The position numbers and the translations under genes are program-made. From a phage: a stretch of DNA of 64,000 nt. The stretch lies in sequence record PZ445489.1; one strand, 5' to 3'. Positions 1-64,000 of this stretch are shown here, piece after piece. The notes below the pieces were generated by a model. It was given only the letters and a program-made list of their open reading frames with translations. It did not search any database and was not told the origin of the DNA. Within the stretch, counting starts at the first letter, position 1. Every line of letters begins with the position of its first letter.

Positions 1-1784
1 GTGATTGCTTTAGCTGCTTGACGCAGAGCTGGGAATAACTTTTTAACATCACGAGGTTCGCATTGGAGCTTAAATACCATGTGTGCGATGTTAGAGTGGA
101 AGTCAGGGTATTTATCAGGTTCATTTCTCATGTTGATAAATACCTGTTGCATATTTCTATCACCAGATAGAACAGCAGCATAATAAACTTCCGCAGTTGT
201 TAAGTCCCATGCGATTACACGGTATCCAGGTGGTGCAACCACACAACCCTTGATAATAGATTCATCACGAGGTAACTGTTGCAGGTTCAGTTTACCAGAA
301 GAACTCAGACGACCAGAAGTAGTCATGTGTTCGTGGAAGCCAGTACGAATGCAACCATCAGCATCAATGCTCAGAAGAATCTTCTCAACGTAAGTAGAGA
401 TCAGCTTAGTCAGCTTACGAATCTCTAGTAGAGTCTTAGCAATTGGATGCTGCGTAGACAATTCGTTCAGAGCTTCTGCATCTGTAGAGTCTGCTCCAGT
501 ATCCGTCAATTTACCTGTTGGGGTTAAGCCAACATAATCAAACAGAAGAACACGTAGCTGCTTAACAGAGTTTGGGTTAAACGCTTCGTTCTGATCTTTC
601 TCTAGCTGAACGACTTCTGGATAAGTATACAGCTTCTCACGAGCTTTATTCAGATTATGAGTTAACTGGTACTGAGCTTCTTTTAAACGATCAATAGAAA
701 TAGGTACACCACGATCCTCAACACGCTGGAGAAATACACAACCAGGCATTAGAACATCATAATACAGACTGCAAAGTTTTTCATTCTTCTCAATTTTTGG
801 TAAGAAGAAGTTGTGCAAACGTATGGTAGCATCTGTATCTTTTGCAGCGTAAGGCCACATAATATCAAACGGAATTAAATCATATGTGAAATCTTCTTTC
901 TTGATTTTATGTGCTTTGCAGTAATCATCCTTGAACTTATCTAGTTCAAAGTCATAGTCGCCCATATCGGTATACTTCATTGCTAGAGATTTCAAGCCAT
1001 GAGTACCACGACGCTCATCTAGAACATAATGCTGCAACATAGTATCATGGAGCCTGCGTTCTTTATGTGCTTTATCAAAAGTAAGTCCCAGATGGTACTT
1101 ATAAAAGTGCATATCAAACTTCAAGTTGTGAAAAACAATAGTGTGGTTTTCACTATCCAGAATTTTCTGGAGATAATATACTGCAACCTCTGTGAGACAA
1201 TCAGAATCGATATATACACCCTGGTACTCTTGGTGAGATATAGAAACACCAAGCAGATAACCATCTCGACAGTATAGTGCTGAGGTTTCAGAGTCAAATG
1301 CGACAGGTCCGATAACCATATTATACACCATCTTGATATATTCTTCCGCCTCGTCAGGGTCAGTAATAGGACGGTAATCACCAGCTTTTGCAATCTTCTC
1401 ACGACCATTGATAATATCGTGGATATTCTCTACTGTTGCATCGAAAACTGGTTTCATTTCAGGCTTAAAGTGTAACTGGGCTGGGCTGATACTCGCAATC
1501 CAGTTAGCATATCCATTATACTCTACACGTTTACCAGTATAATCACCAATGCCTTTCTTACCTGCGAAATACAGGAAAGGTTCAGCACCTACTAGTATAA
1601 CAAAATCATAATCATTCGGATCAAATGGGTTTTCTGGTGTTCCAATAGTAATGTGCTTTTTAAGCAAACGACCAGATAACTTCTCGTTACACATATGGAA
1701 TACATCAACTTCCTCGCCGTATAGCTGGAAATGTTTATCATACCGAGTGTTATTTAGAGCTTTATCAACTACTGCGATTTTCAA
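1..1784 (-). CDS. DNA polymerase, family A (N-terminal part with 3'-5' exonuclease domain; partial, continues beyond window start)
   Basis: Own translation of minus strand from TTG at 1784-1782 (RBS GAGGAG upstream): MKIAVVDKALNN...; contains exonuclease-like FHNLKFDMHFY and Pol I-type motif TSGRLSSSGKLNLQQLPR; ORF open to position 1. Start codon uncertain (no in-frame stop upstream). Confidence 0.8.
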   Translation of the reverse strand, partial: MKIAVVDKALNNTRYDKHFQLYGEEVDVFHMCNEKLSGRLLKKHITIGTPENPFDPNDYDFVILVGAEPFLYFAGKKGIGDYTGKRVEYNGYANWIASISPAQLHFKPEMKPVFDATVENIHDIINGREKIAKAGDYRPITDPDEAEEYIKMVYNMVIGPVAFDSETSALYCRDGYLLGVSISHQEYQGVYIDSDCLTEVAVYYLQKILDSENHTIVFHNLKFDMHFYKYHLGLTFDKAHKERRLHDTMLQHYVLDERRGTHGLKSLAMKYTDMGDYDFELDKFKDDYCKAHKIKKEDFTYDLIPFDIMWPYAAKDTDATIRLHNFFLPKIEKNEKLCSLYYDVLMPGCVFLQRVEDRGVPISIDRLKEAQYQLTHNLNKAREKLYTYPEVVQLEKDQNEAFNPNSVKQLRVLLFDYVGLTPTGKLTDTGADSTDAEALNELSTQHPIAKTLLEIRKLTKLISTYVEKILLSIDADGCIRTGFHEHMTTSGRLSSSGKLNLQQLPRDESIIKGCVVAPPGYRVIAWDLTTAEVYYAAVLSGDRNMQQVFINMRNEPDKYPDFHSNIAHMVFKLQCEPRDVKKLFPALRQAAKAI

Positions 1785-1877
1785 ATTTAATCTCCTCTTG
1801 GTAAGTAAGTATAACTTCAGTGTTTCTTCTCTAACTTACCAATATATTATATCAAAATATTGGGATAATAGCAAATA

Positions 1878-2207
1878 CTATTTATAAGTATGAAGTAATT
1901 TACGCATTTCATTACGCTGCTTTTCTAGTACCCGAAATTCTTCATCTATACGCAGAAAAGCACCTAACACTTTCATAGATTGCTCAGTATTTTCTACAAC
2001 AGCCCAATCATAAGTTAGATACACCTCTTGACCTGTATCTTTTACTTTAAAGAAAATATAAGATGCAGGTAATTTAGGATCACCAAATAAATGAAAATCC
2101 TTCCGTTTATTAAGGGACTCTAGTACTGTAAACAGCTCTAGTTTAATCTCTTCGTGTGTTATACTATCGTATACTGGAACATCTTCATAAATATATACAT
2201 ATTCCAT
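1878..2207 (-). CDS. hypothetical protein (109 aa)
   Basis: ORF between primase and polymerase genes, same strand, tight spacing. Confidence 0.5.
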   Translation of the reverse strand: MEYVYIYEDVPVYDSITHEEIKLELFTVLESLNKRKDFHLFGDPKLPASYIFFKVKDTGQEVYLTYDWAVVENTEQSMKVLGAFLRIDEEFRVLEKQRNEMRKLLHTYK

Positions 2208-2233
2208 AGTAGCTCCTCAGTTATTTAGGACTA

Positions 2234-3124
2234 TTATACCAAATCTTTAAGCGATTCAGCAACTAAAATTTCAATACGTTTTGCCAACATATCGATCTCT
2301 TCTTTATTTAAATCACCTGGATCTTTGCCTTCAGGCAGGAGGAAGTTAGCAACTACAGGTGTTAAACGCGTTTTTGTACGAATTAGCTTAGCCAATGCTT
2401 GTGCAGCTTTATTACCAGAAGCATCATTATCTAGTAAGATAACAACAACTTTTACCCCAGCAATAATATAAGGACTGAACTTATCTGCAATGTTATCCGA
2501 AGTAAACTGATGTGTACCAAAGCAGCAAGAAGCATAGTCTATACCATTATCCTCTAGGTTCAGCATATCAAAGATACCTTCAACTAGAATAAGAACTGGA
2601 GTATTATATCGTACAGGGAAAATTGGTGGTGAAACTTGTTTTGGTTTTACTAAGTATTTAGGAGGGGCAGAACTGTTTATAGAACGACCCAAAAATAGGA
2701 TATTGCGTCCAACAGCATCTGTGATTGGGAATACAATTCTGCCTTCCCAGTCTGCTTGGTGTTGGAAAGCAAAATATTTCTTCAAGGTCTTAGAACTTAT
2801 ACCTCGGAAATCACCTTCGAAAAGGTAAGCAGATTCAGGAATTGCAAGATTCGTAGATCCATTCCTAATCTCTGAAATCTTTTTACGTACCTGTGATAGT
2901 CTTGGGGACTGCCGGTACTGAGTCTCATTAAAATAATGGTAAATGCTCGGTATACCTTTACCGAAGCCACAACTCAAGCAGTGCATAATACCTGTTTCAG
3001 GATCAATACGCAAACTTGGGTGTTTATCGTCATGATCTGGATTGAGACAACAGATGAGGATGTCCCCACCTGTGTCTTTATATTCAATGCCTTTCAGATC
3101 AAGTAGTTCTGTTATTCTACTCAT
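2234..3124 (-). CDS. DNA primase (DnaG-like, CHC2 zinc finger + Toprim)
   Basis: CCLNPDHDDKHPSLRIDPETGIMHCLSCGFGKG zinc-binding motif; Toprim motifs VLILVEG and VVVILLDNDASG. Confidence 0.85.
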   Translation of the reverse strand: MSRITELLDLKGIEYKDTGGDILICCLNPDHDDKHPSLRIDPETGIMHCLSCGFGKGIPSIYHYFNETQYRQSPRLSQVRKKISEIRNGSTNLAIPESAYLFEGDFRGISSKTLKKYFAFQHQADWEGRIVFPITDAVGRNILFLGRSINSSAPPKYLVKPKQVSPPIFPVRYNTPVLILVEGIFDMLNLEDNGIDYASCCFGTHQFTSDNIADKFSPYIIAGVKVVVILLDNDASGNKAAQALAKLIRTKTRLTPVVANFLLPEGKDPGDLNKEEIDMLAKRIEILVAESLKDLV

Positions 3125-4593
3125 ATATCGCTGGCCTGTTCACCTGTTGAATTTTCAGTTTTATCTTTCTTAGCACGTTTAGGTTGAGCCGACTTATCCT
3201 TCTCAATAGGGATAACGAACTCAGCTTCCATTTGAGATATGTCTTCCATTGCTAGGTTAGTTGTATTATCCATTCGCAGAGTTTCCCAGTTCATCTTAGG
3301 CATAAACTTCACGCTATCAGAAGAACGAGTCTTAACGAAGTCAAACATAATAGCACCTTGACCATTATCAGCTTTTGCAGCATTAAGATTAGCAGCCATG
3401 TCTGCGGAGTCAAGAATCCCCTTTGACATACGTGTTCTACCATCTTGATCGATCTGGTAAGGAGCTACACCAGCCACGTTATGTTTCTGGCAGATAGATT
3501 TGAAAGATGAGCTAACAACCATCTGTTCTTTCCAGTCATACATATCAATGGTTTTAGAGTCTGGAAGTCGGGTTTGGTTAATATAGTCCAGTAAAGCTAC
3601 TGTAACTTTATCACCATATCTAGCAACTAATTTATTTAATTCTACGTCAACTGTTGTAATGGACAGTTCGGGGTCATAAACAATAATCATAGGAGTATGT
3701 AGTTCATATCCCTCTATTAGCTTACTCTCCATATCGTAGAAATCACTCATCTTAGCCATTGTGTACTGTTTAACGAAGCTATCGAAAAGCTCTTCACCAC
3801 CATTAAACATTCTAGCTCTAGTTCTGGCTAATCTCAACAGAGCTGCACCTTCTAGAGTATTATTACGCATTGCTAATGCTGATACACCAGCTAACATGGC
3901 TAGATTACGTCTAAATACTTCATGTTCTTTCATCTCAATTGAGAAGTATGGAGCAATATCCCCATTCAAATATTGCTGAACCTGTATGTTTGAACAGATA
4001 ATGGATTTACCAGTACCACGCCAACCACCAAGCAGTAACGTTTCTGTGCGAGCTAAACCAATTTGAGCGTCGAACTCATTACAAATACCAAGAGCGATTA
4101 AGTTCAGTTTGGTATCTTCTTCTCTCTGGAAAATACGCATGTTATCTGCGTTGAATACTTTTCCAGTATTCGTTACTTTCTCTTCTAATTTTAAGTGAAG
4201 GGAGGCAACTCGGTTGAGAATTTCTCCCTGATCCAGCATTGTTAAATCTTGAAGCACGTCTGTTTCTAGAAGCTTCAGGAATAAATCCTGTGTATATTCG
4301 GCCTCTAGGACTTCAAGTGCCTGTTCCATGCTCACTTCTGGAATTTGAGTGTTAGCTAAGACGACTAGAGCTTGAGAAAGGCGGGCGTTCCTATTAGCTT
4401 CAAGCATAAGTGCGTCAATGGACGGCATTGTGTTATATTTTTTATAATAATTCTGGACGGCTTGGTAAATTGAGGAGAAAGCGTCATTAAAATGATCTTT
4501 ATGCAGTTTTGAGAATGTTTCCAATGCTATTTGCTTCTGTTCGGAAGCTAGAAGCATCTTCAACACTACAGCTTGCACGTTAAACAAGGTCAT
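3121..4593 (-). CDS. DnaB-like replicative DNA helicase
   Basis: Walker A-like GWRGTGKS, RecA-like C-terminal half; start taken at ATG 4593-4591 preceded by AAGGAG (ORF track extends to 4644). Confidence 0.6.
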   Translation of the reverse strand: MTLFNVQAVVLKMLLASEQKQIALETFSKLHKDHFNDAFSSIYQAVQNYYKKYNTMPSIDALMLEANRNARLSQALVVLANTQIPEVSMEQALEVLEAEYTQDLFLKLLETDVLQDLTMLDQGEILNRVASLHLKLEEKVTNTGKVFNADNMRIFQREEDTKLNLIALGICNEFDAQIGLARTETLLLGGWRGTGKSIICSNIQVQQYLNGDIAPYFSIEMKEHEVFRRNLAMLAGVSALAMRNNTLEGAALLRLARTRARMFNGGEELFDSFVKQYTMAKMSDFYDMESKLIEGYELHTPMIIVYDPELSITTVDVELNKLVARYGDKVTVALLDYINQTRLPDSKTIDMYDWKEQMVVSSSFKSICQKHNVAGVAPYQIDQDGRTRMSKGILDSADMAANLNAAKADNGQGAIMFDFVKTRSSDSVKFMPKMNWETLRMDNTTNLAMEDISQMEAEFVIPIEKDKSAQPKRAKKDKTENSTGEQASDI

Positions 4594-4621
4594 TCTCCTT
4601 TGCACGCTTTCGTGCCTTCTA

Positions 4622-4658
4622 AATGCAAAAAGGGGAAGGAGCATAGCCCCCTCCCCTT
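4622..4658 (-). terminator. hairpin + T-run (minus strand) downstream of 4676..5443 gene
   Basis: AAGGGGA/TCCCCTT stem with T-rich tail on minus strand. Confidence 0.4.
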
Positions 4659-4675
4659 AGGTTTAATTTACCAGA

Positions 4676-5443
4676 TTATTCAGCAGCCGCAGCTTTTGCA
4701 TCCAGTTTAGCACGCTTAGCGGCACCATCATAGTCCTTAGCAACCAGACCACGACGAGACAGCATAGATTTAACACCACGCTCAGACTTACCAGTTTTCT
4801 CAGCGATCTCAGCAACAGTCATGTTAACCAGATCCAGACCTTCTAGCAGATCTTCACGAGTTTTAGCACTTGAAGTTTCCTGTACCGGCATAGCAGCGAT
4901 ACGACCTTCACGAAGCAGGCTCAGAGCTTTACCACGGATCTGCTTGATATTACGACCGAAGTGAGCAGCGATAGCTTCAATAGTAGCACCAGCAACAACC
5001 TGATTAACAAAATCAGTTTCTTCATCCGGAGTGAAGGAACGAACAGCAGCAGCTTTTTCAGTTGGCTTAACAGAAGCGGTCATTTCTAGACTCAGGATCT
5101 TACCCTGTACCTGTTTAGCACCGAACTGACCACCAGCTACAGCAGCAGCGATTTCAGCATAGGTATACTGACCAGCATGAGCGTTCAGGAAATCAACCAG
5201 TTCAGCTTCCTGCTCAGGAGTCCACGGAGATTTCTGCACTTCGTTAGCTTTTTGTACTTCAAAACCTTCTTTACGCAGTTTAGAGCCAACAGAGCGAGCA
5301 GTAACATCTTTGCCAGTTTCAGCAGCCAGTTCAGCAGCGATAGCCGCTACTTGTTCTTGAGAGATTACAGCAACACCCAGAGCAGTGGCTTTTGCTTTCA
5401 GAGACTCGGTTACACCTTCTACGTTCCAGTTCAGTTTAGACAT
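4676..5443 (-). CDS. hypothetical Ala-rich protein with internal tandem repeat (possible DNA-binding protein)
   Basis: Two similar segments TPEQEAELVDFLNAHAG... and TPDEETDFVNQVVAGA...; position in replication module. Confidence 0.5.
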   Translation of the reverse strand: MSKLNWNVEGVTESLKAKATALGVAVISQEQVAAIAAELAAETGKDVTARSVGSKLRKEGFEVQKANEVQKSPWTPEQEAELVDFLNAHAGQYTYAEIAAAVAGGQFGAKQVQGKILSLEMTASVKPTEKAAAVRSFTPDEETDFVNQVVAGATIEAIAAHFGRNIKQIRGKALSLLREGRIAAMPVQETSSAKTREDLLEGLDLVNMTVAEIAEKTGKSERGVKSMLSRRGLVAKDYDGAAKRAKLDAKAAAAE

Positions 5444-6209
5444 TATTATTTTTCTCCAATAGTTCTTTAATCGACAGGATTTCTATCCCATTCGTTTCGG
5501 CTTTCTTATAAGATGAGGAAGAACGCTTCGATTCATCCTCACAGATTAGGTATTTGACGTCTTTGGTAACGGATTTCTTAACCGTATATCCTAGACCTTC
5601 TAAATAGTTTGTTGCATCCGTTCTATTTGCAAAATCTTGCAAAGATCCGGTAATACATACCGCGATTCCATTTGGCTGGGCAACTAATTCATCTGCAATG
5701 ACGGTTTTAGCTTTAGCACCAGTTGAGAATTTCCACGGTAGTTCGATAACATCCTTGCCTTGTGGGGAACTTAGCCAGGCTTTGTAGTTTTCTCCAGCCT
5801 TGCCGTCAGCCTTCACATCGTGGAAGCTAGTGCAATTTTGGGATAATTTCTTTGCTGCAACCTCTCCGATTAGGGGGATTCCTAAAGAACCGAGAACTGA
5901 ACCAAAGTCAATGTCTCCGCGAACTTTAGTGTTTAATTCGCTAATTAATTTAGCGGCAACCTTGCTACCCACTGCTCTAACCAAATCTTCTTCGGTTAGG
6001 TAAAATAGTTCTGAAATCTTCGTCAGCTCCAGCTTCTCAATAGTTTTTGGGCCAAAGCCCTTTAACTTCATTTTTGTACAAAAGTTCTCAATTAGCTTAC
6101 TTGATTGCGCTGGACAGTTGGACTTATTCCTACAGAATAATTGCCCGTTGACAAGATCTAGCTTAGAACCACAAGAGGGACATTGTGTTGGAATTTCGAT
6201 TTTCATCAA
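5436..6209 (-). CDS. ligB: NAD-dependent DNA ligase, C-terminal subunit (Zn finger, HhH, BRCT)
   Basis: CPSCGSKL...C..NKSNCP zinc ribbon, HhH-like GFGPKTIEKL, C-terminal BRCT-like segment GIAVCITGSL; separate ORF from the adenylation domain. Confidence 0.8.
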   Translation of the reverse strand: MMKIEIPTQCPSCGSKLDLVNGQLFCRNKSNCPAQSSKLIENFCTKMKLKGFGPKTIEKLELTKISELFYLTEEDLVRAVGSKVAAKLISELNTKVRGDIDFGSVLGSLGIPLIGEVAAKKLSQNCTSFHDVKADGKAGENYKAWLSSPQGKDVIELPWKFSTGAKAKTVIADELVAQPNGIAVCITGSLQDFANRTDATNYLEGLGYTVKKSVTKDVKYLICEDESKRSSSSYKKAETNGIEILSIKELLEKNNNV

Positions 6210-6236
6210 ATTTCTTCCTTATCAATTTATATAAAT

Positions 6237-6265
6237 ATTATAGCAAGTATTTAAGCATTTAGCAA
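6237..6265 (-). promoter_or_regulatory. early-type sigma70 promoter (minus strand) between ligase subunit genes
   Basis: minus strand TTGCTA-17 nt-TATAAT followed by conserved ATTTATATAAATTGAT leader. Confidence 0.6.
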
Positions 6266-6408
6266 CTACAATTTTAACTAACTTTGCTTACCCTCGCCAT
6301 AACTTTCTATCCCTCAACTGAATGATAATAGTATATACCTAAGCGGCGAAAATGTCAATAACCACTTTATAATTCCGATATGGTAGATGGGTAGCAAAGG
6401 GTTATGTA

Positions 6409-7383
6409 TTAATCGTATACTCGCTCTACTATGCACGGGATTACACCACCAGCACGAATTACTCGAATCTGGCAACCGATCTCTAGATCGAGAGAGTTAA
6501 TATAATCAACGTTATTAAGAGTCGCTTTAACAATTGTAGCGTCATCAATAATTACCGGTTCGAAATAACCAACAGGAGTTACTTTACCAGAAGCCCCTAC
6601 CTGCCATTCAACTTTAGTAAGAGTTGTAATCTCGCCTTCTTCATCCTCTTTAATAGCGAATGCCCCACGAGGGAATTTATTAGTCCAGCCTTCTCGGAAG
6701 AATTTGTTGTTGTCATTAATACGAACAACTTTACCGTCCGTCGGAATCCATTTAAAGAAGGAACGCACATTAACAACTGTTAAGAAATCTTCATTCTCTA
6801 GCCAGAGCATATCTTTTAAATATGCTTCTGTAATACCTACAGACTCAGCAGAACATTGGATACCATAAGCAACGAAGATTAAACCACCTTCCCCGATACG
6901 TTGTACGAAATCATCACTATCTTTGAGGTTAATAGCACCAGAGGCAAAGTTACGTTTATTTTCTACTTCTTTTGTAATTAGAACTTCACCAGTGATTTGA
7001 GTAGGTACTTTTTGGGAAATCTTTTTAGGGATGTTCAGCAATCTTACGTTGCTTGTGACATCATTCCCTAGAATACCATTACCACGAGTTAGTGCTTGAA
7101 CAAATTCTCCATTAATATATAACAGAGAAATTGCACAACCATCTAACTTATCAGTTTCTACTTGACCTAATGGGTTAAATGGGGGTTTATCTCCACGATT
7201 ATAATAAACTTTCTGTAAAGAATACATACGATACAGATGTGGAATATCACCCTTAGGCCCGATCTCTTCTTCTAGTGGGAAGCGTTTTACCAGGCAATCA
7301 TACTCCTCATCAGAGATTAAAGACATACCTTGATAATATGCTTCTTGACAGCGTTTAATAAATTCTTTTACATTATTCATCAT
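6409..7383 (-). CDS. ligA: NAD-dependent DNA ligase, N-terminal adenylation subunit
   Basis: KxDG adenylation motif (ETDKLDGCAIS), ligase-like downstream motifs. Confidence 0.8.
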   Translation of the reverse strand: MMNNVKEFIKRCQEAYYQGMSLISDEEYDCLVKRFPLEEEIGPKGDIPHLYRMYSLQKVYYNRGDKPPFNPLGQVETDKLDGCAISLLYINGEFVQALTRGNGILGNDVTSNVRLLNIPKKISQKVPTQITGEVLITKEVENKRNFASGAINLKDSDDFVQRIGEGGLIFVAYGIQCSAESVGITEAYLKDMLWLENEDFLTVVNVRSFFKWIPTDGKVVRINDNNKFFREGWTNKFPRGAFAIKEDEEGEITTLTKVEWQVGASGKVTPVGYFEPVIIDDATIVKATLNNVDYINSLDLEIGCQIRVIRAGGVIPCIVERVYD

Positions 7384-7582
7384 CGGCGATTTCCATCTTG
7401 AGTTCTTTATTATATTGTGTAACCATATCCATCAAATCAGCAGATTCTTTCAGAAACGCATCTTTGTACACCTTTTGATTTACTGTGCCTATGCTATCTT
7501 GATAATTAATGCGTGCTGTGGAAAGTAGATTAAGTTTTGCTTGAATCTTGGGAAGTGTTACTTTCATAATTGATCCTCTCAT
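7373..7582 (-). CDS. hypothetical protein (69 aa)
   Basis: ORF directly downstream of a conserved promoter (7597-7625, minus). Confidence 0.45.
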   Translation of the reverse strand: MRGSIMKVTLPKIQAKLNLLSTARINYQDSIGTVNQKVYKDAFLKESADLMDMVTQYNKELKMEIADDE

Positions 7583-7596
7583 TAATTTATATAAAT

Positions 7597-7625
7597 ATTA
7601 TATAACAAAACTGAGTTGAAAGCAA
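7597..7625 (-). promoter_or_regulatory. early-type sigma70 promoter (minus strand)
   Basis: minus strand TTGCTT-17-TATAAT. Confidence 0.55.
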
Positions 7626-7652
7626 ATACATTTATAAAGAAAAAGCCAAGAA

Positions 7653-7961
7653 CTAGGCATTCTTGGCTTTGAGTTCTTCAGCTCGTTTCTGTACTTCATG
7701 TAAAACCTCAGATTCGCTAAGAATCTGTGTAAACGCATAGAAAAGCTGTGATGTTGTTTCCAGGGTGTAAGGAAAAGAGAAGCCAGATTTCGTTGGAAAC
7801 CATTCATCATTAATATCAAGAAGCCAGTAACGAATACCCATGTATAGATTCCCACGAAATTCAGATACTGTTAATCTTACTTGTTCCCCCTCCTTCTCCC
7901 AAAGTATGATGGACTGGTCATCAACGTGTCCTTCATAGTTTTGATTTACCTGTTCGCTCAT
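7653..7961 (-). CDS. hypothetical protein (102 aa)
   Basis: ORF in minus-strand gene series. Confidence 0.5.
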   Translation of the reverse strand: MSEQVNQNYEGHVDDQSIILWEKEGEQVRLTVSEFRGNLYMGIRYWLLDINDEWFPTKSGFSFPYTLETTSQLFYAFTQILSESEVLHEVQKRAEELKAKNA

Positions 7962-8011
7962 TTACATATCCCAAATACACAAAAAGCCCCATATAGGGGC
8001 TAATTGGTTTC

Positions 8012-8308
8012 TTATCGGCCTACTGGAGAAGCACGATCTAACTCTGATTGGAGGCTAGTCACACGACGGACTTTCTCGACAGGAATAAAACGGAAACTAT
8101 CATTAGTACGAGAGAAGACAAGAATTTCATCATCTTTCGCTTTACGAATACGTTCACGTTTAATACGCTCAGCCAGATATTTATCTTGGGCTGGATCAAA
8201 TTCCATCGTACCCTGAAGGTACGTGGTTCCTTTCTGACGAAGTTTCTCGTAATGAAGATAAAACTCACCAAATTTTTCGCACTGTGCAATAATTTCAGCT
8301 TTAGTCAT
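8012..8308 (-). CDS. hypothetical protein (98 aa)
   Basis: ORF in minus-strand gene series. Confidence 0.5.
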   Translation of the reverse strand: MTKAEIIAQCEKFGEFYLHYEKLRQKGTTYLQGTMEFDPAQDKYLAERIKRERIRKAKDDEILVFSRTNDSFRFIPVEKVRRVTSLQSELDRASPVGR

Positions 8309-8345
8309 AGCTATAGTTCCTTTTGTTGGTGGATTTATCTAAAAA

Positions 8346-8756
8346 TTACTTAGTGATAGCTCGGATTGCTTCTGCCAGATGAGCGGCCGCTTTACCAGTC
8401 AGTTTGTCGATAATTGCATCATCCAGAAAATCTGGTGCTAAGCCAGCATCAGAGAATGCTGCGCGAAGGTCGGCATGGGCTTGAGCTTTGGAGGTACGAG
8501 AACCACCGGAAGCTTTTTCTCCAGTAGATGCGCTAGATTTAGAAGTAGAACCAGCAGCTTTCTTAATATACAAACCTGCTTTAGTCAGCTTCATACGAAA
8601 ACCGTTCGGAGTTACACCATTTTCCTGGGCAATTTCGCTAACAATTTCCATGCTAACACCCGGACGTTCATCCTCTGGGAATTGCTCCATACGAGCAACG
8701 TATTCGGAAGACATTTTTTCGAACAGTTCATCAGTCCACTGAGTTGGAGTAGTCAT
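8346..8756 (-). CDS. hypothetical protein (136 aa)
   Basis: ORF with conserved promoter upstream (minus strand, ~8790-8830). Confidence 0.55.
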   Translation of the reverse strand: MTTPTQWTDELFEKMSSEYVARMEQFPEDERPGVSMEIVSEIAQENGVTPNGFRMKLTKAGLYIKKAAGSTSKSSASTGEKASGGSRTSKAQAHADLRAAFSDAGLAPDFLDDAIIDKLTGKAAAHLAEAIRAITK

Positions 8757-8862
8757 ATTTTATATTTCCTTAATTAAGAATTAAACAGAATAGTTCTTTC
8801 AAACTATGAGAATATTATATCAAGAATTGTAGGATTAAGCAACTGAAATTTTTCGGTAATTG

Positions 8863-9132
8863 CTACACATCTAGCTCAACAATCTCCCAATCATCTGCTA
8901 GAATTTCTTCTAAAGTTAACTCTACATCTTGCTTATGTGATCGTTTAAAATTTTCAAAAATACCTGTGGGCAATGGTGCAAAACTTTTGATAGTATCATT
9001 GTCAACATTAAACTCAAAAAGAAGCATAAAGTTTTTATCGTTTTTCCAGCAATCTCGCTGAAGATATTTTATGTCTCCAGCTTTAAGCAAATCTGTTAGC
9101 TTACTCACGACGTTTTCCTTTTTCTTTATCAA
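8863..9132 (-). CDS. hypothetical protein (89 aa)
   Basis: ORF in minus-strand gene series. Confidence 0.5.
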   Translation of the reverse strand: MIKKKENVVSKLTDLLKAGDIKYLQRDCWKNDKNFMLLFEFNVDNDTIKSFAPLPTGIFENFKRSHKQDVELTLEEILADDWEIVELDV

Positions 9133-9805
9133 GTTTCAGGGCAGCCTTAACAGCCTCATTAATCAACGTAATAATTTCTTCACGAGTCCACTTATACCCT
9201 AGAGATTTTACGTCAACCCCTAACTTTTCCAGATGTTTAACAGAAGCCAGCTCGTAATTCATATAATGAACGTTCTGTTGTTTGCTTTCTGATAGAAGCC
9301 ATACACGGTAACAACCAACAGGATTATCCATTGCTTTTTTGATTTCACCAATACACTGGTATCCAGGAACCCAAACAAGTTCTCCAACCTCAAATTCTTC
9401 TGCCACAGCATCGTCAGGAATAATTGGAGGATTCAATGGATCTACAATATCGTTCAAACGAAGTAGAGCACCATATCGTTCCAGAACAGATTTAACCATT
9501 GCTACAGAGCGGTAATTACGATCGGCAATTTCTTCAAAAGAATCACCAGATAGGTACTGTTCAATAACGTTGGCCAACTCAATACCTTCAATGAGTGTAC
9601 CACGTTTCTTTTTCTTCATTTCGGCAACTTGAATCTGGCGGTCTTGCCACTCTTCAATCATCCTTTCCATAGTCGGATTGGAAGATACGCCGAGCATTTC
9701 ACAAGCTGCTTTCTTGGTACCACCGTTCTCCAGATGCTCTATAACCTTTTTAAAGACTTCATCAGGGATTTCATGGATATGTTTCTTTCTGCGAGAACCA
9801 GCCAT
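9101..9805 (-). CDS. helix-turn-helix DNA-binding protein
   Basis: N-terminal HTH-like GGTKKAACEMLGVS; conserved promoter upstream on minus strand (~9815-9860). Confidence 0.5.
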   Translation of the reverse strand: MAGSRRKKHIHEIPDEVFKKVIEHLENGGTKKAACEMLGVSSNPTMERMIEEWQDRQIQVAEMKKKKRGTLIEGIELANVIEQYLSGDSFEEIADRNYRSVAMVKSVLERYGALLRLNDIVDPLNPPIIPDDAVAEEFEVGELVWVPGYQCIGEIKKAMDNPVGCYRVWLLSESKQQNVHYMNYELASVKHLEKLGVDVKSLGYKWTREEIITLINEAVKAALKLDKEKGKRRE

Positions 9806-9874
9806 ATTTAAACTCCTCTCTCAAATTTATGAATCTATTATACAGAAAAATTTTCCTGAAAGCAAATAAAATTT

Positions 9875-10117
9875 TTACGATTCCTTGAGCAGAGAAGAAA
9901 GTTCAGCATATACTTTATCTAACTCAAACCCTATGCGAAGGGATACGTTAGTCCTCCGTTGTTTAAGTAACCATTCGGATATGTTAGGGATGCCAGCTAA
10001 TCTGTGTGGTACCACCCTACATAGCTTTTCCGAAGTATCATAAACAGGAACTTTACGTTCTTTTACTGGAAACTTCCTTGTTTCCCATTTTTTATTCTTC
10101 ACTGTCATTTCTAGCAC
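9875..10117 (-). CDS. hypothetical protein (80 aa)
   Basis: ORF overlapping end of upstream 955-aa gene. Confidence 0.4.
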   Translation of the reverse strand: MLEMTVKNKKWETRKFPVKERKVPVYDTSEKLCRVVPHRLAGIPNISEWLLKQRRTNVSLRIGFELDKVYAELSSLLKES

Positions 10118-12959
10118 CTAGCTCTGACATTGCTTCATCATGCATATGTTTTTCCTCGTCAGTCATGAACTTATAAGGAATTGGCATACACTCGATTTTA
10201 CAATAGGTTCTGTACCAGTCTACAATATTTTCAGTGTTCATATCCTTACCAATACCCATCATACCAAGATACATTCTTGCATATTTTGGGTTAGCACTCT
10301 GACCTGTTTTAAGGAAGAAATCTTTCTTCTTACCTTTCAGAGCTTCTATGAATGGTTTGATAGTGACATTTGAACACTTCTTAATATCTTCCCAGAACAT
10401 CTCGTGCATTTTATGGAAGAATGCCGCTCGATCATTCGGTTTATCCTTGATATACTGTTCAACATGCTCAACTGTTACATCTTTAATAGACTCAAGATGA
10501 TAATAGCGAACAAGAAGTAGTTTAGCTTCATACGCATCCGCATGACGTGGAGCACAATAATCCGGAGTTGAATGTAGAATAGCTTTGATTCGCTCTTCTG
10601 TGTATTCTTTACCAGCACCTTCAATAGTTCCCCAGCTTTCGCTGAAAATATCAATAGTTGCACCCTGATCAAGCAAGTAATAACGTAAAGTACTAGTATA
10701 GTTCCTAGATTCCAGCTCTCTGCGACGTGCGTATAATTGCTGTGCTAACTCCGGCCAACCTTCATCAATATTATATTGCTCAGAACCTGCAGAGAACCCA
10801 CTAGTGGATTTATCAATAAAATAATAGATATTCTGAGCACCACGGTCGCGCCTGATTGCTTGGAAACGCATGTTTGGCGCTTGGTTACTAGTTCTAGTGA
10901 TAACGAATACGTTATCAAAATAGTTGAAGTCAACACCACTCGTTACGGATGGACTACATAATAAGCAATCAATTTGTTGATCAATTAGCTCATTAGTTGT
11001 GTAATCCAGAATACGTCTAATATCTACATCAGATGTAGAGTTTGAGTGGATTTCCTTAACTAACGCACCCGTATTACGACGCAATGCCATGCCCTTCTCA
11101 TTCAGTTCATCTGGACCACAGTCAGATACTAGGATAGATTTCTCACCCATCTCTAGAGAAGTCTGAAGTGCAACCCAAATACTGGACTCATCAGGGAACT
11201 CATAAGCATGAGCTTTTGACAGCATTTTACGGTGATGATTGTAAAATGCAACCGGTTTATCAAACTCAATCAAAGAACCATATGCTTCAATTGTTTCTGC
11301 ACTAATATCCCCATCAGATAATATAATGATTTTTGCAGTTGCAAGAATGTCCCGAAGAACCTGAATACATTCACGACGTTGTTTAACAACCGGGGCGAAT
11401 AATAGGTCATTCATTACAGCGTCACATTCATCGATAAAGATTGCATCAATTTGACCAATAAAACTCTTGAACTTATGCAAAGAGTGAATAGTTGTGGACA
11501 TACGGTCAATAGCACCACGCTTAAAATTAAGCATATCTACAGACTTATCATATTGTCCTGCACTAAATTTCTTAGCATTTGAAGATACCAGTGCTCGAGT
11601 ATTGGTAATTGCTAAGAAATTACCTTTAATAACTCCTGAATCCAGCCAACGCACAACCGCTGTAGTTTTACCTGTACCTAGACTTGCTTTTACAAAAGTC
11701 ATATAACCTTCTGGTGGCACGGTATTTAATTTCAAGAAGTTATCAGTTTCTAGAGAATTAGTTTCTAGCTTTTTAAGTGGAATACCTTTTAAAACATCTG
11801 GTATATCACGTTTAGAATTATTAACAAACGCTTTCAGAGCCTGTTTACGACCGTTGTTAAAATAATCTTGAATATTACGACTATTATCTTTAGTTGCAAT
11901 ATACTCAGATAAAGCTGGGCGGATCTCCTTCTCTAGCCAGCCAAAATCTACACCATCCTCTAGTGCTCGGTGATAGAGTTTAGGAATAATACGTAGATAT
12001 ACACCATCCTCAGCTTCTTCTAATTCGCTGATAGTTTCCTCTACTTTATCAGAGGCAGCTTTTTTACCTTTAATTTGGTCGAGTAAAGAATAGAACTCCT
12101 CCTTAAACTCACCTCTAGTTGTTTCATAGTCAACTAGATTATTAGGTAAATTTACTTTTGAGCCTTTAACAAATACCAGACGTGAAGTACCCTCCGCTTT
12201 AAACGGATCTACTATACCATCAGTAAATAAAGGATCTGCAAAGTAATGGAGCTGTACGGAAGAGTAATAAGCTAAGTCGGCAATATCAAAGCCATACTTT
12301 TGTCTACTACTTTCGTTGATAGATGTAAATAAGAACTTGATTTGACCCTGAGTTACTTTAACATTAGATTCTAGTATTAAGTGCATTCGGATACCTGGTT
12401 TTAGCCCAGCCGAAGATGACGCATGAGCGATAAACCCTGCATCAAGAGGAAACATATCCTCACTAATACTATTTAACATCCTAATAATATGTCGAGCCAT
12501 GCCAACAAGATCAAACTTGTTACAACCTCCTGTATCTACAATACCATCCACATCCATTGCGATTATATGACTTGGATTAGATACATTAAAGTTGCCCTTC
12601 TTACGTCGCACATTATTTTTAGGTGCAAGACATCGACCTCGTACCGCAACGATATGAGGGTCAGACGTTAAACGTCTCATAAGAGGAAGCATTTCTACTA
12701 GGGTTTGAGGATCAACTTCATCAATTACATCAAACTTGAAGGGCATTGAAGCTGGTTTACCTTCAGGATGCTTTGAGGAAAATCTTTTAGCAAAAAGATA
12801 ATCTTCTGCTTTAACTTCTCGCCAATTGCCTGTGGCTAAATCGCGATGAAATCCTGCATGACCTTGTAGGATTGAAAACACAACAATACTCCTGTATTGG
12901 AAATGAAATAAGTTTTCTTTAGGACTATTCAGAAAGAATAGAACAACTGTTACTGTCAA
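10092..12959 (-). CDS. putative replication origin-binding / helicase-like P-loop NTPase (955 aa)
   Basis: Walker A LGTGKTTAV and Walker B-like IFIDECD in central region; large size; position in replication module. Confidence 0.55.
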   Translation of the reverse strand: MTVTVVLFFLNSPKENLFHFQYRSIVVFSILQGHAGFHRDLATGNWREVKAEDYLFAKRFSSKHPEGKPASMPFKFDVIDEVDPQTLVEMLPLMRRLTSDPHIVAVRGRCLAPKNNVRRKKGNFNVSNPSHIIAMDVDGIVDTGGCNKFDLVGMARHIIRMLNSISEDMFPLDAGFIAHASSSAGLKPGIRMHLILESNVKVTQGQIKFLFTSINESSRQKYGFDIADLAYYSSVQLHYFADPLFTDGIVDPFKAEGTSRLVFVKGSKVNLPNNLVDYETTRGEFKEEFYSLLDQIKGKKAASDKVEETISELEEAEDGVYLRIIPKLYHRALEDGVDFGWLEKEIRPALSEYIATKDNSRNIQDYFNNGRKQALKAFVNNSKRDIPDVLKGIPLKKLETNSLETDNFLKLNTVPPEGYMTFVKASLGTGKTTAVVRWLDSGVIKGNFLAITNTRALVSSNAKKFSAGQYDKSVDMLNFKRGAIDRMSTTIHSLHKFKSFIGQIDAIFIDECDAVMNDLLFAPVVKQRRECIQVLRDILATAKIIILSDGDISAETIEAYGSLIEFDKPVAFYNHHRKMLSKAHAYEFPDESSIWVALQTSLEMGEKSILVSDCGPDELNEKGMALRRNTGALVKEIHSNSTSDVDIRRILDYTTNELIDQQIDCLLCSPSVTSGVDFNYFDNVFVITRTSNQAPNMRFQAIRRDRGAQNIYYFIDKSTSGFSAGSEQYNIDEGWPELAQQLYARRRELESRNYTSTLRYYLLDQGATIDIFSESWGTIEGAGKEYTEERIKAILHSTPDYCAPRHADAYEAKLLLVRYYHLESIKDVTVEHVEQYIKDKPNDRAAFFHKMHEMFWEDIKKCSNVTIKPFIEALKGKKKDFFLKTGQSANPKYARMYLGMMGIGKDMNTENIVDWYRTYCKIECMPIPYKFMTDEEKHMHDEAMSELGARNDSEE

Positions 12960-13380
12960 TTTCTCAACAAATTAATCGCAAATACTGAAGGGGGGTGGCA
13001 ACTTCCCCTTTCACGCTACACTGCCGCTTCACTATACCGCACAAATCCTTGAGGATGGCCGCTAAGCCAGATTTGCTCACCTAATGCTTCATGTACTAGC
13101 TCATACTAGATGTAGTATACCTTACGTCATCACTTCTCAGAGTTTTTCACTCTTCCCGTCTCACTTCACAACCACCTCACACTAGGTTGCTTCGAGGCCT
13201 TACCAGGGTTCCTACGGGATGTAGATCGCTAAGTATTCTATTAACTATTTGTTTAAAAACTAACACGTAACAGTTAAAACAACCCTTAATGGGGCAGCCT
13301 AACTGTTCCGTATCGCGGATTGTAAACAAGAAAAATTAGCAAAATCAATTTTTACTAATGTCTCTCAATTCAATATAAAT

Positions 13381-13409
13381 ATTATATCAAGATTTTGGGC
13401 ATCATGCAA
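13381..13409 (-). promoter_or_regulatory. early-type sigma70 promoter (minus strand) upstream of long 5' leader of the 955-aa gene
   Basis: minus strand TTGCAT-17-TATAAT + ATTTATATTGAATTGAGAG leader. Confidence 0.55.
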
Positions 13410-13485
13410 GTAAAATTTTCCGGATGGTGCTATCATTGGTCTTGAGTACGGATAAAACCGAGCCAAAATGACTCGGTTATGTGGA

Positions 13486-13683
13486 TTAGACACTTAAAAT
13501 ACTTCTAATCTCTTCTATATACTTATCTACTTTTTTAGCATCTACTTTATTTAGTTTTCCTATATCAAAACTAGGATCAGTAAACATTCTAGCTATCTCT
13601 ATCTCTAGAGACTTACTAATTTTCCCTGTAGTATTCCACTTAGAAATCTTACCTTTTATTTTCCAAAATTCCTTATTCATCAT
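13486..13683 (-). CDS. hypothetical protein (65 aa)
   Basis: ORF only. Confidence 0.4.
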   Translation of the reverse strand: MMNKEFWKIKGKISKWNTTGKISKSLEIEIARMFTDPSFDIGKLNKVDAKKVDKYIEEIRSILSV

Positions 13684-14065
13684 TTAATCCCGGAACATAT
13701 ATCCCAACACGGTTTAATTGTTCTTTAGCTTCTTTGAGAATATCTGGAGTGTACTCCCAAATATCATCTTCCACCTGTAAAAGATGGGGCGAACAACCAT
13801 CATCAGGCACACGACATATGGCAAAACCACGTGGATGGAACAAAGAGAAATTTAGTGCAACAATTAAACCCATAGCAGACAATTCATTCCAATCCAATTC
13901 CCATTCCCCAGCGTAGCCTGATAGGCAAACACCAATACAGGGATCGTCTATTTGCTGCTCCGGAAAAGTGAAGGAGACTTGTCTTACTCCCAACCAACGT
14001 TGTAGCAGCTTCTCCGCACGTTTCACCAAACTAGGGTCAATCTGACGCCAATATACTTGTTCCAT
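13673..14065 (-). CDS. hypothetical protein, paralog of adjacent 14075..14503 product
   Basis: Shared motifs with neighbour: PCIG, W.EL.EMGL..ALN..LF.P, G(Y/I).PGL. Confidence 0.55.
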   Translation of the reverse strand: MEQVYWRQIDPSLVKRAEKLLQRWLGVRQVSFTFPEQQIDDPCIGVCLSGYAGEWELDWNELSAMGLIVALNFSLFHPRGFAICRVPDDGCSPHLLQVEDDIWEYTPDILKEAKEQLNRVGIYVPGLNDE

Positions 14066-14074
14066 TCTGCCTCC

Positions 14075-14503
14075 TTAAGCAGTTAAACCTGGGATCATAT
14101 ACCCGAAACGTCGAAGTTTCTGAATCCCCTCATTTACTTCTTCCGGTGAGTAAGACCAACCATAACGTTCATTAACCTGAAAACCAGGAGATTCACTAGT
14201 TTTATAGTTAACAACGAGGCGATGCTTAGCAGGCATAAACAGCTTATAGTTTAACGCAAAAACTAAGCCCATTTCATCTAACTCTTTCCAGCCAACAATT
14301 TCTTCAAGACCATCTTCTACCTGCACAATTAAACCAATACAGGGGGCCTCATCAATATCATCTTTAAAAGCAAAGGAGATTTCATTATTCTCACACCATA
14401 TTTTCAGAGCATTAATAGCCTCATTGTACAGGTTGGCTGGAAGAGTATGCCAAAAATTAACCAATATTGGGTTAGCTTCTTTAGAGAATACATTATTGAA
14501 CAT
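14075..14503 (-). CDS. hypothetical protein, paralog of adjacent 13673..14065 product
   Basis: Tandem duplicate, see above. Confidence 0.55.
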   Translation of the reverse strand: MFNNVFSKEANPILVNFWHTLPANLYNEAINALKIWCENNEISFAFKDDIDEAPCIGLIVQVEDGLEEIVGWKELDEMGLVFALNYKLFMPAKHRLVVNYKTSESPGFQVNERYGWSYSPEEVNEGIQKLRRFGYMIPGLTA

Positions 14504-14505
14504 AT

Positions 14506-15012
14506 TTACACCTTAAATTGTTGTAAGGATTTACACATTTCAAGATCTGGGCTAAATTCTAGCATATAGCTAACAGCTTTTAAATCTTGAAGATTTATTC
14601 CAGTTCTACCATTGACTATAACTGTTGGATACTGATACATCATAGCACCAGCGTCATCCAGTACACACCAATGTTTGAGCTTATGCTTTTCAACGAAGCG
14701 AAGAACAGAATTACCCCTAGATAGCCCACCACCAGTAAAATCCGTTGTACCAAGAAAACGATCGATAAGACCTAATCCGGTCATAATCTGAACGTTCTCC
14801 ATCTCATTCCTGACAGAGAACCATGAGGATACTCCAACAATCATTATCGGAGAAGGACGAATAAAGTCCTGAAAAGCCTTGAGAAGCGGTTTGAAAACCC
14901 AGTCACTTCCAAAGAAAATCTTTTCATCATCAGGTGCATGATGGTGGGAGATGCTCGAATTGAGCACCCCATCAATGTCTAGAAAAATAATTGGAGTATT
15001 ACTTATTTCCAT
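14506..15012 (-). CDS. HAD-superfamily phosphatase-like protein
   Basis: N-terminal FLDIDGVL (HAD motif I DxDG), C-terminal VLDDAG. Confidence 0.55.
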   Translation of the reverse strand: MEISNTPIIFLDIDGVLNSSISHHHAPDDEKIFFGSDWVFKPLLKAFQDFIRPSPIMIVGVSSWFSVRNEMENVQIMTGLGLIDRFLGTTDFTGGGLSRGNSVLRFVEKHKLKHWCVLDDAGAMMYQYPTVIVNGRTGINLQDLKAVSYMLEFSPDLEMCKSLQQFKV

Positions 15013-15181
15013 TTTTGTTCCTTTCTAAGAACGTATCATACTCAACCGTATTCACATATATAACACCATAGTCATCGGATTTATAGTCCATTTCCCACAA
15101 CTCACAGCGATAGTACCAACTACCGTCCGCCCATACAAATATATCATCAGGGTGTGTATACACAGATTTAATTATGGACAT
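14999..15181 (-). CDS. hypothetical protein (60 aa)
   Basis: ORF only. Confidence 0.4.
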   Translation of the reverse strand: MSIIKSVYTHPDDIFVWADGSWYYRCELWEMDYKSDDYGVIYVNTVEYDTFLERNKNGNK

Positions 15182-15996
15182 ATTTGTTTCCCTGGCATAT
15201 AAGGTCTACCCTCTAGATGAGCTTCTACACGAGCAATAAAATCAGGGTCACTAAAAGCATCTACCGCACCTTTACTCCAGTAAGGAATACCACGATCTTC
15301 CAACTGGTACATCTCACTACGAGTCATACCTTGATAGCCCGGTTCTGCCGCTAGGGCACTATCGTAGTAGTTAACTACCATTAATTTGGCAGCAGTCAAA
15401 TTAAGAACAGGAAATAATTCCCAGTAGAAGTTAATTACTTGGTTAGAACAACCAACCACAATGATCATATCTTGACTGGTAATATCATCAAAAACATTGT
15501 ACATTTCTGTATATGCTGGAGCATGCTCACCAAAGAAGATTACATTAGGTTTAACCCATTTATAATCATCTGGGTCAATAGAGCTATACCCAACATCAAT
15601 AATTCGTTTATTACTACTATTGTAGCTGTCAGCTACAACAACCTCTTTTAAATATCCGTGAATGTGCAGAATGTCACTATGTGGAACGCCAGCACGTTCA
15701 ATAAGGTCATCAACATTGGTAGTCAAGTTTACTACTTGACCTGGATATTGTTTATACCATTCACCAATACGCAAATGTGCAAGATTGGGTTCAACAGTTT
15801 TTAGCTCTTCACGACGCTTGTTGTAAAACATATGGGTTTTATGATAAAAATTACCACGAAAGGCATGAATATTACATACTTCTTCTAGATTATAATCATC
15901 CCACAATGCTTTACCACTAGCAGTATCAGTACGAAAAGCTCGTACACCACTTTCAACACTCAAACCCGCACCGCTAATAATAATTAATCTACGCAT
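15172..15996 (-). CDS. Sir2/CobB-family NAD-dependent deacylase-like protein
   Basis: ISGAGLSVESGVRAFR (GAGIS..SGIPxFR), NxAHxxI, NVDDLIERAG...HIHGYL (catalytic His), PNVIFFGE, IIVVGCS motifs line up with CobB as recalled. Confidence 0.7.
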   Translation of the reverse strand: MRRLIIISGAGLSVESGVRAFRTDTASGKALWDDYNLEEVCNIHAFRGNFYHKTHMFYNKRREELKTVEPNLAHLRIGEWYKQYPGQVVNLTTNVDDLIERAGVPHSDILHIHGYLKEVVVADSYNSSNKRIIDVGYSSIDPDDYKWVKPNVIFFGEHAPAYTEMYNVFDDITSQDMIIVVGCSNQVINFYWELFPVLNLTAAKLMVVNYYDSALAAEPGYQGMTRSEMYQLEDRGIPYWSKGAVDAFSDPDFIARVEAHLEGRPYMPGKQICP

Positions 15997-16210
15997 TTTT
16001 CACCTGTTCTCTGAAGTTTTGCCCAATACTGTCTAATAGCTCAGCTAATTCTTTATTGCCTTTCTCCATTAAGGTGTTAGCAATAACTTCTAGCATAGTA
16101 GCGCAGGATTCAACCCCATCCTTATAGCCAGTTTCCCAGTGCTGCATTAATGCGTTTTCCAAAGCGGCGTTTAAACCCTTATCTGGTAGCATCGGCTTCG
16201 AGAATGCCAT
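15989..16210 (-). CDS. hypothetical protein (73 aa)
   Basis: ORF only. Confidence 0.45.
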   Translation of the reverse strand: MAFSKPMLPDKGLNAALENALMQHWETGYKDGVESCATMLEVIANTLMEKGNKELAELLDSIGQNFREQVKNA

Positions 16211-16382
16211 AAAGTTTCTCCTCTAGTTCCATAACACGATTTTCATAAGAGGCACGCAACTTTTCAATTGCCAGTGCACGCACTGTAACCTCATTAGAAT
16301 TAATAGCTAACTGGGCCAGATCTTCTGTTTCCATACGTCCGTTGTAAATTAAGCGATATTTAAGATGTTTTACGTTTTTCAT
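16179..16382 (-). CDS. hypothetical protein (67 aa)
   Basis: ORF only. Confidence 0.45.
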   Translation of the reverse strand: MKNVKHLKYRLIYNGRMETEDLAQLAINSNEVTVRALAIEKLRASYENRVMELEEKLYGILEADATR

Positions 16383-16391
16383 TCTTGTTCC

Positions 16392-16673
16392 TTAGTTCTG
16401 TACTGTAAATTCATTCTTATCACAGTGAGCATAATAATACCCATACATACGATAAATTTTCACAGCCTTAGTAGACCCCTTCGATTCTTCATAATCAATC
16501 CAGAGCCACTTGTCTTTACCTACATAATGTACCCGAAACTTCTTAGCTTTCTTATCATTCCATGTTGCAACAACACGACGATAATCAAATCCGCCCAACC
16601 AATCTAGAGCCTTACGTTCTTCACTAGGCTCTCCAAGATGGGAGACATCTACTTTAGGAAGCAATTCGCTCAT
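16392..16673 (-). CDS. hypothetical protein (93 aa)
   Basis: ORF with conserved promoter upstream (minus, ~16690-16735). Confidence 0.5.
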   Translation of the reverse strand: MSELLPKVDVSHLGEPSEERKALDWLGGFDYRRVVATWNDKKAKKFRVHYVGKDKWLWIDYEESKGSTKAVKIYRMYGYYYAHCDKNEFTVQN

Positions 16674-16737
16674 AGCTTTCTCCTCTCAAATTTATAAATC
16701 TATTATATATAAATTTTTGGCTGAAAGCAAATAAAAT

Positions 16738-16770
16738 AAAAGCCAGGTCGACTAGCAACCCGGCTGATTA
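16738..16770 (-). terminator. hairpin + T-rich tail downstream of nrdD (minus strand)
   Basis: AGCCAGG...CCCGGCT stem followed on minus strand by TTTTATTTTATTT. Confidence 0.45.
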
Positions 16771-16772
16771 GC

Positions 16773-18647
16773 TTACTTAGCTCGAATATCCTGATGCTTC
16801 ACTCTACCCATCACCTCGTGCTGTTTGCCAGGGTTAAATGGACGAGCACCCGGATTTCCAAGATACCCACAAACTCGACGAGTTACTTCAAGAGTTTCGG
16901 GGTCATGATTACCACAGATAGGACACTTAAACCCATCTTCGGATGCTATTGTTTCACCTAAGAATCCGCATTTACCGCAAGAATCCACTGGAGTATTAAT
17001 ACCGAAGTAATGAACTTTACTAGCAGCATAATTAATAACCCATTCCAGTGCATCTGGGAATCGTTTCATATCCGGTAGTTCTACATAGGAAATGCACCCA
17101 CCAGAAGCAATAGGCGTAAAGTTAGATTCATAATCAAATTTCACGTTAGGAGCAACTTTACGCTCTACATCAAGGTGGTGCGAGTTAGTGTAGTATCCTT
17201 TAGACAGAATATCTTCATGCTCTGGGAAATATTCACGGTCTAAACGGCAAAACCTATCACATAGGGACTCTGACGGTGTAGCATACAGGCTATAACCTAA
17301 CTTAGTCTCTTCCTTCTTCTGATCGACTCTATCTCGCATGTACTGCAATACACGCTGAACAAACTTGATGCAGGTCTCTGACATTGTGTCTACATCTTTG
17401 CCAAACATGAACTGTAGCATTTCATGGCAACCAATATACCCTAGAGATACAGAAGCACGGTTATAGAAATGATCGAATACATATTCATCAGGCTCCAAGC
17501 GTAACCCAAAGGCTCCTGACATATAGAGGATGGGTGCAGCTTTAGCTTGGATGTATTTTAAGCGATCAACTCTCCACTCCAATGCTTTTAACGCTGTATC
17601 CACACGTAGCTCAAGCAAATCAAAGAATAGATCAATATTTCCTTCAGCTTCGATAGCAATTCTAGGCAAGTTTACAGAAACAACACCTAAGTTATTACGG
17701 CCAGCAGTTTCACCATCTTCTGCAGCAGCTAGGAATGAACGGCAGCCCATAGAAACTTTATAGTCTCCAGTAACTTCTACAACCTTGTCATAGCTGATAT
17801 AATCTGGATACATACGTTCAGCAGTACATTTCATAGCTAACTTCTTGATGTCATAATTAACATCTCCTGGTTTCATATTTACGCCATCGCGAAGTACAAA
17901 TACCAGTTTCGGGAAGATAGCTGTACGTTTATTGATACCTAAACCATCCATGCGTACTTTCAGTATTGCTTTCTGTACTAGACGTGCTTCCCAGGAAGTT
18001 CCTAGACCAAAACCAAAGGTAATAAATGGACTCTGACCATTAGAGTTGAACATGGTATTGATTTCATATTCTAAACCCTGACAAGCGTCATAGACTTCTT
18101 TTTCAGTCATCTCCGTAGCCATTACTGATGCTTTGGCTTCATCCTTAGTCCAACGTTTTGCAAACGCATGATTTTTGTCATAGGATTTACGAACATAAGG
18201 GGCTAATACTTCATCAAGGCGATCTACAGAAGTACCACCGTACTGATGGGAGCTAACCTGAGTGATAATCTGAGCAGTAATAGCCGCCGCAGTAGTGATA
18301 GAGTTTGGAGTGCTAATTTCAGCATTACCAACCTTCATACCATTCTTCAACATATCTTCCAAAGCTACCAGACAACAGTTAGTCATGCCTAATGCAGCAT
18401 AATCAGCATCGTGGAAATGAATATCCCCAATCATATGAGCATTTCGAATCTGAATAGGCATTTCTTCTAGAATTAGATACTTACTCAATTCACCTGCAAG
18501 CATATCCCTTTGTGTAGGGAAACGTTCTGAGGGTTTATTGGCATTATTAAACAGCAGCTCTTCATCTGCTGACCCTTCGATAATCTCTTTGCAGTTTCTA
18601 ATTAACGCCTGCATTTCTTTATACTTTAGTTCTTCATTACGATTCAT
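16773..18647 (-). CDS. nrdD: anaerobic ribonucleoside-triphosphate reductase (class III RNR)
   Basis: C-terminal glycyl radical motif TRRVCGYLG and zinc ribbon CGKCGF...CPICG. Confidence 0.85.
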   Translation of the reverse strand: MNRNEELKYKEMQALIRNCKEIIEGSADEELLFNNANKPSERFPTQRDMLAGELSKYLILEEMPIQIRNAHMIGDIHFHDADYAALGMTNCCLVALEDMLKNGMKVGNAEISTPNSITTAAAITAQIITQVSSHQYGGTSVDRLDEVLAPYVRKSYDKNHAFAKRWTKDEAKASVMATEMTEKEVYDACQGLEYEINTMFNSNGQSPFITFGFGLGTSWEARLVQKAILKVRMDGLGINKRTAIFPKLVFVLRDGVNMKPGDVNYDIKKLAMKCTAERMYPDYISYDKVVEVTGDYKVSMGCRSFLAAAEDGETAGRNNLGVVSVNLPRIAIEAEGNIDLFFDLLELRVDTALKALEWRVDRLKYIQAKAAPILYMSGAFGLRLEPDEYVFDHFYNRASVSLGYIGCHEMLQFMFGKDVDTMSETCIKFVQRVLQYMRDRVDQKKEETKLGYSLYATPSESLCDRFCRLDREYFPEHEDILSKGYYTNSHHLDVERKVAPNVKFDYESNFTPIASGGCISYVELPDMKRFPDALEWVINYAASKVHYFGINTPVDSCGKCGFLGETIASEDGFKCPICGNHDPETLEVTRRVCGYLGNPGARPFNPGKQHEVMGRVKHQDIRAK

Positions 18648-18756
18648 TATACTCTCCTTCTCTAACTAAGACTACTATTATAACTCATTCGAGGGCGGAT
18701 GTCAACAATATTTTACTATAAAGTTCTGTAACATGATCTGAGTCAAAAAATTTTAT

Positions 18757-18785
18757 TTGCCAATCTCTATTAAAAATTGTATAAT
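18757..18785 (+). promoter_or_regulatory. sigma70-type promoter (first of two tandem promoters upstream of phoH)
   Basis: TTGCCA-17-TATAAT. Confidence 0.55.
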
Positions 18786-18897
18786 CACGCACTCGTGCAC
18801 GCGATATAAAATGATTATCTAGTATCACACATCTCACGTTAAAAGCAAGCAAATTTTTTATTTAAATGCAATATCATAGGCTTATTTAAAATTGTAG

Positions 18898-18926
18898 TTG
18901 CTTTTTACTGTATATATTGGTATAAT
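18898..18926 (+). promoter_or_regulatory. sigma70-type promoter (second of tandem pair)
   Basis: TTGCTT-17-TATAAT. Confidence 0.55.
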
Positions 18927-18999
18927 ATATTTGTAAGTTGATAAACAAGATCTTTTTGTTGATCCTCTGTTAGCGAAGTACACTATAGGAGTGTTATTT

Positions 19000-19752
19000 A
19001 TGGGAAAAGCACGTCAAAAAAGAGAGAACCGCAATGGTTCAAGAAAGCGTGGCAACAAATATGAGAATAACGTAATTCAGGCTGATTTTTCTAATGATTA
19101 CGCTAACCCAGTTGCTAAATCCCTAGTAGGTAAAAACCGCGAGCAAAAATCATATATCAATATGATCAAGAACAACACAGTGACTGTGGGTATCGGTGAG
19201 CCAGGTACTGGTAAAACCTTTATTCCGTCCGTTCTTGCAGCTCAGGAACTAGTAGACATTCACTCAGATATTGAGCAAGTGATTCTCGTACGTCCTAATG
19301 AACCTCTAGGTAAGTCTCTTGGTATGCTTCCTGGTGATCTAGCGGAAAAGCTAGAGCCTTGGTTGGAGCCAATAGCTGATGGTATGAAATGGGCCATCGG
19401 CGATCATGCATATAAAGGATATGTCGAACGTCAGAAAATTAAATTTTTGGCTATCGAACATGCTCGTGGCAGAACTTTCAACAACTCCTATGTAATTGTC
19501 GACGAAGCTCAGAATATTTCCGTTGAGGCAATGATTTGTCTCCTAACTCGTGTAGGGCAAGACTGCCGTTTAATTATCTGCGGAGATATAGCTCAGAAAG
19601 ACATTAAAGGTGACTCAGGTCTAGCACTCCTTCTGGAAGTCTATGAGAAATATGAAAATGCCCCATTCTCAATGATCGAATTGATTGATAACGTTCGTTC
19701 TGTTGAGTCTAAAGCATTCTATGACATTTTTAAAGACATGGGGAAGGTGTAA
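19000..19752 (+). CDS. phoH: PhoH-like ATPase
   Basis: Walker A GIGEPGTGKTF, Walker B VIVDEAQN; ATG 19000 with AGGAG RBS (track start 18991 is GTG). Confidence 0.8.
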   Translation: MGKARQKRENRNGSRKRGNKYENNVIQADFSNDYANPVAKSLVGKNREQKSYINMIKNNTVTVGIGEPGTGKTFIPSVLAAQELVDIHSDIEQVILVRPNEPLGKSLGMLPGDLAEKLEPWLEPIADGMKWAIGDHAYKGYVERQKIKFLAIEHARGRTFNNSYVIVDEAQNISVEAMICLLTRVGQDCRLIICGDIAQKDIKGDSGLALLLEVYEKYENAPFSMIELIDNVRSVESKAFYDIFKDMGKV

Positions 19753-19753
19753 T

Positions 19754-19975
19754 ATGGGAAACGTCGTTCATCTGAGCCGTAAAACTAAAATACATCGTAC
19801 TTCACTGAGTGCTGCTAATATGATTACACGTAAGGAAGGGGAAGAAAGTCCTAAGACAACCCTAGCGTGGAAAATTGTAACCTCAAACCCAAATAAACCA
19901 TTCAATTATAACGAGCTGAGCACCTCCATAGATATTCTATTAAAAGAAGTAGCTAGAGCTAAAGTAATTGAATAA
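19754..19975 (+). CDS. hypothetical protein (73 aa)
   Basis: ATG 19754 after GGGGAAGG RBS; track ORF 19685 overlaps phoH. Confidence 0.45.
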   Translation: MGNVVHLSRKTKIHRTSLSAANMITRKEGEESPKTTLAWKIVTSNPNKPFNYNELSTSIDILLKEVARAKVIE

Positions 19976-20116
19976 GCTAAAAAGCTAGACTGGTAATATA
20001 CAGGCCTGGGTATGAAAATACTCGGGCCTTTTCTATCAGAAAATTTTATTTGCCTAATGACCAATAATAATGTAGAATATTCCTTAAATCCTGATAACTA
20101 TAAAAAGGAAAGCCAA

Positions 20117-22447
20117 ATGAGCCATCGCATTGAAAAAGTAATTAAACGTGACGGTACTGTAGAAGACTTTGCTCCTGAAAAACTCAATGGTTGGGCAGAG
20201 TATGGTTGCAAAACAGTTGATGTAAGTTGGTCAGCCATTACTATGGCTGCTCAAAAAACTCTACCTAAAGGGGTTGTAGATTCCGACACTCTGATGGACG
20301 CATTAATTAAAGCTGCTGAAAGTCTTATCAAAGATAATCCAGCATACGATGTGCCAGCAAAGGAATTACGTCTTGCGCAAATGCGTAAACGCCTTTATGA
20401 TTCTTTCGAACCACCCTCTCTACGCTTCTTCCATGACCATATGGTTAGCGTAGGTGCATGGGAAGACATGAGTGCATGGATTACCGATGAGCAATTTGAA
20501 GCTCTGAATCAGGTTATAGACCACGATCGTGACCGTCTTTTTACTAGTGGTGGACTGAAGCAGTTCTTTGATAAGTATTCCCGTCGTAACATAGCCACTG
20601 GTGAAATTTACGAAACCCCGCAGTTTGCCTACATGGGTATGGCAATGGCGATGTTATCTCAACCTAACTGGACAATTCTAGATGCAATCGACCTCTACAA
20701 CGCAATGTCACTCCACAAAATCAACGTTCCTACGCCGCCACTGGTTGGTCTGCGCTCTAGTGACCGTGGATTTGCTAGTTGCTGCCTCGTGGATTCCACT
20801 GACACGTTGGATTCAATCGACACCGCCGAGCACATCGTCTTCAAAATGGTCGCAGCCAGAGCGGGAATCGGGTATCATCTTGAAAGCCGATCAATTGCTG
20901 ATCCGGTGCGAAATGGGGCATTCCCACATTCCGGAAAACTGCCATATTATCGACACATTGACCGCTCAGTAAAGGCCAATACTCAGCAAACTCGTGGTGG
21001 TTCTGCCACAGTGTCTTATCCATACTTCGACCCTGAAATCATTCAATTGATGCAGGTTAAGCAACAACGTGCTACAGATGAGAATAAAATCGATAAGATG
21101 GATTATTCTCTGAGCTTTAACAATCTTTTGTTAAAACGTTATCTTAAAAACGAGGATATTACGCTAATGTCATACTTCTATGCTCCAGAAGTTCATGAAG
21201 CGTTTTATAGTGATGACGAGGCTAAATTTGAAGAAATCTACGTGGCAGCGGAGAAACGTGTGGCATCTCTTACAAAGATCGACCACGAAGGAAAAACAGT
21301 TCCTGCAGCTCCTAAAGTCTCTGCAAAAGAAATCCTAGATACTTGGCTACGTATCCGAATGGAAACAGGACGTATGTATGCTCATCACATCGGGGAATCT
21401 AATCGTCACGGTAACTTCCTTGATCCAATCCGTATGACAAACCTTTGTGTTGAAATTACTCAGCCTACGCGCCCGTTCCATCATATCACAGAACTGTATA
21501 AGACAAAAGAGCAGCTTGATCAAATGAAGCCGGAGGATATTGGTGAAGTATCTCTGTGTAACTTAGGTGGTGTTGTACTGGGGCGCATGGAATCTCTGGC
21601 TGAGTGGGAAAAAACTTGCTACATCCTCCTGAAATTCGTTGATACAATTATTGAAATTCAGGATTATCCGTTCCCAACTATGGAATATACGGCTAAGAAA
21701 CGTCGTAATGTTGGTATTGGCCTAATGAACGCAGCAGGTGCAATGGCAGCAGAAGGTCTGGCTTATGAAGGTATTGAAGCCCGTAACTGGATTCACCGTG
21801 AGGCTGAAAAACTGTCCTACTTCCTGCATAAAGCCTCTGTACGCCTAGCTAAAGAACAGGGTGCATGTGAGTGGTTTGATCGTACTAAACCATCTAAAGG
21901 AATTCTGGTAATCGACACGTACAAGAAAACTGTTGATGAACTGGTATCCGTAGGTCTAGAAATGGATTGGGAGTCTCTGCGTGCAGATATTCTGAAATAC
22001 GGTATGCGTAACTCTGTTCTGACTGCTCAGATGCCAGGAGAAAGTTCTTCTGTTCTGTTAGGTGTTACTAATTCTATTGAACCGCCTCGTAAGATTGTAT
22101 CTATCAAGGGTAGTGCAGTGAATAAAGTAATTGCAATTGCTCCGGGTGCAACCGATTGGGAAACGTTAATGAGCTATAAACTGGCTTATGATGTAGATCG
22201 TATCGAGTGGATCAAATGGGTAGCAACTATGCAGAAATTCTTCAGTCAGTCTATCAGTACGAATATGTACTATGACTACACCAAGTTTGAGAATGAAATC
22301 ATTCCTGGTCCAGTAGTAGTTCGTGATTTCATGACTGCTGTTAAGTATGGGTGGAAGACTTTCTACTACGCAAACTTCAACACCGCTAATGGTGGTGGTG
22401 CAGGGGAAGAATCCGCAGGCTGCGCTTCTGGTGGTTGTACCATCTAA
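20117..22447 (+). CDS. nrdA: ribonucleotide reductase large subunit (class Ia)
   Basis: ATP-cone VIKRDGTVEDFAPEKL at N-terminus, active-site NLCVEI, C-terminal Cys pair; ATG 20117 with RBS AAAGGAAAG. Confidence 0.9.
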   Translation: MSHRIEKVIKRDGTVEDFAPEKLNGWAEYGCKTVDVSWSAITMAAQKTLPKGVVDSDTLMDALIKAAESLIKDNPAYDVPAKELRLAQMRKRLYDSFEPPSLRFFHDHMVSVGAWEDMSAWITDEQFEALNQVIDHDRDRLFTSGGLKQFFDKYSRRNIATGEIYETPQFAYMGMAMAMLSQPNWTILDAIDLYNAMSLHKINVPTPPLVGLRSSDRGFASCCLVDSTDTLDSIDTAEHIVFKMVAARAGIGYHLESRSIADPVRNGAFPHSGKLPYYRHIDRSVKANTQQTRGGSATVSYPYFDPEIIQLMQVKQQRATDENKIDKMDYSLSFNNLLLKRYLKNEDITLMSYFYAPEVHEAFYSDDEAKFEEIYVAAEKRVASLTKIDHEGKTVPAAPKVSAKEILDTWLRIRMETGRMYAHHIGESNRHGNFLDPIRMTNLCVEITQPTRPFHHITELYKTKEQLDQMKPEDIGEVSLCNLGGVVLGRMESLAEWEKTCYILLKFVDTIIEIQDYPFPTMEYTAKKRRNVGIGLMNAAGAMAAEGLAYEGIEARNWIHREAEKLSYFLHKASVRLAKEQGACEWFDRTKPSKGILVIDTYKKTVDELVSVGLEMDWESLRADILKYGMRNSVLTAQMPGESSSVLLGVTNSIEPPRKIVSIKGSAVNKVIAIAPGATDWETLMSYKLAYDVDRIEWIKWVATMQKFFSQSISTNMYYDYTKFENEIIPGPVVVRDFMTAVKYGWKTFYYANFNTANGGGAGEESAGCASGGCTI

Positions 22448-22506
22448 TATTAACAAGGGGACATACGTCCCCTTTATTAGACCTTCTATGGCTGTAATTT
22501 TAAATT

Positions 22507-22989
22507 ATGGAAGAAAAATACAAAGAAATAGTGGGGTTATTTGATTATAATCCAGAAACAGGGATATTTACCCATAAAGCTAGAGAAGATAAATCCTTCA
22601 ATACTAGATTTGCTGGCAAAGAAGCTGGTTCTCTAGAAAAATGCTCTGGATATATTGTAATGCAAGTAAAAGGCACTAAGTATTACGCGCATATCCTAGC
22701 ATTCCTTATCGTTAATGGGTATATTCCAAAGGAAGTAGATCACGATAATAGAATACGGCACGATAACCGAGCTATTAATTTAAAGGCCTCTGACAGACAC
22801 AGTAATGGTAAAAATGTCGGGGCGCACAAAGATAATAAATTAGGTATTAAAAATATTCACCAAAAAGCGAGTGGATCTTACCAGGTACAGATAGCCCGTA
22901 AAGGTGTAAAATATACTAAAACATTCAAAGAACTTGAGGATGCTATAGAGTGGCGCGATATGAAACTATTGGAGCTTGATAGTTTATAA
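22507..22989 (+). CDS. HNH homing endonuclease
   Basis: VDHDNRIRHDNRAINL HNH motif; sits between nrdA and nrdB. Confidence 0.65.
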   Translation: MEEKYKEIVGLFDYNPETGIFTHKAREDKSFNTRFAGKEAGSLEKCSGYIVMQVKGTKYYAHILAFLIVNGYIPKEVDHDNRIRHDNRAINLKASDRHSNGKNVGAHKDNKLGIKNIHQKASGSYQVQIARKGVKYTKTFKELEDAIEWRDMKLLELDSL

Positions 22990-22995
22990 TTTTAC

Positions 22996-23024
22996 TTGCT
23001 AATCGCTACCAGATTTGCTATAAT
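22996..23024 (+). promoter_or_regulatory. early-type promoter upstream of nrdB
   Basis: TTGCTA-17-TATAAT. Confidence 0.55.
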
Positions 23025-23055
23025 ATTCCTGAAATAGTGAGAAAGAGGAAAATCA

Positions 23056-24201
23056 ATGACTACTTTACTAAACCTGAATTGGGATCATACTAATGCTGAC
23101 CTTTTCCTGGGAGATTCTCTCGGTATCGCAGATTATGTACGTGTAGCACATCCAGAACTAGAACGTCTGGCACTTCTGCAACGCTCTCAATTTTGGACTG
23201 AAACTGAGATCAGTCTGGAAGCAGATAAGAAACAATGGCCTAACCTCCCACGGGAAATTCAGGAAATTACACTCCTGAACTTAGCATGGCAGACTCAAAC
23301 AGACTCCTTTATCAGTCGTGCTCCTGAAGCAGCTATTATGCCACTTGTAAGTCGTCCAGAATTGGAAGGTATGCTCAAACAGTGGAGCTATTTTGAAGAC
23401 CTGCATAGTCGTGCTTATAGCAATATTATTCGTAATGTGCTGACTGACCCAGCAGAATTTATTGATTCTGTAACCAAAAACCAAGAAGCATTCGCACGCA
23501 TCGCTGATTCTGTTGAACTATTCGATGAACTGTACCTGTTAGGTCAGTATTTCATTGCAGTACGCGATCATCGTGGCGACAATACATACCCAGAAACTGA
23601 GTTCCCTGAAGTTAAACGTGAAACTCAGGCTAAACTATTAGACGCTTACTTTGCGATCTACGGTCTGGAAGCAATGCAGTTTTACGCATCCTTTGCATGT
23701 ACCTTTGCATTAGCAGAGAATGATATTCTGCAAGGTATTGCTAAAAATCTGCAATTAATCGCTAAAGATGAAGCTCTGCATACTCAGATGTCCAAAGCAA
23801 TCATCCAGATTATGTTTCAGCAATTTGACAAAGATCTGGTAGATGAAGCAGTGGCTAAAGCACCAGCACAGCTCCTGAAAACTCTGAAAACTGAAATTGA
23901 ATGGGGTCATTTCATTTTCAAAGGTCGTAGTCTGATTGGCTTGAACGCAGAACTTCTAGAAGAATATCTGTACTTTGTGGGGCGTAATGCATTTATGCAC
24001 ATTGGTGTAGAATGGCCTAGTCACTTACCAGTAATCACCAAAAACCCTATTCCGTGGATCATGAACTGGTTGGATACTACTTCTCTACAGCCTGCTCCAC
24101 AAGAAATTCAGATTGGTGCAGCTTACCGTGTAGGTCAGGTAACTGAGACATCTACTGATACTCTGAAAGATCTGGGTAATGAATTTGGAGATTTCTTATG
24201 A
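23056..24201 (+). CDS. nrdB: ribonucleotide reductase small subunit
   Basis: Size, adjacency to nrdA, ferritin-like helical pattern with E..H pairs. Confidence 0.8.
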   Translation: MTTLLNLNWDHTNADLFLGDSLGIADYVRVAHPELERLALLQRSQFWTETEISLEADKKQWPNLPREIQEITLLNLAWQTQTDSFISRAPEAAIMPLVSRPELEGMLKQWSYFEDLHSRAYSNIIRNVLTDPAEFIDSVTKNQEAFARIADSVELFDELYLLGQYFIAVRDHRGDNTYPETEFPEVKRETQAKLLDAYFAIYGLEAMQFYASFACTFALAENDILQGIAKNLQLIAKDEALHTQMSKAIIQIMFQQFDKDLVDEAVAKAPAQLLKTLKTEIEWGHFIFKGRSLIGLNAELLEEYLYFVGRNAFMHIGVEWPSHLPVITKNPIPWIMNWLDTTSLQPAPQEIQIGAAYRVGQVTETSTDTLKDLGNEFGDFL

Positions 24202-24731
24202 TTACAGCAATGTATGCAGTTGGGCCGAATGGGGAGTTCGGCCTCCGCGGTAAACTTCCATGGGGTTCCTTCAAAGAAGAACTAGATGCTTTCTATTCTC
24301 AACTGGACGTGTTGAATCCAGATAACATCATCATTGGTGCGGGTACTTATTTAGCTCTTCCATACGCCGTTAGAGAACGTATGATTGGAGCTTCTGACCT
24401 ATTTATTCGTGCTGATCGTCCACTGCCAGACGATATTACACATGATATTTACACTCCAATTTCTAAGATTGGGGATGCTTTACCTACATTTCTGAAAGAT
24501 CAGCAGACAGTAGTTCTAGGTGGGGCTAACCTTCTTCTAGAAATGTATATTCATGGACATATTGAAAGTGCTTTTGTATCCACAATCTTTAGTGATCAAA
24601 AACTAGAGGCAGATGTACATCTGGATAATACGATTCTAGATTACAACTACGAATCTACTCGTTTAGTTTACGCAACTGGCGCAAACAGTGATAACAGCCT
24701 GCGATTTGTACAGGAATTGGTTACTTATTAA
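24198..24731 (+). CDS. frd: dihydrofolate reductase
   Basis: N-terminal AVGPNGEFG..GKLPW resembles DHFR motif; located upstream of thyA. Confidence 0.6.
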   Translation: MITAMYAVGPNGEFGLRGKLPWGSFKEELDAFYSQLDVLNPDNIIIGAGTYLALPYAVRERMIGASDLFIRADRPLPDDITHDIYTPISKIGDALPTFLKDQQTVVLGGANLLLEMYIHGHIESAFVSTIFSDQKLEADVHLDNTILDYNYESTRLVYATGANSDNSLRFVQELVTY

Positions 24732-25570
24732 TGCAACAATACTTAAAAATTTTGACAGATGTAACTTTACTAGGTGAACCCCGTAATGACCGTACAGGAA
24801 CGGGCACAGTTTCAATTTTTGATTCCTATGCTAAGTTCGACCTACGTGAGGGATTCCCGGCTGTAACTACTAAACGCCTGGCCTGGAAATCAGTAGTAGG
24901 AGAACTCTTATGGTTCTTGTCTGGTTCCACAAATCTCCATGATCTACGTGTATTCACATTTGGTCGTGACGAAGGACAGTGGACCATCTGGACTCCAAAT
25001 TATGAAGACCAAGCTATAAGTATGGGGTATGATAAGGGTAATCTAGGACCAGTATATGGTAAACAGTGGCGCAACTTTGGTGGGCGAGATCAGATTCTAG
25101 AACTTATTGAAGGACTCAAGAATAATCCTCATGGCCGCAGACATCTAGTTTCTGCATGGAACGTAGCTGAACTTGATAAAATGGCATTACCACCCTGTCA
25201 CTACGGCTTCCAGTGCTATGTAAGCAACGATGGATACCTAGATCTTAAATGGACACAACGTTCTGTAGACTGTTTTCTAGGCCTACCTTTCAATATTGCT
25301 AGTTATGCTTTATTAACACATATCCTGGCAAAACTGACCGGGTTAAAACCTCGCTACCTTATCTTTAGTGGCGGTGATACTCATATCTATAATGACCATA
25401 TGGAACAGGTAGAAGAACAGGTAAAACGTAAACCTCGTTCTTTACCAACTCTAGTAATGCCAGAATTTGTAGATCTCTACGATTTACTGGAGAATAATAC
25501 TGCAGCTTGGTCATTCCATTTAGAGGGGTACGATCCTCACCCAGCTCTTAAAGCTAAGATGTCTTCTTAA
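24731..25570 (+). CDS. thyA: thymidylate synthase
   Basis: Active site PCHYGFQCYV, DRTGTGT, folate-binding region. Confidence 0.85.
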   Translation: MQQYLKILTDVTLLGEPRNDRTGTGTVSIFDSYAKFDLREGFPAVTTKRLAWKSVVGELLWFLSGSTNLHDLRVFTFGRDEGQWTIWTPNYEDQAISMGYDKGNLGPVYGKQWRNFGGRDQILELIEGLKNNPHGRRHLVSAWNVAELDKMALPPCHYGFQCYVSNDGYLDLKWTQRSVDCFLGLPFNIASYALLTHILAKLTGLKPRYLIFSGGDTHIYNDHMEQVEEQVKRKPRSLPTLVMPEFVDLYDLLENNTAAWSFHLEGYDPHPALKAKMSS

Positions 25571-25611
25571 CTCAAATAGCCCTTTCGGGGGCTATTATAT
25601 TTAAATTTCAT

Positions 25612-25640
25612 TTGCTTATTTAGTGAAATTTAAATATAAT
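25612..25640 (+). promoter_or_regulatory. early-type promoter
   Basis: AAATTTCATTTGCTT..17..TATAAT + ATATTTTATAAATTGGAGG. Confidence 0.55.
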
Positions 25641-25665
25641 ATATTTTATAAATTGGAGGTATACA

Positions 25666-25947
25666 ATGATTTCAGCCAAAGAAGCCCAAGAACTTGCAGG
25701 ATTAACAGAAGTACCCGCATTTCTAAAGTTTATAGAAGAAAAGATTGTAGAAGCTGCTAAGTCTGGAAATACAGAAGTAATTATTCGAGATAATCCTTAC
25801 GCTAGGTGGCTATATAATCCTAGAGAAATGCCAGGAGCAGCTAAATCGGTACTAAAAACCTTATCGGATAAGGGGTATCATCTCTCACAATACTACCGAG
25901 AAGCCGCCTTTGTAGACATGGGTCTTAAAATTAGTTGGGAGGTATAA
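25666..25947 (+). CDS. hypothetical protein (93 aa)
   Basis: ORF with promoter and RBS. Confidence 0.5.
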   Translation: MISAKEAQELAGLTEVPAFLKFIEEKIVEAAKSGNTEVIIRDNPYARWLYNPREMPGAAKSVLKTLSDKGYHLSQYYREAAFVDMGLKISWEV

Positions 25948-26423
25948 TGTCGGTTTTCCACATTTATACAGATGGTGCTTGTAAGTCTAACCCAGGTCCA
26001 GGTGCCTGGGGTTTTATTGTCTATGATGATAACGACGATCGTTTAGGTTCTAAATCTGGTTATAATCCTAAAACTACAAATAATGAGATGGAACTCACAG
26101 CTATCGTAGAAGCCCTACGTTGGTCTGTTAAAAAAGATAATAGACCAATTGCTATCTATACTGACTCTGCTTATTGCAAAAATGGTATGGAAAGTTGGAT
26201 GTTTTCTTGGCAAAGGAAAGGCTGGAAGAAAGCAGATGGTGAAGTTCCTCTTAATCTAGAACTTTGGCAGGAAGCATTTAAATTAACACAGCAGTATATC
26301 AACTTTCATAATACTAATCCTACCTTTATTAAGGTTAAAGGACATTCTGGTATTAGTGGTAATGAAGCTGTAGATGCATTGTGTAACACAGTTATTACTG
26401 AGCAAGAACTTGCCGAGATGTGA
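25935..26423 (+). CDS. rnh: ribonuclease H
   Basis: IYTDGACKSNPGPGAWGF classic RNase HI N-terminal motif. Confidence 0.8.
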   Translation: MGGIMSVFHIYTDGACKSNPGPGAWGFIVYDDNDDRLGSKSGYNPKTTNNEMELTAIVEALRWSVKKDNRPIAIYTDSAYCKNGMESWMFSWQRKGWKKADGEVPLNLELWQEAFKLTQQYINFHNTNPTFIKVKGHSGISGNEAVDALCNTVITEQELAEM

Positions 26424-26499
26424 TAAATAAATTAAAAATCTTCTTGCTTAAAGCCCTCTAATTTAGTATAATATTCGTATTGAAAGTGAGGAGGGCTTT

Positions 26500-26778
26500 A
26501 TGCGAATTTATAACTCAAATTCATTAGGATTTAAACCGTTGAGAAAACGTGCACAATCACCTCGTCAAATAAGAAAGGCTAATATTGGTGAGCCAGAGAC
26601 ACGTCTTCCGCCTCCTCCAGAACAACGTTTAGTTTATCTGGACGAAGAGTTAGCTGAACGCGAAAGAAAAGCTCAAGAAGAGATTGAGCGTAAGAAAATG
26701 TGTACTGCTCCAGCGTATAATAAAGGAGCGTATCAATATGTTTCCGACGCAGAACAAGCTAAGATGGTTGGTAGATAA
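26500..26778 (+). CDS. hypothetical protein (92 aa)
   Basis: ORF with RBS. Confidence 0.5.
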   Translation: MRIYNSNSLGFKPLRKRAQSPRQIRKANIGEPETRLPPPPEQRLVYLDEELAERERKAQEEIERKKMCTAPAYNKGAYQYVSDAEQAKMVGR

Positions 26779-26794
26779 TTTTTAAAAAATTCAT

Positions 26795-26823
26795 TTGCTA
26801 AACGCTTCAAATTCTTGTATAAT
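26795..26823 (+). promoter_or_regulatory. early-type promoter
   Basis: TTGCTA-17-TATAAT. Confidence 0.55.
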
Positions 26824-26861
26824 ATACTTCATAAATTGATAAACAAAAAGGAAAACAAATA

Positions 26862-27377
26862 ATGGCTAAGCAGAAAAACGCAAAAACTCAAGCAGCTACT
26901 ACAGTTAAAACTTTCCCGCAGACTGAGGCTAACCGCAAAGCTCGTCTGGAACGCCACCTGCGCAAGCACCCTACTGATGCTCAAGCTGCACAGGCACTGA
27001 ATCGTCCGGCTCCGATTCGTCAAAAGCCGAAGGCTAAGAACGCTACTCGTTCTGTAGCCCGCCTTGTGACCTATGTACAAGGTTATGGTCACAAATCTGT
27101 TCCAGTAACACTGAGTTTCAATGCTGGTGCAGAATTGTTCCCTCGTAATGGCATGGCCATGAAAGATTACGAGAAAGCAGTTAACCAGAAACGCAAACCA
27201 ACGGCAGATGTACTGCGTGATGCTCGTGGACAGTTTGGTTCTGTTAAGCCAAATATCTTCGGTGTAGAGTATAGCAAAGATAACGTTCGTGCTCTGTGTT
27301 ACGGTGTAGGCATTAAGTTCACGGGTGATTCTGCTCGTAAATCTGCTAAACCAGCTCGCAAGCGTAAAGCGAAGTAA
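26862..27377 (+). CDS. hypothetical basic protein (171 aa)
   Basis: ORF with promoter, Lys/Arg-rich. Confidence 0.5.
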   Translation: MAKQKNAKTQAATTVKTFPQTEANRKARLERHLRKHPTDAQAAQALNRPAPIRQKPKAKNATRSVARLVTYVQGYGHKSVPVTLSFNAGAELFPRNGMAMKDYEKAVNQKRKPTADVLRDARGQFGSVKPNIFGVEYSKDNVRALCYGVGIKFTGDSARKSAKPARKRKAK

Positions 27378-27384
27378 TAGATAA

Positions 27385-27404
27385 GTAGGGGCGAAAGCCC
27401 CTAC
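27385..27404 (+). terminator. GNRA-loop hairpin GTAGGGGC-GAAA-GCCCCTAC (terminator or processing site)
   Basis: 8-bp GC stem with GAAA tetraloop immediately after stop codon. Confidence 0.45.
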
Positions 27405-27441
27405 AATCTACTAATTCTCTAACTAATCAAGGATATTTTTT

Positions 27442-27657
27442 ATGTTCTCTAAGAAACCACGTTCTGTTACTGAAATCGTTGCTTCCTTTACCACTATCAC
27501 TGATGAGCTTCAAGCTCGTATTGAGGCTGATCAAAAAATCGCAGCTGATATTCAGAAACAGCAGGAAGAACTCGCTTTAAAGTTGGCTGAAACTAACAAG
27601 AGTGAAAAGTCTGCCCAAACTATTATGGAAAATATCCTTAAACTGCTGGGCAAGTGA
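27442..27657 (+). CDS. hypothetical protein (71 aa)
   Basis: ORF. Confidence 0.45.
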   Translation: MFSKKPRSVTEIVASFTTITDELQARIEADQKIAADIQKQQEELALKLAETNKSEKSAQTIMENILKLLGK

Positions 27658-27665
27658 TTTAAATC

Positions 27666-27684
27666 AGGGGGCGAAAGCCCCTCT
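27666..27684 (+). terminator. GNRA-loop hairpin GGGGGC-GAAA-GCCCCT (near-copy of 27385 hairpin)
   Basis: Same stem-loop sequence class as at 27385. Confidence 0.45.
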
Positions 27685-27698
27685 TATTTGGAGAAACT

Positions 27699-27935
27699 AT
27701 GCGTAATTTTGTAGCAAAGAATGATTTTAACCGTGCTAGCACCCATAAGTCCACTAGAGATTATACACGACTTTCTAGTCATGAGGTAATGGATACCTGT
27801 TATGAAGAGCTGGAAGGTAGCTGGAATGAATGGCCTGACTTTTCTATGGAAGAGAACTGGGATGTCAGTGAGGATATGCTTCCTGGTTTTAAAGACCCCA
27901 AGAAGTGGGAGTCTATTAAAGAGACAGCTCTTTAA
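27699..27935 (+). CDS. hypothetical protein (78 aa)
   Basis: ORF. Confidence 0.45.
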   Translation: MRNFVAKNDFNRASTHKSTRDYTRLSSHEVMDTCYEELEGSWNEWPDFSMEENWDVSEDMLPGFKDPKKWESIKETAL

Positions 27936-27963
27936 TAGTTTTCTACACAATAAAGGATAAGTT

Positions 27964-28665
27964 ATGAAAGTAAAACCATTTGGTATGCTAGATATTGAAT
28001 CTCTAGGAACTCCGGGAGATTGTGGTACTACTCATATTGTAATGCCTTCTTTCGCTTTTGTGGCTATGCATGGGATTGATAAAGACCCTGATCTAGTGTT
28101 TGTTACTTTAGATGTACAAGATCAGCTTAATTCTGGAGCTAAAGTTACGGCATCTACTCTAGCATTCTGGATGGATCAAGCTAAACATAGCCCGTCTGCT
28201 ATCCACATTATGGAAGCTATGAAGGAACGTAATCCAAAACTGATTGCCTTCCAAAATGGTAAACATCATTGCACTAATAAACTCGGCTCTAACTATGCTG
28301 CCTTCTCTATGGCTAAAAACATTATGGAATTGGCTCTAGGCGACAATGCTTTGTACTATGGCAATGGCCCAGAGTTTGATATGACTATCTACTCTGCAAA
28401 TACGTTCCATGCTGGAACCAATGAAGAGGTAGTTCCGTGGAAATTCTGGAATTTGGGCAATGTTCGATCTCTTCGTAATCTCTGGATGCAAGCTGGATAC
28501 AGTTATAAGGCTCTAGAGACCGAAGGTATTAGCTGGGCAATAGCTAAAATGGAGAAGATGGACACTATTCGTTATGGGATCTATCCGGTTAAGCATGATC
28601 CTGCATTTGATGCCTTAGTTGAAAGCTATTGTGTTGCAGCTATGATCGAAAAAATGAAAATTTGA
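27964..28665 (+). CDS. putative DEDD-type 3'-5' exonuclease
   Basis: N-terminal FGMLDIESLG (exo motif I D.E), C-terminal H..AFDA (motif III-like). Confidence 0.45.
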   Translation: MKVKPFGMLDIESLGTPGDCGTTHIVMPSFAFVAMHGIDKDPDLVFVTLDVQDQLNSGAKVTASTLAFWMDQAKHSPSAIHIMEAMKERNPKLIAFQNGKHHCTNKLGSNYAAFSMAKNIMELALGDNALYYGNGPEFDMTIYSANTFHAGTNEEVVPWKFWNLGNVRSLRNLWMQAGYSYKALETEGISWAIAKMEKMDTIRYGIYPVKHDPAFDALVESYCVAAMIEKMKI

Positions 28666-28666
28666 T

Positions 28667-28695
28667 TTGCTTCCGGCCCCAAAATTCTGTATAAT
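28667..28695 (+). promoter_or_regulatory. early-type promoter
   Basis: TTGCTT-17-TATAAT. Confidence 0.55.
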
Positions 28696-28735
28696 ATATT
28701 CATAAATTTGAGAAAACAATAAAAGGAAAACAAAT

Positions 28736-28918
28736 ATGCCAGTATCTAAAAATGTTCGTAAAAATGGTAAGAAAGCTACTCGTAATCTGGGTATCCGTCG
28801 TATGGCTGAACGTCAATCAGGTATCCAGAAAATCTTTGATCTGCTAAATCGTGCTAATCCTAAAATTGATAACAGTAACGATACTGTTCTGCGCACTCTG
28901 CTGGCAATTGGTCTGTAA
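28736..28918 (+). CDS. hypothetical protein (60 aa)
   Basis: ORF with promoter + RBS. Confidence 0.45.
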   Translation: MPVSKNVRKNGKKATRNLGIRRMAERQSGIQKIFDLLNRANPKIDNSNDTVLRTLLAIGL

Positions 28919-28971
28919 TAGACCAAATTTAAACAAATTCAAATCTCAAACTTCATATAAGGAAGCAAATA

Positions 28972-29610
28972 ATGACTACTCGTATCTCTAAAACTCGCGC
29001 TCTGGCAACTATCAAATCTCTGGAAGCTAAAATCCGTAAAGCTACTGAACAACAGCTTCTGATCGCTGTTGGTGAAGGTAAGGATAAAAATAAGGTTGTA
29101 GTTGGCGCTGCAATCGAAGTAGACGATCTATCTGCTCGTATTAAGGCAGATTTCCAGTCTCTGCTGGATATGATGTCCCAGCGTGATCGTATCAAAGCTG
29201 CTCTGATTAAGAGCAATGCGGAAACAATCGTTGAGATTGGCTCTCGTAAGATGACTGTTGCGGAAGCAATTGAAGCTAAGCGTTCTATGGAACTTAAAGC
29301 TCAACTGCTGGCTAACATGCGTAAGCAGTTCCATGCTGCTACGGTTAAGTTTAACACGCAGAAAGTACAGTTTGATGCTAAATATGAGCGTTTGCAGGAT
29401 AGCATGGCTACCCGCGATAAGAAAACTTCCGAAGATGAAGTTAAAATGCAGCTCAACCTGCTGGAACTCAAGAATACTCCATTCTTGATTGATCCGCTGG
29501 AACTGGAGAAGCTGATTAAGCAGCATGACGAGGAATATCAGGACTTTGCAACAAATGTTGACTTTGTTCTGTCCGAGTCTAACGCCTCTACCTTCATTGA
29601 AGTAGAGTAA
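28972..29610 (+). CDS. hypothetical protein (212 aa)
   Basis: ORF with RBS AAGGAAG. Confidence 0.5.
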   Translation: MTTRISKTRALATIKSLEAKIRKATEQQLLIAVGEGKDKNKVVVGAAIEVDDLSARIKADFQSLLDMMSQRDRIKAALIKSNAETIVEIGSRKMTVAEAIEAKRSMELKAQLLANMRKQFHAATVKFNTQKVQFDAKYERLQDSMATRDKKTSEDEVKMQLNLLELKNTPFLIDPLELEKLIKQHDEEYQDFATNVDFVLSESNASTFIEVE

Positions 29611-29993
29611 TAATTTAAAAGCTAGTAAATCGGTAGACGAAAGCCCAAGCATCTTACCTCGCAGCAGCGGTTGAAATACGAGGTTAAATAAGACCGCTGA
29701 CCATACTATAAGGTATAATCTATTGGAGATTATGTTTATTACATCAGACATTTAATCTGACACGTAAAAACAAAGCGTCGTTGATATTACCGACACAACT
29801 TCAAAGATCAACATTTAAGTATGAAAGCTGAAAAGTTTAAAGAACTCAAACTTCTAAACTTCTAAAGCTAAAAGATGCAAAGTATTCGTTGATGATTCAA
29901 ACCCTAGATCAAAGGTACATGGCTCATAAGATATGGCCTGTGGCGCCTCTAGGCTGTTTATCGGTTTACTAGTTTCACAATTTAAAAATGTAT

Positions 29994-30022
29994 TTGCTAA
30001 TTTACTAAATTATATGTATAAT
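29994..30022 (+). promoter_or_regulatory. early-type promoter
   Basis: TTGCTA-17-TATAAT. Confidence 0.55.
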
Positions 30023-30052
30023 ATATTTTTAAATTGATGAAACGAGGCTATT

Positions 30053-30370
30053 ATGACTTTTCATATTTTGATTGATGATGTGCGTAATCTTCACGGAATG
30101 GACATTATCATTCGAACCCCAGAAGCCGCTGTCGAGTTTCTGAATAAAACTGATACCACAGGCCACTTCGTTTATATGGATAATGACTTGGCTGTAGATG
30201 GTATGGAAGGTTATCAAATTCTTCGTTTACTCTTAGAATTTGGGCAGAGACCAAAGAAAGTGGTACTAGTAACCTCGAACCCAGTAGCTAAGCAACATAT
30301 GCGTAATGATTTGCTTGACTTAGGGTACAAAGAAAACCCCAATCGTGTTGAATATGATTGGCAGGAGTAA
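30053..30370 (+). CDS. small protein with CheY-like receiver (REC) domain features
   Basis: ILIDD acidic pair, FVYMDNDL..DGMEGYQIL (phospho-acceptor-like Asp), KVVLVTSNP (conserved Thr/Ser), downstream Lys. Confidence 0.45.
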   Translation: MTFHILIDDVRNLHGMDIIIRTPEAAVEFLNKTDTTGHFVYMDNDLAVDGMEGYQILRLLLEFGQRPKKVVLVTSNPVAKQHMRNDLLDLGYKENPNRVEYDWQE

Positions 30371-30375
30371 AAAGA

Positions 30376-30825
30376 ATGAAGGCAGCTTTGCTTTTAGTAG
30401 CTGCCCTTACCTTCAGCTTTAGTAGTCAGGCATCGCACGATGCAAAAGAAATAGATTGCATTGCTAAAAATATCTATTTCGAAAGTCGTGGTGAGGGCAT
30501 AAAGGGAATGACGGCGATTGCACACGTTACTAAAAACCGTGTAAACTCCGGTAAATTCCCAGATTCCTACTGTAAAGTAGTATATCAGTCTAACCAGTTC
30601 TCTTGGGTATCTAAGAGACCAAAAGTTGATAAAACTGATGAGGCTTGGCAAACCGCTAAGAATTTAGCTAGAGTGATATACTACGTTGATTTACCACAAG
30701 ATCCTACACATGGAGCACTATACTTCCATAGTGGTAAAGATAAACCTTACTGGACAAAGAAGTTTAAGAAAACAACTAAGATTAAGGGACATACGTTTTA
30801 TAAACCTGTTGTCACTAAAACTTAA
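30376..30825 (+). CDS. secreted SleB/CwlJ-family cell wall hydrolase-like protein
   Basis: Signal peptide MKAALLLVAALTFSFSSQA; NIYFESRGE...AIAHVTKNR characteristic of SleB-type hydrolase domain. Confidence 0.6.
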   Translation: MKAALLLVAALTFSFSSQASHDAKEIDCIAKNIYFESRGEGIKGMTAIAHVTKNRVNSGKFPDSYCKVVYQSNQFSWVSKRPKVDKTDEAWQTAKNLARVIYYVDLPQDPTHGALYFHSGKDKPYWTKKFKKTTKIKGHTFYKPVVTKT

Positions 30826-30833
30826 AAATTTAC

Positions 30834-30862
30834 TTGCTTAAATACTTAAATTTCCGTATAAT
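30834..30862 (+). promoter_or_regulatory. early-type promoter
   Basis: TTGCTT-17-TATAAT. Confidence 0.55.
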
Positions 30863-30893
30863 ACTTCCATAAATTAATGAGAGGAAGCGAAAT

Positions 30894-31064
30894 ATGAAAT
30901 CAGTTGTAATTATTGGTGTTAACACTCGCGGTATTCGTACTACGAAAATTGTTAAAACTTCTAACGTTGCTGAGATCACTACGAACCCTAAAAAGTTTGA
31001 TTTCGCCAAAGTCTCAGCAGTTATGACAGAACAATCTTTTAACCAAGCGTTAGGAATGAAATAA
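30894..31064 (+). CDS. small hypothetical protein (56 aa, not in ORF track)
   Basis: ATG with GAGAGGAAG RBS directly after promoter. Confidence 0.35.
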   Translation: MKSVVIIGVNTRGIRTTKIVKTSNVAEITTNPKKFDFAKVSAVMTEQSFNQALGMK

Positions 31065-31507
31065 TGGAAGAGAATATTTTAGATGTTTTGCGTAGAGCTT
31101 TGCAGGATTCTAAGTTTAATGGTTCTGATAAAGAAGTCGCTAAAAGCTATCAGACCATAATCGGGGATCTTCAGCGTATTAATAAAGATTTCATCACTTC
31201 TGAACAATTTGTGTCTTATCTCAAAGCTCAACTAAAAAGCATTAACCAGATGAAAGCTAAACTTCATGGTCAAGATCTTGATAGTTATAGCTTGCAGTCC
31301 GCTCAGTATGAGTACATTCTAAATAAGTGGTTGCAGGAGTATCTGCCCCCTCAGTTATCTGATACTGAGATTCGTAAATACTTTGCAGAATTAGTTAAGC
31401 TAAACCCTGGAATTACAAAAGGTATGCTGATGAAAGCGATTAAGGAAGAATTTCCTGGGCGTTATGATGGTGGTACTGCTGCTCAGATTGCTGGTGAATT
31501 TAATTAA
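31064..31507 (+). CDS. GatB/YqeY-domain-like protein
   Basis: C-terminal ...GMLMKAIKEEFPGRYDGGTAAQIAGE resembles YqeY domain. Confidence 0.45.
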   Translation: MEENILDVLRRALQDSKFNGSDKEVAKSYQTIIGDLQRINKDFITSEQFVSYLKAQLKSINQMKAKLHGQDLDSYSLQSAQYEYILNKWLQEYLPPQLSDTEIRKYFAELVKLNPGITKGMLMKAIKEEFPGRYDGGTAAQIAGEFN

Positions 31508-31515
31508 AAATTTAT

Positions 31516-31544
31516 TTGCTAAATGCTTATAAATTCTGTATAAT
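31516..31544 (+). promoter_or_regulatory. early-type promoter driving ORF-free region
   Basis: TTGCTA-17-TATAAT. Confidence 0.55.
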
Positions 31545-32356
31545 ATATTCATAAATTAGAGAACAGCGAGCCGATTACGCTGAACTTGTCTTAATGTAAG
31601 ATGCGTCGAGCACTAAGATTCGTTGAATAGAGTCGGTAGGTTAGTTGTAAAACTAGTACACAGGGGGCGGCAATCCCGGTTAGTGGCTAGAACGTGTAAA
31701 ATGAGGCGTCTGAAACCTCTCCCCTAAACTCTTCTCTAATTTATAAATAGTGGGGTGTGGAAATCACTTATGTAGTAACACTGCCGTCCTAGTATAATTG
31801 GTATTATCAAGCCGTAACTGGTGGAAGATATAGATTCGAATCCTACGGTCGGTAAGAACTGGATAACTGATGCTTTTAACGTAAAAGCTTCCGAGGTTAG
31901 TTGCGCACTGCCTAAACCACGCGGTAGTTGGTTCCAGGCTAACCAACCAGTCTGCTGAATAGTTTTATTACGATTTAACTATGTCCAGGCTAAAGAAGAA
32001 CTTTAGAAGGTATTCTAGGATAGTGAAGTTTTTTCTCCATATCGGAGTAGTTTTTCAAGCTATCCACAAAGTGGGAAATGCTGACATGAGAGATGTCACT
32101 AATGGTGCACAATAGCACAGGTAATTCGCGATAACTCCTGTTGAGTAGCAGCAAAAGGCGGGAAGTCATGACCCCAAGCCTAACCGAGTCCTCAATATAC
32201 CGCAGGACATAACCACTAAGTCACCCTGACTTAAACTGGAAAATAATAGACGTTACTGTATTTTGTCTTGAAATACTTAATGAGTGAGACTTATGACTCT
32301 CCCGGTATCGTCTGTATTTTTAAGAGTTTTTACGAGAGTTCTTAAAAATATTTAAA

Positions 32357-32431
32357 CGGGGTGTAGTCTAAGGGAGAGGCAGGAGTCTTCTAAATTCCTT
32401 TATGCAGGTTCGAATCCTGTCACCTCGGCCA
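32357..32431 (+). tRNA. tRNA-Arg (anticodon UCU)
   Basis: Acceptor CGGGGTG/CACCTCG, anticodon stem GGAGU/AUUCC loop CUUCUAA, T-arm GCAGG-TTCGAAT-CCTGT, encoded CCA. Confidence 0.7.
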
Positions 32432-32465
32432 ATTTTATTAACTGTAACTAAAACAAAGGAAATAT

Positions 32466-33413
32466 ATGTTTAATACTAAAAATATGAAAGAACTGACTTC
32501 TGAGCAGAAAGTAATTCGTACTATTAAACGTTGGGGTATTGGTGCTGTAGTTGGTTTAGCAGGCTTGATTCTAGCCTTTAATTCATATACTATTGTTTCT
32601 GATGGTACGGTTAAAACCCAAACATTTCTGGGTAAAGTAGATCCTAACCCAGTATTACCAGGTTTCCATCTTGTAAACCCATTTGCATCTTTCGACACTT
32701 TTAGTACAAAAGATATTGCTGTAAAATTAGATAAACTTCAGGTTCCTAGCCAGGATAAGTTTAAATCCACTGTTGACCTGACTGTTATGTTGCAGTTTGA
32801 TGGTTCTAAGGCACCAATTAACCGTATTAACGCAGGTACTCAGGATCAAGCGTTAGACAAATATGTAACTGAAAAATTACTGTCTACTATTCGTGAGTTT
32901 GGTAAGTCTGTACCTAAAGCACAAGATTTGTTTGATGCTAAAATTCAGGCTCAATTGCAAACTGCAATTCAACAGGAAGTTGAAGAGTATGCACGCCCAT
33001 ATGGTTACACAGTTAAGCAGGTATTCCTTCAGGATATTACTTTGCCACCGGTAATCATGGAACAGGTACAGAATACCAAAGTTCGTGAAGAACAGGTTAA
33101 TGCTGCTAAAGCTGAATTAGCTCGTGTTGAACAGGAAGCACAGCAAAAAGTTAAACAAGCAGAAGCAGATCGTGAAGCTCGCAACAACCAAGCTATCGCT
33201 AATGAACGTGACGCAGATGCTAAACTGTACGCAGCTAAGAAAGAAGCTGAAGCTAACGCCGCACTGCAACGTACCATTACTCCTGAGATGATTCGTTGGA
33301 AACAACTGGAAGTCGAAATGATTCGTGCTCAGAAATATCAAGGTGGTGTACCACAGACTGTGGTAGGTACTGGCTACGATGGTCAAATGATCATGGATAT
33401 GCGTAATAAATAA
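32466..33413 (+). CDS. SPFH/band-7 (prohibitin/HflK-like) membrane protein
   Basis: N-terminal TM segment, SPFH-like core, C-terminal Ala/Glu/Gln-rich coiled coil. Confidence 0.6.
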   Translation: MFNTKNMKELTSEQKVIRTIKRWGIGAVVGLAGLILAFNSYTIVSDGTVKTQTFLGKVDPNPVLPGFHLVNPFASFDTFSTKDIAVKLDKLQVPSQDKFKSTVDLTVMLQFDGSKAPINRINAGTQDQALDKYVTEKLLSTIREFGKSVPKAQDLFDAKIQAQLQTAIQQEVEEYARPYGYTVKQVFLQDITLPPVIMEQVQNTKVREEQVNAAKAELARVEQEAQQKVKQAEADREARNNQAIANERDADAKLYAAKKEAEANAALQRTITPEMIRWKQLEVEMIRAQKYQGGVPQTVVGTGYDGQMIMDMRNK

Positions 33414-33437
33414 TATCCGCATGTAACATCTGAAGTA

Positions 33438-33476
33438 AGCCCTGCGTTCCCTGGAGAGCGCAGGGCTTTTCTTTTA
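33438..33476 (+). terminator. rho-independent terminator
   Basis: AGCCCTGCG...CGCAGGGCT hairpin + TTTTCTTTT. Confidence 0.6.
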
Positions 33477-33486
33477 TCTTAAATAC

Positions 33487-33526
33487 AGAAAAGCCCCTAA
33501 GTCTTTCGACTAGGGGCTTTATTGTT
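33487..33526. terminator. bidirectional rho-independent terminator
   Basis: AAAAGCCCCTAAGTCTTTCGACTAGGGGCTTTATTGTTT: GC stem flanked by A-run and T-run. Confidence 0.6.
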
Positions 33527-33737
33527 TGGTTCTTCAGAACCACACTCTCGGTGTACAGCAACCACCCATACGGGAGGCCAATCTTGACTGAAAATCTACT
33601 CTAGGGGGCAGGATAAGAGTAGGCTTAAAGGCAAAGGGATTGAACGCCGGTATTTGTGTAAACATTGCTGGAGAGCAACAACGTGCTACAGGCATTGGGC
33701 AGCACGAAACAGGTTTTCTGCAACACATAATTTCTCC

Positions 33738-34154
33738 TTAGGAGTTATTACCACCATTTTGAGCTTTTGCAACTTGGCTTTGGCAGAAGCTATTAAACTT
33801 ACCCATAAGTGATACAAGCTGCTTCCCATCCTCTGTCTTTGCGAAGTCTTCGAAAAGGGCTAGTACTGCCTGTCCTTCCGCAGAAACCTGCGGTTGTTGG
33901 GTTTGCTGCTGAACTTGCTGCTGCGGCATCTGTTGTTGCATTTGTTGAGGCATTTGCGACTGCCCGCTCATTTGCTGCATCATTTGCATAGGACTCACAC
34001 TTCCAGGGTTTTGCTGGAGTTGTTGTTGCATCTGTTGCGCTTCTGCTAAACGCTGTTGCAATTGTTGTAAGTAGGGGTTATCCAGACCCGGAATGGGCTG
34101 CTGGGAGCCCATACTTTGATTAAGTCCGTTATTTACAAAACCATATTTACTCAT
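33738..34154 (-). CDS. glutamine-rich low-complexity protein (138 aa)
   Basis: ORF; long Q/M/P runs. Confidence 0.5.
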   Translation of the reverse strand: MSKYGFVNNGLNQSMGSQQPIPGLDNPYLQQLQQRLAEAQQMQQQLQQNPGSVSPMQMMQQMSGQSQMPQQMQQQMPQQQVQQQTQQPQVSAEGQAVLALFEDFAKTEDGKQLVSLMGKFNSFCQSQVAKAQNGGNNS

Positions 34155-34175
34155 AATGGGCTCCTCCCCTTAATA

Positions 34176-35158
34176 TTAAGCCGGCAGTTTAGCCTGCAGA
34201 CCAGCCAGAGTCTGAGTGATAGCACCAAGACTTACAGCGATTTGATTAATTACCTGACCGTTAGCACCGTTACCCGCAGCGATTGCTTCACGTAGGCGAC
34301 ATGCATCTAACTCATCCTGAATACGAGCAGTAGTTACACCAGCGATAGCAGTCTGAAGTTCACAGCAACATTCAGCGATCTGACGTTCCAGAGAGTTCTG
34401 GTTAGCACACATCTGAGCCTGAACAGCGGCAAACTGGTTATTAGTTTGTAAAGTCTGCTGGAAAGCGATCTGTGCAGAATCAAACTTATCTTGTGCACGA
34501 GCTATCTGATTAGCTGCGAAAGATTGATCAATCTGGCGAGAAAGATCGAACTGACCCTGAATAACGTTGCGAGTTTCCTGACAGATCTGATTAGACAGAT
34601 TAGCACCTGTACCATAGATCGTAGTTAGTACAGACTGAGTATCACGGCTCTGGTTTTGGGATGTCTGGCTAAACCCATTGTTAACTGCGCTTAAAACAGC
34701 TCCAGTACCCTGGTTAGCTTCTGTACGAGTAGTGTTAATAGCTGCTAGAATACTAGCGGTATCTTGGTTCTGAAGTACTGCATCAACTGCGGTACCATCA
34801 CCAACTACACCACGTCCACCGAATCCACCGAAACCACCGAATCCGCCTGTTAATAGAGCACCGATTAGGATAGCTCCGAATAGTCCCATACCTTCACCAC
34901 CGAAAGCACCTGCGTTTGCTGGGTAACCACCCAGTAGGCCAGGGAAGCCACTAGTAAATACGTTTACTGGTTCTTGCATTTTATGTTTTCCATATTTATG
35001 ACAATGTTCATCGTCATCTTCTTCATCATCGTGTTCACGATGTTTTTCTTCGTAGGCTCTGACCTTCTCCCACTTTTTCTTATCTGATTCCTCGTGACGG
35101 TGCAGTTCTGCTGCAACGCTAGCGACGGTCTCAGGACTCTTAGCTACTTCTTCTGTCA
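34176..35158 (-). CDS. glycine-zipper membrane protein with His/acidic N-terminus and Q/N/A-rich C-terminal region
   Basis: AGGAGGTG RBS then ATG at 35158-35156; GLFGAILIGALLTGGFGGFGGFGG segment. Confidence 0.5.
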
Positions 35159-35365
35159 TTTTTGACACCTCCTAGTATATAGAAAATGTGTGTCTCTTTG
35201 ATCACTCATCCATAACATATACTTTACACTACCCCAGCGAAAATGTCAAGGGGTCTTTAAAAATTGCCCCTGAATTTTTAGTGGGGTCACAAATTTTGGT
35301 CCTCACCACTTATCTGCTATCCTTAAGTGCCCTATGATTTTCCTCTAAAAAGTTAAAAAATTTGA

Positions 35366-35394
35366 TTGCTTGAATGCTAAATTCTCTGTATAAT
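35366..35394 (+). promoter_or_regulatory. early-type promoter
   Basis: AAAAATTTGATTGCTT-17-TATAAT + ATATCTATAAATTTGAAAGAGG. Confidence 0.55.
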
Positions 35395-35424
35395 ATATCT
35401 ATAAATTTGAAAGAGGAACCAAAT

Positions 35425-35943
35425 ATGAATGTTGATGAGCTAACACAGCACCTCTTATCTAGAGGATTTGATACAGATAAATATCATTGCTGGTTAAGTC
35501 CGGAAGGATGGCTAACAGTCCCGTTGTATGACTTCTCTGGGATGTTGAGGGGCTATCAAACTTATAATCCTTCTGCTCCAAAAGGTCATGGTAAGTGCCC
35601 CTTTGAAGCTAAATACTTTACTTATTCTACTACCCAGTGTGTATGGGGACTAGAAACTCTCAATGGAGATGAAAAAGTAGTATTGATTGCTGAATCTGTA
35701 TTTAAGGCAGTTGCGTTACATAATGCTGGTTATCCAGCCCTAGCAATGTTGGGTTCTTCTCCAGGAAAAGCGTTATTAAAGCAACTGAAATTACTACCTT
35801 TTAAATTGGTAGCTGTCGGAGATAATGATCCTGCGGGTGAAAAATTTGCTAGAAAATTAAACGGCTTTGTTTCTCCCGTAGATGTGGATGAGATGTCTAC
35901 CGAAAACTTGAAAAATTTTCTTGCTATGAAGCTAAATTTCTAA
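35425..35943 (+). CDS. standalone Toprim-domain protein
   Basis: VVLIAESVFKAV (Toprim Glu) and LVAVGDNDPAGEKFA (DxD) motifs; ATG 35425 with GAAAGAGGAA RBS. Confidence 0.55.
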   Translation: MNVDELTQHLLSRGFDTDKYHCWLSPEGWLTVPLYDFSGMLRGYQTYNPSAPKGHGKCPFEAKYFTYSTTQCVWGLETLNGDEKVVLIAESVFKAVALHNAGYPALAMLGSSPGKALLKQLKLLPFKLVAVGDNDPAGEKFARKLNGFVSPVDVDEMSTENLKNFLAMKLNF

Positions 35944-35964
35944 TATAATATATCTTATAAATTC

Positions 35965-36053
35965 GGAAGAATAGCATAACGGTATTGCAGCAGATTGCTA
36001 ATCTGTCGGTTTGAAATATAGCCTTGTGGGTTCGATTCCCGCTTCTTCCGCCA
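35965..36053 (+). tRNA. tRNA-Ser (GCU), type II
   Basis: Acceptor GGAAGAA/TTCTTCC, anticodon loop TTGCTAA, long variable arm, T-arm GTGGG-TTCGATT-CCCGC, CCA. Confidence 0.75.
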
Positions 36054-36059
36054 AATTCT

Positions 36060-36137
36060 GGTTCTCAAGCTCATATGGTATGAGCACCCGGCTCATAACC
36101 GGAAGGTACGTAGGTTCGAATCCTCGGGGAGCCACCA
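36060..36137 (+). tRNA. tRNA-like, anticodon CAU (Met/Ile2), imperfect T stem
   Basis: Acceptor GGTTCTC/GGGAGCC (2 GU), D stem GCTC/GAGC, anticodon loop CTCATAA, T loop TTCGAAT with 2 mismatches in stem. Confidence 0.45.
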
Positions 36138-36156
36138 AATTAAATAGAGGTCACAA

Positions 36157-36345
36157 ATGGATCTATATATAGTTTATGTTGTGTTTATCCAAGATAGAGA
36201 ATACCCGGATGAATATAAAAAAGGATATAGGTTAGCCAGAGCTACCTCTGAAGCCCAAGCTATGGATAAAGTGGCAGATTATATGATTACGGTAGAAAAC
36301 ATACACTATATCGACTACCTTGAAGCCTCAAAAGTAATTGACTAA
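36157..36345 (+). CDS. hypothetical protein (62 aa)
   Basis: ORF. Confidence 0.4.
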   Translation: MDLYIVYVVFIQDREYPDEYKKGYRLARATSEAQAMDKVADYMITVENIHYIDYLEASKVID

Positions 36346-36354
36346 GGAGACTAT

Positions 36355-36540
36355 ATGTCTAAGTTTCAAGAACTCAAGCAAGAGCTAGAAGAATGTGCCT
36401 GCCCTGAGTGTAGAGGAATTGGTGAAAGTTCTGATGCAGAAGCAGGAGATACTTTTTGCAATATCTGGGTTTGCCCAAATTGCAATGGTACAGGTATTAA
36501 TCCTAACTGTGGTATTTCCCTAGATATTGAACGAGGATAA
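36355..36540 (+). CDS. small zinc-ribbon protein (61 aa)
   Basis: CACPEC...CPNCNG. Confidence 0.45.
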   Translation: MSKFQELKQELEECACPECRGIGESSDAEAGDTFCNIWVCPNCNGTGINPNCGISLDIERG

Positions 36541-36641
36541 TACCTGTAAAACTAAAAGATTATTATATTGGTTGGTTTGTGGGACTAGTAGTAGGATTTT
36601 CACTAGGCTATAATATGTATCAACTAATAAACTGATTACAC

Positions 36642-36718
36642 GGGGGTGTAATCGAATTGGCATAGGTACTGGACTTAAAATTCAGGTTTTGTGGGTTCGA
36701 ATCCCACCACCCCTACCA
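36642..36718 (+). tRNA. tRNA-like, anticodon UAA (Leu-type anticodon on short-variable-arm scaffold), atypical D arm
   Basis: Acceptor GGGGGTG/CACCCCT, anticodon stem CTGGA/TTCAG loop CTTAAAA, T-arm GTGGG-TTCGAAT-CCCAC, disc A, CCA. Confidence 0.5.
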
Positions 36719-36893
36719 AACTAAGGAAATAAGATGTATAGACATCCACCTCCGCCAACACGTCGTTCTAGAGAAGTTATCCTCATGGAATTGACTAAAA
36801 ACTTCAAGGCAACTCTTGAAGATAGAGATCTAGGTACAGATGAAGACGTTGATTTCATTTGTAAACTATTAAAAATGAAGCTGGAGAAACATC

Positions 36894-37100
36894 ATGGCTA
36901 ACCGTGAAATTACTATGCAACGAATCATGACTAAAGGCATGATAGCCGAGGCAGGTATTGAACAAGAAGTAAAAGGCTATTACGAACAGATTAAGACTAT
37001 TATAGACTCTGCTAAAAACACCGGAGAAAAAGAACACGGTGCAGCAATTATGGCTATAACTCTTATTAGCCTAGACTTAGCTGAAGAATCTGGAGTTTAG
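36894..37100 (+). CDS. hypothetical protein (68 aa)
   Basis: ORF. Confidence 0.4.
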   Translation: MANREITMQRIMTKGMIAEAGIEQEVKGYYEQIKTIIDSAKNTGEKEHGAAIMAITLISLDLAEESGV

Positions 37101-37130
37101 CTCCTCCAAACAGAATTTTTAAAAATGTAC

Positions 37131-37160
37131 TTGCCTTTTGCTTTAAATTTCTGATATAAT
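37131..37160 (+). promoter_or_regulatory. early-type promoter
   Basis: TTGCCT-18-TATAAT. Confidence 0.5.
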
Positions 37161-37190
37161 AGTTGTATAAATTGATGAAGGAGTTAACGA

Positions 37191-37466
37191 ATGCAAAATC
37201 GTGTTGTAGCAACTGGTATTGAAAGTGCAATCTGCAAATCCTGGGAAGACTGGGAAGGTGAGATTGAGTGGCTCTATCTCTATAACGTAGATCTTCTACC
37301 GGAGGTTAAAGCTAAATGTATTGAAGCTGGCATGGCTCCAGATGCAAAAGCTGATATTGATATTTCAATGTCTGAACTTAAAGGTCGTGTAATTACTGTT
37401 AGTGATGAGGGCGAAGAAGTTTTCGAACTTCCGTTCTCCTTAACTGTCACTCCTAAGTTCGACTAA
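37191..37466 (+). CDS. hypothetical protein (91 aa)
   Basis: ORF with promoter and GAAGGAG RBS. Confidence 0.45.
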   Translation: MQNRVVATGIESAICKSWEDWEGEIEWLYLYNVDLLPEVKAKCIEAGMAPDAKADIDISMSELKGRVITVSDEGEEVFELPFSLTVTPKFD

Positions 37467-37503
37467 CTAATACAGCACTGAGCAAGTTCTTTAAAATTTG
37501 ACT

Positions 37504-37531
37504 TGCTCAGTGCCTTAAAACTTGGTATAAT
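37504..37531 (+). promoter_or_regulatory. early-type promoter driving tRNA sub-cluster
   Basis: TTGCTC-16-TATAAT. Confidence 0.5.
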
Positions 37532-37596
37532 ATTTACCTAATTTGGAAACATATTTAAAAGTGTTTAAATGAGAATTTTTGAATACTTCTAAATAT

Positions 37597-37687
37597 GTTG
37601 GATTAGTATCGTAGAGGTAGCGAAGCAGACTGTAAATCTGCCGACTCGGAAGGGTCTCGGGTGGTTCGACTCCATCATCCAACACCA
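37597..37687 (+). tRNA. tRNA-Tyr (GUA), type II
   Basis: Acceptor GTTGGAT/ATCCAAC, anticodon stem GCAGA/TCTGC loop CTGTAAA, long variable arm, T-arm GGTGG-TTCGACT-CCATC, CCA. Confidence 0.75.
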
Positions 37688-37694
37688 AATTTAA

Positions 37695-37771
37695 GTCCTG
37701 TTAGACAAACTGGTAAAGTCACTACCCTTTCAAGGTAGGATTTGCGGGTTCGATCCCCGCACAGGACGCCA
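37695..37771 (+). tRNA. tRNA-Glu (UUC)
   Basis: Acceptor GTCCTGT/ACAGGAC, anticodon stem CTACC/GGTAG loop CTTTCAA, T-arm GCGGG-TTCGATC-CCCGC, CCA. Confidence 0.75.
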
Positions 37772-37779
37772 ATTTCTGC

Positions 37780-37856
37780 ATTCCTAGAGTGTTACTGGAC
37801 AGCATGTCGGTCTCCAAAACCGTACGGTCTAGGTTCGAGTCCTAGTAGGTTTGCCA
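37780..37856 (+). tRNA. tRNA-like, anticodon CCA (Trp), acceptor stem with mismatches
   Basis: Anticodon loop CTCCAAA, T-arm CTAGG-TTCGAGT-CCTAG, 3' GCCA; acceptor pairing imperfect. Confidence 0.5.
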
Positions 37857-37862
37857 AAATTT

Positions 37863-37937
37863 GCACCTTTAGCTGAGATGGATTAGCGCTTGCCTGAAGA
37901 GCTTGAGAGGTTCGTTCGATACGAACAGGGTGCACCA
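37863..37937 (+). tRNA. tRNA-like, anticodon uncertain (possibly GAA, Phe)
   Basis: Acceptor GCACCTT/AGGGTGC, T-arm GTTCG-TTCGATA-CGAAC, CCA; anticodon stem poorly paired. Confidence 0.45.
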
Positions 37938-37954
37938 AATTGAAGGAGCTGCTG

Positions 37955-38227
37955 ATGCATCCTGAAAACTTCTTTATTTACTGCGCTGATAAGTCGCTAA
38001 AACGTAGAATTAACAAAGTCTACCATTATCGTGCTAGTCAACAGCCTTATGTATATGCTTTTGACGGTGATCACATTCCATTAGAACAATTATCTTGTGA
38101 TTACATGATATTAAAGAACTTTGACGAGACGAAGATCTCAAGCGTTCACAATCGGCAGAATCCATTAACGTGGAAATATAAGAAGAAAAAGAAAGGCATC
38201 AAATTCTTAAAAAATATAGTTGCTTAG
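37955..38227 (+). CDS. hypothetical protein (90 aa)
   Basis: ATG 37955 after AAGGAG. Confidence 0.45.
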   Translation: MHPENFFIYCADKSLKRRINKVYHYRASQQPYVYAFDGDHIPLEQLSCDYMILKNFDETKISSVHNRQNPLTWKYKKKKKGIKFLKNIVA

Positions 38228-38248
38228 TTTCCAAAAGTTCTGTATAAT
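38220..38248 (+). promoter_or_regulatory. early-type promoter
   Basis: TTGCTT-17-TATAAT. Confidence 0.55.
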
Positions 38249-38296
38249 AATTACATAAATTGAACTGGAGAAGCAACATGACAGAACAAGATAAAC

Positions 38297-38372
38297 CGAC
38301 CGTTGGCTGAATGGCTTAGGCGAAGGATTGCAAATCCTTTTTATGTGAGTTCAAATCTCATGCGGTCGTCCA
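38297..38372 (+). tRNA. tRNA-Cys (GCA)
   Basis: Acceptor CGACCGT/GCGGTCG, anticodon stem AAGGA/TCCTT loop TTGCAAA, T-arm GTGAG-TTCAAAT-CTCAT, CCA. Confidence 0.7.
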
Positions 38373-38379
38373 AATTTTA

Positions 38380-38462
38380 GGGTCGTTAGCCAAGCGGTTT
38401 GGCGGTGGACTGTTAATCCATGTCGAAAGACAACGTAGGTTCGAATCCTACACGGCCCGCCA
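38380..38462 (+). tRNA. tRNA-Asn (GUU) with extended variable region
   Basis: Acceptor GGGTCGT/ACGGCCC, anticodon loop CTGTTAA, T-arm GTAGG-TTCGAAT-CCTAC, CCA. Confidence 0.6.
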
Positions 38463-38564
38463 AATTCTGTGTAGAGTTAAGTAAACCGGTAGCCAACCAG
38501 CTATCATTGCTGACATCGAATTCAGCCACAGATACCATTTTCATTAATAACTGAGGAAACAAGC

Positions 38565-38750
38565 ATGTCCAAGAATGTAATTGCGCAGCTAGAAGTTCAT
38601 CGTGATAGCACTATCAACAATATTGAAGTTGAAAAGAAATACATCGAAGAACTTAAACATGATATACTAGTGAGTCTCAACCGTCTTAATGTACGAAAAG
38701 AGTTTCTTAAAGAACTTAATGCAGCTATTGAAAAACTCAAAGCTGAGTAA
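38565..38750 (+). CDS. hypothetical protein (61 aa)
   Basis: ORF with GAGGAAACAAGC RBS. Confidence 0.4.
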   Translation: MSKNVIAQLEVHRDSTINNIEVEKKYIEELKHDILVSLNRLNVRKEFLKELNAAIEKLKAE

Positions 38751-38759
38751 ATGAATTAT

Positions 38760-38836
38760 GCGACCGGGGCTGGCTTGGTAATGGTACTCCCCTGTCACGG
38801 GAGAGAATGTGGGTTCAAATCCCATCGGTCGCGCCA
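38760..38836 (+). tRNA. tRNA-Asp (GUC)
   Basis: Acceptor GCGACCG/CGGTCGC, anticodon stem CTCCC/GGGAG loop CTGTCAC, T-arm GTGGG-TTCAAAT-CCCAT, CCA. Confidence 0.8.
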
Positions 38837-38862
38837 AATTAATTTAGTATGAGAAATATGCT

Positions 38863-39210
38863 ATGATTAATGCTAAAGAAGAATTGTTACTTGCCCTAAA
38901 GAATACTAATTCTGAAGTTAAGTGTATTAAGATAGAATTCGGTTATTATGGAGACAAAGAAGTTTGGGTATTACCCGTAGGTTATACAGAAAAAGATATT
39001 GAAGATTTTCTAAATAATCTAGACTTTAAATATGATTCTGGTTTCGGTGGACAATTGCTTTATGGTAACGTATGGTTTACTGATGGAACTTGGTTAGAAC
39101 GTGGTGAATATGATGGTTCTGAATGGTGGGAATATAAGACTACACCAGCAATTCCAGAGGAATGCCGAACAATTAATGGTGAAGTAGATCGTACTTTACT
39201 ATTAAATTAA
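38863..39210 (+). CDS. hypothetical protein (115 aa)
   Basis: ORF. Confidence 0.5.
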   Translation: MINAKEELLLALKNTNSEVKCIKIEFGYYGDKEVWVLPVGYTEKDIEDFLNNLDFKYDSGFGGQLLYGNVWFTDGTWLERGEYDGSEWWEYKTTPAIPEECRTINGEVDRTLLLN

Positions 39211-39450
39211 CAAAATCTCAGTGCAGAACACGGAGCTAGCAATTCGGAAGTGCTGACTCATGATAAGCTGCCTATGTACTTGCGAAGCGGTCGTGTCCAA
39301 GACTCGGACTCTTGCACTGAAAACAATCAAACATTCTAGCGTGGTTGATGGGGAAACCAGCTTGGCTAGGGCAGAAGCTCGTTCGATTCGAGTGAAAGAA
39401 TGGTTCTCGTAAGTCCGCACAAGTGATAGCAGGTTCGAGTCCTGTCTAGA

Positions 39451-39642
39451 ATGACATATTCTGGAGGTTTTGTGAATTACAAAGAATTAGATCTTTTAGC
39501 AAATAAATTCACAGAGCTATCTGATAACGTTGTATCAAAGGACTCCAACATAGATAATTTTATTACTGAATATCGTGATGGTATAATCTCTAAACAAGAG
39601 TTGTTAGATAAAACGTATAAATATTTAAAGGGGTTCAGCTAA
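39451..39642 (+). CDS. hypothetical protein (63 aa)
   Basis: ORF. Confidence 0.4.
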   Translation: MTYSGGFVNYKELDLLANKFTELSDNVVSKDSNIDNFITEYRDGIISKQELLDKTYKYLKGFS

Positions 39643-39953
39643 ACGGTTAAGCACTGTCCTACTTCGGACAGAGGGAGTAACACGTAGTCTCCCAAACTCC
39701 CCCAAATTTAGATTTCTGCTTCCTAGAGAACGGACTTCTGAATAAACAAGGCGATGAAGTTTCCGGCCGGTTCTAGTCGCTAAAGTCCCTCTAACGGGGC
39801 GTAAGTAAATGAAAGTTTACTTATTATGTAGGTTCCGATAGATCGGCGGGTCTATTCTGGCATTTAAGAGAGGTCTCGCAAACTTCTTTGTCAGCCGTGG
39901 GGTTGGTAGCCTCCAGGTGGCCTACACAATAAGTAAATTTATTAAAAATTCAT

Positions 39954-39982
39954 TTGCTATTCTGCTATATTATCTGTATAAT
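39954..39982 (+). promoter_or_regulatory. early-type promoter
   Basis: TTGCTA-17-TATAAT. Confidence 0.55.
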
Positions 39983-40014
39983 ATATTTTATAAAGTGAAG
40001 AGAAGGAAAGCAAA

Positions 40015-40173
40015 ATGAAACACAAGATAGCTCAAGTTTTTATGACATTATGGTGTATGCCAATAGCTATAACAGCATTTAATCTAGATACTTTTACTAT
40101 AGAAGAAAAATGTATCGGATTAGTTAGCGGCTTTAGTATGCTGGGCTTATCTTTGTTGTGGTTGAAGAAATAA
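40015..40173 (+). CDS. small hydrophobic protein (52 aa, not in ORF track)
   Basis: ATG after GAGAAGGAAAG RBS and promoter; two hydrophobic segments. Confidence 0.35.
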   Translation: MKHKIAQVFMTLWCMPIAITAFNLDTFTIEEKCIGLVSGFSMLGLSLLWLKK

Positions 40174-40177
40174 TATT

Positions 40178-40255
40178 CTCCGTGTAGCTCAGTTTGGCCA
40201 GAGCGTTTCGTTTGGGGCGATAGGGTCGGGGGTTCAAATCCTCCCACGGAGACCA
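40178..40255 (+). tRNA. tRNA-Pro (UGG)
   Basis: Acceptor CTCCGTG/CACGGAG, D stem GCTC/GAGC, anticodon loop TTTGGGG, T-arm GGGGG-TTCAAAT-CCTCC, CCA. Confidence 0.7.
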
Positions 40256-40261
40256 AACAAT

Positions 40262-40339
40262 TGCGGGTTAGATCTCTGGTAGAGATCGCTAGTCTCATAA
40301 GCTAGAAAGAGGTAGGTTCGATTCCTGCACCCGCTTCCA
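40262..40339 (+). tRNA. tRNA with anticodon CAU (Met/fMet/Ile2)
   Basis: Anticodon stem CTAGT/GCTAG loop CTCATAA, T-arm GTAGG-TTCGATT-CCTGC, CCA. Confidence 0.6.
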
Positions 40340-40359
40340 CTTTAATAGAGGATTTCGAA

Positions 40360-40527
40360 ATGAAAGTATTTCGATTAGTAGTAAGTGACAAACGTTTAGG
40401 TAATAATACCTCAAGATCCTTACTTGCACATTATGGTAAAAATTGGGATGAAGTAATGGCAGAGTTTAATACTAATCACCCTTACTTGAAAGTTCACTCT
40501 ATTAAAGAGGTATATAATGGTTACTAA
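40360..40527 (+). CDS. small hypothetical protein (55 aa, not in ORF track)
   Basis: ATG 40360 between tRNAs. Confidence 0.3.
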   Translation: MKVFRLVVSDKRLGNNTSRSLLAHYGKNWDEVMAEFNTNHPYLKVHSIKEVYNGY

Positions 40528-40528
40528 T

Positions 40529-40606
40529 AGATCGCTAGCTCAACTGGATAAGAGTAGCGGACCTTTAATCCGTCAGTTCTGGGTTCGAATCCCAGGCGAT
40601 CTACCA
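40529..40606 (+). tRNA. tRNA-Lys (UUU), C at position 33
   Basis: Acceptor AGATCGC/GCGATCT, anticodon stem GCGGA/TCCGT loop CCTTTAA, T-arm CTGGG-TTCGAAT-CCCAG, CCA. Confidence 0.6.
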
Positions 40607-40610
40607 AATT

Positions 40611-40684
40611 GCTCGGTTAGTTTAATGGGAGAACCCCGTCTTTACACGGCGGTTGTGATAGTTCGATTCTATCACCGAGTACCA
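40611..40684 (+). tRNA. tRNA-like with non-canonical anticodon loop (identity unclear)
   Basis: Acceptor GCTCGGT/ACCGAGT, T-arm GATAG-TTCGATT-CTATC, CCA; anticodon region CCGT-CTTTAC-ACGG (6-nt loop). Confidence 0.45.
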
Positions 40685-40703
40685 ATTAACTCAAAATAAG
40701 GAA

Positions 40704-41072
40704 TTGCAAATGCAATTATCAAACAAGATTCAAGGTTATTTCGGTCATGTGACAATGGAGTTCGCATTGCAGCATGGCTGGGATATGGAAAAAGATCTAT
40801 CGGAATTTTATGAGTCTCATAAAGAGATTGATCTTAGTTCTGTCTATTTGGGATTATCTACTGGTCAAGAACTTACAGAATATGATGTATTCAAGGCAAG
40901 TCAAGGTGAGATAACACCTAGTTTTGCCGAGTTCTGGCTAGGAATTACCTTGAAGGATAATGCACCAGATGAAGGTGTGGTTATGCAAAGTATGCACTCT
41001 GGAAGCTCTGATTACCTTTACGTTCGTGATGTAAAGGAACTACAGGAAATCGCTAAAAATGTACTTGCTTAA
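40704..41072 (+). CDS. hypothetical protein (122 aa)
   Basis: ORF with RBS AAGGAATTG. Confidence 0.5.
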   Translation: MQMQLSNKIQGYFGHVTMEFALQHGWDMEKDLSEFYESHKEIDLSSVYLGLSTGQELTEYDVFKASQGEITPSFAEFWLGITLKDNAPDEGVVMQSMHSGSSDYLYVRDVKELQEIAKNVLA

Positions 41073-41093
41073 TGCTTAATTTCTTGTTATAAT
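41065..41093 (+). promoter_or_regulatory. early-type promoter
   Basis: TTGCTT-17-TATAAT. Confidence 0.55.
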
Positions 41094-41432
41094 ATTTATA
41101 TAAATTGATGCGAAAATAGCTGCCTAGATACCAGGTGTATGACGTCTACACTAGCAGAGCTACCGAAAAAGAGATCCTCAGGATAAACGTCGTAGCAAAA
41201 TTAGTCTGGTATCCATCAATTTAGTTCACTAAGGTATTAGCTCGACCTAGGACTGGCTGCCAAAAAGCACGATCCCTACAATTCGGGAGAAGTTCTAGAT
41301 TAGTCCACTAGATTCAGCGGCAACTGAATAGTGTATCGGGTTTGCGAGATGACGCAGTTCCTTCCGCTCGAAGCGAAGGTGCTGTAGTTACGCCGAGCTA
41401 ATAGCCTTAGTAAACTTACAGGGGTTAACGCA

Positions 41433-41819
41433 GTGTGTACAAAAACATGTAGAGCCTGTGGGAATGAATATCCGTTAACAACCGAATATTTTTATTCGAA
41501 TGGATTTACTCCTAATGGCACAAAGAAGTGGAAGCCAACATGTAAAGCATGTGAAAAAGCTGAACGAGTAGCTGGACATGAAGAATTAATTAAAGAAGTA
41601 TTTCCTGTATTAGAATGTAGTATTTGTGGATATAATAGGTGTAAACAAGCCCTAGATTTCCACCGTACTAATCCAGAAGAAAAGGAATACTCCATTGCAA
41701 GGTTTAGAACTTCTCGTAGAAACAGAGAAGTAGTAATAGCAGAACTTAAAAAGTGCGTACTATTATGCTCTAACTGCCATAGAGAAGTACATGCTGGATT
41801 AATAAATTTGGGCGAATAG
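41433..41819 (+). CDS. HNH endonuclease
   Basis: C-terminal CVLLCSNCHREVHAG HNH motif plus CxxC pairs; GTG start per ORF track; 3' end overlaps tRNA-Ala. Confidence 0.65.
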   Translation: MCTKTCRACGNEYPLTTEYFYSNGFTPNGTKKWKPTCKACEKAERVAGHEELIKEVFPVLECSICGYNRCKQALDFHRTNPEEKEYSIARFRTSRRNREVVIAELKKCVLLCSNCHREVHAGLINLGE

Positions 41820-41884
41820 TGTCAGCGGGAGCACACCAGACTTGCAATCTGGTAGGGAGGGTTCGAGTCCCTCTTTGTCCACCA
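41810..41884 (+). tRNA. tRNA-Ala (UGC)
   Basis: Acceptor GGGCGAA/TTTGTCC (2 GU), D stem GTGT/ACAC, anticodon stem CCAGA/TCTGG loop CTTGCAA, T-arm GAGGG-TTCGAGT-CCCTC, CCA. Confidence 0.65.
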
Positions 41885-41889
41885 AATAC

Positions 41890-41966
41890 GCGTGATTGAT
41901 GGAATTGGCATACATACCGTCCTTAGAAGTCGGGTTTTGAGGGTTCGAATCCCTTGTCACGCACCA
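41890..41966 (+). tRNA. tRNA-like, anticodon UAG (Leu-type) on short-variable-arm scaffold; paralog of 36642 element
   Basis: Acceptor GCGTGAT/GTCACGC, loop CTTAGAA, T-arm GAGGG-TTCGAAT-CCCTT, CCA; shares GAATTGGCATA D-region with 36642 tRNA. Confidence 0.5.
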
Positions 41967-42078
41967 AATTTGATGGTCAGAGTAAATTAAACCTACTATC
42001 TCGGTTGAGCTGTTTTAATGGGTTCGAATCCCAGCGAGGCGTAACTGCCTGGTGTGATAGAGGCATCATCTTATTATT

Positions 42079-42169
42079 GGAAGAGCAAATCGAATTGGCG
42101 ACGAAAACCGCTTGGAAAGTGGCTGACTGGTAAAACGGCTTGAGAGTTCAAATCTCTCCTCTTCCGCCA
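42079..42169 (+). tRNA. type II tRNA, probably Ser (GGA)
   Basis: Acceptor GGAAGAG/CTCTTCC, T-arm GAGAG-TTCAAAT-CTCTC, CCA, 91 nt; anticodon loop assignment TTGGAAA tentative. Confidence 0.55.
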
Positions 42170-42175
42170 AATAAT

Positions 42176-42265
42176 AGAAGATAGGACGTAGTGGTACGTA
42201 ACTGGTCTTGAAAACCAGCCCGCTGTAGCGATACGGTGATGGTTCGACTCCATTATCTTCTGCCA
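42176..42265 (+). tRNA. tRNA-Ser (UGA), type II
   Basis: Acceptor AGAAGAT/ATCTTCT, anticodon stem CTGGT/ACCAG loop CTTGAAA, long variable arm, T-arm GATGG-TTCGACT-CCATT, CCA. Confidence 0.75.
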
Positions 42266-42285
42266 ATTAGCTATAAGGAAACCTT

Positions 42286-42459
42286 ATGAGCAAAACAGTT
42301 ACTGTAACAATGAAGGATGGCAAAAAATTTAAAGCATGTCTTCATGAAACAGATAAGGGATGGATGGCTTACTTGCCACACCTAGATTCCACCGGGTATG
42401 GAATGACCCAACGTGAAGCTATTGTTGATGCTTTAAATGAGGCTTCTGCTGGTTTATAA
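42286..42459 (+). CDS. small hypothetical protein (57 aa, not in ORF track)
   Basis: ATG after AAGGAAACC RBS. Confidence 0.35.
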   Translation: MSKTVTVTMKDGKKFKACLHETDKGWMAYLPHLDSTGYGMTQREAIVDALNEASAGL

Positions 42460-42828
42460 AAAATTCTTGAAGTATGCCGGAATCGGTAGACGGGGCTGCC
42501 TAAAAGGTTTATAGGGAACATCCACTCCCTGCAACATACCTCATAAAGCGGCTGAGATAAATGGTCTATCTCGTGAAGGTTCAAGTCCTTCTGCTTCTTG
42601 ATACATCTATGGCTCAAAGTGTAACGGTGCTATTTGATGCTCTTGGTAAGACTTCCCCGACATGCGTTCGGGAGTAAGCTGCTAAGACTAGAGTAGAAGA
42701 GTTTCTGAGAGCCGCCACAATTGAAAATTCGTACTCGTCTTGAGCTGCGTGCAATAGGAGATAACTTGATTAGTATTCTAGAACATGCTAATTGAGGAAG
42801 GTTTCGCTAACCCTGCGAGTTTTCAATT

Positions 42829-42905
42829 GTGGCTATATCATAATTGGTTAATGATCCTGATTGTGAATCAGGCCTATGTGGATTCGAATTCCACTAGCCA
42901 CCCCA
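42829..42905 (+). tRNA. tRNA-His (GUG)
   Basis: Acceptor GTGGCTA/TAGCCAC, anticodon stem CCTGA/TCAGG loop TTGTGAA, T-arm GTGGA-TTCGAAT-TCCAC, CCA. Confidence 0.75.
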
Positions 42906-42930
42906 AATTAACTTAAATAGGAAATAAAAT

Positions 42931-43137
42931 ATGGCTGATTTCTGCAAACAATGCTCCATTGATATGTGGGGCAGAGATACTGGTGATCTTTCTGGTTTGA
43001 TTACAGAAGCTGAGGTCAAAGAAGGTTATGGTGTAGTTGTGGTTTGCGAAGGGTGCGGAGTTATTCGAGTAGATCATGAAGGCAAACGTTTAGAAGATCC
43101 AAAAAGTATTAAGAAGAAGGTTAGCCAAGTCGGTTAA
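42931..43137 (+). CDS. hypothetical Cys-rich protein (68 aa); 3' end overlaps tRNA-Gln
   Basis: CKQC...CEGCG; RBS AGGAAATAAAAT. Confidence 0.4.
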   Translation: MADFCKQCSIDMWGRDTGDLSGLITEAEVKEGYGVVVVCEGCGVIRVDHEGKRLEDPKSIKKKVSQVG

Positions 43138-43190
43138 GGCTGGGGTCTCTGAAACCCCGATCAGTGGTTCGAACCCACTACCTTCTGCCA
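43115..43190 (+). tRNA. tRNA-Gln (CUG)
   Basis: Acceptor AGAAGGT/ACCTTCT, anticodon stem GGGGT/ACCCC loop CTCTGAA, T-arm AGTGG-TTCGAAC-CCACT, CCA. Confidence 0.7.
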
Positions 43191-43196
43191 AACAGT

Positions 43197-43274
43197 TGGG
43201 GATTAGCTTAGCCTGGTCTAAAGCTTCGGCCTTTGAAGTCGAGATCATTGGTTCAAATCCAATATCCCCTGCCA
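43197..43274 (+). tRNA. tRNA-Gln (UUG)
   Basis: D stem GCTT/AAGC, anticodon stem TCGGC/GTCGA loop CTTTGAA, T-arm ATTGG-TTCAAAT-CCAAT, CCA. Confidence 0.65.
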
Positions 43275-43282
43275 AACAATAA

Positions 43283-43357
43283 GCGGTTAAGCACACGGGT
43301 TGTGTCGCAGGCCTTCCAAGCCTCGCTGAGTAGGGTTCGATTCCCTCTAGCCGCTCC
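43283..43357 (+). tRNA. tRNA-Gly (UCC)
   Basis: Acceptor GCGGTTA/TAGCCGC, anticodon loop CTTCCAA, T-arm TAGGG-TTCGATT-CCCTC, CCA. Confidence 0.6.
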
Positions 43358-43374
43358 AACTTTAAGGGAACATT

Positions 43375-43596
43375 ATGCACGTTTTTGAGTTTCGTAATAA
43401 AAGTACTGATAAACGAGTTATTGTTATTGGGGAAACATACCGAGCATACGAACAAACTGACGGTTCTGTTATCCTGAATGATGAGAAAGGAGGTTTTAGC
43501 TTTTATCCCAAAGAAACTTACGAAGAATTTCGTACAAAGTTTCTTCTACCAGACTGGCTAGAAGTAGCGCAGCAACGAGAACCCGAAGATGGCTGA
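43375..43596 (+). CDS. hypothetical protein (73 aa)
   Basis: ORF. Confidence 0.45.
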   Translation: MHVFEFRNKSTDKRVIVIGETYRAYEQTDGSVILNDEKGGFSFYPKETYEEFRTKFLLPDWLEVAQQREPEDG

Positions 43597-43753
43597 CAAC
43601 CTAAAAGTCAAGATCGATAAACAAAAGAAACGTGTAGAAGTAGAGATTGGTGAAGAACGTGTAGCCTTCACCTTTGAATTTCTACAACAAATGGCAATGA
43701 CAGTTATGACTGATAAGTCTCCTGTTATTGAAAAAGAAATCCCGTTGAAATAA
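43589..43753 (+). CDS. small hypothetical protein (54 aa, not in ORF track)
   Basis: ATG overlapping upstream stop. Confidence 0.3.
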   Translation: MADNLKVKIDKQKKRVEVEIGEERVAFTFEFLQQMAMTVMTDKSPVIEKEIPLK

Positions 43754-43763
43754 CGGGATCATC

Positions 43764-43838
43764 GCTCCTAAAGCATTGCTGGCGATGCAGTTGCCTTGTA
43801 AGCATCTGAACCGGGTTCGATTCCTGGTGGGAGCACCA
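43764..43838 (+). tRNA. tRNA-Thr (UGU)
   Basis: Acceptor GCTCCTA/TGGGAGC, D stem GCAT/ATGC, anticodon loop CTTGTAA, T-arm CCGGG-TTCGATT-CCTGG, CCA. Confidence 0.65.
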
Positions 43839-43863
43839 AATTTAAAAATTCATTTGCCTTCTC

Positions 43864-43892
43864 TCTTATTTCTTGTTATAATATCTATATAA
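43864..43892 (+). promoter_or_regulatory. early-type promoter
   Basis: TTGCCT-17-TATAAT. Confidence 0.55.
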
Positions 43893-43912
43893 ATTAATGA
43901 GAGGGAAACCAA

Positions 43913-44203
43913 ATGAAACGTTATCTTTCTGTAGTATTCCAAACTGGTGGTCAAAGATATACCTATGAATTTCCATCTTCTTGGAAAATCAAAGAAGGTG
44001 ATCAAGTAGTAGTGTTAACACCGCGTGAAGGATATAAAGTAGTAACGGTTAAACAAGTATTCCCAAAAGATCATGAACCAGCTAAAGGCATTCGCTATAA
44101 GATGATTCATGGTGTGGTTCGTCAAGTACCACGAACTGAGGTAGAAGTAGATAAGACTGGAGAAGCTAAATTCCATTATACTTCTTACTTAGACAGTGTA
44201 TGA
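43913..44203 (+). CDS. hypothetical protein (96 aa)
   Basis: ORF with GAGAGGGAAACC RBS. Confidence 0.5.
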   Translation: MKRYLSVVFQTGGQRYTYEFPSSWKIKEGDQVVVLTPREGYKVVTVKQVFPKDHEPAKGIRYKMIHGVVRQVPRTEVEVDKTGEAKFHYTSYLDSV

Positions 44204-44218
44204 TGTAAATATTCTAAT

Positions 44219-44295
44219 ACTTCGGTAGCTTAGCGATCTAAAGCACTCGGCTGATAACCGAGAGATCGGGGGTTTAAATCCCTCCCGGAGTACCA
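44219..44295 (+). tRNA. tRNA-Ile (GAU) with variant T loop TTTAAAT
   Basis: Acceptor ACTTCGG/CCGGAGT, anticodon stem CTCGG/CCGAG loop CTGATAA, T-arm GGGGG-TTTAAAT-CCCTC, CCA. Confidence 0.65.
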
Positions 44296-44391
44296 AATCT
44301 AGGAATTAAGACTATGCGTCCAGGAAAGTTTAAAAAAGCTAATTGGTCTAAAGAGTATAAAGAATACTTACTTAGTCTAGTAAAACATAAC

Positions 44392-44467
44392 AGTTAGTTG
44401 GCAGAGTGGTTATGCACCTCCTTCATACGGAGCGACTACAGTGGTTCAAATCCACTACTAACTACCA
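44392..44467 (+). tRNA. tRNA with anticodon CAU (Met/fMet/Ile2), third CAU species
   Basis: Acceptor AGTTAGT/ACTAACT, anticodon loop TTCATAC, T-arm AGTGG-TTCAAAT-CCACT, CCA. Confidence 0.65.
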
Positions 44468-44504
44468 TTAAAAGAGCTAGAGATAGCTAAATATAGGAGC
44501 AATT

Positions 44505-44699
44505 ATGTTAACAGTTAAAATAATGTCCACTGATGGTGGTGAGCAGATTCATGTTGGTAAAAGCGTAGGGTTTAATCCCAGAAATAAAAGCATAGCTATT
44601 TCTGGAATAGATCAAGCAATCTTCTTAAAAGAAGATGAAGTAGCATACGTTATGAACCAAACTGGTAAGACAGTTTCTGTATATCGTGGTAAACTATAG
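44505..44699 (+). CDS. hypothetical protein (64 aa)
   Basis: ORF with RBS AGGAG. Confidence 0.4.
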   Translation: MLTVKIMSTDGGEQIHVGKSVGFNPRNKSIAISGIDQAIFLKEDEVAYVMNQTGKTVSVYRGKL

Positions 44700-44741
44700 A
44701 CAATAAAGAGCTGAGCCAAATTCTAACATCAGGGAGATCTA

Positions 44742-45110
44742 ATGAAAGCATATCAAAATCTTAAGTCTGGCGTAATTAACCTTGTTCATGAAAATCAGAT
44801 TATTCAGCTATACTCCGACAATGGTGAACTTAAACAGAAAGTTCTAGTTGAAGATCTAGAAGGTATCACACCACAATTCGATCCCGAAGCCTTCCGTGAA
44901 GTTAAGGTGGAAGTCGCCCCTCAAATCGAAGGTGGTCAGCACCTAAATGTCAATGTGTTAAGCCGTGATCAGCTTTTGGATGCGCAGAAACATCCTGAAA
45001 AATATCCTCAGTTGACCATCCGTGTCTCTGGCTACGCTGTTCGATTTAATGCACTGACTCGTGAACAACAGAACGACGTTATTAGTCGTACATTTACTCA
45101 GGCGATGTAA
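44742..45110 (+). CDS. grcA: autonomous glycyl radical cofactor (GrcA/YfiD-like)
   Basis: C-terminal ...[45 protein letters not shown] matches the PFL/GrcA glycyl radical domain (RVSGY) as recalled. Confidence 0.75.
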
Positions 45111-45191
45111 TGGGGTTTGGATACGATTTCTCCCAGCTACGCAAGGTAGTCGAGCAAACTCCGTTTATCTCCCAAGTTTTAGGAGAAATGT

Positions 45192-45506
45192 GTGGATCGA
45201 GCATTAAGACGCCATCACCGGCAACGTGTGAAGAACAACCGCAAGAAGTATTGGACAGTCTTCCCACATGAAGAAAGCCCTAAGCGGTTAGGTATTATCA
45301 CTACTACTCCTTGCATCTGTTCTTGTTGGATGTGCGGGAACCCTCGCAAATATTATAAGAATAGTAAAGCAGGCATGAAAATTTCGGAGATTAGGAAAAT
45401 GGAAGCAATGATTATGGGCATCTCAAATGATGAATTTGATGGCTTTGTAGGATTCGGAGAAGGAATTAGCTCAGGCTGTTTCGAAGATGAACGCCCCGAT
45501 CTGTAA
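45192..45506 (+). CDS. hypothetical Cys-containing protein (104 aa)
   Basis: ORF. Confidence 0.4.
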   Translation: MDRALRRHHRQRVKNNRKKYWTVFPHEESPKRLGIITTTPCICSCWMCGNPRKYYKNSKAGMKISEIRKMEAMIMGISNDEFDGFVGFGEGISSGCFEDERPDL

Positions 45507-45515
45507 TTAATAACA

Positions 45516-45551
45516 AACCCCAGCTATTGAATAAGTAGTCTGGGGTTTTTC
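45516..45551 (+). terminator. rho-independent terminator
   Basis: AACCCCAG...CTGGGGTTTTT. Confidence 0.6.
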
Positions 45552-45627
45552 TGTATAAAGGTACATAATATATGTATAACAAAATTCATCCACATTAGGT
45601 TAATTTAAAAGACTTAATGGAGGTAAT

Positions 45628-45975
45628 ATGAGCCGTACTTATCGTAAACAATCTGGTGATCAGTGGTGGAAGTCTAAAGAACAATTCTCTCAAGAATATT
45701 CTTTCATCAAAGAAAATGGCTACTGGATTCGTGTTATTTATGCTAAATCCTGGGATGATGTAGAACAGGAAATGAAGGAAGCAACCATTCGTAATGAGAA
45801 AAAGGATGGTTATAACTGGAATTCTATTAGTAAGAATGTTAAGTGGCATTCTAATAAAATGGTTCGTCAAGGGAATCGTCAAGAACTCCACCGCGTGATG
45901 AAAGATCCAGAAAATTATGATTATAATCGCGATCATGACATGCGTAAGCGTGGATTATGGTGGTGCTATGACTAA
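45628..45975 (+). CDS. hypothetical protein (115 aa)
   Basis: ORF with GGAGGT RBS. Confidence 0.5.
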   Translation: MSRTYRKQSGDQWWKSKEQFSQEYSFIKENGYWIRVIYAKSWDDVEQEMKEATIRNEKKDGYNWNSISKNVKWHSNKMVRQGNRQELHRVMKDPENYDYNRDHDMRKRGLWWCYD

Positions 45976-45992
45976 ATTCTGAAATAATTCAT

Positions 45993-46021
45993 TTGCTAAA
46001 CCTCTCTTTTCTTGCTATAAT
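45993..46021 (+). promoter_or_regulatory. early-type promoter
   Basis: TTGCTA-17-TATAAT. Confidence 0.55.
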
Positions 46022-46051
46022 ATATTTATAAATTGATGAGAGAGGTTTGAA

Positions 46052-46333
46052 ATGAAAACTCGTCTAGACTGTGCTGTTCATGTTCTTGAACATGATGTTG
46101 TGGGAACCTGTATGTCTTATCACGAAGCAGGTCGTTTAATTAAAGAACGTGTGGCAGATGTGTGCGGATTGAAGATTACTGCTGAGGAAGCTGATGATCT
46201 TTTAGGTCAAGCACTAGAGAAAACCGAAATGTTTCTCTGCGATTCTTGTTCTTGGTGGTGTGAAGCTCACGAACGTTCTTTCAACGATTATGATGTATGT
46301 CGTGATTGTAGTGGGGAGGATGAAGATGAATAA
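46052..46333 (+). CDS. hypothetical Cys-rich protein (93 aa)
   Basis: CDSCSWWC...CRDCSG. Confidence 0.45.
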   Translation: MKTRLDCAVHVLEHDVVGTCMSYHEAGRLIKERVADVCGLKITAEEADDLLGQALEKTEMFLCDSCSWWCEAHERSFNDYDVCRDCSGEDEDE

Positions 46334-46625
46334 GTTTATTATTGCACTGATGATCTCCACAGTTAGTTTCGGTTCTCTGGCATCTATCAAAGTTTCTATG
46401 AAAAATGGTAATGTTAAAGTCCAACAGAACGGCATTATTACCGAGTATGGTAAAGTTCGTGATGTTAAGGAACGTAATGGTAAAGTAGAAATATATACTA
46501 ATAAAAACTTCTCTACTCCAGCCGTTACTATTAGCAAACGCGGTGAAATAACCACTCAACGTACTAATAGCTCCAGTTCTTTTACTTGTCGTTATGATTG
46601 CGACTTTGAAGGTGAAGATGAATAA
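46324..46625 (+). CDS. hypothetical secreted protein (signal peptide)
   Basis: ATG 46324 MNKFIIALMISTVSFGSLAS; track ORF 46260 overlaps upstream gene. Confidence 0.45.
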
Positions 46626-47037
46626 TTTAGACCCTAGAATTAAATTTGCAATTACAGAAATCCAAGATCAAATTGATGAGGATTTCACTGTTTGGTCAAG
46701 ATCTGGTAATGGAGAATATTGCCAGCTTTATAGCATGAAAATGGGTATCTCAATTGATCTTAATATCAACTCTGAAGGTAGAGTGGAAGCCCAACCCATG
46801 TTCAGTGTTCCAGGCTTCTCTGGATTTGTTGCAGGTATAAAATTGTGTCTACCAAATAACCATCTTCATCGAGTTATTTGTCAGCTAGAGACTATTAAGC
46901 ATTTCTTGCCAGAAGGTAACATTAATGACTACTACCATGAAGTTGTAGCAGCTCATATGATGAAAGAATGCAAACGTAGGAGAGAAGAACGTGAAAAAGC
47001 TAAACATCAACAGCACGGTGCAGATTCCAGCAACTAA
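46618..47037 (+). CDS. hypothetical protein
   Basis: ATG 46618 (track ORF 46594..47037). Confidence 0.45.
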   Translation: MNNLDPRIKFAITEIQDQIDEDFTVWSRSGNGEYCQLYSMKMGISIDLNINSEGRVEAQPMFSVPGFSGFVAGIKLCLPNNHLHRVICQLETIKHFLPEGNINDYYHEVVAAHMMKECKRRREEREKAKHQQHGADSSN

Positions 47038-47287
47038 GGATGTTTTAACATTCCTACGTAGTGAGAATACCCAGTTTTGGCATGACTATATTCAGGAAAA
47101 TAAAAATAATCCAGATGTAGTTGCCTTTGCCAAAAAACGTATCGAAGAATATAAAGATCCAGAGATTAAAGATGGGATGATCACTATGCAGCTGTGGGTA
47201 GCTATGAATACGTTTGGACCTGCTATGAGTCTAGGGGTTATTCCACTGTTTACTAATATTCTAATTAATGAAAAGGATCTGAAATGA
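46991..47287 (+). CDS. hypothetical protein (98 aa)
   Basis: ORF; start uncertain. Confidence 0.4.
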   Translation: MKKLNINSTVQIPATKDVLTFLRSENTQFWHDYIQENKNNPDVVAFAKKRIEEYKDPEIKDGMITMQLWVAMNTFGPAMSLGVIPLFTNILINEKDLK

Positions 47288-47568
47288 TTATCTCTCCATT
47301 TGCTCTTTGGTTCGTCATTGGATCTATAGTAGCTATTTACAGCTTGGTTGATGATCTGTATATTTCTAAGAATAAAGATGTAATATTATACGTTATACAT
47401 AAAACTCGACCGTTAGATCTGCCTCCTCTTGATGATAAAACATTACTCAGATGTGCTAGATCTATGATATTTATTGTGGATATTCTTCTAGGCCCAACAT
47501 CTGTGTTTTTCTTTTATAGAAAGACTCGTAATATGAAAAAATTTAAAGCTGAAATGCAGAATACCTAA
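47284..47568 (+). CDS. hypothetical membrane protein (94 aa)
   Basis: ORF; hydrophobic segments. Confidence 0.4.
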   Translation: MIISPFALWFVIGSIVAIYSLVDDLYISKNKDVILYVIHKTRPLDLPPLDDKTLLRCARSMIFIVDILLGPTSVFFFYRKTRNMKKFKAEMQNT

Positions 47569-47678
47569 AGAACTCGCGTAGGACCGAGTTGCGTCACCTG
47601 CAACTGTTACGGATAAGGGAGTCGTGCCCCTTAGTGCGGTAAGTGGTGAGTTGGTCGCTGACCTTAACTGGAGATTAT

Positions 47679-48023
47679 ATGACTATAATACTAATTCTTG
47701 TTACCACTTGGTTTTTAATTGGCGCTGGGTATGCAGTAGCTATACTTAGACACTTAGATGAATATTCTGCTGAATGGTTCATTAAACACCTTCGTATAGA
47801 CAACAAGGAGCACGAGTTTGAAAACGAAAAACAAAGAAAAGCAGTTGAAGAAATGACAGGCGAAGAATGCTTGTTCTATATGCGTGCAATAGGATTCTTA
47901 GGGTTATTTAGTGCTGGCCCACTAGGTTTTACCATAGCTCCTTATAAAGAAACAGTAGACGATATTAAGTTATGGAGAAATGCAGGGGTACTACGCAAAG
48001 CTAGAGAAACTAATATTACATAA
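47679..48023 (+). CDS. hypothetical membrane protein
   Basis: ATG 47679 MTIILILVTTWFLIGAG (track start 47643). Confidence 0.45.
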   Translation: MTIILILVTTWFLIGAGYAVAILRHLDEYSAEWFIKHLRIDNKEHEFENEKQRKAVEEMTGEECLFYMRAIGFLGLFSAGPLGFTIAPYKETVDDIKLWRNAGVLRKARETNIT

Positions 48024-48065
48024 GATTGACACTAAGTCAACTTACTAGCAAAAGCAAATAATGAC

Positions 48066-48104
48066 AAAGCCCAGCACGCACTTTTGCGACTGGGCTATTT
48101 TTAT
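48066..48104 (+). terminator. rho-independent terminator
   Basis: AGCCCAG...CTGGGCT hairpin + ATTTTTA. Confidence 0.55.
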
Positions 48105-48117
48105 AATAAAATTTTAG

Positions 48118-48146
48118 TTGCTTAGATGCCCAAACTTTTGTATAAT
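48118..48146 (+). promoter_or_regulatory. early-type promoter
   Basis: TTGCTT-17-TATAAT. Confidence 0.55.
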
Positions 48147-48177
48147 ATGTTTATAGATTGAGGCAAGAGGATTAAAT

Positions 48178-48876
48178 ATGAGGATTATTTCTAAGTTCGC
48201 CGATGTGTATGATTTGCAGAACAGTTTGTTCGACCCCGATCGTGTTTGGGAGCGTAAAACTGAAGAGCTACTGGTTAAGGTAACTGATGATGCAGAAAAG
48301 AACATTGTGCATACTCGCCAAGTATTTCGGGATGGTTCACTATCTTTCCGTGGCGACTTCGAATACTTTGTAAACCCACTGTTTGTTGCAGGTGAAGTTT
48401 ACTGGTTACACGAGCTGTACTGCTGGCATCCAGCATTTAGCTTCAAAACGTTTAATCTCGACACTATGTTTGATAAAATGGAAGAGATGGGATTACATGC
48501 TCGCTCTTACTTAATGGATAAGAGTCGTGGAGATGTTCGTGAAACAATGCGTGATCTGCTCGCTGAAGCAAAACCTAAAGCAGAACGTATCTTATCCGAA
48601 CTGCGTGTACCAATTGCATATGTGAAAGGTATTAAAAAGAACGATAACGATGATGTTCGTAACTTCGTAATTCAGACTAACATTCGTTTCCATCAGTCCG
48701 GTATTCCGTGGCAGGAAATTGAAAGTAACTTATACCGTTTACACCAAGTTCTCGAACAGTATATCTTCGGTGTACTAGGAACTGGTGAGCCTGATATGAT
48801 TAAAGTATCAGATAAAGACAGGTTAGCAGCGCATGGATTTGATACAAAAACTTCTTTCAGGAATATGGCACGGTAA
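48178..48876 (+). CDS. hypothetical protein (232 aa)
   Basis: ORF with promoter + RBS. Confidence 0.5.
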   Translation: MRIISKFADVYDLQNSLFDPDRVWERKTEELLVKVTDDAEKNIVHTRQVFRDGSLSFRGDFEYFVNPLFVAGEVYWLHELYCWHPAFSFKTFNLDTMFDKMEEMGLHARSYLMDKSRGDVRETMRDLLAEAKPKAERILSELRVPIAYVKGIKKNDNDDVRNFVIQTNIRFHQSGIPWQEIESNLYRLHQVLEQYIFGVLGTGEPDMIKVSDKDRLAAHGFDTKTSFRNMAR

Positions 48877-49282
48877 GTGGTGTATCCTGGGAGCAGGTCT
48901 AGCGATAGGCATCGGGTTCGGTGCTTATCACTTAGTAGATAAAGTGGAGACTTTAGCGGGTGATCTTGCGGTAGCTACTAAAAAGATCTCTTCTCTAGAA
49001 ACTTCCTTGAATAATGTAAAAGTTGAGAGTGAACGTCGTGAGACACGCATGAATCAATATTTTACACTGAATAATGTATCTCAAGCAGATCTAGACAAAA
49101 AGATTAAGCAGCTAGATAAAGCTCTTAGTCGCCAAGATGTTATCGCTGCAAAGCCTGGATTGGTAACATTAATTGCTAAAAAGCAGAATAAAGAGTTCGA
49201 GGAAAGATTAGCGTGTTTAACTGGAAACTTGGAGTACTGCTCGCAGCCACAATCACAATCACAGGCTGTGCAGAAGAAATAA
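48833..49282 (+). CDS. hypothetical membrane-anchored coiled-coil protein
   Basis: ORF; N-terminal hydrophobic segment. Confidence 0.45.
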   Translation: MDLIQKLLSGIWHGKWCILGAGLAIGIGFGAYHLVDKVETLAGDLAVATKKISSLETSLNNVKVESERRETRMNQYFTLNNVSQADLDKKIKQLDKALSRQDVIAAKPGLVTLIAKKQNKEFEERLACLTGNLEYCSQPQSQSQAVQKK

Positions 49283-49566
49283 AACCAGAGCCATCTCATG
49301 AGTTAAAGCAAGCTCATGTAGACTGGCCTAAAGGACTTCAACCTTGTAGCTTTGACTTTAAGTTTGAAAAGAAATTAGCTACAAATGGAGAAGATGGCGT
49401 AGTAGTTGTTGTACCGTATAAAGATTGGAATGCAAAAGCAAAATGTGAGGAAGCAGTTTACTCTTACATTTCACGACTGACTGGTATGGTTTGCTTCTAT
49501 CGCCAAGATTTACAAGAAAAACGTTGCTTAGTTTACTATCCACCAATTAACAATAGGAAAGATTAA
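49213..49566 (+). CDS. putative lipoprotein
   Basis: N-terminal LLAATITITGC lipobox-like signal; GTG start per track. Confidence 0.45.
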   Translation: MFNWKLGVLLAATITITGCAEEIKPEPSHELKQAHVDWPKGLQPCSFDFKFEKKLATNGEDGVVVVVPYKDWNAKAKCEEAVYSYISRLTGMVCFYRQDLQEKRCLVYYPPINNRKD

Positions 49567-50318
49567 TGTCAGTATTAGTCGGTTTACATGGTGAAGCTGG
49601 TTCGGGAAAAGATACCGTTGCAAAATTAATTATCGATTGGTGTAATGACACGTATCCAACGTGTTTATCCCGTCGTTATAGTTTTGCTAAGCCCGTTTAT
49701 GAACTTGCATCCGTAATCCTCGGTGTAACTCCAGAGTTTTTAGGAGAGCGCAGGGGAAAAGAGATTGACCAATGGTTTACGGTCACACAATCTCAATTGG
49801 AGCGAGCCAGAGATGTGTGGTTTAAGTACGGTATCGATAAGTTTGAAGACTTCTCGTACGTTTGGCCTATTTTTGAGGAAAAATATCTTAATCCTCAACA
49901 ACTTATCTCAGAGAATAAAGAAGACGGACTTTATAGTTTATTTAGTTCTCCGAGAAAAATGTTACAGCTCATAGGGACAGAGCTAGGAAGGCAGCTGGTG
50001 CATGAACGCATTTGGCTCATAATTCTGGAGCAATCCATCGCTAAAGACGACCCAGACGTCGCCGTAATAACAGATGTTAGATTCCCCAATGAAGGAGAGT
50101 TACTCAGAGAAACAAACCATTTAGATATGGATTCTTTGATAGTAAATGTAGTACCCGCTGAGCAGAAGTTCACTATTAAATCAGATCATCCATCTGAAAG
50201 TGGTATTCCTGCAAAATATATTACTCACGAATTAGTTAATAAATTCGATGGTATCAATAACCTTAAACTAGAAGTTTATAACTTCTGTGACTTAGAGCTA
50301 GAACCACTAGTTGGATAA
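49566..50318 (+). CDS. dnk: P-loop nucleotide kinase, probably deoxynucleoside monophosphate kinase
   Basis: N-terminal LVGLHGEAGSGKDT P-loop typical of phage dNMP kinases. Confidence 0.55.
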   Translation: MSVLVGLHGEAGSGKDTVAKLIIDWCNDTYPTCLSRRYSFAKPVYELASVILGVTPEFLGERRGKEIDQWFTVTQSQLERARDVWFKYGIDKFEDFSYVWPIFEEKYLNPQQLISENKEDGLYSLFSSPRKMLQLIGTELGRQLVHERIWLIILEQSIAKDDPDVAVITDVRFPNEGELLRETNHLDMDSLIVNVVPAEQKFTIKSDHPSESGIPAKYITHELVNKFDGINNLKLEVYNFCDLELEPLVG

Positions 50319-50330
50319 TCAAGGATCGCT

Positions 50331-50930
50331 ATGACTAATAAAAAAGAAGAAAAGACTAACCTGTTTCACTCCATTCGCCAATCTAATGAGTATACCTTTT
50401 TCTTTGATGAAGAATTAGGCCCGCCGGATGAATACCGTGATTTATCAATGGTACTTATGCAAGCAAATGAGGACGACGAAATTAATCTGATGATTAATGG
50501 CCCGGGTGGTTATGTTGATACTGCTGCACAGTTATCTAACTTAATTGCTAATTGCCGTGGAACAGTTATAGGGCATCTGATTGGTCCTAGTGCTTCTGCT
50601 TACTGCACAATTTTCCTATCTTGCCATGGATGGGTAGTACATCCACATGCTACGCTAATGGGACACACGTTCTCTGGCGGGTTCTGTGAGAAAGGTCAAG
50701 AAATCAAGAAAGCCTATGAATCTTACAACAAGTTTGTAGAAGATATGATGCTAGATGTCTACTATCCGTTCTTCTCAATAGATGAAATCGACGAGATGGT
50801 AAAAGACAACAAAAATATCTATCTAGATAGCAAGGAAATCCGTAAGCGTATTGAAATCTTGGCAAAATATCGATCTGAGCAATATAATAAAGCCCAGTTA
50901 CCTCAATCAGAGGAGCATAACGAAGAGTAA
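50331..50930 (+). CDS. ClpP-like serine peptidase (S14 family)
   Basis: LMINGPGGYV (ClpP INSPGG-like), GPSASAY (Ser nucleophile region), downstream His. Confidence 0.55.
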   Translation: MTNKKEEKTNLFHSIRQSNEYTFFFDEELGPPDEYRDLSMVLMQANEDDEINLMINGPGGYVDTAAQLSNLIANCRGTVIGHLIGPSASAYCTIFLSCHGWVVHPHATLMGHTFSGGFCEKGQEIKKAYESYNKFVEDMMLDVYYPFFSIDEIDEMVKDNKNIYLDSKEIRKRIEILAKYRSEQYNKAQLPQSEEHNEE

Positions 50931-50940
50931 GTAATTTTAA

Positions 50941-50971
50941 GCCAGGGTTTAACGACCCTGGCTTTTCTTTT
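50941..50971 (+). terminator. rho-independent terminator
   Basis: GCCAGGGTTTAACGACCCTGGC + TTTTCTTTT. Confidence 0.6.
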
Positions 50972-51086
50972 ATCTAAAATTCTTCTTGACAACGACAAAA
51001 TTTTATGCTCCAGAAGTGATCTTTAAAAACACATTGTAATTTTCCTCCAAAATTAGTATAATGGTATTGGTTAGAGGAGGTTACAA

Positions 51087-51743
51087 TTGGAAAAGTTCTT
51101 ACAATTATTAACGGTACTGCTCCAAGAAGCGAAAGATCCAGCATCGCTTCTTAAACGTCTGCTAACTATCTTAGTTGCTGTCATTATTTTCTTATTTGTT
51201 AGTAATACTAGCGAGGTGATGTCATTCTTAAAGACTTTCTCCACGTCTGCGGTTCTACAGGATGTTCAAACTCAAAGGATAGATAACTTTCCTAATGTAG
51301 CTAGAGAAAAGAGCATGGTACTCTTTTCTCAAACGGGTGCGGATGCTGTTTTTGTCGTCAAGTATAAACCCGATGCCATTAATGATTATTCTAACATTAT
51401 TGCATGGGAAAGCAATGCGCAATTAGATAGGGCTGACTTGGCCGATAAAGCGGTAAATAAAACGTCTGAGCTATATAGACGTCACTTGGAAGGCTTTAAC
51501 TACGCATCGGATTTAAGTGTAAAAGTAAATAAATACATGGGGTTAAATATACCTGCGTTTAAGAACGTTACTTTTAATTACATATACACTTGTCCGTATT
51601 TCAATCTAAACAATATCTATGCTGGATATATTGGTATTGCTTGGAAAGATAACCCTGTAGATGCAGCCGATTCTGAGAAATTTAAGGAATATTTAACAAA
51701 GCTCTGTTCACCACAACAGAGATCTTTAGGTAGATCAATATGA
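51087..51743 (+). CDS. putative holin / membrane protein immediately upstream of endolysin
   Basis: TTG start 8 nt after GAGGAGG RBS; N-terminal TM segment; position before endolysin. Confidence 0.45.
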   Translation: MEKFLQLLTVLLQEAKDPASLLKRLLTILVAVIIFLFVSNTSEVMSFLKTFSTSAVLQDVQTQRIDNFPNVAREKSMVLFSQTGADAVFVVKYKPDAINDYSNIIAWESNAQLDRADLADKAVNKTSELYRRHLEGFNYASDLSVKVNKYMGLNIPAFKNVTFNYIYTCPYFNLNNIYAGYIGIAWKDNPVDAADSEKFKEYLTKLCSPQQRSLGRSI

Positions 51744-52153
51744 GTTTTAAATTTGGTAAAAATAGCGAAAAACAATTAGCTACCGTCAAGCCAGAGCTAC
51801 AAAAAGTAGCTCGTAGAGCTTTAGAATTATCTCCATATGATTTTACGATCGTACAGGGTATTCGTACAGTAGCACAAAGTGCCCAGAATATTGCTAATGG
51901 TACTTCATTTTTAAAAGATCCTAGTAAAAGTAAGCATATTACTGGGGATGCTCTTGATTTTGCTCCATACATTAATGGCAAAATTGATTGGAATGATTTA
52001 GAAGCATTTTGGGCAGTTAAGAAGGCTTTTGAACAAGCTGGTAAAGAGCTAGGCATTAAACTTCGTTTTGGTGCTGATTGGAATGCTTCGGGAGACTATC
52101 ACGATGAAATAAAACGTGGTACCTATGATGGCGGTCATGTCGAACTAGTTTAA
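51740..52153 (+). CDS. lys: endolysin, L-alanyl-D-glutamate peptidase (M15 family)
   Basis: H..GDALDF...DWNASGD..H..GGHVEL zinc-peptidase motifs; 137 aa. Confidence 0.7.
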   Translation: MSFKFGKNSEKQLATVKPELQKVARRALELSPYDFTIVQGIRTVAQSAQNIANGTSFLKDPSKSKHITGDALDFAPYINGKIDWNDLEAFWAVKKAFEQAGKELGIKLRFGADWNASGDYHDEIKRGTYDGGHVELV

Positions 52154-52163
52154 TTAATAACTT

Positions 52164-52188
52164 AGGCGGGAGTATTCCCGCCTTTTTA
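52164..52188 (+). terminator. rho-independent terminator
   Basis: GGCGGGAGTATTCCCGCC + TTTTT. Confidence 0.6.
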
Positions 52189-52231
52189 GGCAAAGGGGGC
52201 TTTAATAATTTTTTGAAGATAGGAGAAAGCC

Positions 52232-52648
52232 ATGTTTGCAGAACTATTCACTATGATGCTGCTAGGTATCTGGAAAATAAGTCTAGTAGTATTCGTTTTA
52301 ATGATAGTCTTTACTATCATTGCATTAACTACCCGAAATAGCTTATTAATAAAGGTTATTCACGGACTAGAGTATATAATTATGGGTTCATTCGGCGTTT
52401 GTAAATGCAATTGCCATAGAGATACGAAATATTGTTGGTTATGGATGGAACTAGAGAATCCTATATCCATAGCTTTGGCTGTTTCATTCGGCATGATTCT
52501 TATGGCCCTTACTCTAGCATTAATACCTTTGATGTTAGCTGGGGGAGTTACAGCGTATTTCACCCTTTTCTCCCCGATACTTATGTACTCAATTTACCCA
52601 ATAACTATGTATCTAGTTAGGAAAAGATTTATACATGCAGTAGATTAA
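52232..52648 (+). CDS. hypothetical integral membrane protein (138 aa)
   Basis: Multiple hydrophobic segments. Confidence 0.45.
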   Translation: MFAELFTMMLLGIWKISLVVFVLMIVFTIIALTTRNSLLIKVIHGLEYIIMGSFGVCKCNCHRDTKYCWLWMELENPISIALAVSFGMILMALTLALIPLMLAGGVTAYFTLFSPILMYSIYPITMYLVRKRFIHAVD

Positions 52649-52661
52649 GATAAAAAAGTAG

Positions 52662-52690
52662 TTGACTTTTAGCCCTAGTTATTATATAAT
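52662..52690 (+). promoter_or_regulatory. sigma70-type promoter
   Basis: TTGACT-17-TATAAT. Confidence 0.55.
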
Positions 52691-52723
52691 ATATACATAA
52701 ATTAGTTAAGAGAGGTATATAAT

Positions 52724-53155
52724 ATGTCTGATCGTTTCTACACTCAAATGGCGGAACATTTTCGTATACCACATTACGAGCTAAACATTGCACTCCGCGA
52801 TCATGACTCTCCTGAGTACAAAAAGCTCGAAAAGAAAGCGGAAAAATCTATTGATACAAAGGTAGGTGCATCTATGTCTAAGGGCAAAAAGTTAACTCGT
52901 CTTGATCTTAATAAAATTTTAACTGAACTTTTGGGTACTGATATTGAGGGTGCTAAATTACCGCTTCTTGTACTAGAGACTATGATTAAAAAGGTCAAAA
53001 ATAAAGAATATAAGAAGGTAGAAGTCCCAGAAGGCAGATTAAAGGCTCCTTATCAGGAAGCATTAACCGAGTGTTTGGGTGTAAATCTTGATCTGAGCAC
53101 CGCAACCGTAAAAACTATGAAAAACTTCTTAGAGGCCATTAATAACTATGAGTAA
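52724..53155 (+). CDS. hypothetical protein (143 aa)
   Basis: ORF with promoter + RBS. Confidence 0.5.
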   Translation: MSDRFYTQMAEHFRIPHYELNIALRDHDSPEYKKLEKKAEKSIDTKVGASMSKGKKLTRLDLNKILTELLGTDIEGAKLPLLVLETMIKKVKNKEYKKVEVPEGRLKAPYQEALTECLGVNLDLSTATVKTMKNFLEAINNYE

Positions 53156-53438
53156 ATTAGTATATCTATTGAAAGGTTCTACTTGCAATCCTTGCAAAAT
53201 GTTTGAGCCAGTATTTGATAAAGTAGTCAATGACTATAATTTGGAAGTCCATAAAGAGACTGATAATACAGAATTAATGCAGAAATTTGGTGTACGCCAA
53301 GTTCCTGTAGTAGTTCTAGCGGATCGCTTACCTAATGGTCGAGTAGAAGCTAATCATATTTTGATTGGACGCCAGCTTCGTAAAGAAACTATGCACGAAG
53401 CTATTAAAAATTTCCTGGATGATAATCCAGAGGATTAA
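53148..53438 (+). CDS. thioredoxin/glutaredoxin-like protein
   Basis: CNPC redox motif near N-terminus, VPVVV beta strand. Confidence 0.5.
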   Translation: MSKLVYLLKGSTCNPCKMFEPVFDKVVNDYNLEVHKETDNTELMQKFGVRQVPVVVLADRLPNGRVEANHILIGRQLRKETMHEAIKNFLDDNPED

Positions 53439-53442
53439 TAAA

Positions 53443-53477
53443 CCAAGCCTGATCTTAGCGGATCAGGCTTTTATTTT
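53443..53477 (+). terminator. rho-independent terminator
   Basis: AAGCCTGATC...GATCAGGCTT + TTATTTT. Confidence 0.6.
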
Positions 53478-53479
53478 AC

Positions 53480-53508
53480 TTGCTTTTTGCTAAAAATTTT
53501 GGTATAAT
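53480..53508 (+). promoter_or_regulatory. early-type promoter
   Basis: TTGCTT-17-TATAAT. Confidence 0.55.
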
Positions 53509-53565
53509 AATTATATAAATTGATAAGAAGGCTATCTACACACTACAAGAAATAGGGGTATTCCA

Positions 53566-53943
53566 ATGAACTATGCATATCTAATTATTAATAATAACGT
53601 AGTTTGTGGTACTCGCGCTGTTGAGATGGGTATTACAGAAGAAAAGTATAAGTCACTTCCAGAAAAGGAACAACAATATTATGTTGAAGAAGCTGCTTGG
53701 GAGTATGCTGAGGTTTATCCCGAAGAACGTGAAGATTGTCTTACTCTTGTTGTGTCTCTGGGTTTGGTTGGCTGTGATACCGAAGTTGATACAGACCTAG
53801 AGACTTTAGAGGAGTGGGAAGAGTTAGATATTTCAGCTAAAAACTCCTTAATCCGTGAAGCCTTTTGGGAAGCTGTAGATTGCCACGTAGTATTTGAACC
53901 TAATGATGAAGAGGCTGAAAAACATACTAACCATTGGGGATAA
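53566..53943 (+). CDS. hypothetical acidic protein (125 aa)
   Basis: ORF. Confidence 0.45.
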   Translation: MNYAYLIINNNVVCGTRAVEMGITEEKYKSLPEKEQQYYVEEAAWEYAEVYPEEREDCLTLVVSLGLVGCDTEVDTDLETLEEWEELDISAKNSLIREAFWEAVDCHVVFEPNDEEAEKHTNHWG

Positions 53944-53947
53944 TTAA

Positions 53948-54193
53948 ATGTTAGCAGAACAAGCAAAACGTTTAGCTAGAATAAATAGAGCTGCACTCCT
54001 TAAGAGCCGAAAGAAGCCGTATAGATACGTTAAAAGACGGATTCTAGCTTCTGTAGAGGCTGGGGGTTCTTTTATACAATTTAATCGTGATGAAATTAGT
54101 TATGAAGCTATAAAAGCCCTCTATAAAGATGGTTATACTCTAAAACTATCAAATAATTATGGTACAACTATTTTAAATGTTATTTGGGAATAA
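53948..54193 (+). CDS. hypothetical protein (81 aa)
   Basis: ORF. Confidence 0.45.
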   Translation: MLAEQAKRLARINRAALLKSRKKPYRYVKRRILASVEAGGSFIQFNRDEISYEAIKALYKDGYTLKLSNNYGTTILNVIWE

Positions 54194-55059
54194 TTATGAA
54201 AAAAGAATTTAATGTGCATAAAACACTAGTAGTACCTGATGACGTTAATTTATTCTTTGTTGGTGATATTCATGGATGCAACGATTTACTAGAAGATGCA
54301 CTACAATTAGCTGGCTATAACGGCAAGAAAGACTGCGTTGTATGCGTGGGGGATTTAATTGATCGAGGCACGCAGAACCTACAAGTTTTAGCCAAATTCC
54401 TGTATAATCCACGCTTTATCAGTGTCCGTGGTAATCATGACCAATTTATGATTGTGGGAGATTGGGCTAACTGGATGTATAACGGTGGTATGTGGGCCAT
54501 GAATGAACTAGATGCAGATACCATTAAAAATATTGCTGAAGACATGGCTGAAAAAATGCCAGTATTTCTGACTGTATTGCATCGTGGTAAAAAGTATGGT
54601 GTTGTTCATGGTGGTGTACCTTTTACGTACAAAGAATGCGGTAACGAAGTAGAAACCCCAGTATGGGATAGTCTTATTGCACAAGTAGAAGCAGCTAAGG
54701 AAGACCCCCATGACCATCCTGGATACCATGTTGAGCCATACTTATGGGATCGAGATGTAATCCAAGAAATAGGTTTTCACTTAGCTAAAAATGGTGAAGA
54801 ACACTCATATTTCCAGCGTTATGCAGGGTTTAAAGAGAAATACATGGTAGAAGTACCTCCAGTTAAAGGTGTAGATTTCGTGTTTCACGGACATACTGGA
54901 GTTCCTTACCCACTTCTTTATAAGAACCGTGTTTATCTTGATACTGGCGGTGTTTTCAACGGGCAGTTGACGGTTGCGCAGGTTAACGATGAAACTGGCA
55001 AAATCACCACATTTACCACAGACAAAAATGATAGCTGCGGTGTACAGAGGATCCTTTAA
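54184..55059 (+). CDS. Ser/Thr protein phosphatase (PPP-family metallophosphoesterase)
   Basis: GDIHGC, GDLIDRG, RGNHD motifs. Confidence 0.8.
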   Translation: MGIIMKKEFNVHKTLVVPDDVNLFFVGDIHGCNDLLEDALQLAGYNGKKDCVVCVGDLIDRGTQNLQVLAKFLYNPRFISVRGNHDQFMIVGDWANWMYNGGMWAMNELDADTIKNIAEDMAEKMPVFLTVLHRGKKYGVVHGGVPFTYKECGNEVETPVWDSLIAQVEAAKEDPHDHPGYHVEPYLWDRDVIQEIGFHLAKNGEEHSYFQRYAGFKEKYMVEVPPVKGVDFVFHGHTGVPYPLLYKNRVYLDTGGVFNGQLTVAQVNDETGKITTFTTDKNDSCGVQRIL

Positions 55060-55358
55060 TGAATGATAGAATGAAAGAAGTACAAGAAGAATTACGAGCA
55101 ATGCGTATTGATGCCCTTCGTTGGAGGGCATTAGTTAATGCTTTCGTCAAAGGAGACACCGGAGTAATATATTCTGGAATAGCAGTCAATTTTTGTTTTA
55201 ATTCTCCTGCTGAAATAGAGATAGAAACAAGGCTTACTACCTACCTTAATGAGGTAGATCTTAAGGAAGGAGAGACTCCCGAGGAGTTTAAAACCAAAGT
55301 GTTAACCTCTTGGGTTGATAGTTTAATACAGAATAAGGAAAAGAGTAATGAAAGTTAA
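55059..55358 (+). CDS. hypothetical protein (99 aa)
   Basis: ORF. Confidence 0.45.
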   Translation: MNDRMKEVQEELRAMRIDALRWRALVNAFVKGDTGVIYSGIAVNFCFNSPAEIEIETRLTTYLNEVDLKEGETPEEFKTKVLTSWVDSLIQNKEKSNES

Positions 55359-55938
55359 ATTCTGGTCAGACTTGCATCTAGACCACCCTGGAGCGTTACG
55401 TTTCCGTCCGTGGTTTAAGAACATGAAAGAGCACGATGAGTATATTCTAGATACTTTGTCTAAGCATATTGGTAAACGAACAAAACTTATTTTGCTAGGA
55501 GATATTGCAGTAGGTCGTGAAGGTCTAACCAAATTAAAGTCGGTTATCCACAATGTCCCTAATCAACTTATTATGGGTAATCATGATGCGGAACGTCAAG
55601 GACTGAGCATCAGGGATTTAGCGGAAGTTTATGACGATATCCAGGCTCTAGGTAAACAGACTGGAGGCGGCAAAAAGTTTTGGCTATCTCACTGCCCTTT
55701 GCACCCTAATGAACTTCGTGGCAAACTAAATATTCACGGACATGTACATACTACTTCTCTACGTGATCCACGTTATATTAATGTCTCATTTGAAATGAGT
55801 AAAACTCCAATCCCACTGGAGGATATTGTATCTGGTAAGTTTACTAGCTATGATAGAGTAGTTAATTGTACTACCGGCGAAGTATTACAAATAGGGGAAG
55901 ATGTAGCTGCCGTATTGCGTGGAGATATAAATGTCTAA
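55348..55938 (+). CDS. calcineurin-like metallophosphoesterase
   Basis: SDLHLD, LGDIAVG, MGNHDAE motifs. Confidence 0.65.
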   Translation: MKVKFWSDLHLDHPGALRFRPWFKNMKEHDEYILDTLSKHIGKRTKLILLGDIAVGREGLTKLKSVIHNVPNQLIMGNHDAERQGLSIRDLAEVYDDIQALGKQTGGGKKFWLSHCPLHPNELRGKLNIHGHVHTTSLRDPRYINVSFEMSKTPIPLEDIVSGKFTSYDRVVNCTTGEVLQIGEDVAAVLRGDINV

Positions 55939-56046
55939 GTATATAGCTGAGGCTATTATTAAACGAATCATACAAACAGTAGCAATACTTATAATCATTT
56001 GTATTGCTATTGGCACAGGATTAGGCATTTTAACTAAAAGTTTTAT

Positions 56047-56075
56047 TTGCTAAAATGCTTAAGTTTCTGTATAAT
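56047..56075 (+). promoter_or_regulatory. early-type promoter
   Basis: TTGCTA-17-TATAAT. Confidence 0.55.
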
Positions 56076-56105
56076 TACTTTATAAATTGATGAGAAGGAA
56101 TCAAA

Positions 56106-56537
56106 ATGAACAAAGTTGATAAAGCTCTAGTTTTCGCAGCAGCAGATAAGTTTGAACAAGTTAAGGCAACTTTCCGAACCCTGTTTCAGTCTTACGTTCA
56201 GGATAAGTCTAATCCTATTTCTGAACGCTTGATGGTTTGGGAGTGTCATGCTTGCAATGCCCTATTAATTGCGGATTATCGTAGCGATATAGATAAAGAT
56301 CTTTGTGAAATCCTTATCCCCGAGGAAGCAGAACGTTATCAGCTAATCTCTTTCCAAGATTTGGCGGAGCACATCATCCCCGATGATCTTTGGGATAAAT
56401 ACTATGGTGATCCTGAAGATGAAGGAATGACTCCAGAAGCATGCATTGAGCTGATCTGCAAAGATCATCCTGAAATTACAGAGAAATTTGAAAAAGTTTT
56501 TGCTTCTGAGTTCTCCGGCGTTGTTAATGATTGGTAA
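56106..56537 (+). CDS. hypothetical protein (143 aa)
   Basis: ORF with promoter + RBS. Confidence 0.5.
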   Translation: MNKVDKALVFAAADKFEQVKATFRTLFQSYVQDKSNPISERLMVWECHACNALLIADYRSDIDKDLCEILIPEEAERYQLISFQDLAEHIIPDDLWDKYYGDPEDEGMTPEACIELICKDHPEITEKFEKVFASEFSGVVNDW

Positions 56538-56554
56538 GTAATTAAAAAATTCAG

Positions 56555-56583
56555 TTGCTTTAAGCCTTAAAATTCTGTATAAT
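56555..56583 (+). promoter_or_regulatory. early-type promoter
   Basis: TTGCTT-17-TATAAT. Confidence 0.55.
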
Positions 56584-56615
56584 AAGTTCATAAATTAATG
56601 AGAGAGGAAATTCTA

Positions 56616-56867
56616 ATGGAAAACATGACTAAAAATGAAATGGCTAACGTTCTGGCAATTCTCCTCGACATGCAGGGTTTTGAGGGTCAGCTCATGAAGA
56701 TGTCTATTCCGGCAATGAAAAAGATGTATGATTCTCTGAATAAGAATGCTATGGCATTCAACCTTGCAAAACAGGAAGCACGTTTTGCTAAAGAGCATCA
56801 AGCGACTGCCGAACGTCGTGCAGCATCTTTTGAGCGTGAAGTTAAGCAACTGAAAGGTAAGAAATAA
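56616..56867 (+). CDS. hypothetical protein (83 aa)
   Basis: ATG 56616 after GAGAGAGGAAA. Confidence 0.45.
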   Translation: MENMTKNEMANVLAILLDMQGFEGQLMKMSIPAMKKMYDSLNKNAMAFNLAKQEARFAKEHQATAERRAASFEREVKQLKGKK

Positions 56868-57031
56868 TGGAAAGAGTATCAATTTCAATACTGTCATTCC
56901 TTATAGGAATACTAATATATAATATGGTTTCTCTTAACATACGCTTAACTGAAGTAGACAAGTCTCTTCATGAGCTAAACGTAGAGATTTGCAAAGTAAC
57001 GCCAAATAACGAAAAATGTAGGGGCATTTAA
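56867..57031 (+). CDS. small hydrophobic protein (54 aa, not in ORF track)
   Basis: ATG overlapping upstream stop; hydrophobic N-terminus. Confidence 0.3.
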   Translation: MERVSISILSFLIGILIYNMVSLNIRLTEVDKSLHELNVEICKVTPNNEKCRGI

Positions 57032-57312
57032 TGTTAACTGAAATTCTCATTGGATTGCTAGTGCTTATGACACTAGTAGCGATTGGCGGGATTATTGGTA
57101 TTGTAAGCATGCGAAAAAATATAGAGAGTATGCTTACTACTAATAGTGGACTTCACTGCCGCTTAATAGAACAAGAACAAGATATTGAACTAGCACAGAG
57201 ACGCTCAGATATTCTAAAAGAAAAACTAAATAATATTGAAGCAATAGCTGGGAATACAAAATTACCTAATAAAGTAATGCGTGCACAGATAATTACGGAG
57301 ATTAAAAAATGA
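57031..57312 (+). CDS. hypothetical membrane protein (93 aa)
   Basis: ORF. Confidence 0.45.
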   Translation: MLTEILIGLLVLMTLVAIGGIIGIVSMRKNIESMLTTNSGLHCRLIEQEQDIELAQRRSDILKEKLNNIEAIAGNTKLPNKVMRAQIITEIKK

Positions 57313-57554
57313 TGATGTTTATTCTAGCGTTTTATCTAATTGTGGTTGGTGTACTGGTTACCAAGTACCACACATGGACGCCAAAGAATGTTGTTAAGGT
57401 AGCTTTATTTGTTATTCCAGTCCCACTTATTATATTTTCTATGTTACTGGTGATGTTAATCGGTAGAGTGACGAAGACCGATATTAAGCGCATTGCTGAC
57501 GAATTGCAACAGTCCTGTGATATGGTTGAGGATATTCTTAAAGATGAAGCTTAA
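57309..57554 (+). CDS. hypothetical membrane protein (81 aa)
   Basis: ORF. Confidence 0.45.
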   Translation: MMMFILAFYLIVVGVLVTKYHTWTPKNVVKVALFVIPVPLIIFSMLLVMLIGRVTKTDIKRIADELQQSCDMVEDILKDEA

Positions 57555-57870
57555 TTTTAATGAATTAAATACCTTACATGAGATATTACAGTTTGTGAAT
57601 AATAATATTAGTATTCCAGATGATACACTAGAAGTCCTCATGGTAATCGAGAAAAAGGTAGGAATTGAGATTGAGGACTTCTGGAAACCGCTTTCTGTAT
57701 TAACACCTCTTAATATGAAAGTGATAGTTAAAAATATCGATACTGGTGAAGAATGTAAGATGATTCGTAAAGAGCTAGCTGATAGCTATTCACCAAAGTC
57801 TGTAGTAATGTATCATGATGACACACCTAAGGTTCTACAGACAGCTAATTACGTATGGCGTCTCCCATGA
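57544..57870 (+). CDS. hypothetical protein
   Basis: ATG 57544 (track start 57493). Confidence 0.45.
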   Translation: MKLNFNELNTLHEILQFVNNNISIPDDTLEVLMVIEKKVGIEIEDFWKPLSVLTPLNMKVIVKNIDTGEECKMIRKELADSYSPKSVVMYHDDTPKVLQTANYVWRLP

Positions 57871-57969
57871 TTGATTTAGTACCAATTACTGCGGGGCTAA
57901 TAGCACTATTAGTGCTCGCAGTTTTCATTATTGTGGAGCAGGCCAAAGTAATAAGGAGACTTAAAAACA

Positions 57970-58170
57970 ATGATAAAACGTCTTGTTTATCGGGCACCAA
58001 AGATTGTAACTGAGTATTTTGTATTACTGCCCCAGATTGTATTTCTAACAGCATTATTTAATATACTTTTTCGACATCTAGGAATAACGGAAAATATCTT
58101 CTACACTTCTGAACTACTTCCTTTTATGTATGAAGGCATCATCGTGGCAATTAACGGAGTTCGTAAATGA
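57970..58170 (+). CDS. hypothetical protein (66 aa)
   Basis: ORF; an alternative 50-aa ORF from 57867 in another frame also possible. Confidence 0.35.
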   Translation: MIKRLVYRAPKIVTEYFVLLPQIVFLTALFNILFRHLGITENIFYTSELLPFMYEGIIVAINGVRK

Positions 58171-58628
58171 CAGCACTACAACAACTACAGAATTACTGGT
58201 TTGATAACCAATTTAACGATCTTTTCATCCAGTTGTTTGTCGAAACGAACGGACGCTTCAACTACCGATTCTTTAATAAGTTTCACGAAACAAAATTCTC
58301 GCATACAGAAATTAATGCAGCGATCCAAGACCTAACTGGTTCTAAAGTAGTTCAATATCGTGAAGTAGACTTTACACCAGATTGTTTTGGGTTTGAATTG
58401 TTTAAGAAAGCATATAAATTTGGTAAGTTTGAGGATGCTCGTCAATGGGTTCATGATTTCTGGTACAACACTGATATTGTTCCTAGTCGTGTACTGATTC
58501 TTAGCTGGATTGCTAAACAACATCCGCCTAAAGCTCAATCATCCTTCTTACCGACTGACACAGGAAACCTCTACCATGACAGAAAAGAAAAATCCATTAT
58601 TGGAGCAGATGAAGGAGTGGGAGAGTAA
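58167..58628 (+). CDS. hypothetical protein (153 aa)
   Basis: ORF. Confidence 0.45.
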   Translation: MTALQQLQNYWFDNQFNDLFIQLFVETNGRFNYRFFNKFHETKFSHTEINAAIQDLTGSKVVQYREVDFTPDCFGFELFKKAYKFGKFEDARQWVHDFWYNTDIVPSRVLILSWIAKQHPPKAQSSFLPTDTGNLYHDRKEKSIIGADEGVGE

Positions 58629-58947
58629 TATTGAATCTGGTCTAATAGATGGTGAAGATATTGTTAACTCCATGCTAGAAGTAACAGTAGATAATATTAA
58701 TCCTATTCTGGCTGGAGAAACCTCAGATCTTATAGGACTCTCTAGCACATTTGATTCTTTGGCTAAATTAGCCTTAGACGATGAAGAGATAACCAAAGAA
58801 GATCTCGCTACAGCTATGAATATGGCTATTAACGCTTACATTGGTAAACGTACCGATGAACTCGGTAAACAGATCAATAAGCGTGATACTACGCTAGGTC
58901 TTATGGAAACGGCCACTATGTTAAGAAGTGGTAAACAACTTCATTAA
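58576..58947 (+). CDS. hypothetical protein
   Basis: ATG 58576 (track start 58510). Confidence 0.4.
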   Translation: MTEKKNPLLEQMKEWESNIESGLIDGEDIVNSMLEVTVDNINPILAGETSDLIGLSSTFDSLAKLALDDEEITKEDLATAMNMAINAYIGKRTDELGKQINKRDTTLGLMETATMLRSGKQLH

Positions 58948-58954
58948 TTTTAAG

Positions 58955-58986
58955 GGGCCAGGACTTAGTTGTTCTGGCCTTTTGTG
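58955..58986 (+). terminator. rho-independent terminator
   Basis: GGCCAGGACTTAGTTGTTCTGGCC + TTTT. Confidence 0.6.
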
Positions 58987-59002
58987 CTTCAAGGAACTTC
59001 AA

Positions 59003-59206
59003 ATGCAAGTATATGTCCTTACTAGAGATATAAATGAGTATAATCAGGATGGTGAGTATTTTGTAAAAGTATTCGCTGAAAAGCCAAGTAAACAACAATT
59101 ATTAGATGCTGGAGTACCGGAAGACCAAGCTAAGTGTTTACTGCAGGATAAAGAGTTTACTGGGGATGCTTACGAATGTTTCTACCTTAACTGTGAGACT
59201 ATTTAA
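59003..59206 (+). CDS. hypothetical protein (67 aa)
   Basis: ATG 59003. Confidence 0.4.
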   Translation: MQVYVLTRDINEYNQDGEYFVKVFAEKPSKQQLLDAGVPEDQAKCLLQDKEFTGDAYECFYLNCETI

Positions 59207-59207
59207 T

Positions 59208-59654
59208 ATGAGAGAGAAAGTAAATGAATTATTAATCGAGGAAGCTAACAACTTTCCAATAAATAGGTTCATTAAATCGGATGGATCTATTAATAGAACT
59301 AAGATTAAGCAGCTACACCCCGACTTTCAACAAGAAGCACTAAACCTTATATTTATCAAGAAAGCCGTTGCAGCTCACGGGGCTTTCTTCGGATATGAGC
59401 GTGTAAATTATAAAACAATGCAGCAGCAAGTCGAGATTTATTGTCCAGATCATGATGGTTATTACTGGCAGACTGCTAGATCTCATTTAGAAGGGCATGG
59501 TTGTCGACTGTGTGCACACAAGGTTGTGCAGCGCGTCACGGATTATGGAACTTATACCGTACCAGCATGTTACCATAAATTTGTGATTGACGATAATCAT
59601 ATAGTTTGGTATAATAAGTTTTCAAAGCTAAGAATGGAGATAAATAGTGAGTAG
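59208..59654 (+). CDS. hypothetical Cys/His-containing protein
   Basis: ATG 59208; CPDHDG...HGCRLCAHK. Confidence 0.45.
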   Translation: MREKVNELLIEEANNFPINRFIKSDGSINRTKIKQLHPDFQQEALNLIFIKKAVAAHGAFFGYERVNYKTMQQQVEIYCPDHDGYYWQTARSHLEGHGCRLCAHKVVQRVTDYGTYTVPACYHKFVIDDNHIVWYNKFSKLRMEINSE

Positions 59655-59937
59655 CTATATTGTATGGTCAAACCCACTAGCAGCACTTAGTAACAAACTA
59701 TTTAAAACAACGTGGGGATATAATGAGATAGACTTAGGTAGTCGCCCAATACCAAACAAACACCCCTTAGTTCCAGAGCTGTATAGGGTAGTAATAAATG
59801 GCGCAGAGTATTTGGTTGATAAATTTGACAGAAAACGTTTACTAGAGGGTATCTACGATAATTCTACATCAATAAATGAATTAGTAGAACATGCTCAAAT
59901 ATATGATAAAAGCTGGATGTTAATATGGAGATCATAG
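59647..59937 (+). CDS. hypothetical protein (96 aa)
   Basis: ORF, GTG start. Confidence 0.4.
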   Translation: MSSYIVWSNPLAALSNKLFKTTWGYNEIDLGSRPIPNKHPLVPELYRVVINGAEYLVDKFDRKRLLEGIYDNSTSINELVEHAQIYDKSWMLIWRS

Positions 59938-60158
59938 TAATTATTTTAGCAGTTATGTTATTTATTGTAACATTTGTATCATTTGCTATTATGCGCAGAG
60001 CTAGAGAACTAGCGGAAGATATAACAAAATTACGTGGTGAGTTAGCTGCTCTTAAATTACAGCGTGAGGCTTTAAAGTTGTTTGTGGTTCAGGGTAGCGT
60101 AGAACATACAACAGAAGACTTCATCACGTATCTCAAACGTTACATGGGAATTAAATAA
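59925..60158 (+). CDS. hypothetical membrane protein (77 aa)
   Basis: ORF. Confidence 0.4.
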   Translation: MEIIVIILAVMLFIVTFVSFAIMRRARELAEDITKLRGELAALKLQREALKLFVVQGSVEHTTEDFITYLKRYMGIK

Positions 60159-60343
60159 TGGAAACTCTTTTTCTTTTAATGCTCGTAGGTTCCCTGCTAG
60201 TTATACTAGCACTTCTACTAATCTGTAATATTCTTAATAATAAGAATTTAGAGTTAAAGTGTGAGAACCAAATCCTTAACCGTGAACTTAAACAATATAA
60301 CCTAGCAGCTCATAAGCTGTTAGACAAACTGGAGAATAAATAA
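60158..60343 (+). CDS. hypothetical membrane protein (61 aa)
   Basis: ORF. Confidence 0.4.
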   Translation: METLFLLMLVGSLLVILALLLICNILNNKNLELKCENQILNRELKQYNLAAHKLLDKLENK

Positions 60344-60963
60344 TGACTTTATATGCACAACAATCTATTCAAGTAGTACCAGAGCATGAACTGAATACAT
60401 GGGATTATAGCTTTAAAGATTTAACTGCTACTGTACAATTCAAATCTATGAAGCTAACCTTTGCACACACTAGTATTAAAGCATGTAAAGATCTTGAAGG
60501 TAAGCTCGAAGATGCTCGCAAGATTTTTGGTACGGCTCGCATCCCGGCGGATAACCTGATTAATGCACTGATCGATGCAGGGTACAAACTTGTGAAGACT
60601 GAGGTGAACCGCCCCAGTACTCCAGTGACTATTAGAGATCCGTGGCAGTCAGGGACAATCTCAATGCTGAATAACTCCGATAAAAGATTAATGTCGGATA
60701 TGCACAATGTTCCTTGTGGGGGTGTGGTAAGTAGTACGAAGTCATATAAGTTTGGGGAAGATTACGGCCCTTCTGTACAGTTGAAACATACCCAAGAAGC
60801 TTTTGAATCTGATATGCGAAGCGTAGCACCTGTGGATGCTGGAGTTTCTAGGAGTTCTGTTTGTACTATTCATTTTAATAATCCTAGTAAACATGGAAGT
60901 CTAGAAGATGCAATTATGGAAGCACTGGGAGCTGTTATTAATGAAGATAAGAGGGGTAATTAA
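60343..60963 (+). CDS. hypothetical protein (206 aa)
   Basis: ORF. Confidence 0.5.
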   Translation: MTLYAQQSIQVVPEHELNTWDYSFKDLTATVQFKSMKLTFAHTSIKACKDLEGKLEDARKIFGTARIPADNLINALIDAGYKLVKTEVNRPSTPVTIRDPWQSGTISMLNNSDKRLMSDMHNVPCGGVVSSTKSYKFGEDYGPSVQLKHTQEAFESDMRSVAPVDAGVSRSSVCTIHFNNPSKHGSLEDAIMEALGAVINEDKRGN

Positions 60964-61694
60964 TGAAAGATTTGGCAGTAAAATTTAAGAATATTCTAGC
61001 CCTCGCTAAGGGGGCTGATCATCGCTGTTTCTCTGATCTAACTGCTCAAGAGAAACATGCAGTAATGTTTGTTTGTGAGATGTTCCCAGCTAGGTGGGAA
61101 GGTGGTAAGATTAAGTATGATAACAAAGCTGCAAAAGCTGACCTTGCTTACTCTTATGTTGATATGAATAAACTTCTCAAGTCTTTAGATCCAACTGCTA
61201 AAGGTCACATGGGAAACTATATTCATGTTATTATTGATGAACCTCTCCCAGCGTATAGAGAAACATCCGCTAGAGAAGCGTTAGAAGCGTATCCTGAGCA
61301 ACTTCTTATCCCACCTAAGAAATGTAAGTTCGATCATCTTCCAGCATTAGCTTTTGAAACTAGCATTACGTTTGAAGATATTTATAGAACGATTGGAGCT
61401 GTAGTAGCACGGATTGCAGTGGCACATCATCGTGATATAGAACTAACTACAGCGGAAGATTACATTCTATATGCTATCCACGATGAAAAGGACTCCTTCA
61501 AACGTTTAATGGATGCGCTAGGATTAGGTAGTCTCACTGCACTTGTGCTTAACCAGGCTCCTAGAACTAAGCGTTATGCAAAAGGATCTATTACTCTTGA
61601 AGAAACAGGATCTACATCTTCATTCCTTGCTACGTATATTTATCTAGCATCTAAAGGAATCTATCTAAAGGCTAGAAAGAATGTCACTATATAA
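60963..61694 (+). CDS. hypothetical protein (243 aa)
   Basis: ORF. Confidence 0.5.
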   Translation: MKDLAVKFKNILALAKGADHRCFSDLTAQEKHAVMFVCEMFPARWEGGKIKYDNKAAKADLAYSYVDMNKLLKSLDPTAKGHMGNYIHVIIDEPLPAYRETSAREALEAYPEQLLIPPKKCKFDHLPALAFETSITFEDIYRTIGAVVARIAVAHHRDIELTTAEDYILYAIHDEKDSFKRLMDALGLGSLTALVLNQAPRTKRYAKGSITLEETGSTSSFLATYIYLASKGIYLKARKNVTI

Positions 61695-62037
61695 AGTATA
61701 TATTCTTGCAAATAGGGATCTGACGAAGATCCCTAAGAGAACAAAGATCGGTATTAGTATGAATCCACATAATAGGATTCAAACACTAAACTTAGATAAG
61801 ATAGTTTATCGTGGTTTTGACGATTTATACGTGTATGGGATCTATGAAACCCATAATCCTAGAGATCTAGAAGCCGCTGCACATATCTACTTTAAGAAAT
61901 ACCGCTGTAATTTAAAGGGATTCGAAGGATGCACAGAGTTCTTTGATATTCACCCACAACTTGCAGAACGATTCCTATTAAATACAGGAGCCAAGAAGAT
62001 TTACGACCCCAATATCAATCTCGAAGGAGATGTATAA
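61681..62037 (+). CDS. hypothetical protein (118 aa)
   Basis: ORF. Confidence 0.5.
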   Translation: MSLYKVYILANRDLTKIPKRTKIGISMNPHNRIQTLNLDKIVYRGFDDLYVYGIYETHNPRDLEAAAHIYFKKYRCNLKGFEGCTEFFDIHPQLAERFLLNTGAKKIYDPNINLEGDV

Positions 62038-62054
62038 ACGTTAACAAAATCTTC

Positions 62055-62084
62055 TTGACAACTCATTGCGGAACATGTTATAAT
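62055..62084 (+). promoter_or_regulatory. strong sigma70-type promoter reading into ORF-free repeat region
   Basis: TTGACA-18-TATAAT. Confidence 0.55.
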
Positions 62085-62359
62085 AATCTCATAGATTAAA
62101 AACAACTCTTGTTTTGAACTCTAGGGGCGATGATTATTACACTTAGTATTACGTCTATACGTTGCGACAGCACGAGTATAGATCTAATTACTAAGTCTTC
62201 CGTAATACTCACGCGCCCCACGAGGAATCTCACATGAAATGGGGGTATATTTACTTTTAAATAACTAAAAATATTTAAAGGCAATATCTGTGTTCAAGAT
62301 GATACACCTGTTGCCGCTCATCTGCTAGGATGGCACAACACTTTCTAGTAGACTCCTAA

Positions 62360-62563
62360 GTTTCTAGGAATAGTTGAGCACTAACTCTAGAGTTTACATT
62401 AAACTTTAAATCTGTTTCTCTAGCCAACTCAGGCGGTTTTCATTGTTCCTAGAAACTCTAGCAATAGGCGGTTATAGGGAGGGCGGTTATTTCTAGAAGA
62501 CATTTTTTGAAAACACATTTCCAGAAATTACTGTCGGATTTGCACACTGCATTTCTAGAAATT
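62360..62563. repeat. cluster of palindromic (A)TTTCTAGAAA-like sites (~5 copies)
   Basis: TTTCTAGGAA 62361, TTCCTAGAAA ~62446, TTTCTAGAA 62489, ATTTCCAGAAAT ~62517, ATTTCTAGAAAT ~62551. Confidence 0.6.
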
Positions 62564-63133
62564 TATGGTCGGATTTGCACAAACGCCTAAGTTTTTAGGG
62601 ACACATAATCTCCTGAAAATAGCAGCATTATTTCGGGCCGAAGGCCCATGATTGCCTGAGTTTTTAGAGCCACAGAAATTTTCACTTGTCAAGCTATTTT
62701 GCCCCGTTTAGCTAATAAAATTTTACTTTTTCTGCACCTATCTCAAATTAACCCAAATTATCTCACATCTTCCCCAAAATCCCCGCAAATCAGGTGCTCC
62801 GCACCAAACATGCGCCCCATCCTTCTAGCCTCCCAAATTTCTCTCACTCTCTCATCTTCTCCTCAAACCCACACAATCACACACCCTCCAATCGAAGTCA
62901 CAAAAATCTTGTCGGATTCGCACAAATAAACCCATGTCGGATTTGCACATATTCTAGCTAATTCCACAGGATTGATGCGCAGCATCGGATTGCTGGAGTT
63001 TTTGGGAAAATTCATTGTCGGATTTGCACACTATAAAAATTTTTCGGGTCGGATTTGCACACTACCAAAAATTGTCGGATTCGCACATACATGCCCGCAC
63101 GTAACACCCGTGGAGCAATGTCGGATTTGCACA
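62533..63133 (+). repeat. 8 direct copies of 14-bp motif GTCGGATT(T/C)GCACA
   Basis: Copies start at 62533, 62568, 62911, 62936, 63017, 63048, 63074, 63120, all in same orientation, variable spacing. Confidence 0.8.
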
Positions 63134-63138
63134 AAAGC

Positions 63139-63156
63139 GCAGGGCAATTGCCCTGC
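63139..63156. repeat. 18-bp perfect palindrome GCAGGGCAATTGCCCTGC
   Basis: Self-complementary. Confidence 0.75.
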
Positions 63157-63164
63157 TAGCCTGA

Positions 63165-63300
63165 ATGCGAATGATAATAAGAATCATTATCATTTAAAAA
63201 GCGAAATGAGAACTATTCAAAAAGTGAAATGATTCTCATTTAGGAAAGGAAATGATTATCGGTTAGAAAGTGAAATGCGAATGAGAATAATTCTCATTTA
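63165..63300. repeat. series of inverted repeats built on GAAATGA / TCATTTC and AATGAGAAT / ATTCTCATT half-sites
   Basis: ATGATAATAAGAATCATTATCAT, GAAATGATTCTCATTT, AATGAGAATAATTCTCATT. Confidence 0.65.
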
Positions 63301-63331
63301 AGAATGGAAGTGAGAAACACTGTTATTTAAG

Positions 63332-63340
63332 TTATCCACA
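63332..63340 (+). promoter_or_regulatory. DnaA box (TTATCCACA)
   Basis: Exact 9-mer match to consensus. Confidence 0.5.
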
Positions 63341-63404
63341 GACTTATTAACAGCACGATTTGACTTGACAGAATCCTAGCCATTTTGAGGCGTTATTAAC
63401 AGAC

Positions 63405-63413
63405 TTATCCACA
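63405..63413 (+). promoter_or_regulatory. DnaA box (TTATCCACA)
   Basis: Exact 9-mer match; flanked by repeated GACTTAT / TTATTAACAG motifs. Confidence 0.5.
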
Positions 63414-63421
63414 GCTTATCC

Positions 63422-63441
63422 TACTGTATAAATATACAGTA
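63422..63441. promoter_or_regulatory. LexA-box-like palindrome TACTGTATAAATATACAGTA
   Basis: CTG-N10-CAG with AT-rich spacer, 9-bp arms perfectly self-complementary. Confidence 0.55.
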
Positions 63442-63644
63442 TTCCTACGTAGTGAATAATTCTAATATACCGCTAAAACGTCCTAGATCGCATTCTAACG
63501 CGTTTAATTTTGGTGGGGATACTAAAACAAGGGCAAAATTGGAGGAGGCTTAAAAATTAGTTAGCCCGCTAACGATCACACAAGTCGACACGTAACACCC
63601 TAATCATTAGCAGGCTAACCATCGCGGGCGCGCTCAAATGAGAA

Positions 63645-63669
63645 TGATTCTCATTTGAGAATTGGGGGC
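63645..63669. repeat. 25-bp near-perfect palindrome TCAAATGAGAATGATTCTCATTTGA
   Basis: Same half-site family as 63165-63300 repeats. Confidence 0.65.
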
Positions 63670-63697
63670 ACTCCCTGGTAGTTGCGCCCCGTTATTA

Positions 63698-63892
63698 TTA
63701 ATCCGGTAATTGATGCGTGATCTTCTCCTCTTCCCCATAGGAATCGACCAAATGCTGATAATAACCATCGGCATCATAAATAACGCTATCATATTCCCCC
63801 CGCTCGACCGCTTGCCGGTTTTCCGGCGTATCGGGCACGTAAAAAACATCAACCATTGTACTGATTTTGGTTACAACAATTTTATTGCTCAT
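63698..63892 (-). CDS. hypothetical protein (64 aa)
   Basis: ORF only; beyond the repeat region, opposite strand. Confidence 0.3.
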   Translation of the reverse strand: MSNKIVVTKISTMVDVFYVPDTPENRQAVERGEYDSVIYDADGYYQHLVDSYGEEEKITHQLPD

Positions 63893-64000
63893 TGCGCCAC
63901 CTTTCGAAACGCTGTTTCAATACTATCCGCAGTGGATTGAATATACGCGCCTTTCATTACTAGGCGCTCGGTGCATACCTTGCGGAAAATATTAATAAAA

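What the first reader, a model, noticed from the sequence alone, without database searches (positions are those of the whole stretch)
5436..7383. NAD-dependent DNA ligase split into two genes with an intervening promoter
The adenylation domain (KxDG) and the Zn-finger/HhH/BRCT half are separate ORFs divided by ~200 bp containing a consensus early promoter (6237-6265, minus strand), so the two halves can be transcribed independently. Split ligases are known in T5-type phages; the internal promoter suggests differential dosage.
Basis: partly seen in the sequence, partly recalled or inferred. Interest (0 to 1): 0.35.

Follow-up and report, generated by a model that had tools for sequence, protein, structure and literature searches.

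The report
Known T5 split ligase with promoters
This is the well-known two-gene NAD-dependent DNA ligase (ligA/ligB) of a T5-like phage, with the already annotated T5 early promoters P-K28b and P-K28a between the two genes; the finding is real but ordinary.

Summary
The window comes from a T5-like phage (96-97% identical to known Tequintaviruses). ligA (6409-7380, minus) encodes domain Ia, the adenylation domain (K78-L-D-G) and the OB fold. ligB (5436-6206, minus) encodes the Zn finger, HhH and BRCT domains. The 202-bp gap has stop codons in every frame and is 100% identical to phage T5.

The split is not a frameshift. It recurs in more than 400 phage genomes and in all 114 related IMG/VR loci examined, with no fused form. 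The Providencia phage PR1 orthologues are deposited as a two-chain structure (PDB 9hu3). A 2006 paper already cites the split T5 ligase as a 2005 discovery.

One comparative point may add something. A near-consensus sigma-70 promoter lies just upstream of ligB in 64 of 65 divergent relatives, against 22% for other gene starts. The promoter therefore looks about as old as the split. The gap is also a recurrent insertion site for GIY-YIG-type and other genes. "Differential dosage" is plausible but untested, and it cannot be separated from expression of the D5-like gene that always follows ligB.

The parts
6409..7380 (-). [quoted passage not shown] It carries a short domain Ia, the nucleotidyltransferase domain with K78-L-D-G81, and the OB fold. 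Stop codon TAA at 6411-6409.
   Evidence: It aligns to E. coli LigA (2owo) up to residue 390 and to 9hu3 chain A at E = 6e-103.
6207..6408 (-). 202-nt non-coding gap between ligA and ligB. It has stops in all frames, no terminator and no Rfam match. It is 100% identical to T5 and is more conserved than the flanking genes.
6330..6358 (-). Upstream tandem promoter, equal to T5 'promoter P-K 28b': TTGACA (6358-6353), 17-nt spacer, TATACT (6335-6330).
   Evidence: 11 of 12 matches; T5 annotation; conserved in relatives.
It is followed by the shared early-promoter core ATTTATATAAATTGAT.
   Evidence: A promoter in the equivalent position is present in 64 of 65 divergent relatives.
6214..6220 (-). 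Shine-Dalgarno sequence AAGGAAG, 7 nt upstream of the ligB ATG (6206-6204).
   Evidence: Read directly from the sequence.
5436..6206 (-). ligB: NAD-dependent DNA ligase subunit B (256 aa). It carries the C4 Zn finger (C9, C12, C25, C31), the HhH region and BRCT.
   Evidence: It aligns to E. coli LigA from residue 402 and to 9hu3 chain B at E = 4e-81.
4676..5443 (-). D5-like DNA-binding protein gene (255 aa). Its ATG (5443-5441) overlaps the end of ligB by 8 nt, so it is co-transcribed and probably translationally coupled with ligB.
   Evidence: It lies directly downstream of ligB in every relative where it was found.
4630..4658 (-). Intrinsic-terminator-like hairpin with a T run. It ends the ligB-D5 unit or attenuates transcription into the helicase gene.
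7597..7625 (-). Promoter heading the small ORF and ligA: TTGCTT, 17-nt spacer, TATAAT, then the same early-promoter core. It lies just downstream of the terminator at 7670-7642.

Best explanation
The window carries the two-subunit NAD-dependent DNA ligase that is standard in T5-like phages (Demerecviridae). An ancestral LigA-type gene is broken cleanly in the linker between the OB fold and the Zn finger. LigA performs adenylation and nick sealing (Ia, NTase, OB). LigB supplies the DNA-clamping and DNA-binding half (Zn, HhH, BRCT). The two polypeptides assemble non-covalently into the active enzyme.

The 202-nt gap is the T5 early promoter pair P-K28b and P-K28a, read by host sigma-70 RNA polymerase.

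Inferred transcription map: terminator (7670-7642), promoter (7625-7597), small ORF, ligA, P-K28b, P-K28a, ligB, D5-like gene, terminator (4658-4630). ligA is therefore read from one promoter, while ligB and the D5-like gene are read from up to three. This predicts at least as much ligB mRNA as ligA mRNA, and it boosts the D5-like gene.

What is shown: the gene structure, the domain content, the identity to annotated T5 promoters, the conservation, and a two-chain structure entry for an orthologous pair. What is inferred: promoter activity in this phage, read-through, the mRNA and protein ratios, and which downstream gene the promoters are selected for.
For: Phage identity:
- 514 phage records match the region, 428 of them over at least 80% of it. 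The best matches are 96-97% identical and are annotated ligA/ligB or subunit A/B.

Domains and break point:
- Pfam domains are as described above.
- ligA residues 214-320 align to 2owo residues 284-390, and ligB residues 3-122 align to 2owo residues 402-529. No ligase segment is missing.

Two-chain enzyme:
- PDB 9hu3 and 9i5i contain chain A (339 aa) and chain B ('DNA ligase subunit B', 248 aa), matching at E = 6e-103 and 4e-81.
- Chain A is 100% identical to Providencia phage PR1.

Prior knowledge:
[quoted passage not shown] 2005.

Promoters:
- The gap is 100% identical to T5 AY692264, where it is annotated 'promoter P-K 28a' and 'promoter P-K 28b'. AY587007 annotates the same sites as T5P37 and T5P36.
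- Hexamer matches are 10 of 12 and 11 of 12.
- The -10 and initial transcribed core occurs 9 times in the window against 0 expected.

Conservation:
- Mean nucleotide diversity in the gap is 0.011, against 0.153 and 0.088 at third codon positions of ligA and ligB, in 30 Tequintavirus sequences.
- The tandem pair with about 93-nt spacing persists in relatives whose ligase is 55-66% identical, although their gap sequence has diverged.
- A promoter scoring at least 10 of 12 lies within 130 nt upstream of ligB in 64 of 65 loci. The figures are 51 of 71 for ligA, 0 of 37 for the PC4-like gene, 0 of 47 for the helicase, and 22% for other gene starts.

No termination or structure in the gap:
- No terminator-like site lies on the minus strand between 4659 and 7641.
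- The gap folds no better than shuffled sequence, z = -0.9.
- There is no Rfam match.
Against: - No transcript or protein data for this phage were available, so promoter use, read-through and subunit ratio are inferred.
- The experimental papers behind the P-K28a/b names (Gentz and Bujard 1985, as I recall) could not be opened. The experimental status of these promoters therefore rests on the GenBank annotation and on my memory.
- The comparative promoter counts come from related, not independent, genomes.
- The whole 170-nt region, including the spacer between the promoters, is as conserved as second codon positions. Two promoters alone do not obviously require that.
Confidence: 0.9

Rival explanations
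1. The split is a sequencing frameshift or a pseudogene, and the true gene is one continuous ligA.
For: None was found.
Against: - The 202-nt gap has several stops in all three frames.
- The gap corresponds to no ligase residues: the E. coli LigA alignment runs to residue 390 in ligA and resumes at residue 402 in ligB.
- The same two-gene layout is found in 428 phage records and in all 34 + 80 IMG/VR loci, with gaps of 57-1559 bp and no fused form.
- All 120 best protein homologues of ligA are 240-340 aa long.
- PDB 9hu3 holds the two chains separately.
Confidence: 0.01
2. The internal promoters are selected to set the ratio of the two ligase subunits, with LigB in excess over LigA.
For: - ligB lies downstream of three promoters and ligA downstream of one, with no terminator between them.
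- The ligB promoter is the most consistently kept promoter in the conserved PC4-ligA-ligB-D5-helicase block: 64 of 65 loci.
- It stays next to ligB even when 0.6-1.5 kb of other genes are inserted in the gap.
Against: - The D5-like gene follows ligB in every locus where it was found. In this window it overlaps the ligB stop.
- In the few cases that could be scored, the D5-like gene had no promoter of its own (0 of 9). Every argument for ligB therefore applies equally to D5.
- As I recall, D5 is an abundant early DNA-binding protein in T5. That recollection was not verified here.
- No measurement of subunit stoichiometry exists in what I could read.
Confidence: 0.3
3. The gap is the scar of a mobile-element insertion, a free-standing homing-endonuclease gene that broke the ligase gene. 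The promoters arrived with that element or were recruited afterwards.
For: - In relative L028 a 213-aa GIY-YIG ORF sits between the ligA stop and the promoter pair.
- Many marine relatives carry a recurrent T5orf172-like ORF of about 122 aa (GIY-YIG superfamily as I recall; borderline Pfam score of 20.2 against a cut-off of 20) immediately upstream of the ligB promoter.
- Other relatives have NADAR, 2OG-Fe(II) oxygenase or SET-domain genes there. The junction is clearly a repeated insertion site.
Against: - This window has no endonuclease gene or recognisable remnant in the gap.
- The inserted genes differ between lineages, which fits later insertions into an existing gap as well as it fits the founding event.
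- No fused outgroup close to this clade was recovered that could polarise the event.
Confidence: 0.25

Closest known systems
Bacteriophage T5 ligA/ligB (T5p114/T5p115; dnlj1/dnlj2) with promoters P-K28b and P-K28a (T5P36/T5P37)
   Same: Same gene pair, same break point and same neighbours. The gap is 100% identical over 261 nt, including both annotated promoters. The proteins are about 95-99% identical.
   Different: The coding DNA differs by about 4-5%. The window also has an extra 65- to 69-aa ORF between the PC4-like gene and ligA that the T5 reference lacks.
Providencia phage vB_PreS_PR1 two-chain NAD-dependent ligase, PDB 9hu3/9i5i
   Same: An orthologous LigA (chain A) and 'DNA ligase subunit B' (chain B) deposited together. 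Locus L032, from a contig of the same length as the PR1 genome (118,537 bp), has a 192-nt gap with two promoters at the same spacing.
   Different: Protein identity to L032 is only about 54-55%. No paper describing the structure was found in the library, so details of the subunit interface are unknown to me.
Bacterial single-chain LigA (E. coli 2owo, T. filiformis 1v9p/1dgs)
   Same: Same domain order: Ia, NTase, OB, Zn, HhH, BRCT. It shares the motif I lysine and the four Zn-finger cysteines.
   Different: It is a single polypeptide of about 670 aa. The phage enzyme is two chains totalling 579 aa, with a shorter domain Ia and NTase domain and a shorter OB-Zn linker.
Genes-in-pieces created by free-standing homing endonucleases (for example Aeromonas phage Aeh1 nrdA split by mobE; recalled from memory, not checked here)
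   Same: An essential DNA-metabolism enzyme is split into two adjacent genes whose products reassemble. In some relatives GIY-YIG-type genes occupy the gap.
   Different: This window has no endonuclease in the gap. The constant feature of the gap across the clade is a promoter, not an endonuclease gene.

Membership tests
NAD-dependent DNA ligase (LigA family) | Nucleotidyltransferase (adenylation) domain with motif I KxDG | tested here: met
   PF01653 scores 82.8 bits against a cut-off of 27. K78-L-D-G81 is present, and K78, D80 and G81 are invariant in 14 homologues.
NAD-dependent DNA ligase (LigA family) | OB-fold domain following the NTase domain | tested here: met
   PF03120 scores 78.4 bits against a cut-off of 32.9. 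The region aligns to 2owo residues 284-390.
NAD-dependent DNA ligase (LigA family) | N-terminal domain Ia (NMN/NAD+ specificity) | tested here: inconclusive
   Residues 2-42 align to domain Ia of 1v9p only at a non-significant score. A YY...ISDEEYD motif that I recall as typical of domain Ia is visible, and Y15, E25, Y27 and D28 are invariant in homologues. Cofactor use was not tested.
NAD-dependent DNA ligase (LigA family) | C4 Zn finger, HhH domain and BRCT domain | tested here: met
   ligB has C9, C12, C25 and C31 and aligns to 2owo residues 402-529 and to 1dgs residues 400-653. BRCT PF00533 scores 32.7 bits against a cut-off of 21.3. HhH_2 scores 24.6 bits, below its cut-off of 27.
Two-subunit (split) ligase of T5-like phages | Break between the OB fold and the Zn finger, giving two adjacent co-oriented genes | tested here: met
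   The same layout is found in T5 and in all 114 related loci.
Two-subunit (split) ligase of T5-like phages | The two polypeptides form one active enzyme | not testable with these tools
   Supported only indirectly, by the two-chain PDB entries 9hu3 and 9i5i for the PR1 orthologues.
T5 early promoters (P-K28a / P-K28b) | Sequence identity to the annotated T5 promoter regions | tested here: met
   100% identity over window 6180-6440 to AY692264, where 'promoter P-K 28a' and 'promoter P-K 28b' are annotated.
T5 early promoters (P-K28a / P-K28b) | Sigma-70 hexamers with a 17-nt spacer and the AT-rich ATATT discriminator reported for T5 early promoters (PMC7472727) | tested here: met
   TTGCTA-17-TATAAT is followed by ATTTAT, so ATATT spans the end of the -10. 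TTGACA-17-TATACT is followed by ATTAT, which gives CTATT, a near match only.
T5 early promoters (P-K28a / P-K28b) | Transcription initiation in vivo or in vitro | not testable with these tools
   The original promoter papers could not be opened, and no transcript data were available.
Gene split by a homing endonuclease, intron or intein | Endonuclease ORF, group I/II intron or in-frame intein at the break | tested here: not met
   The 202-nt gap holds no ORF of 30 aa or more that lies within it. There is no Rfam intron match. Relatives L028 and several marine loci do carry GIY-YIG or T5orf172-type ORFs there.

The most novel reading that the evidence does not exclude
The split and the ligB-proximal promoter are one co-evolved device. 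Breaking the ligase at the OB/Zn linker created, or was fixed because it created, a strong internal start for a ligB-D5(-helicase) transcription unit. LigB would then be made in excess of LigA and would have a role of its own, for example as a nick- or DNA-binding partner acting with D5. Consistent observations: the promoter is kept in 64 of 65 divergent lineages; it sometimes shares the ligA stop codon with its -35 hexamer; and within the genus the whole 170-nt region is as conserved as second codon positions.
Probability: 0.12. Interest if true: 0.5.

Novelty: already known. Interest (0 to 1): 0.15.

Why it matters
For annotation, this settles that the two ORFs are the normal ligA and ligB of a T5-like phage and should not be merged or flagged as a pseudogene. 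It also settles that the gap holds the known early promoters P-K28b and P-K28a.

The only point beyond existing records is comparative. Across the whole clade of split ligases, down to about 34-45% protein identity, ligB keeps its own near-consensus promoter. The junction also repeatedly acquires GIY-YIG-type and other accessory genes. If pursued, this could show whether gene splitting in phages is maintained for transcriptional reasons. It is a modest question, not a surprise.

Tried and rejected
- Rfam search of 5000-8000 at E <= 1 found nothing, so no intron, riboswitch or sRNA family is present.
- RNA folding of the gap gave z = -0.9, so there is no evidence of structure or of a terminator.
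- Literature searches for the promoter names (K28a), for PDB code 9HU3, and for T5 transcriptomics returned nothing useful.
- Gentz and Bujard 1985 (PMC214212) is not held in the library.
- The supplement of PMC7472727 holds only the legend of its promoter alignment.
- A mini-ORF (MARVSKVS, 6300-6274) with a Shine-Dalgarno-like GAGGGA lies between the two promoters. I rejected it as a conserved feature because the more distant relatives L030, L034 and L036 have no equivalent. L032 and L033 have an unrelated 9-codon ORF in that position.
- I considered predicting structures of the two halves. I did not run this because an experimental two-chain structure of orthologues exists and the tool cannot model the complex.
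Full report
**What is in the sequence**

On the minus strand, ORF 6409..7383 (324 aa; 323 aa from the second ATG, as in the T5 annotation) is followed by ORF 5436..6209. The second ORF has a TTG start at 6209. An ATG at 6206 sits 7 nt after an AAGGAAG Shine-Dalgarno sequence.

Pfam places the NAD-ligase adenylation domain (82.8 bits) and the OB fold (78.4 bits) in the first ORF. It places BRCT (32.7 bits) and a sub-threshold HhH hit in the second. KxDG is K78-L-D-G81. The four Zn-finger cysteines are C9, C12, C25 and C31 of the second protein.

Against E. coli LigA (2owo), the first protein aligns up to residue 390 and the second from residue 402. The break therefore lies in the OB-Zn linker and no ligase segment is missing.

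The 202 nt between the TAA stop (6411-6409) and the ATG has several stop codons in every frame.

**The promoters**

The consensus scan finds TTGACA-17-TATACT at 6358-6330 (11 of 12 matches) and TTGCTA-17-TG-TATAAT at 6265-6237 (10 of 12). These are the two best-scoring sites on the coding strand in 4500-8500. The raw number of promoter-like matches in that region is not above chance (8 against 9.5 expected). The case therefore rests on position, identity and conservation.

**What it is**

The region matches 514 phage records, mostly Salmonella, Escherichia and Klebsiella T5-like phages. The best matches are 96-97% identical and are annotated as NAD-dependent DNA ligase subunits A and B.

The gap with its edges (6180-6440) is 100% identical to phage T5 AY692264. 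That record annotates 'promoter P-K 28a' (equivalent to window ~6211-6285) and 'promoter P-K 28b' (~6304-6378) between ligA (T5p114) and ligB (T5p115). AY587007 annotates the same sites as putative early promoters T5P37 and T5P36 between dnlj1 and dnlj2.

P-K28b was missed.

As I recall, these names come from the Bujard laboratory's functional selection of strong T5 promoters (Gentz and Bujard 1985). That paper is cited in PMC7472727 but could not be opened, so this attribution rests on memory.

The -10 and initial transcribed core, TATAATATTTATATAAATTGAT, occurs 9 times in the window with up to 3 mismatches, against 0 expected. One of these copies lies at 7602-7581, in front of the small ORF that precedes ligA. 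P-K28a is thus one member of the T5 early-promoter family.

PMC7472727 reports an ATATT discriminator element in all known T5 early promoters. P-K28a has it and P-K28b has CTATT.

**Not a frameshift**

- The two-gene layout is present in 428 records covering at least 80% of the query.
- It is present in all 34 IMG/VR loci found with LigB.
- It is present in all 80 further loci found with a LigA profile. These reach down to 44% (LigA) and 33% (LigB) identity, have gaps of 57 to 1559 bp, and include no fused form.
- The 120 best protein homologues of LigA are all 240-340 aa long.
- PDB entries 9hu3 and 9i5i contain a 339-aa chain A and a 248-aa chain B called 'DNA ligase subunit B' (E = 6e-103 and 4e-81). 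Chain A is 100% identical to Providencia phage vB_PreS_PR1.
[quoted passage not shown] It reports that a LigN truncation carrying only Ia, the adenylation domain and OB still adenylates itself.

**Transcription map (inferred)**

A terminator-like hairpin at 7670-7642 follows the PC4-like gene. The map then runs as follows:

1. Promoter at 7625-7597.
2. A 65- to 69-aa ORF (7373-7582).
3. ligA.
4. P-K28b, then P-K28a.
5. ligB.
6. A 255-aa D5-like DNA-binding protein gene (4676-5443), whose ATG overlaps the end of ligB by 8 nt.
7. A strong terminator-like hairpin at 4658-4630.

No terminator-like site lies between ligA and ligB. The gap folds no better than shuffled sequence (z = -0.9). There is no Rfam match.

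ligB can therefore be transcribed without ligA, while ligA transcripts most probably continue into ligB. On this map ligB and the D5-like gene lie downstream of three promoters and ligA downstream of one.

**Conservation**

In an alignment of 30 distinct Tequintavirus sequences, mean nucleotide diversity is as follows:

| Region | Mean diversity |
|---|---|
| Gap | 0.011 |
| ligA, third codon positions | 0.153 |
| ligB, third codon positions | 0.088 |
| ligA / ligB, second codon positions | 0.013 / 0.011 |

The 50-nt windows that cover the promoters and the spacer between them have diversity of 0.001-0.008.

In relatives whose ligase is only 55-66% identical (L030, L032-L034, L036, L045), the gap sequence has diverged. 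Two promoters about 86-96 nt apart remain (TTGACx-17-TATAxT, then TTGCxx-17-TATAAT or TATACT).

In aquatic metagenomic relatives (LigA 43-47% identical), the gap is often only 57-90 nt and holds one perfect or near-perfect TTGACA-17-TATAAT. In some of them (L062, L067, L069) the ligA TGA stop codon lies inside the -35 hexamer.

The table gives the fraction of loci with a site scoring at least 10 of 12 within 130 nt upstream of each gene:

| Gene | Loci with a promoter |
|---|---|
| ligB | 64 of 65 |
| ligA | 51 of 71 |
| PC4-like gene | 0 of 37 |
| Helicase | 0 of 47 |
| D5-like gene | 0 of 9 |
| Other plus-strand gene starts in the same loci | 22% (42% where the gap is at least 40 nt) |

When the gap carries inserted genes, the promoter still lies immediately upstream of ligB. 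These genomes are related to one another, so the counts are not independent events. The surrounding sequence is not conserved, however, which argues for selection on the promoter itself.

**What the promoter is for**

The gene order PC4-like, ligA, ligB, D5-like, helicase holds in every locus long enough to show it. The promoter in front of ligB is therefore equally the promoter of the D5-like gene and, through the terminator, of the helicase.

The data cannot separate 'LigB must exceed LigA' from 'D5 needs strong early transcription and ligB happens to lie in between'. I therefore treat differential dosage of the ligase subunits as a plausible but unproven consequence, not as the demonstrated function.

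**Origin of the split**

The junction is a repeated insertion site:

- A 213-aa GIY-YIG ORF in L028.
- A 205-aa NADAR protein in L034.
- A 55-aa ORF in L036.
- A recurrent T5orf172-like ORF of about 122 aa in many marine relatives. It is a borderline Pfam hit, and I recall the domain as belonging to the GIY-YIG superfamily.
- 2OG-Fe(II) oxygenase, SET-domain and other small genes.

This is compatible with an origin by endonuclease invasion. I recall such an origin being described for other phage 'genes in pieces'. It fits later insertions into an existing promoter gap equally well, and no close fused outgroup was recovered to decide between the two.

**Verdict**

The split ligase was reported in 2005, the promoters are annotated in the T5 GenBank records, and an orthologous two-chain enzyme has a deposited structure. 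The finding is already known and of low interest. The one modest addition is that the ligB promoter is conserved across the entire split-ligase clade and that the junction is an insertion hot spot.

Noticed in passing
window 7373-7582 (minus): There is a 65- to 69-aa ORF (MKVTLPKIQ...) between the PC4-like gene and ligA. Its stop overlaps the ligA start (ATGATGA). It has no Pfam match. The T5 reference lacks this ORF and is about 185 bp shorter here. Among the related loci only L040 and L043 have a homologue (64-81% identity).
   Followed up: partly
window 4593-4658 (minus): The longest helicase ORF (3121-4644, 507 aa, as annotated in T5) starts inside the terminator hairpin at 4658-4630. An ATG at 4593 preceded by AAGGAGA looks like the real start, so the public annotation probably over-extends the N-terminus. 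No promoter precedes the helicase in 0 of 47 relatives, which suggests it is expressed by read-through of this terminator.
   Followed up: partly
window 6266-6329 (minus): The spacer between the two promoters is as invariant as the promoters themselves within Tequintavirus (diversity 0.004-0.008, below second codon positions). It is not conserved in more distant genera. It contains a mini-ORF, MARVSKVS (6300-6274), with a Shine-Dalgarno-like GAGGGA upstream. The reason for this conservation is unexplained.
   Followed up: partly
window 30017, 37155, 38243, 41088, 43877, 46016, 53503 (plus strand); 6221, 7581 (minus strand): There are nine copies of the early-promoter core TATAATATTTATATAAATTGAT with up to 3 mismatches, against 0 expected. 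All copies left of about 8 kb are on the minus strand and all copies right of 30 kb are on the plus strand, which marks divergent early transcription units. The copy at 41054-41109 is 89% identical to P-K28a over 56 nt.
   Followed up: partly
L028 2206-3000; L034 2199-3000; L058, L065, L080, L084, L091, L096, L102, L109 gaps: The ligA-ligB junction is an insertion hot spot in relatives. Inserts include a GIY-YIG ORF (213 aa), a NADAR protein (205 aa), a recurrent T5orf172-like ORF of about 122 aa, a 2OG-Fe(II) oxygenase, a SET-domain protein and others. All lie upstream of the retained ligB promoter.
   Followed up: partly
L062 3692, L067 3933, L069 3951 (ligA stop): In several aquatic metagenomic relatives the ligA TGA stop codon is part of the -35 hexamer TTGAC(A/T) of the ligB promoter. 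The whole gap is only 57-58 nt.
   Followed up: no
protein P0012: A 240-aa fragment 100% identical to this phage's LigA is deposited as 'hypothetical protein, partial [Enterococcus faecalis]' on a 723-bp contig. This is probably T5-like phage contamination of that assembly.
   Followed up: no
L117 (Escherichia phage TrudiRoth) 2528-2885: This Epseptimavirus has a 358-nt ligA-ligB gap, about 156 nt longer than in the window, with no annotated gene. Only the ligB-proximal 75% of the window's gap query matches it.
   Followed up: no

What the first reader, a model, noticed from the sequence alone, without database searches (positions are those of the whole stretch)
12960..13409. ~420-nt untranslated leader upstream of the origin-binding-protein gene
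The nearest promoter (minus strand, 13381-13409) lies ~420 nt upstream of the 955-aa gene start; the intervening sequence has no ORF and contains a GC-rich hairpin (GAAGGGG...CCCCTTTC ~12984-13010). It could be a regulatory leader, a small RNA or a replication origin adjacent to its binding protein.
Basis: seen in the sequence. Interest (0 to 1): 0.45.

Follow-up and report, generated by a model that had tools for sequence, protein, structure and literature searches.

The report
Large structured RNA before T5 helicase gene
The long "empty" stretch in front of the replication helicase gene of this T5-like phage encodes a large, intricately folded RNA that is conserved in shape across T5 relatives of enteric bacteria, is in no RNA family database, and has no known function.

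Summary
The window is a T5-like phage (Demerecviridae). On the minus strand, a canonical T5 early promoter (13409-13381) is followed by about 490 nt with no conserved ORF. The true start of the "origin-binding protein" gene (the T5 D2 helicase) is GTG 12881, not TTG 12959.

The leader is a large structured element:
- a 36-57 bp stalk (P1);
- a closing helix (P2);
- a 206-225 nt multi-helix core carrying an invariant UUAGCG hairpin loop;

Eight sequence types share this architecture although most are not alignable by BLAST. They come from T5/Salmonella/E. coli, Klebsiella, Pectobacterium, Providencia and Proteus phages and one metagenome contig. Covariation is strong: 94.6-98.8% of cells paired, 12-25 pairs with compensatory changes, slid controls 33-53%. 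There are 41 G·U cells, so only the transcribed-sense strand folds.

No Rfam family matches, no paper describing it was found, and no copy was found outside Demerecviridae.

Function is inferred, not shown. I favour a cis-acting leader and processing module of the helicase mRNA. The rivals are an excised stable ncRNA and an origin-related primer or folded single-strand signal. "Origin-binding" rests only on helicase-domain homology.

The parts
13450..13478 (-). Intrinsic terminator of the upstream operon (stem CCGAGUC/GGCUCGG followed by a U-run)
   Evidence: Inverted repeat I11. The same hairpin is annotated as a terminator in HASG4, T5 and BF23.
13381..13409 (-). Canonical T5 early sigma-70 promoter: TTGCAT, 17-nt spacer, TGaTATAAT. 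The TSS is inferred near 13374.
   Evidence: Sequence. Annotated in T5. Same layout as P-N25, P-N26 and P-K28a. An equivalent promoter is present in all 8 leader types.
13319..13374 (-). P0: 5'-terminal hairpin of the transcript. It is variable between types and interrupted by an insertion of about 90 nt in NR01-like phages.
   Evidence: MFE folds; alignment; BLAST layout of L015/L033.
13294..13311 (-). Most conserved primary-sequence block, ACGGAACAGUUAGGCUGC, containing a 3-bp hairpin CAG-UUAGG-CUG
   Evidence: Conserved in types A, B, E, K, M and N. The A-U pair becomes G-C in type E (helix 1).
13233..13275 (-). P1 stalk, 5' strand (AU-rich)
   Evidence: Inverted repeats I1 and I7. Duplex of 36-57 bp, -30 to -45 kcal/mol, in every type. 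z = -2.2 to -7.5 against shuffles. The same pair is G-C, G·U or A-U in window, T5 and beppo.
12945..12985 (-). P1 stalk, 3' strand
   Evidence: As for the 5' strand (helix 2).
13016..13224 (-). Core enclosed by P2 (CUACA 13224-13220 / UGUAG 13020-13016). The length is 206-216 nt in types A, B, E, K, M and N, and about 221-225 nt in the Providencia and Proteus types.
   Evidence: lengths. P2 variants are CUACA/UGUAG, CUGCG/CGCAG, CUGUA/UACAG, CUGUG/CACAG and CUAGAA/UUCUAG. For Providencia and Proteus, P2 was identified by eye in the sequences.
13155..13218 (-). P3 domain: P3 CCCGU/ACGGG; P3a 13207-13198; P3c 13196-94/13162-60; P3b CAACC/GGUUG 13189-85/13173-69
   Evidence: Covariance model R2. 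100% paired, with compensatory changes in 12 of 16 pairs. Confirmed on the structure-agnostic alignment A8.
13139..13153 (-). P4 hairpin AGAG-UGAAAAA-CUCU, followed by the conserved single strand GAGAAGUG (13137-13130)
   Evidence: AGAG/CUCU, GGAG/CUCC, GGGG/CCCU, CCG/CGG. Fixed spacing to the UUAGCGG motif.
13042..13075 (-). P7: outer stem CAAAUCU/AGGAUUUG enclosing the hairpin GGC-UUAGCG-GCC (loop at 13065-13060) and a 7-10 nt 3' bulge
   Evidence: All 7 outer pairs covary and are 100% paired. The UUAGCGG motif is present once upstream of the helicase gene in every enterobacterial type.
12988..13010 (-).
   Evidence: 4 of 6 pairs show compensatory changes. Fixed spacing from UUAGCGG.
12925..12941 (-). 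P10 small hairpin CUAUUC-UUUCU-GAAUAG between the stalk and the ribosome-binding site. There is no U-run, so it is not a terminator.
   Evidence: helix 11, weakly supported.
12879..12893 (-). Shine-Dalgarno AGGAG (12893-12889) and the true GTG start (12881-12879) of the helicase gene
   Evidence: Sequence. Matches the CDS starts annotated in HASG4 and T5.
10092..12881 (-). 929-aa SF2 helicase gene annotated 'replication origin binding protein' (T5.108; the D2 bipolar helicase)
   Evidence: Pfam PF02399 at aa 394-533 only, and PHROG 3712. The same domain position is described for T5 D2 in PMC3632103.

Best explanation
The stretch is the DNA for a large, conserved, structured RNA module that forms the 5' leader of the D2 helicase ('origin-binding protein') mRNA.

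Transcript layout. Host RNA polymerase starts at a canonical T5 early promoter (13409-13381). The nascent RNA then forms:
- a 5' hairpin;
- a conserved block, ACGGAACAGUUAGGCUGC;
- a 36-57 bp AU-rich stalk (P1) that closes, through helix P2, a core of about 210 nt with at least 7 helices;
- an invariant UUAGCG hairpin loop (P7) in that core;
- a GUUGCCA-loop hairpin (P9) that sits on the stalk.

There is no terminator between the module and the helicase gene, and in the window no second promoter. Every helicase mRNA therefore carries it.

Proposed mechanism (inferred). The module acts in cis.
- The long double-stranded stalk is a processing and stability site of the RNase III type.
- The compact core is a binding platform for a replication protein. 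The most economical candidate is D2 itself, in the manner of the autogenous mRNA operators of T4 replication genes. Binding would set the amount or timing of helicase synthesis.

Shown: promoter, absence of coding, strand-specific conserved secondary structure, synteny, phyletic range.
Inferred: transcription through the element, processing at P1, protein binding, regulatory output.
For: Identity and conservation of the locus.
- The window is a T5-like phage. The leader plus promoter is found in 538 phage records.
- The same terminator-promoter-470 nt-CDS layout is annotated in T5 itself.
- The promoter matches characterised T5 early promoters. It is replaced by another consensus promoter where a homing endonuclease gene is inserted (bobsandoy).
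- There is no conserved ORF.

Homology between sequence types.
- Types A and B share no BLAST similarity over about 290 nt, yet have the same P1, P2, P7 and core length.
- Covariance models built from type A alone recover types E, N, M, K and B only at the syntenic site. R2 gives E = 4e-24, 1e-13 and 4e-6. R1 gives 1e-8 to 0.09.

Covariation.
- A5: 16 pairs, 98.5% paired, 12 with changes on both sides.
- A7: 27 pairs, 98.8% paired, 15 with changes on both sides.
- MAFFT-only alignment A8: 49 pairs, 94.6% paired, 25 with changes on both sides.
- Slid controls give 33-53% paired. On cells paired, double-sided changes and the covariation score, 0/500 shuffles reach the observed values; on pair types 0-3/500 do.
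- There are 41 G·U cells against 6 non-standard cells, so only the sense strand folds.

Other signals.
- Stalk duplex z = -2.2 to -7.5.
- GC 0.49 against 0.39, and G is 30% on the sense strand.
- The RNA core type and the N-terminal half of the helicase are inherited as one mosaic block: aa 1-450 are 88-92% identical between window and T5, aa 551-900 are 100% identical.
Against: - No expression, processing or binding data exist, and none could be found in the literature.
- Predicted pairing of the SD and start codon is inconsistent between types, with P(paired) from 0.01 to 0.99. No conserved expression platform is evident.
- The core lies about 70 nt from the SD.
- Proteus phages carry a consensus promoter between the element and the helicase gene (TTGACA-17-TATAAT at -65). 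The helicase can therefore be expressed without the leader in that lineage.
- The size and complexity exceed those of known autoregulatory operators.
- Co-inheritance of the core type with the helicase N-terminus may be plain linkage.
Confidence: 0.4

Rival explanations
1. An independent, stable non-coding RNA. The stalk works like the processing stalks that flank 16S and 23S rRNA. Cleavage releases a folded RNA of about 250-300 nt that acts in trans on an unknown phage or host target. The helicase mRNA is merely the downstream product of the same transcript.
For: - The long 36-57 bp closing duplex is far longer than riboswitch P1 stems.
- The core length is strictly conserved at 206-225 nt, with conserved loops and fixed spacings.
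- The core is about 70 nt away from an apparently ordinary RBS.
- Proteus phages have a separate helicase promoter after the element.
- In Aeromonas TS3 and Vibrio D153, the long non-coding region ends in a terminator-like hairpin followed by a T-run about 75-85 nt before the helicase gene (sequences).
Against: - In 7 of 8 enterobacterial types there is no terminator or second promoter, so the element is always part of the helicase mRNA.
- No trans target is suggested by any test run here.
- The most conserved block (13311-13294) lies outside the stalk and would be lost on excision.
- Homology of the Vibrio and Aeromonas regions to this RNA was not established.
Confidence: 0.25
2. A replication-origin element. 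One version is a structured primer transcript forming a persistent R-loop, as with ColE1 RNA II or T4 oriF/oriG. The other is the same-sense DNA strand folding when unwound into a priming signal like a single-strand origin. In both, the helicase encoded next door loads there.
For: - The location is at the genome centre. T5 59.0-59.5 kb of 121.75 kb is 48.5-48.9%. From my memory of Bourguignon et al. 1976, which could not be read here, the first-round origin mapped near the centre. PMC3632103 says only 'multiple internal origins'.
- The layout is a strong promoter followed by a G-rich transcript, with G 30% against C 19%.
- T5 encodes D10, described as a functional homologue of the T4 helicase UvsW (PMC12746101).
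- The invariant loop UUAGCG contains TAGCG. This resembles the CS-6 TAGCGT loop of ssoA single-strand origins, which are also large, strand-specific folds (PMC4598088, PMC5703833).
- The core type travels with the N-terminal half of the helicase, as initiator specificity domains do in lambdoid phages (the lambdoid comparison is from my own knowledge).
Against: - There are no iterons or repeated binding sites.
- Recombitron editing of T5 showed a strand bias that its authors read as dominant unidirectional replication from one genome end, with no flip at the centre (PMC10055335).
- The 'origin-binding' name rests on helicase-motif homology only.
- CS-6 is not matched exactly: position 6 is an invariant G that pairs. 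No RSB-like element was identified.
- Covariation with abundant G·U fits RNA best.
Confidence: 0.2
3. A non-functional spacer: a decayed gene, a mobile-element remnant with terminal inverted repeats, or short unannotated protein genes.
For: - Several GenBank records annotate small hypothetical ORFs here.
- The type A and type B 'cassettes' have sharp boundaries at inverted repeats.
- Homing endonuclease genes insert nearby.
Against: - No ORF is conserved between types.
- There are 25 pairs with compensatory changes and a constant core length across types that cannot be aligned by BLAST.
- There is a single copy per genome and no copy outside Demerecviridae, unlike a mobile repeat.
Confidence: 0.03

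Closest known systems
Autoregulatory mRNA leaders of phage replication genes (T4 gene 32 pseudoknot, T4 gene 43 operator; from general knowledge)
   Same: - A structured 5' leader of an early replication gene.
- The proposed logic is that the protein binds its own mRNA.
- The leader type and the N-terminal half of the protein are co-inherited.
   Different: - Those operators are tens of nucleotides long and overlap the RBS.
- This element is about 330-400 nt with at least 9 helices.
- It lies about 70 nt upstream of the SD.
- No binding has been shown.
RNase III processing stalks (rRNA operons; T7 early mRNA sites; from general knowledge)
   Same: A long, imperfect duplex formed by sequences that flank a large folded RNA inside a longer transcript.
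   Different: - Cleavage was not tested.
- The stalk is very AU-rich.
- The enclosed RNA is unrelated to rRNA.
ColE1 RNA II and T4 oriF/oriG R-loop origins (from general knowledge)
   Same: - A promoter followed by a structured, G-rich transcript of several hundred nucleotides, next to replication genes.
- The structure would be under selection, as it is in RNA II.
   Different: - No antisense partner, RNase H site or DNA unwinding element was identified.
- The transcript also has to serve as the helicase mRNA.
- Published T5 strand-bias data do not point to a central origin.
ssoA-type single-strand origins of rolling-circle plasmids (PMC5703833, PMC4598088)
   Same: - A strand-specific fold of about 160-300 nt.
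- A conserved TAGCG-containing hairpin loop.
   Different: - CS-6 is TAGCGT, whereas here the motif is UUAGCG with a closing G.
- No RSB was found.
- The host and replicon type are different.
- The element sits in a transcribed leader.
Large 'ornate' bacterial and phage-associated ncRNAs of unknown function (GOLLD, ROOL, OLE; PMC12286853)
   Same: - A large, multi-helix, strongly covarying RNA.
- Phage-borne.
- No known function.
   Different: - There is no sequence or structure match to any of them in Rfam 15.
- It is smaller.
- It is embedded in an mRNA leader rather than lying next to tRNA genes.

Membership tests
Any Rfam 15 family (4227 covariance models) | Score at or above the family gathering threshold, or at least a low E-value | tested here: not met
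   - Whole window at gathering thresholds: only tRNAs.
- Permissive scans of the leader in the window, Proteus, Providencia, T5 and My1 versions gave only noise (E >= 0.16) or terminator-type hits outside the element.
Riboswitch / cis-regulatory leader | Located in the 5' UTR of the regulated gene, on the same strand, and co-transcribed | tested here: met
   The promoter is upstream, there is no terminator, and no second promoter lies between the element and the gene in the window. The layout is syntenic in 8 types.
Riboswitch / cis-regulatory leader | Expression platform: conserved alternative pairing that sequesters the SD or start codon, or forms a terminator | tested here: inconclusive
   - Predicted P(paired) of the SD ranges from 0.01 to 0.99 between types.
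- The alternative hairpin I3 exists only in the T5 group.
- P10 has no U-run.
Riboswitch / cis-regulatory leader | Binds a ligand or protein and changes expression | not testable with these tools
   Needs in-line probing, EMSA or reporter fusions.
RNase III processing stalk | About 20 bp or more of largely continuous dsRNA formed by flanking sequences | tested here: met
   36-57 bp, -30 to -45 kcal/mol, z = -2.2 to -7.5 in 8 types.
RNase III processing stalk | RNase III-dependent cleavage in vivo or in vitro | not testable with these tools
   Needs a wild type against rnc comparison.
Iteron-type phage or plasmid origin | Three or more direct repeats (initiator sites) next to an AT-rich unwinding region | tested here: not met
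   Only 2-copy short repeats of chance quality in 12800-13700.
R-loop / primer-RNA origin (ColE1 RNA II, T4 oriF/G) | A promoter with a structured, G-rich transcript | tested here: met
   Promoter. G 30% against C 19% on the transcript strand. Structure.
R-loop / primer-RNA origin (ColE1 RNA II, T4 oriF/G) | A persistent RNA-DNA hybrid and an RNA-to-DNA transition at the site; replication starts there | not testable with these tools
   The literature gives only 'multiple origins' and a strand bias pointing to one genome end.
ssoA single-strand origin | CS-6 5'-TAGCGT-3' in a hairpin loop | tested here: inconclusive
   The loop is UUAGCG closed by C-G, so TAGCG is followed by an invariant G rather than T. 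The consensus is taken from PMC4598088.
ssoA single-strand origin | RSB 5'-TTATGCCGAGAAAATTT-3' paired in the fold | tested here: not met
   By eye, no RSB-like sequence inside the element. The only CCGAG-containing stretch is the upstream terminator.
Herpesvirus UL9-type origin-binding protein (the downstream gene) | Homology to the C-terminal origin-binding domain, not only to the helicase motifs | tested here: not met
   PF02399 matches only aa 394-533 to profile positions 51-197 of 820.

The most novel reading that the evidence does not exclude
The element is the long-sought primary replication origin of T5-like phages. It would work through a structured primer transcript or R-loop, with its displaced same-sense DNA strand folding into the same shape. 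The rapidly diversifying core would be matched to the N-terminal specificity half of the adjacent D2 helicase. This would be an RNA II-like initiation system in a large virulent phage.
Probability: 0.17. Interest if true: 0.85.

Novelty: new variant of a known kind. Interest (0 to 1): 0.66.

Why it matters
T5 is a classical model phage, and its relatives are widely used in phage therapy and biocontrol. This element, about 0.4 kb long, sits in hundreds of sequenced genomes either unannotated or mis-annotated as small hypothetical proteins.

It would be a new large RNA family with an unusually clear covariation signal, so it is a ready target for structural and functional work. It is physically tied to the least understood step of T5 biology, the start of DNA replication and the control of the D2 helicase.

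- If it is regulatory, it would be an unusually large RNA control element on a phage replication gene.
- If it is origin-related, it would locate the T5 origin.
- Its fast-evolving sequence on a fixed fold also raises the question of what drives that diversification.

Tried and rejected
- Rfam. Seven scans, at gathering thresholds and permissive, on five versions of the leader and on the Aeromonas TS3 non-coding region: no family.
- RNase P RNA. I followed up eye-level resemblances to its conserved regions (GGAGGAAAG.., ACAGAAC..GGCU). No RNase P model scored even at E <= 10, so I dropped it.
- tmRNA or tRNA-like. ARAGORN finds only the tRNA cluster.
- Retron msr-like reading (flanking inverted repeats plus UUAGCG). 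There is no reverse transcriptase, and the second UUAGCG near P2 is absent in type B.
- Box C/D or k-turn. The weak Rfam hits (E = 0.16) are noise, and the motif is not conserved in type E.
- BoxA-like antitermination sequence in the stalk. It is not conserved in types K and M.
- Attenuator reading of hairpin I3. It is present only in the T5 group and has a mismatch in beppo.
- Small ORFs. None is conserved.
- Iterons. None found.
- Homology in Vibrio and Aeromonas demerecviruses. Model R3 gives nothing significant. These phages do have 640-1600 nt non-coding regions at the same place, and VF16 against Brizo shows compensatory changes.
- Copies outside Demerecviridae. A three-part pattern scan of 185,579 genomes and of IMG/VR gave only chance hits that do not score with the model.
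- Metagenome scan with a helicase profile. It gave only 12 loci.
- Literature. Eight searches found no description of the element. Bourguignon 1976 is not held.
- MAFFT alignment of all eight types. It was too poor for RNAalifold, so models were seeded from type A only.

Full report
**What the window is.** The 1-kb region around the finding is 97-99% identical to Salmonella and E. coli T5-like phages such as NBSal005 and Spc35, and about 88% identical to others. The window carries 23-24 tRNA genes. Everything relevant lies on the minus strand.

**Checking the observation.**
- Read 5' to 3' on the minus strand, the upstream operon ends in an intrinsic terminator (13478-13450). It is also annotated in HASG4, T5 and BF23.
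- A promoter follows: TTGCAT (13409-13404), a 17-nt spacer, TG (13389-88) and TATAAT (13386-81).
- The consensus scan missed it because its -35 matches only 3 of 6. It is the promoter annotated in T5 at 58999-59073. Its A-rich upstream part, TTGC -35, extended -10 and 'TTGAGAG' start region match P-N25, P-N26 and P-K28a.
- The ORF caller's 955-aa start (TTG 12959) is not the gene start. AGGAG (12893-12889) followed by GTG (12881) gives the 929-aa product annotated in HASG4 and T5.
- The untranslated stretch is therefore about 490 nt.
- No other promoter-like site lies between 13319 and the gene.
- No ORF of at least 25 aa is conserved among ten versions of the leader.

**The stretch is conserved in an unusual way.**
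- 538 phage records match it. The match is modular.
- The first ~240 nt (promoter to about 13240) and the last ~75 nt are about 90% identical across Tequintavirus and Epseptimavirus.
- The ~290 nt between them fall into two types, A (window) and B (T5, BF23, beppo), with no BLAST similarity.
- More distant relatives also have a 470-760 nt non-coding gap behind a consensus promoter in front of the same gene. These are Klebsiella Sugarlandvirus (K), Pectobacterium My1 (M) and DU_PP_V (N), Providencia (P), the Proteus Stubb group (Q) and a metagenome contig (E).
- All carry one copy of the motif UUAGCGG at a similar position.

**Structure.** Folding each type gives the same architecture.
- P0 is a 5' hairpin.
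- A conserved block, ACGGAACAGUUAGGCUGC (13311-13294), follows.
- P1 is a long AU-rich stalk (13275-13233 with 12985-12945). It has 36-57 bp and -30 to -45 kcal/mol in every type, with z = -2.2 to -7.5 against dinucleotide shuffles.
- P2 closes a core whose length is 206-216 nt in types A, B, E, K, M and N. By eye, the core is about 221-225 nt in P and Q.
- The core contains P3, P3a, P3b, P3c, P4, P5 and P7. P7 is an outer stem holding the hairpin GGC-UUAGCG-GCC.
- Spacings are fixed: AGAAGUG, then 61-67 nt, CUUAGCGG, then 53-57 nt, GUUGCCA.

**Tests of homology and covariation.**
- Covariance models were built from type A sequences only.
- The 5'-domain model R2 finds type E at 4e-24, N at 1e-13, M at 4e-6 and K weakly at 0.34. 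It does not find B.
- The 3'-domain model R1 finds E at 1e-8, N at 0.002, and K, B and M at 0.013-0.09.
- Every one of these hits is at the syntenic site.
- On the model-fitted alignments, 98.5% (16 pairs, 12 with changes on both sides) and 98.8% (27 pairs, 15 with changes on both sides) of cells pair. Controls with the 3' partner slid by 1-3 columns give 35-53%.
- Such alignments lean towards the model, so I repeated the count on a plain MAFFT alignment of full-length elements (A x6, E, N, M). This gave 49 pairs, 94.6% paired, 25 pairs with changes on both sides, 33-48% slid, and 0/500 shuffles for four of the five measures (3/500 for pair types).
- P2 alone occurs as CUACA/UGUAG, CUGCG/CGCAG, CUGUA/UACAG, CUGUG/CACAG and CUAGAA/UUCUAG.
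- G·U pairs make up 41 cells against 6 non-standard cells. The complementary strand would carry C·A mismatches, so only the transcribed-sense strand folds.
- The core has GC 0.49 in a genome at 0.39 (top 1% of windows) and is 30% G on the sense strand. This is typical of structured RNA in AT-rich genomes.

**Range.**
- Model R3 (types A, E, N, B, K and M) finds P and Q only weakly, at the right place (E = 0.4-4). It finds nothing in Vibrio or Aeromonas demerecviruses.
- Those phages nevertheless have 640-1600 nt non-coding regions at the same position.
- VF16 against Brizo shows compensatory changes.
- Aeromonas TS3 has a perfect hairpin with a UUAGCG loop.
- Outside Demerecviridae I found nothing. 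Pattern hits in bacterial genomes and other viral contigs do not score with the model.
- No Rfam 15 family matches any version.
- Eight literature searches found no description.

**The gene downstream.**
- Pfam sees only PF02399, at aa 394-533 against profile positions 51-197 of 820, which are the helicase motifs.
- This is exactly the description of the T5 D2 bipolar helicase (PMC3632103).
- 'Origin-binding' is therefore an inherited name, not a finding.
- Between window and T5, the protein is 88-92% identical over aa 1-450 (66% in aa 351-400) but 100% identical over aa 551-900.
- The RNA core type (A or B) follows the N-terminal type.
- Core and N-terminal half thus form one mosaic block. 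This reflects either a cognate pair or simple linkage.

**How it most likely works.**
- Shown: a canonical early promoter, a non-coding stretch, a strand-specific and strongly covarying fold, an invariant position in front of the helicase gene, and co-transcription by layout.
- Inferred: the module acts as RNA in cis on the helicase mRNA.
- I favour a two-part mechanism (confidence 0.4). The long stalk would be a double-strand-specific processing and stability site. The core would be a binding platform, most simply for D2 itself, that tunes helicase synthesis.
- Against it: there is no conserved SD-sequestering or terminator platform. The core lies about 70 nt from the SD. Proteus phages have a proximal helicase promoter.

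**Rival 1 (0.25): the stalk releases a stable trans-acting RNA.**

**Rival 2 (0.2): an origin-related element, either an R-loop primer or a folded same-sense single strand.**
- For: the central map position, the G-rich transcript, a UvsW-like D10 helicase in T5, and a TAGCG loop reminiscent of ssoA CS-6.
- Against: no iterons, inexact CS-6, no RSB, and T5 editing strand bias that points to replication from one genome end.

**Rival 3 (0.03): a non-functional remnant.** Covariation and the constant core length argue strongly against it.

That the element is a selected, structured nucleic acid of the sense strand I hold at about 0.9. That it is RNA rather than DNA I hold at about 0.8.

**Novelty.** This is a new structured-RNA family of a known general kind (a large leader or non-coding RNA). 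It occurs in a classical model phage and in hundreds of its relatives, and its function is open.

Noticed in passing
window 13486-13683 (minus strand): A 65-aa ORF (PHROG 29527, unknown function) sits between the DUF7415 gene and the terminator. T5 has no counterpart: window 13675-13480 has no match in T5.
   Followed up: partly
window 13673-14065 and 14075-14503 (minus strand): Two tandem paralogous genes encode DUF7415 proteins (T5.107 and T5.106 homologues) directly upstream of the element. Their function is unknown. Small genes of similar size occupy this position in the Klebsiella and Pectobacterium relatives; in beppo and bobsandoy the pair carries one shared VOG label.
   Followed up: no
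L005 (Salmonella phage bobsandoy) 1160-1468: A homing endonuclease gene is inserted just upstream of the element. It replaces the native promoter with another consensus promoter (TTGCAA..TAGTATAAT). Homology resumes at the transcript start.
   Followed up: partly
L015, L033 (NR01-like phages); also SP1a, Gostya9, HildyBeyeler: An insertion of about 90-97 nt lies between the 5' hairpin P0 and the conserved block of the leader. Its nature is unknown.
   Followed up: no
L006 (Klebsiella phage vB_Kpn_3) 2501-2561, and about 80 other Klebsiella phages: The 60-nt promoter segment (window 13419-13359) recurs at 84-98% identity at another locus, after the D10-type helicase gene. T5-type early promoters are evidently conserved as whole ~60-nt cassettes.
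   Followed up: partly
window about 10105-10112, against T5 L002 7319-7837: T5 carries the HNH endonuclease gene hegI immediately after the helicase gene. The window phage lacks it. The last 29 aa of the helicase are only 59% identical at that junction.
   Followed up: partly
L090 (Vibrio phage PG07) 935-990 and 1048-1103: An exact direct repeat of about 56 nt occurs twice inside the non-coding region upstream of the helicase gene. It may be a duplicated RNA domain or a pair of binding sites.
   Followed up: no
L099 (Aeromonas phage TS3) 157-1746: A 1.6-kb stretch without annotated genes lies between the helicase gene and the small ORF that precedes nrdD on the opposite strand. It has no Rfam match. 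It contains a 10-bp hairpin with a UUAGCG loop and two further UUAGCGG motifs.
   Followed up: partly
L034 (Proteus phage Stubb) about 2380-2440: A second, shorter sequence resembling the P7 region (GGGGAACCCGAGCAC..GCCUUAGCCG) lies just before a consensus promoter at -65 from the helicase gene. The Proteus leader may contain a partial duplication.
   Followed up: no
window 32357-44467: A cluster of 23-24 tRNA genes on the plus strand, typical of T5-like phages.
   Followed up: no

What the first reader, a model, noticed from the sequence alone, without database searches (positions are those of the whole stretch)
13486..16673. Sir2-like NAD-dependent enzyme in an operon with a HAD phosphatase and tandem paralogous small proteins
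Between nrdD and the origin-binding gene lies a block of nine small minus-strand genes. It includes a clear Sir2/CobB-family protein (15172-15996; GAGLSVESGVRAFR, HIHGY, VIFFGE, VVGCS), apparently without the usual Zn-ribbon cysteines, followed by a HAD-family phosphatase-like protein (14506-15012) and two paralogs of unknown function. Sir2 domains are NAD+ consumers in many anti-phage systems; a phage-encoded Sir2 with an adjacent phosphatase could manipulate host NAD+/ADP-ribose pools, modify host proteins, or counter a defence.
Basis: partly seen in the sequence, partly recalled or inferred. Interest (0 to 1): 0.6.

Follow-up and report, generated by a model that had tools for sequence, protein, structure and literature searches.

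The report
Known T5 sirtuin–phosphatase early operon
This is the well-conserved early-gene cluster of T5-like phages that encodes a zinc-less sirtuin next to a small phosphatase. The gene pair has already been annotated and described in the literature, but its biochemical function, possibly tRNA/RNA repair, has never been tested.

Summary
Window 13486-16673 (minus strand) holds nine tightly packed ORFs between nrdD and the origin-binding gene. They include a 274-aa sirtuin (Pfam SIR2 E=2e-25), a 168-aa HAD phosphatase (HAD_SAK_2 E=4e-20) and two DUF7415 paralogs (31% identity). The window is a T5-like phage, and the block equals T5 genes T5.100-T5.107.

The sirtuin keeps every NAD-binding and catalytic residue and the class III Tyr/Arg pair. 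Its model folds like E. coli CobB and SIRT5. The whole phage clade lacks the Zn cysteines and has lost the Gln of TQNxD.

None of this is new:
- T5 Sir2 has been annotated since the T5 genome was published.
- Zn-less phage sirtuins were described in 2016.
- Iyer et al. (2022) describe the sirtuin plus "Swiss-army-knife" HAD neighbourhood of T5-like phages and predict a Tpt1/KptA-like RNA-repair role.

My survey supports an RNA/tRNA link. In rV5/Mydo-like phages the sirtuin sits in an operon with RNA ligase, cREC and a kinase. In a jumbo phage it is flanked by a 2H protein and a Nudix-cREC fusion. On one viral contig the sirtuin and HAD lie inside a tRNA array.

The link is not proven. T5-likes lack an RNA ligase, the proteins are acidic, and the HAD is absent in Sugarland-like relatives. 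A protein deacylase role remains a serious rival.

The parts
16741..16765 (-). Terminator-like hairpin just after the nrdD stop codon; upstream boundary of the block
   Evidence: Scan (10-bp stem, 6 GC pairs, T-tail). Sequence. T5 annotates a terminator at the same place.
16702..16730 (-). Promoter-like site TTGCTT-17 nt-TATAAT, followed by the RBS GAGAGGAG and the ATG at 16673
   Evidence: Read directly from the sequence. It falls below the scan threshold because only 3 of 6 positions match in the -35 hexamer. T5 and S114 annotate a promoter in the equivalent gap.
16392..16673 (-). 93-aa ORF of unknown function (phrog_7953)
   Evidence: A homolog (41% identity) sits next to nrdD in the divergent contig L005.
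16179..16382 (-). 67-aa ORF of unknown function (phrog_5236)
15989..16210 (-). 73-aa ORF of unknown function (phrog_5827); overlaps the Sir2 start by 8 nt
15172..15996 (-). 274-aa phage-clade sirtuin (equivalent to T5.102): Zn-less, class III-like, catalytic residues intact
   Evidence: Pfam SIR2 E=2e-25. Best PDB sequence match is CobB 1s5p, E=1e-17. AF2 model pLDDT 90.4. Best Foldseek matches are CobB, Sir2Af1 and SIRT5. Invariant residues are listed.
14999..15181 (-). 60-aa ORF of unknown function (phrog_5116) between Sir2 and HAD; overlaps both
   Evidence: T5 and S114 have two small ORFs in this position.
14506..15012 (-). 168-aa HAD-superfamily phosphatase of the HAD_SAK_2 family (equivalent to T5.105)
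   Evidence: Pfam E=4e-20. Invariant FLDIDGVLN, SSWF, GGxxRG and DD motifs in 15 homologs. Mis-annotated as 'Sir2' in RefSeq/PHROGs.
14075..14503 (-). 142-aa DUF7415 protein (equivalent to T5.106), with two matched stretches to the 53-residue DUF7415 model
13673..14065 (-). 130-aa DUF7415 paralog (equivalent to T5.107)
   Evidence: Pfam E=4e-32. 31% identity to the 142-aa paralog, E=1e-20.
13486..13683 (-). 65-aa ORF (phrog_29527); a variable accessory gene present only in some T5-like phages
   Evidence: Full-length DNA matches occur only in AZ23, AZ21, KS_S14 and a few others.
13456..13478 (-). Weak terminator-like hairpin (AACCGAG/CTCGGTT, 9-nt loop, then TTTATC); downstream boundary of the block
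   Evidence: Read from the sequence. T5 annotates a terminator after T5.107.

Best explanation
SHOWN: the block is the T5-type early operon T5.100-T5.107. It has its own promoter after the nrdD terminator. Its two recognisable enzymes are (i) a member of a phage-specific, Zn-less branch of class III (CobB/SIRT5-like) sirtuins with an intact NAD+ site and catalytic His, and (ii) a small HAD phosphatase of the HAD_SAK_2 family with an intact DxD catalytic core.

INFERRED (most likely function, first proposed by Iyer et al. 2022): the two enzymes form an NAD+-dependent RNA-end healing module that protects tRNAs (phage and host) from host ribonuclease defences. Metal-independent anticodon nucleases leave 2',3'-cyclic phosphate, 2'-phosphate or 3'-phosphate ends. 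The HAD would remove terminal phosphates, or dephosphorylate ADP-ribose-phosphate by-products. The sirtuin would use NAD+ to accept an RNA 2'-phosphate and release nicotinamide. That reaction is chemically parallel to Tpt1/KptA and to the first step of sirtuin deacylation. Because T5-like phages carry no RNA ligase, sealing would be left to a host enzyme such as RtcB; this step is an inference from general knowledge and was not tested.

The DUF7415 pair and the small ORFs are accessory and of unknown role. Identity of the parts: confidence about 0.95. The RNA-repair mechanism: about 0.4.
For: Identity.

Context evidence:
- In rV5 the order is Rnl1 (RNA_lig_T4_1), cREC, Sir2, MazG, with overlapping or abutting genes. 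A PNK-like AAA_33 kinase and a metallophosphoesterase lie beside them and tRNA genes within 6 kb.
- Mydo has metallophosphoesterase ... Rnl, cREC, kinase, one small ORF, then Sir2.
- In the Yersinia jumbo phage a 2H (Acb1-like) protein lies about 0.7 kb upstream of Sir2, and a Nudix-cREC fusion follows it directly.
- In my survey of 59 IMG/VR loci, 11 Mydo-, rV5- and pEa55-like loci have Rnl1, a kinase and a metallophosphoesterase within 4 kb on the same strand, and 8 of the 11 also have a detectable cREC.

HAD-Sir2 linkage:
- It survives rearrangement. T5-likes have Sir2 then HAD. The divergent contigs L005 and L007 have nrdD, HAD, small ORF(s), Sir2.
- In L070 both genes sit inside an 11-tRNA array on the same strand.
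- 2 of 51 bacterial HAD_SAK_2 loci also carry a Sir2 within 2 kb.

Other points:
- The clade differs from canonical peptide deacylases at hallmark substrate-side positions. TQNxD is T(T/A)NVD throughout. GTSxxVxP is GCSNQVI(N/D)F in the T5/rV5 subclade. The Zn cysteines are gone.
- No Macro-domain partner was seen next to the sirtuin in any locus examined.
- The window carries 23 tRNA genes, and T5-like phages are known targets of tRNA-cleaving defences (titles/abstracts of PMC11555353 and PMC11464382).
- The prediction itself is published in PMC9503650.
Against: - No biochemical or genetic data exist for any member; nothing was found in six literature searches on phage sirtuins.
- T5-like phages have no Rnl1-type ligase, cREC or PNK-like kinase (tblastn of the window). 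Only 14 'Salmonella' records are among the 822 phage records with Rnl1, against ~270 Salmonella T5-likes.
- The sirtuin (pI 5.4, net charge -10; family median -12), the HAD (pI 5.7) and DUF7415 (pI 4.7) are all acidic, which is unusual for RNA-binding enzymes.
- The sirtuin retains everything a deacylase needs, including the SIRT5/CobB Tyr-x-x-Arg pair for acidic acyl groups.
- The HAD is missing in Sugarland-like T5 relatives, which keep Sir2 plus DUF7415 x2. HAD homologs also occur without an adjacent Sir2: next to Prs/NAPRTase in Serratia phage ChuuTotoro, and in T4-like phages. The pair is therefore not obligatory.
- NadV/Prs genes also recur near Sir2, which fits any NAD+-consuming role.
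Confidence: 0.4

Rival explanations
1. The sirtuin is a genuine NAD+-dependent protein lysine deacylase, CobB/SIRT5-like and probably preferring acidic acyl groups such as succinyl or malonyl. It would reset the acylation state of host or phage proteins early in infection. The HAD and DUF7415 genes would be unrelated neighbours.
For: - The closest sequence and fold relatives are E. coli CobB, Sir2Af1 and SIRT5.
- NCBIfam hits are all CobB-type deacylase models.
- Invariant residues include the GAGxS...FR loop, N94/D96, H113, FFGE, and the Y58/R61 pair that in SIRT5 (Y102/R105) and CobB (Y92/R95) binds the acyl carboxylate (residue roles are from general knowledge).
- The protein is acidic like CobB.
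- This is the standard annotation and the reading favoured in PMC5107563.
- The HAD is dispensable in some lineages.
Against: - Scores lie far below every CobB equivalog cut-off (about 90-100 bits against 221-395).
- The Zn module cysteines, which shape the peptide cleft, are lost. The universal Gln of TQNxD is lost, and in this subclade so is the Pro of VxP.
- The hosts already encode CobB.
- Repeated operonic linkage to RNA ligase, cREC, kinase, 2H and HAD has no obvious deacylase rationale.
Confidence: 0.3
2. The module works on small NAD+/ADP-ribose-derived molecules rather than on macromolecules. It would process or detoxify ADP-ribose derivatives or immune signals, or take part in NAD+ turnover and salvage, with the HAD acting as a nucleotide or ADP-ribose-phosphate phosphatase.
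For: - A HAD_SAK_2 homolog in Serratia phage ChuuTotoro is directly followed by Prs-like and NAPRTase genes, a NARP1-like pair.
- NadV, Prs or NadM genes lie within 2-8 kb of Sir2 in Mydo-like phages, in L069 and L071, and in the Yersinia jumbo phage.
- A 2H protein about 0.7 kb upstream of the jumbo-phage sirtuin matches the anti-CBASS Acb1 family, E=2.6e-17.
- A bacterial MoxR-vWA locus combines HAD_SAK_2, a metallophosphoesterase, Sir2 and an ADP-ribosylglycohydrolase.
- T5-like phages are known to invest in NAD+ restoration (NARP3, PMC13464706).
Against: - No NadV, Prs, NadR or PnuC gene turned up in this window; the check covered Mydo Prs by tblastn and ten of the larger unassigned ORFs by Pfam, not every ORF.
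- No sirtuin is known to act on free ADP-ribose derivatives.
- A net NAD+ consumer is counter-productive for a phage facing NAD+-depleting defences.
- Proximity to NAD+ salvage genes is expected for any NAD+-using enzyme.
Confidence: 0.15
3. The sirtuin is an ADP-ribosyltransferase, SirTM-like or DNA/protein-directed, that modifies a host target. The neighbouring genes are unrelated.
For: Some sirtuins ADP-ribosylate proteins (general knowledge, summarised in PMC9503650). Early expression fits host take-over. Loss of the Zn module and of the Gln indicates altered chemistry.
Against: No Macro or other reversing partner was seen in any of the loci examined. The fold and sequence are closest to class III deacylases, not to SirTM. 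Iyer et al. place this clade apart from the ADP-ribosylating viral sirtuins.
Confidence: 0.08

Closest known systems
Bacteriophage T5 genes T5.100-T5.107 (T5.102 Sir2-like, T5.105, T5.106, T5.107)
   Same: Same position (nrdD to origin-binding gene), same order and same proteins; the HAD is 98.8% identical. The same annotated terminator-promoter upstream and terminator downstream are present. The block is found in 446 phage records.
   Different: The window has one small ORF between Sir2 and HAD where T5 has two. It has three small ORFs upstream where T5 has two. It also has an extra 65-aa ORF at the 3' end.
'Type 3' phage sirtuin neighbourhood of Iyer, Burroughs, Anantharaman & Aravind 2022 (Escherichia phage SP15; PMC9503650 section 3.7.3)
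   Same: [quoted passage not shown] SP15 proteins appear among the closest homologs. This is exactly the pairing the finding reports.
   Different: Nothing substantive. I add three points: the HAD is optional (Sugarland-like phages), the DUF7415 pair accompanies Sir2 in most Demerecviridae, and the gene order is inverted in divergent relatives.
E. coli CobB / human SIRT5 (class III sirtuin deacylases)
   Same: Rossmann domain plus small-domain fold (TM 0.7-0.85). GAGxS...FR loop, Asn/Asp, catalytic His, FGE and the Tyr-x-x-Arg pair are shared.
   Different: No Zn-binding cysteines. Gln of TQNxD is replaced by Thr. Pro of VxP is replaced by Asn/Asp. Scores lie far below CobB equivalog cut-offs. 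The substrate is unknown.
Tpt1/KptA RNA 2'-phosphotransferase
   Same: Proposed analogous reaction: NAD+ accepts an RNA 2'-phosphate and nicotinamide is released. Comparable genomic company of RNA ligase, cyclic phosphodiesterase and kinase in rV5- and Mydo-like phages (PMC9503650).
   Different: No homology: Tpt1 has an ADP-ribosyltransferase-type fold and this protein is a Rossmann-fold sirtuin. Tpt1 is basic (general knowledge) and this protein is acidic. The activity is untested.
T4 polynucleotide kinase/phosphatase (phosphatase domain) and multidomain 'Swiss Army Knife' RNA repair proteins
   Same: HAD-superfamily DxDxT-type phosphatase core. The Pfam family HAD_SAK_2 is defined from RNA-repair proteins.
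   Different: Here it is a stand-alone 168-aa protein with no kinase or ligase domain. No PDB sequence relative was detectable. The substrate is unknown.

Membership tests
Sirtuin / SIR2 superfamily (PF02146) | Profile match above the curated threshold | tested here: met
   90.2 bits against a cut-off of 24, E=2e-25, covering profile positions 1-178 of 180.
Sirtuin / SIR2 superfamily (PF02146) | NAD+-binding GAGxS...SGIxxFR loop, Asn and Asp of the (T)QNxD motif, and the catalytic His of the HG motif | tested here: met
   G9-A10-G11, S13, S16-G17, F21-R22, N94, D96 and H113-G114 are invariant in 44 homologs. H113 aligns with the CobB HMHG histidine.
Sirtuin / SIR2 superfamily (PF02146) | Two-domain fold: Rossmann domain plus small domain | tested here: met
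   AF2 pLDDT 90.4, pTM 0.88. Foldseek against CobB gives E=3e-17, TM 0.71-0.85.
Canonical sirtuins (classes I-IV, U) | Zn-ribbon with four cysteines (two CxxC pairs) in the small domain | tested here: not met
   No Cys between H113 and K149 in this protein. Only 1 of 44 family members has two or more Cys there. The beta-ribbon itself is still predicted with high confidence.
Canonical sirtuins (classes I-IV, U) | Gln of the TQNxD motif and Pro of the GxSxxVxP motif | tested here: not met
   T93 is invariant, giving TTNVD. The second motif reads V187-I188-(N34/D10)-F190. KVP40-like and jumbo-phage members keep the Pro but also lack the Gln.
Class III sirtuins (CobB / SIRT5) | Tyr-x-x-Arg pair (SIRT5 Y102/R105, CobB Y92/R95) that recognises acidic acyl groups | tested here: met
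   F57-Y58-N-K-R61-R62 is present, with Y58 and R61 invariant. It aligns with CobB FYNARR. The role of these residues is from general knowledge.
CobB orthologs (NCBIfam equivalogs) | Score above the equivalog cut-off | tested here: not met
   Best scores are 100.5 and 89.7 bits against cut-offs of 243 and 320.
Sirtuin enzymatic activity | NAD+-dependent deacylation or ADP-ribosyl transfer | not testable with these tools
   Needs biochemistry. No published assay was found for any phage member.
Defence-type SIR2 NADases (ThsA, DSR1/2, SIR2-HerA, SIR2-APAZ) | Match to defence-system SIR2 profiles, and association with a sensor or partner domain | tested here: not met
   No PADLOC hit at E<=0.01 for any of the nine proteins. 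The protein is stand-alone at 274 aa, and no HerA, TIR or pAgo gene is nearby.
HAD superfamily, HAD_SAK_2 (PF18143) | Profile match plus catalytic motifs I-IV (DxD nucleophile/acid, Ser/Thr, Lys/Arg, acidic pair) | tested here: met
   73 bits against a cut-off of 27.5. D12-I-D14, S62-S63, R99 and D119-D120 are invariant in 15 homologs that are 37-88% identical to the window protein.
Phage sirtuin-centred RNA-repair neighbourhood, type 3 (Iyer et al. 2022) | Distinct-clade phage sirtuin in a conserved neighbourhood with a SAK-like HAD phosphatase | tested here: met
   The genes are 160 nt apart in the same operon. The pairing is conserved in all 30 T5-like IMG/VR loci that have the HAD and in rearranged form in L005, L007 and L070.
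Complete RNA heal-and-seal system (T4 Pnkp+Rnl1 type, or Trl1+Tpt1 type) | RNA ligase and 5'-kinase encoded together with the end-healing enzymes | tested here: not met
   tblastn of the 64-kb window finds no Rnl1, cREC or PNK-like kinase homolog. Rnl1 is essentially absent from T5-like phage records. Only 64 kb of a ~110-kb genome was searched directly.
Phage NAD+ reconstitution pathways (NARP1/2/3) | Prs-like/Namat, NadV/NadM, or PnuC/NadR gene pair | tested here: not met
   tblastn with Mydo Prs found nothing in the window. Ten of the larger unassigned ORFs gave no NadR, PnuC or NadV Pfam hits. The check is partial: NadV, NadR and PnuC were not used as direct queries, and not every ORF was scanned.

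The most novel reading that the evidence does not exclude
The phage-clade sirtuin is not a protein deacylase. It is a nucleic-acid-directed sirtuin, a non-homologous analog of Tpt1/KptA that uses NAD+ to remove RNA 2'-phosphates (or otherwise processes damaged tRNA ends). It works with the SAK-type HAD phosphatase, and possibly the DUF7415 proteins, as a ligase-less tRNA-rescue module that depends on a host sealing enzyme. This would be the first sirtuin shown to act in RNA repair, and a new counter-defence against anticodon nucleases present in about 1000 sequenced phages. The idea is already in print as a prediction, so only its demonstration would be new.
Probability: 0.3. Interest if true: 0.7.

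Novelty: already known. Interest (0 to 1): 0.3.

Why it matters
About 1000 phage genomes carry this Zn-less sirtuin, including T5-, rV5-, phi92- and KVP40-like phages and jumbo phages. No activity has been measured for any of them. If the RNA-repair prediction is right, it would add a new chemistry to the sirtuin family and a new phage answer to tRNA-cleaving immunity. That immunity is known to target T5-like phages, which already counter it with their own tRNA genes. If the sirtuin is instead a deacylase, it would show that phages rewrite host protein acylation. For the genome scan itself, the finding is a correct re-discovery of an annotated gene pair that has already been discussed in the literature. 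It also exposes a propagated annotation error: the HAD is labelled 'Sir2' in RefSeq and PHROGs.

Tried and rejected
- **Defence-type SIR2 NADase.** Rejected: no PADLOC match, and the fold is closest to CobB/SIRT5.
- **Function for DUF7415.**
  - A profile search of 1.84 billion representatives found only 47 relatives. Two have informative fusions, one thymidylate-kinase-like and one ASCH/DUF3850; these hint at nucleotides or nucleic acids but prove nothing.
  - The AFDB50 fold library was unavailable.
- **DUF7415 or HAD next to Sir2 in other groups.** Neither was found next to Sir2 in KVP40-like or phi92-like phages. Only a shared DUF7275/DUF7277 protein about 3 kb upstream turned up.
- **DUF7415 near HAD in T4-like phages.** The T5 record notes suggested this for Aeh1. 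It was not detected in the two T4-like loci examined.
- **HAD structure relatives by sequence.** No PDB hit with the single sequence or with the profile.
- **RNA ligase, cREC, kinase, Prs, NadR and PnuC in the window.** Absent in the searches run.
- **Structured RNA in the block and the downstream 400-nt leader.** No Rfam match. The folding z-score of -1.8 is unremarkable.
- **Experimental work on phage sirtuins.** Six literature searches on phage sirtuins found only annotation-level or computational papers.
- **Small ORFs of L005/L007 as divergent DUF7415.** The alignment shows no real similarity.

Full report
**What the window is.** The 3.2-kb region matches 446 phage records. The best are Escherichia and Salmonella T5-like phages: AZ23 at 95% over the full length and oldekolle at 98.5% over 94%. 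RefSeq classifies oldekolle in Demerecviridae, genus Tequintavirus. In phage T5 itself the same block is T5.100-T5.107, lying between nrdD (T5.099) and the replication-origin-binding gene (T5.108). Within it, T5.102 is annotated as Sir2, T5.105 is the HAD, and T5.106 and T5.107 are the paralogs. T5 annotates a terminator and promoter upstream of the block and a terminator downstream.

**Check of the observation.** Nine minus-strand ORFs occupy 16673-13486. Neighbouring ORFs overlap by 8-32 nt or are separated by 2-9 nt.
- A terminator-like hairpin follows nrdD at 16765-16741.
- Then come TTGCTT-17 nt-TATAAT at 16730-16702, an RBS, and the first ATG.
- After the last ORF there is a weak hairpin at 13478-13456.
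- All nine ORFs match PHROG families.
- Pfam assigns SIR2 to the 274-aa protein (E=2e-25), HAD_SAK_2 to the 168-aa protein (E=4e-20), and DUF7415 to the 142- and 130-aa proteins.
- The two DUF7415 proteins are 31% identical, E=1e-20. Each gives two matched stretches to the 53-residue DUF7415 model.

The 65-aa ORF at the 3' end is a variable accessory gene.

**The sirtuin.**
- The best PDB sequence match is E. coli CobB, E=1e-17.
- An AlphaFold2 model built from 44 homologs has pLDDT 90.4. It superposes best on CobB, Sir2Af1 and SIRT5, the class III sirtuins.
- Invariant across the 44 homologs are the GAGxS...SG..FR loop, N94 and D96, H113-G114, KPxVxFFxE, GxS and N209. Also invariant are Y58 and R61 in FYNKRR. 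These are the counterparts of the Tyr/Arg pair that recognises acidic acyl groups in SIRT5 and CobB (residue roles from general knowledge).
- The clade is nevertheless derived. It has no Zn cysteines. The universal Gln of TQNxD is Thr here (Ala in KVP40-like and jumbo-phage members). In the T5/rV5/phi92 subclade the Pro of GxSxxVxP is Asn or Asp.
- Scores are far below CobB equivalog cut-offs.
- There is no match to defence-system SIR2 models.
- Homologs occur in 1007 phage records, spanning T5-, rV5-, Mydo-, phi92- and KVP40-like phages and jumbo phages.

**The HAD.** Fifteen homologs, 37-88% identical to the window protein, keep FLDIDGVLN, SSWF, GGxxRG and DD invariant. The phosphatase core therefore looks active. 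No PDB relative is detectable by sequence. RefSeq and PHROGs label this protein 'Sir2 (NAD-dependent deacetylase)'. That label is an error, although a few records call it an 'RNA repair protein'.

**DUF7415.**
- Only 47 relatives exist among 1.84 billion representative proteins.
- Rare fusions are to a thymidylate-kinase-like domain and to an ASCH/DUF3850 domain.
- The proteins are very acidic, pI 4.7.

The function stays unknown.

**What is already published.**
- Skliros et al. 2016 (PMC5107563) discuss phage Sir2/CobB proteins that lack the Zn ligand, and list T5 among the carriers.
- Iyer, Burroughs, Anantharaman and Aravind 2022 (PMC9503650, section 3.7.3) define a distinct viral sirtuin clade with three conserved neighbourhoods:
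  1. 2H, Nudix, cREC and PIN in jumbo phages.
  2. T4-like RNA ligase, cREC, kinase, MazG and a calcineurin-like phosphoesterase in rV5 and Mydo.
  3. [quoted passage not shown]
- They propose that the sirtuin acts like KptA/Tpt1 and removes RNA 2'-phosphates.
- I found no experimental test of this.

**Independent test of the context.** I verified types 1 and 2 directly.
- rV5 has Rnl1, cREC, Sir2 and MazG as a tight operon. A PNK-like AAA_33 kinase and a metallophosphoesterase lie alongside, and tRNA genes are nearby.
- Mydo has the same set.
- A Yersinia jumbo phage has a 2H (Acb1-like) protein about 0.7 kb upstream of Sir2 and a Nudix-cREC fusion directly after it, downstream of NadM and NadV.

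A survey of 59 IMG/VR loci carrying this sirtuin gave the following:
- 30 T5-like loci have HAD 0.6-1.1 kb and DUF7415 1.1-1.6 kb downstream of Sir2.
- 3 Sugarland-like loci have Sir2 plus two DUF7415 genes but no HAD.
- 11 Mydo-, rV5- or pEa55-like loci have the RNA ligase, kinase and phosphoesterase set; 8 of them also have a detectable cREC.
- Several phi92-like loci have only a DUF7275 protein upstream. The same protein family lies upstream of Sir2 in a KVP40-like phage.
- Several loci showed none of the families searched within 8 kb of Sir2.

Further contexts:
- In two divergent T5-like metagenomic contigs the order is inverted: nrdD, HAD, small ORF(s), Sir2, with no DUF7415.
- On contig L070 the sirtuin and a HAD_SAK_2 gene both sit inside an array of 11 tRNA genes on the same strand.
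- Among 51 bacterial loci with a stand-alone HAD_SAK_2 relative, two carry a Sir2 within 2 kb. One is in a MoxR-vWA conflict-system locus, together with a metallophosphoesterase and an ADP-ribosylglycohydrolase.

So the HAD-sirtuin link is real and recurs in different arrangements, but it is not obligatory.

**Weighing the mechanisms.**

For an RNA/tRNA-end function:
- the repeated operonic company of RNA-repair enzymes;
- the tRNA-array context;
- the absence of a Macro partner in the loci examined;
- the altered substrate-side motifs;
- the 23 tRNA genes in this window;
- the known pressure of tRNA-cleaving defences on T5-like phages.

Against it:
- T5-likes carry no RNA ligase, cREC or PNK-type kinase. 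Sealing would have to be done by the host, which is an inference.
- All three recognisable proteins are acidic.
- The sirtuin keeps the full deacylase toolkit, including the Tyr/Arg pair.
- HAD homologs also occur without Sir2, once next to a Prs/NAPRTase pair.
- NAD+ salvage genes recur near Sir2, which fits any NAD+-consuming role.

I rate the RNA-repair reading at about 0.4, a protein deacylase at 0.3, small-molecule NAD/ADPR metabolism at 0.15, and an ADP-ribosyltransferase at below 0.1.

**Verdict.** But the cluster is the long-annotated T5 early operon, and both of its notable features are already in the literature: the Zn-less sirtuin and the sirtuin-HAD pairing. The open, testable question is the enzyme's substrate. 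Interest as a scan finding is low to moderate (0.3), and the novelty class is 'already known'.

Noticed in passing
window 14506-15012 (-); L001 4832-5338; L012 3501-4007: The HAD_SAK_2 phosphatase is labelled 'Sir2 (NAD-dependent deacetylase)' in RefSeq records of T5, oldekolle, S114 and many others. The label traces to phrog_18062, a 92-aa family that is really the C-terminal half of the HAD. This is a propagated annotation error.
   Followed up: yes
window 12960-13410 (-): After the block there is a promoter-like site (TTGCAT-17 nt-TATAAT, about 13410-13375). It is followed by a ~400-nt relatively GC-rich stretch with no ORF, ahead of the origin-binding gene. T5 annotates a promoter and a ~470-nt gap in the same place. 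There is no Rfam match, and the RNA folding z-score is only -1.8. It could be a long leader, a regulatory RNA, or an origin-related region.
   Followed up: partly
L070 6535-14559 (IMG/VR contig IMGVR_UViG_3300043120_000090): On an 86-kb viral contig the sirtuin (8001-8708, 46% identical) and a HAD_SAK_2 gene (11075-11602) are interspersed with 11 tRNA genes on the same strand. This is a context not mentioned in the 2022 survey.
   Followed up: partly
L066 7771-9762 (also L063, L067): Sugarland-like T5 relatives have nrdD, a small ORF, Sir2, a small ORF, then two DUF7415 genes, with no HAD at all. The DUF7415 pair therefore tracks the sirtuin more faithfully than the phosphatase does in this family.
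   Followed up: partly
L081 2891-9611 (Prevotellaceae MAG CADCBZ010000005.1): A bacterial MoxR-vWA conflict-system locus carries HAD_SAK_2, a metallophosphoesterase, a Zn-ribbon protein, a sirtuin with a single Cys in its Zn-module region (canonical TQNVD and VYP motifs kept), and an ADP-ribosylglycohydrolase in a row. This looks like a cellular counterpart of the phage enzyme set.
   Followed up: partly
L008 1820-2761 and L009 2099-2860: A DUF7277/DUF7275 protein lies about 3 kb upstream of the sirtuin in both phi92-like (ESCO5) and KVP40-like (phi-pp2) phages, and in five IMG/VR loci. This recurrent association has no known function.
   Followed up: no
L006 8001-11217 (Serratia phage vB_SmaM-ChuuTotoro): A HAD_SAK_2 homolog (39% identical) is directly followed by a Prs-like gene and an NAPRTase gene, which resembles the NARP1 NAD+ reconstitution pair. 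This suggests the phosphatase may also be tied to NAD+/ADP-ribose metabolism.
   Followed up: no
window 32357-44467 (+): An array of 23 tRNA genes is interspersed with small ORFs, typical of T5-like phages.
   Followed up: no
window 54184-55059 and 55348-55938 (+): Two adjacent calcineurin-like metallophosphoesterases. The region of the second (tblastn hit at 55360-55830) is weakly similar (E=1.5e-5) to the Mydo phosphoesterase, whose rV5 homolog likewise lies in the RNA ligase/cREC/sirtuin neighbourhood.
   Followed up: partly
window 18677-18705 (-) and 18757-18785 (+): A perfect consensus sigma-70 promoter (TTGACA-17 nt-TATAAT) points into nrdD. An 11/12 match points the other way toward the phoH-like gene. 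Together they form a divergent early promoter pair.
   Followed up: no
window 27964-28665 (+): A 233-aa ORF matches the Rv2179c-like 3'-5' exoribonuclease domain (E=1e-7).
   Followed up: no
window 13486-13683 (-): A 65-aa lysine-rich ORF (phrog_29527) is appended to the 3' end of the operon in this phage and a few relatives (AZ23, AZ21, KS_S14). No ORF is annotated at this position in T5 or oldekolle.
   Followed up: partly
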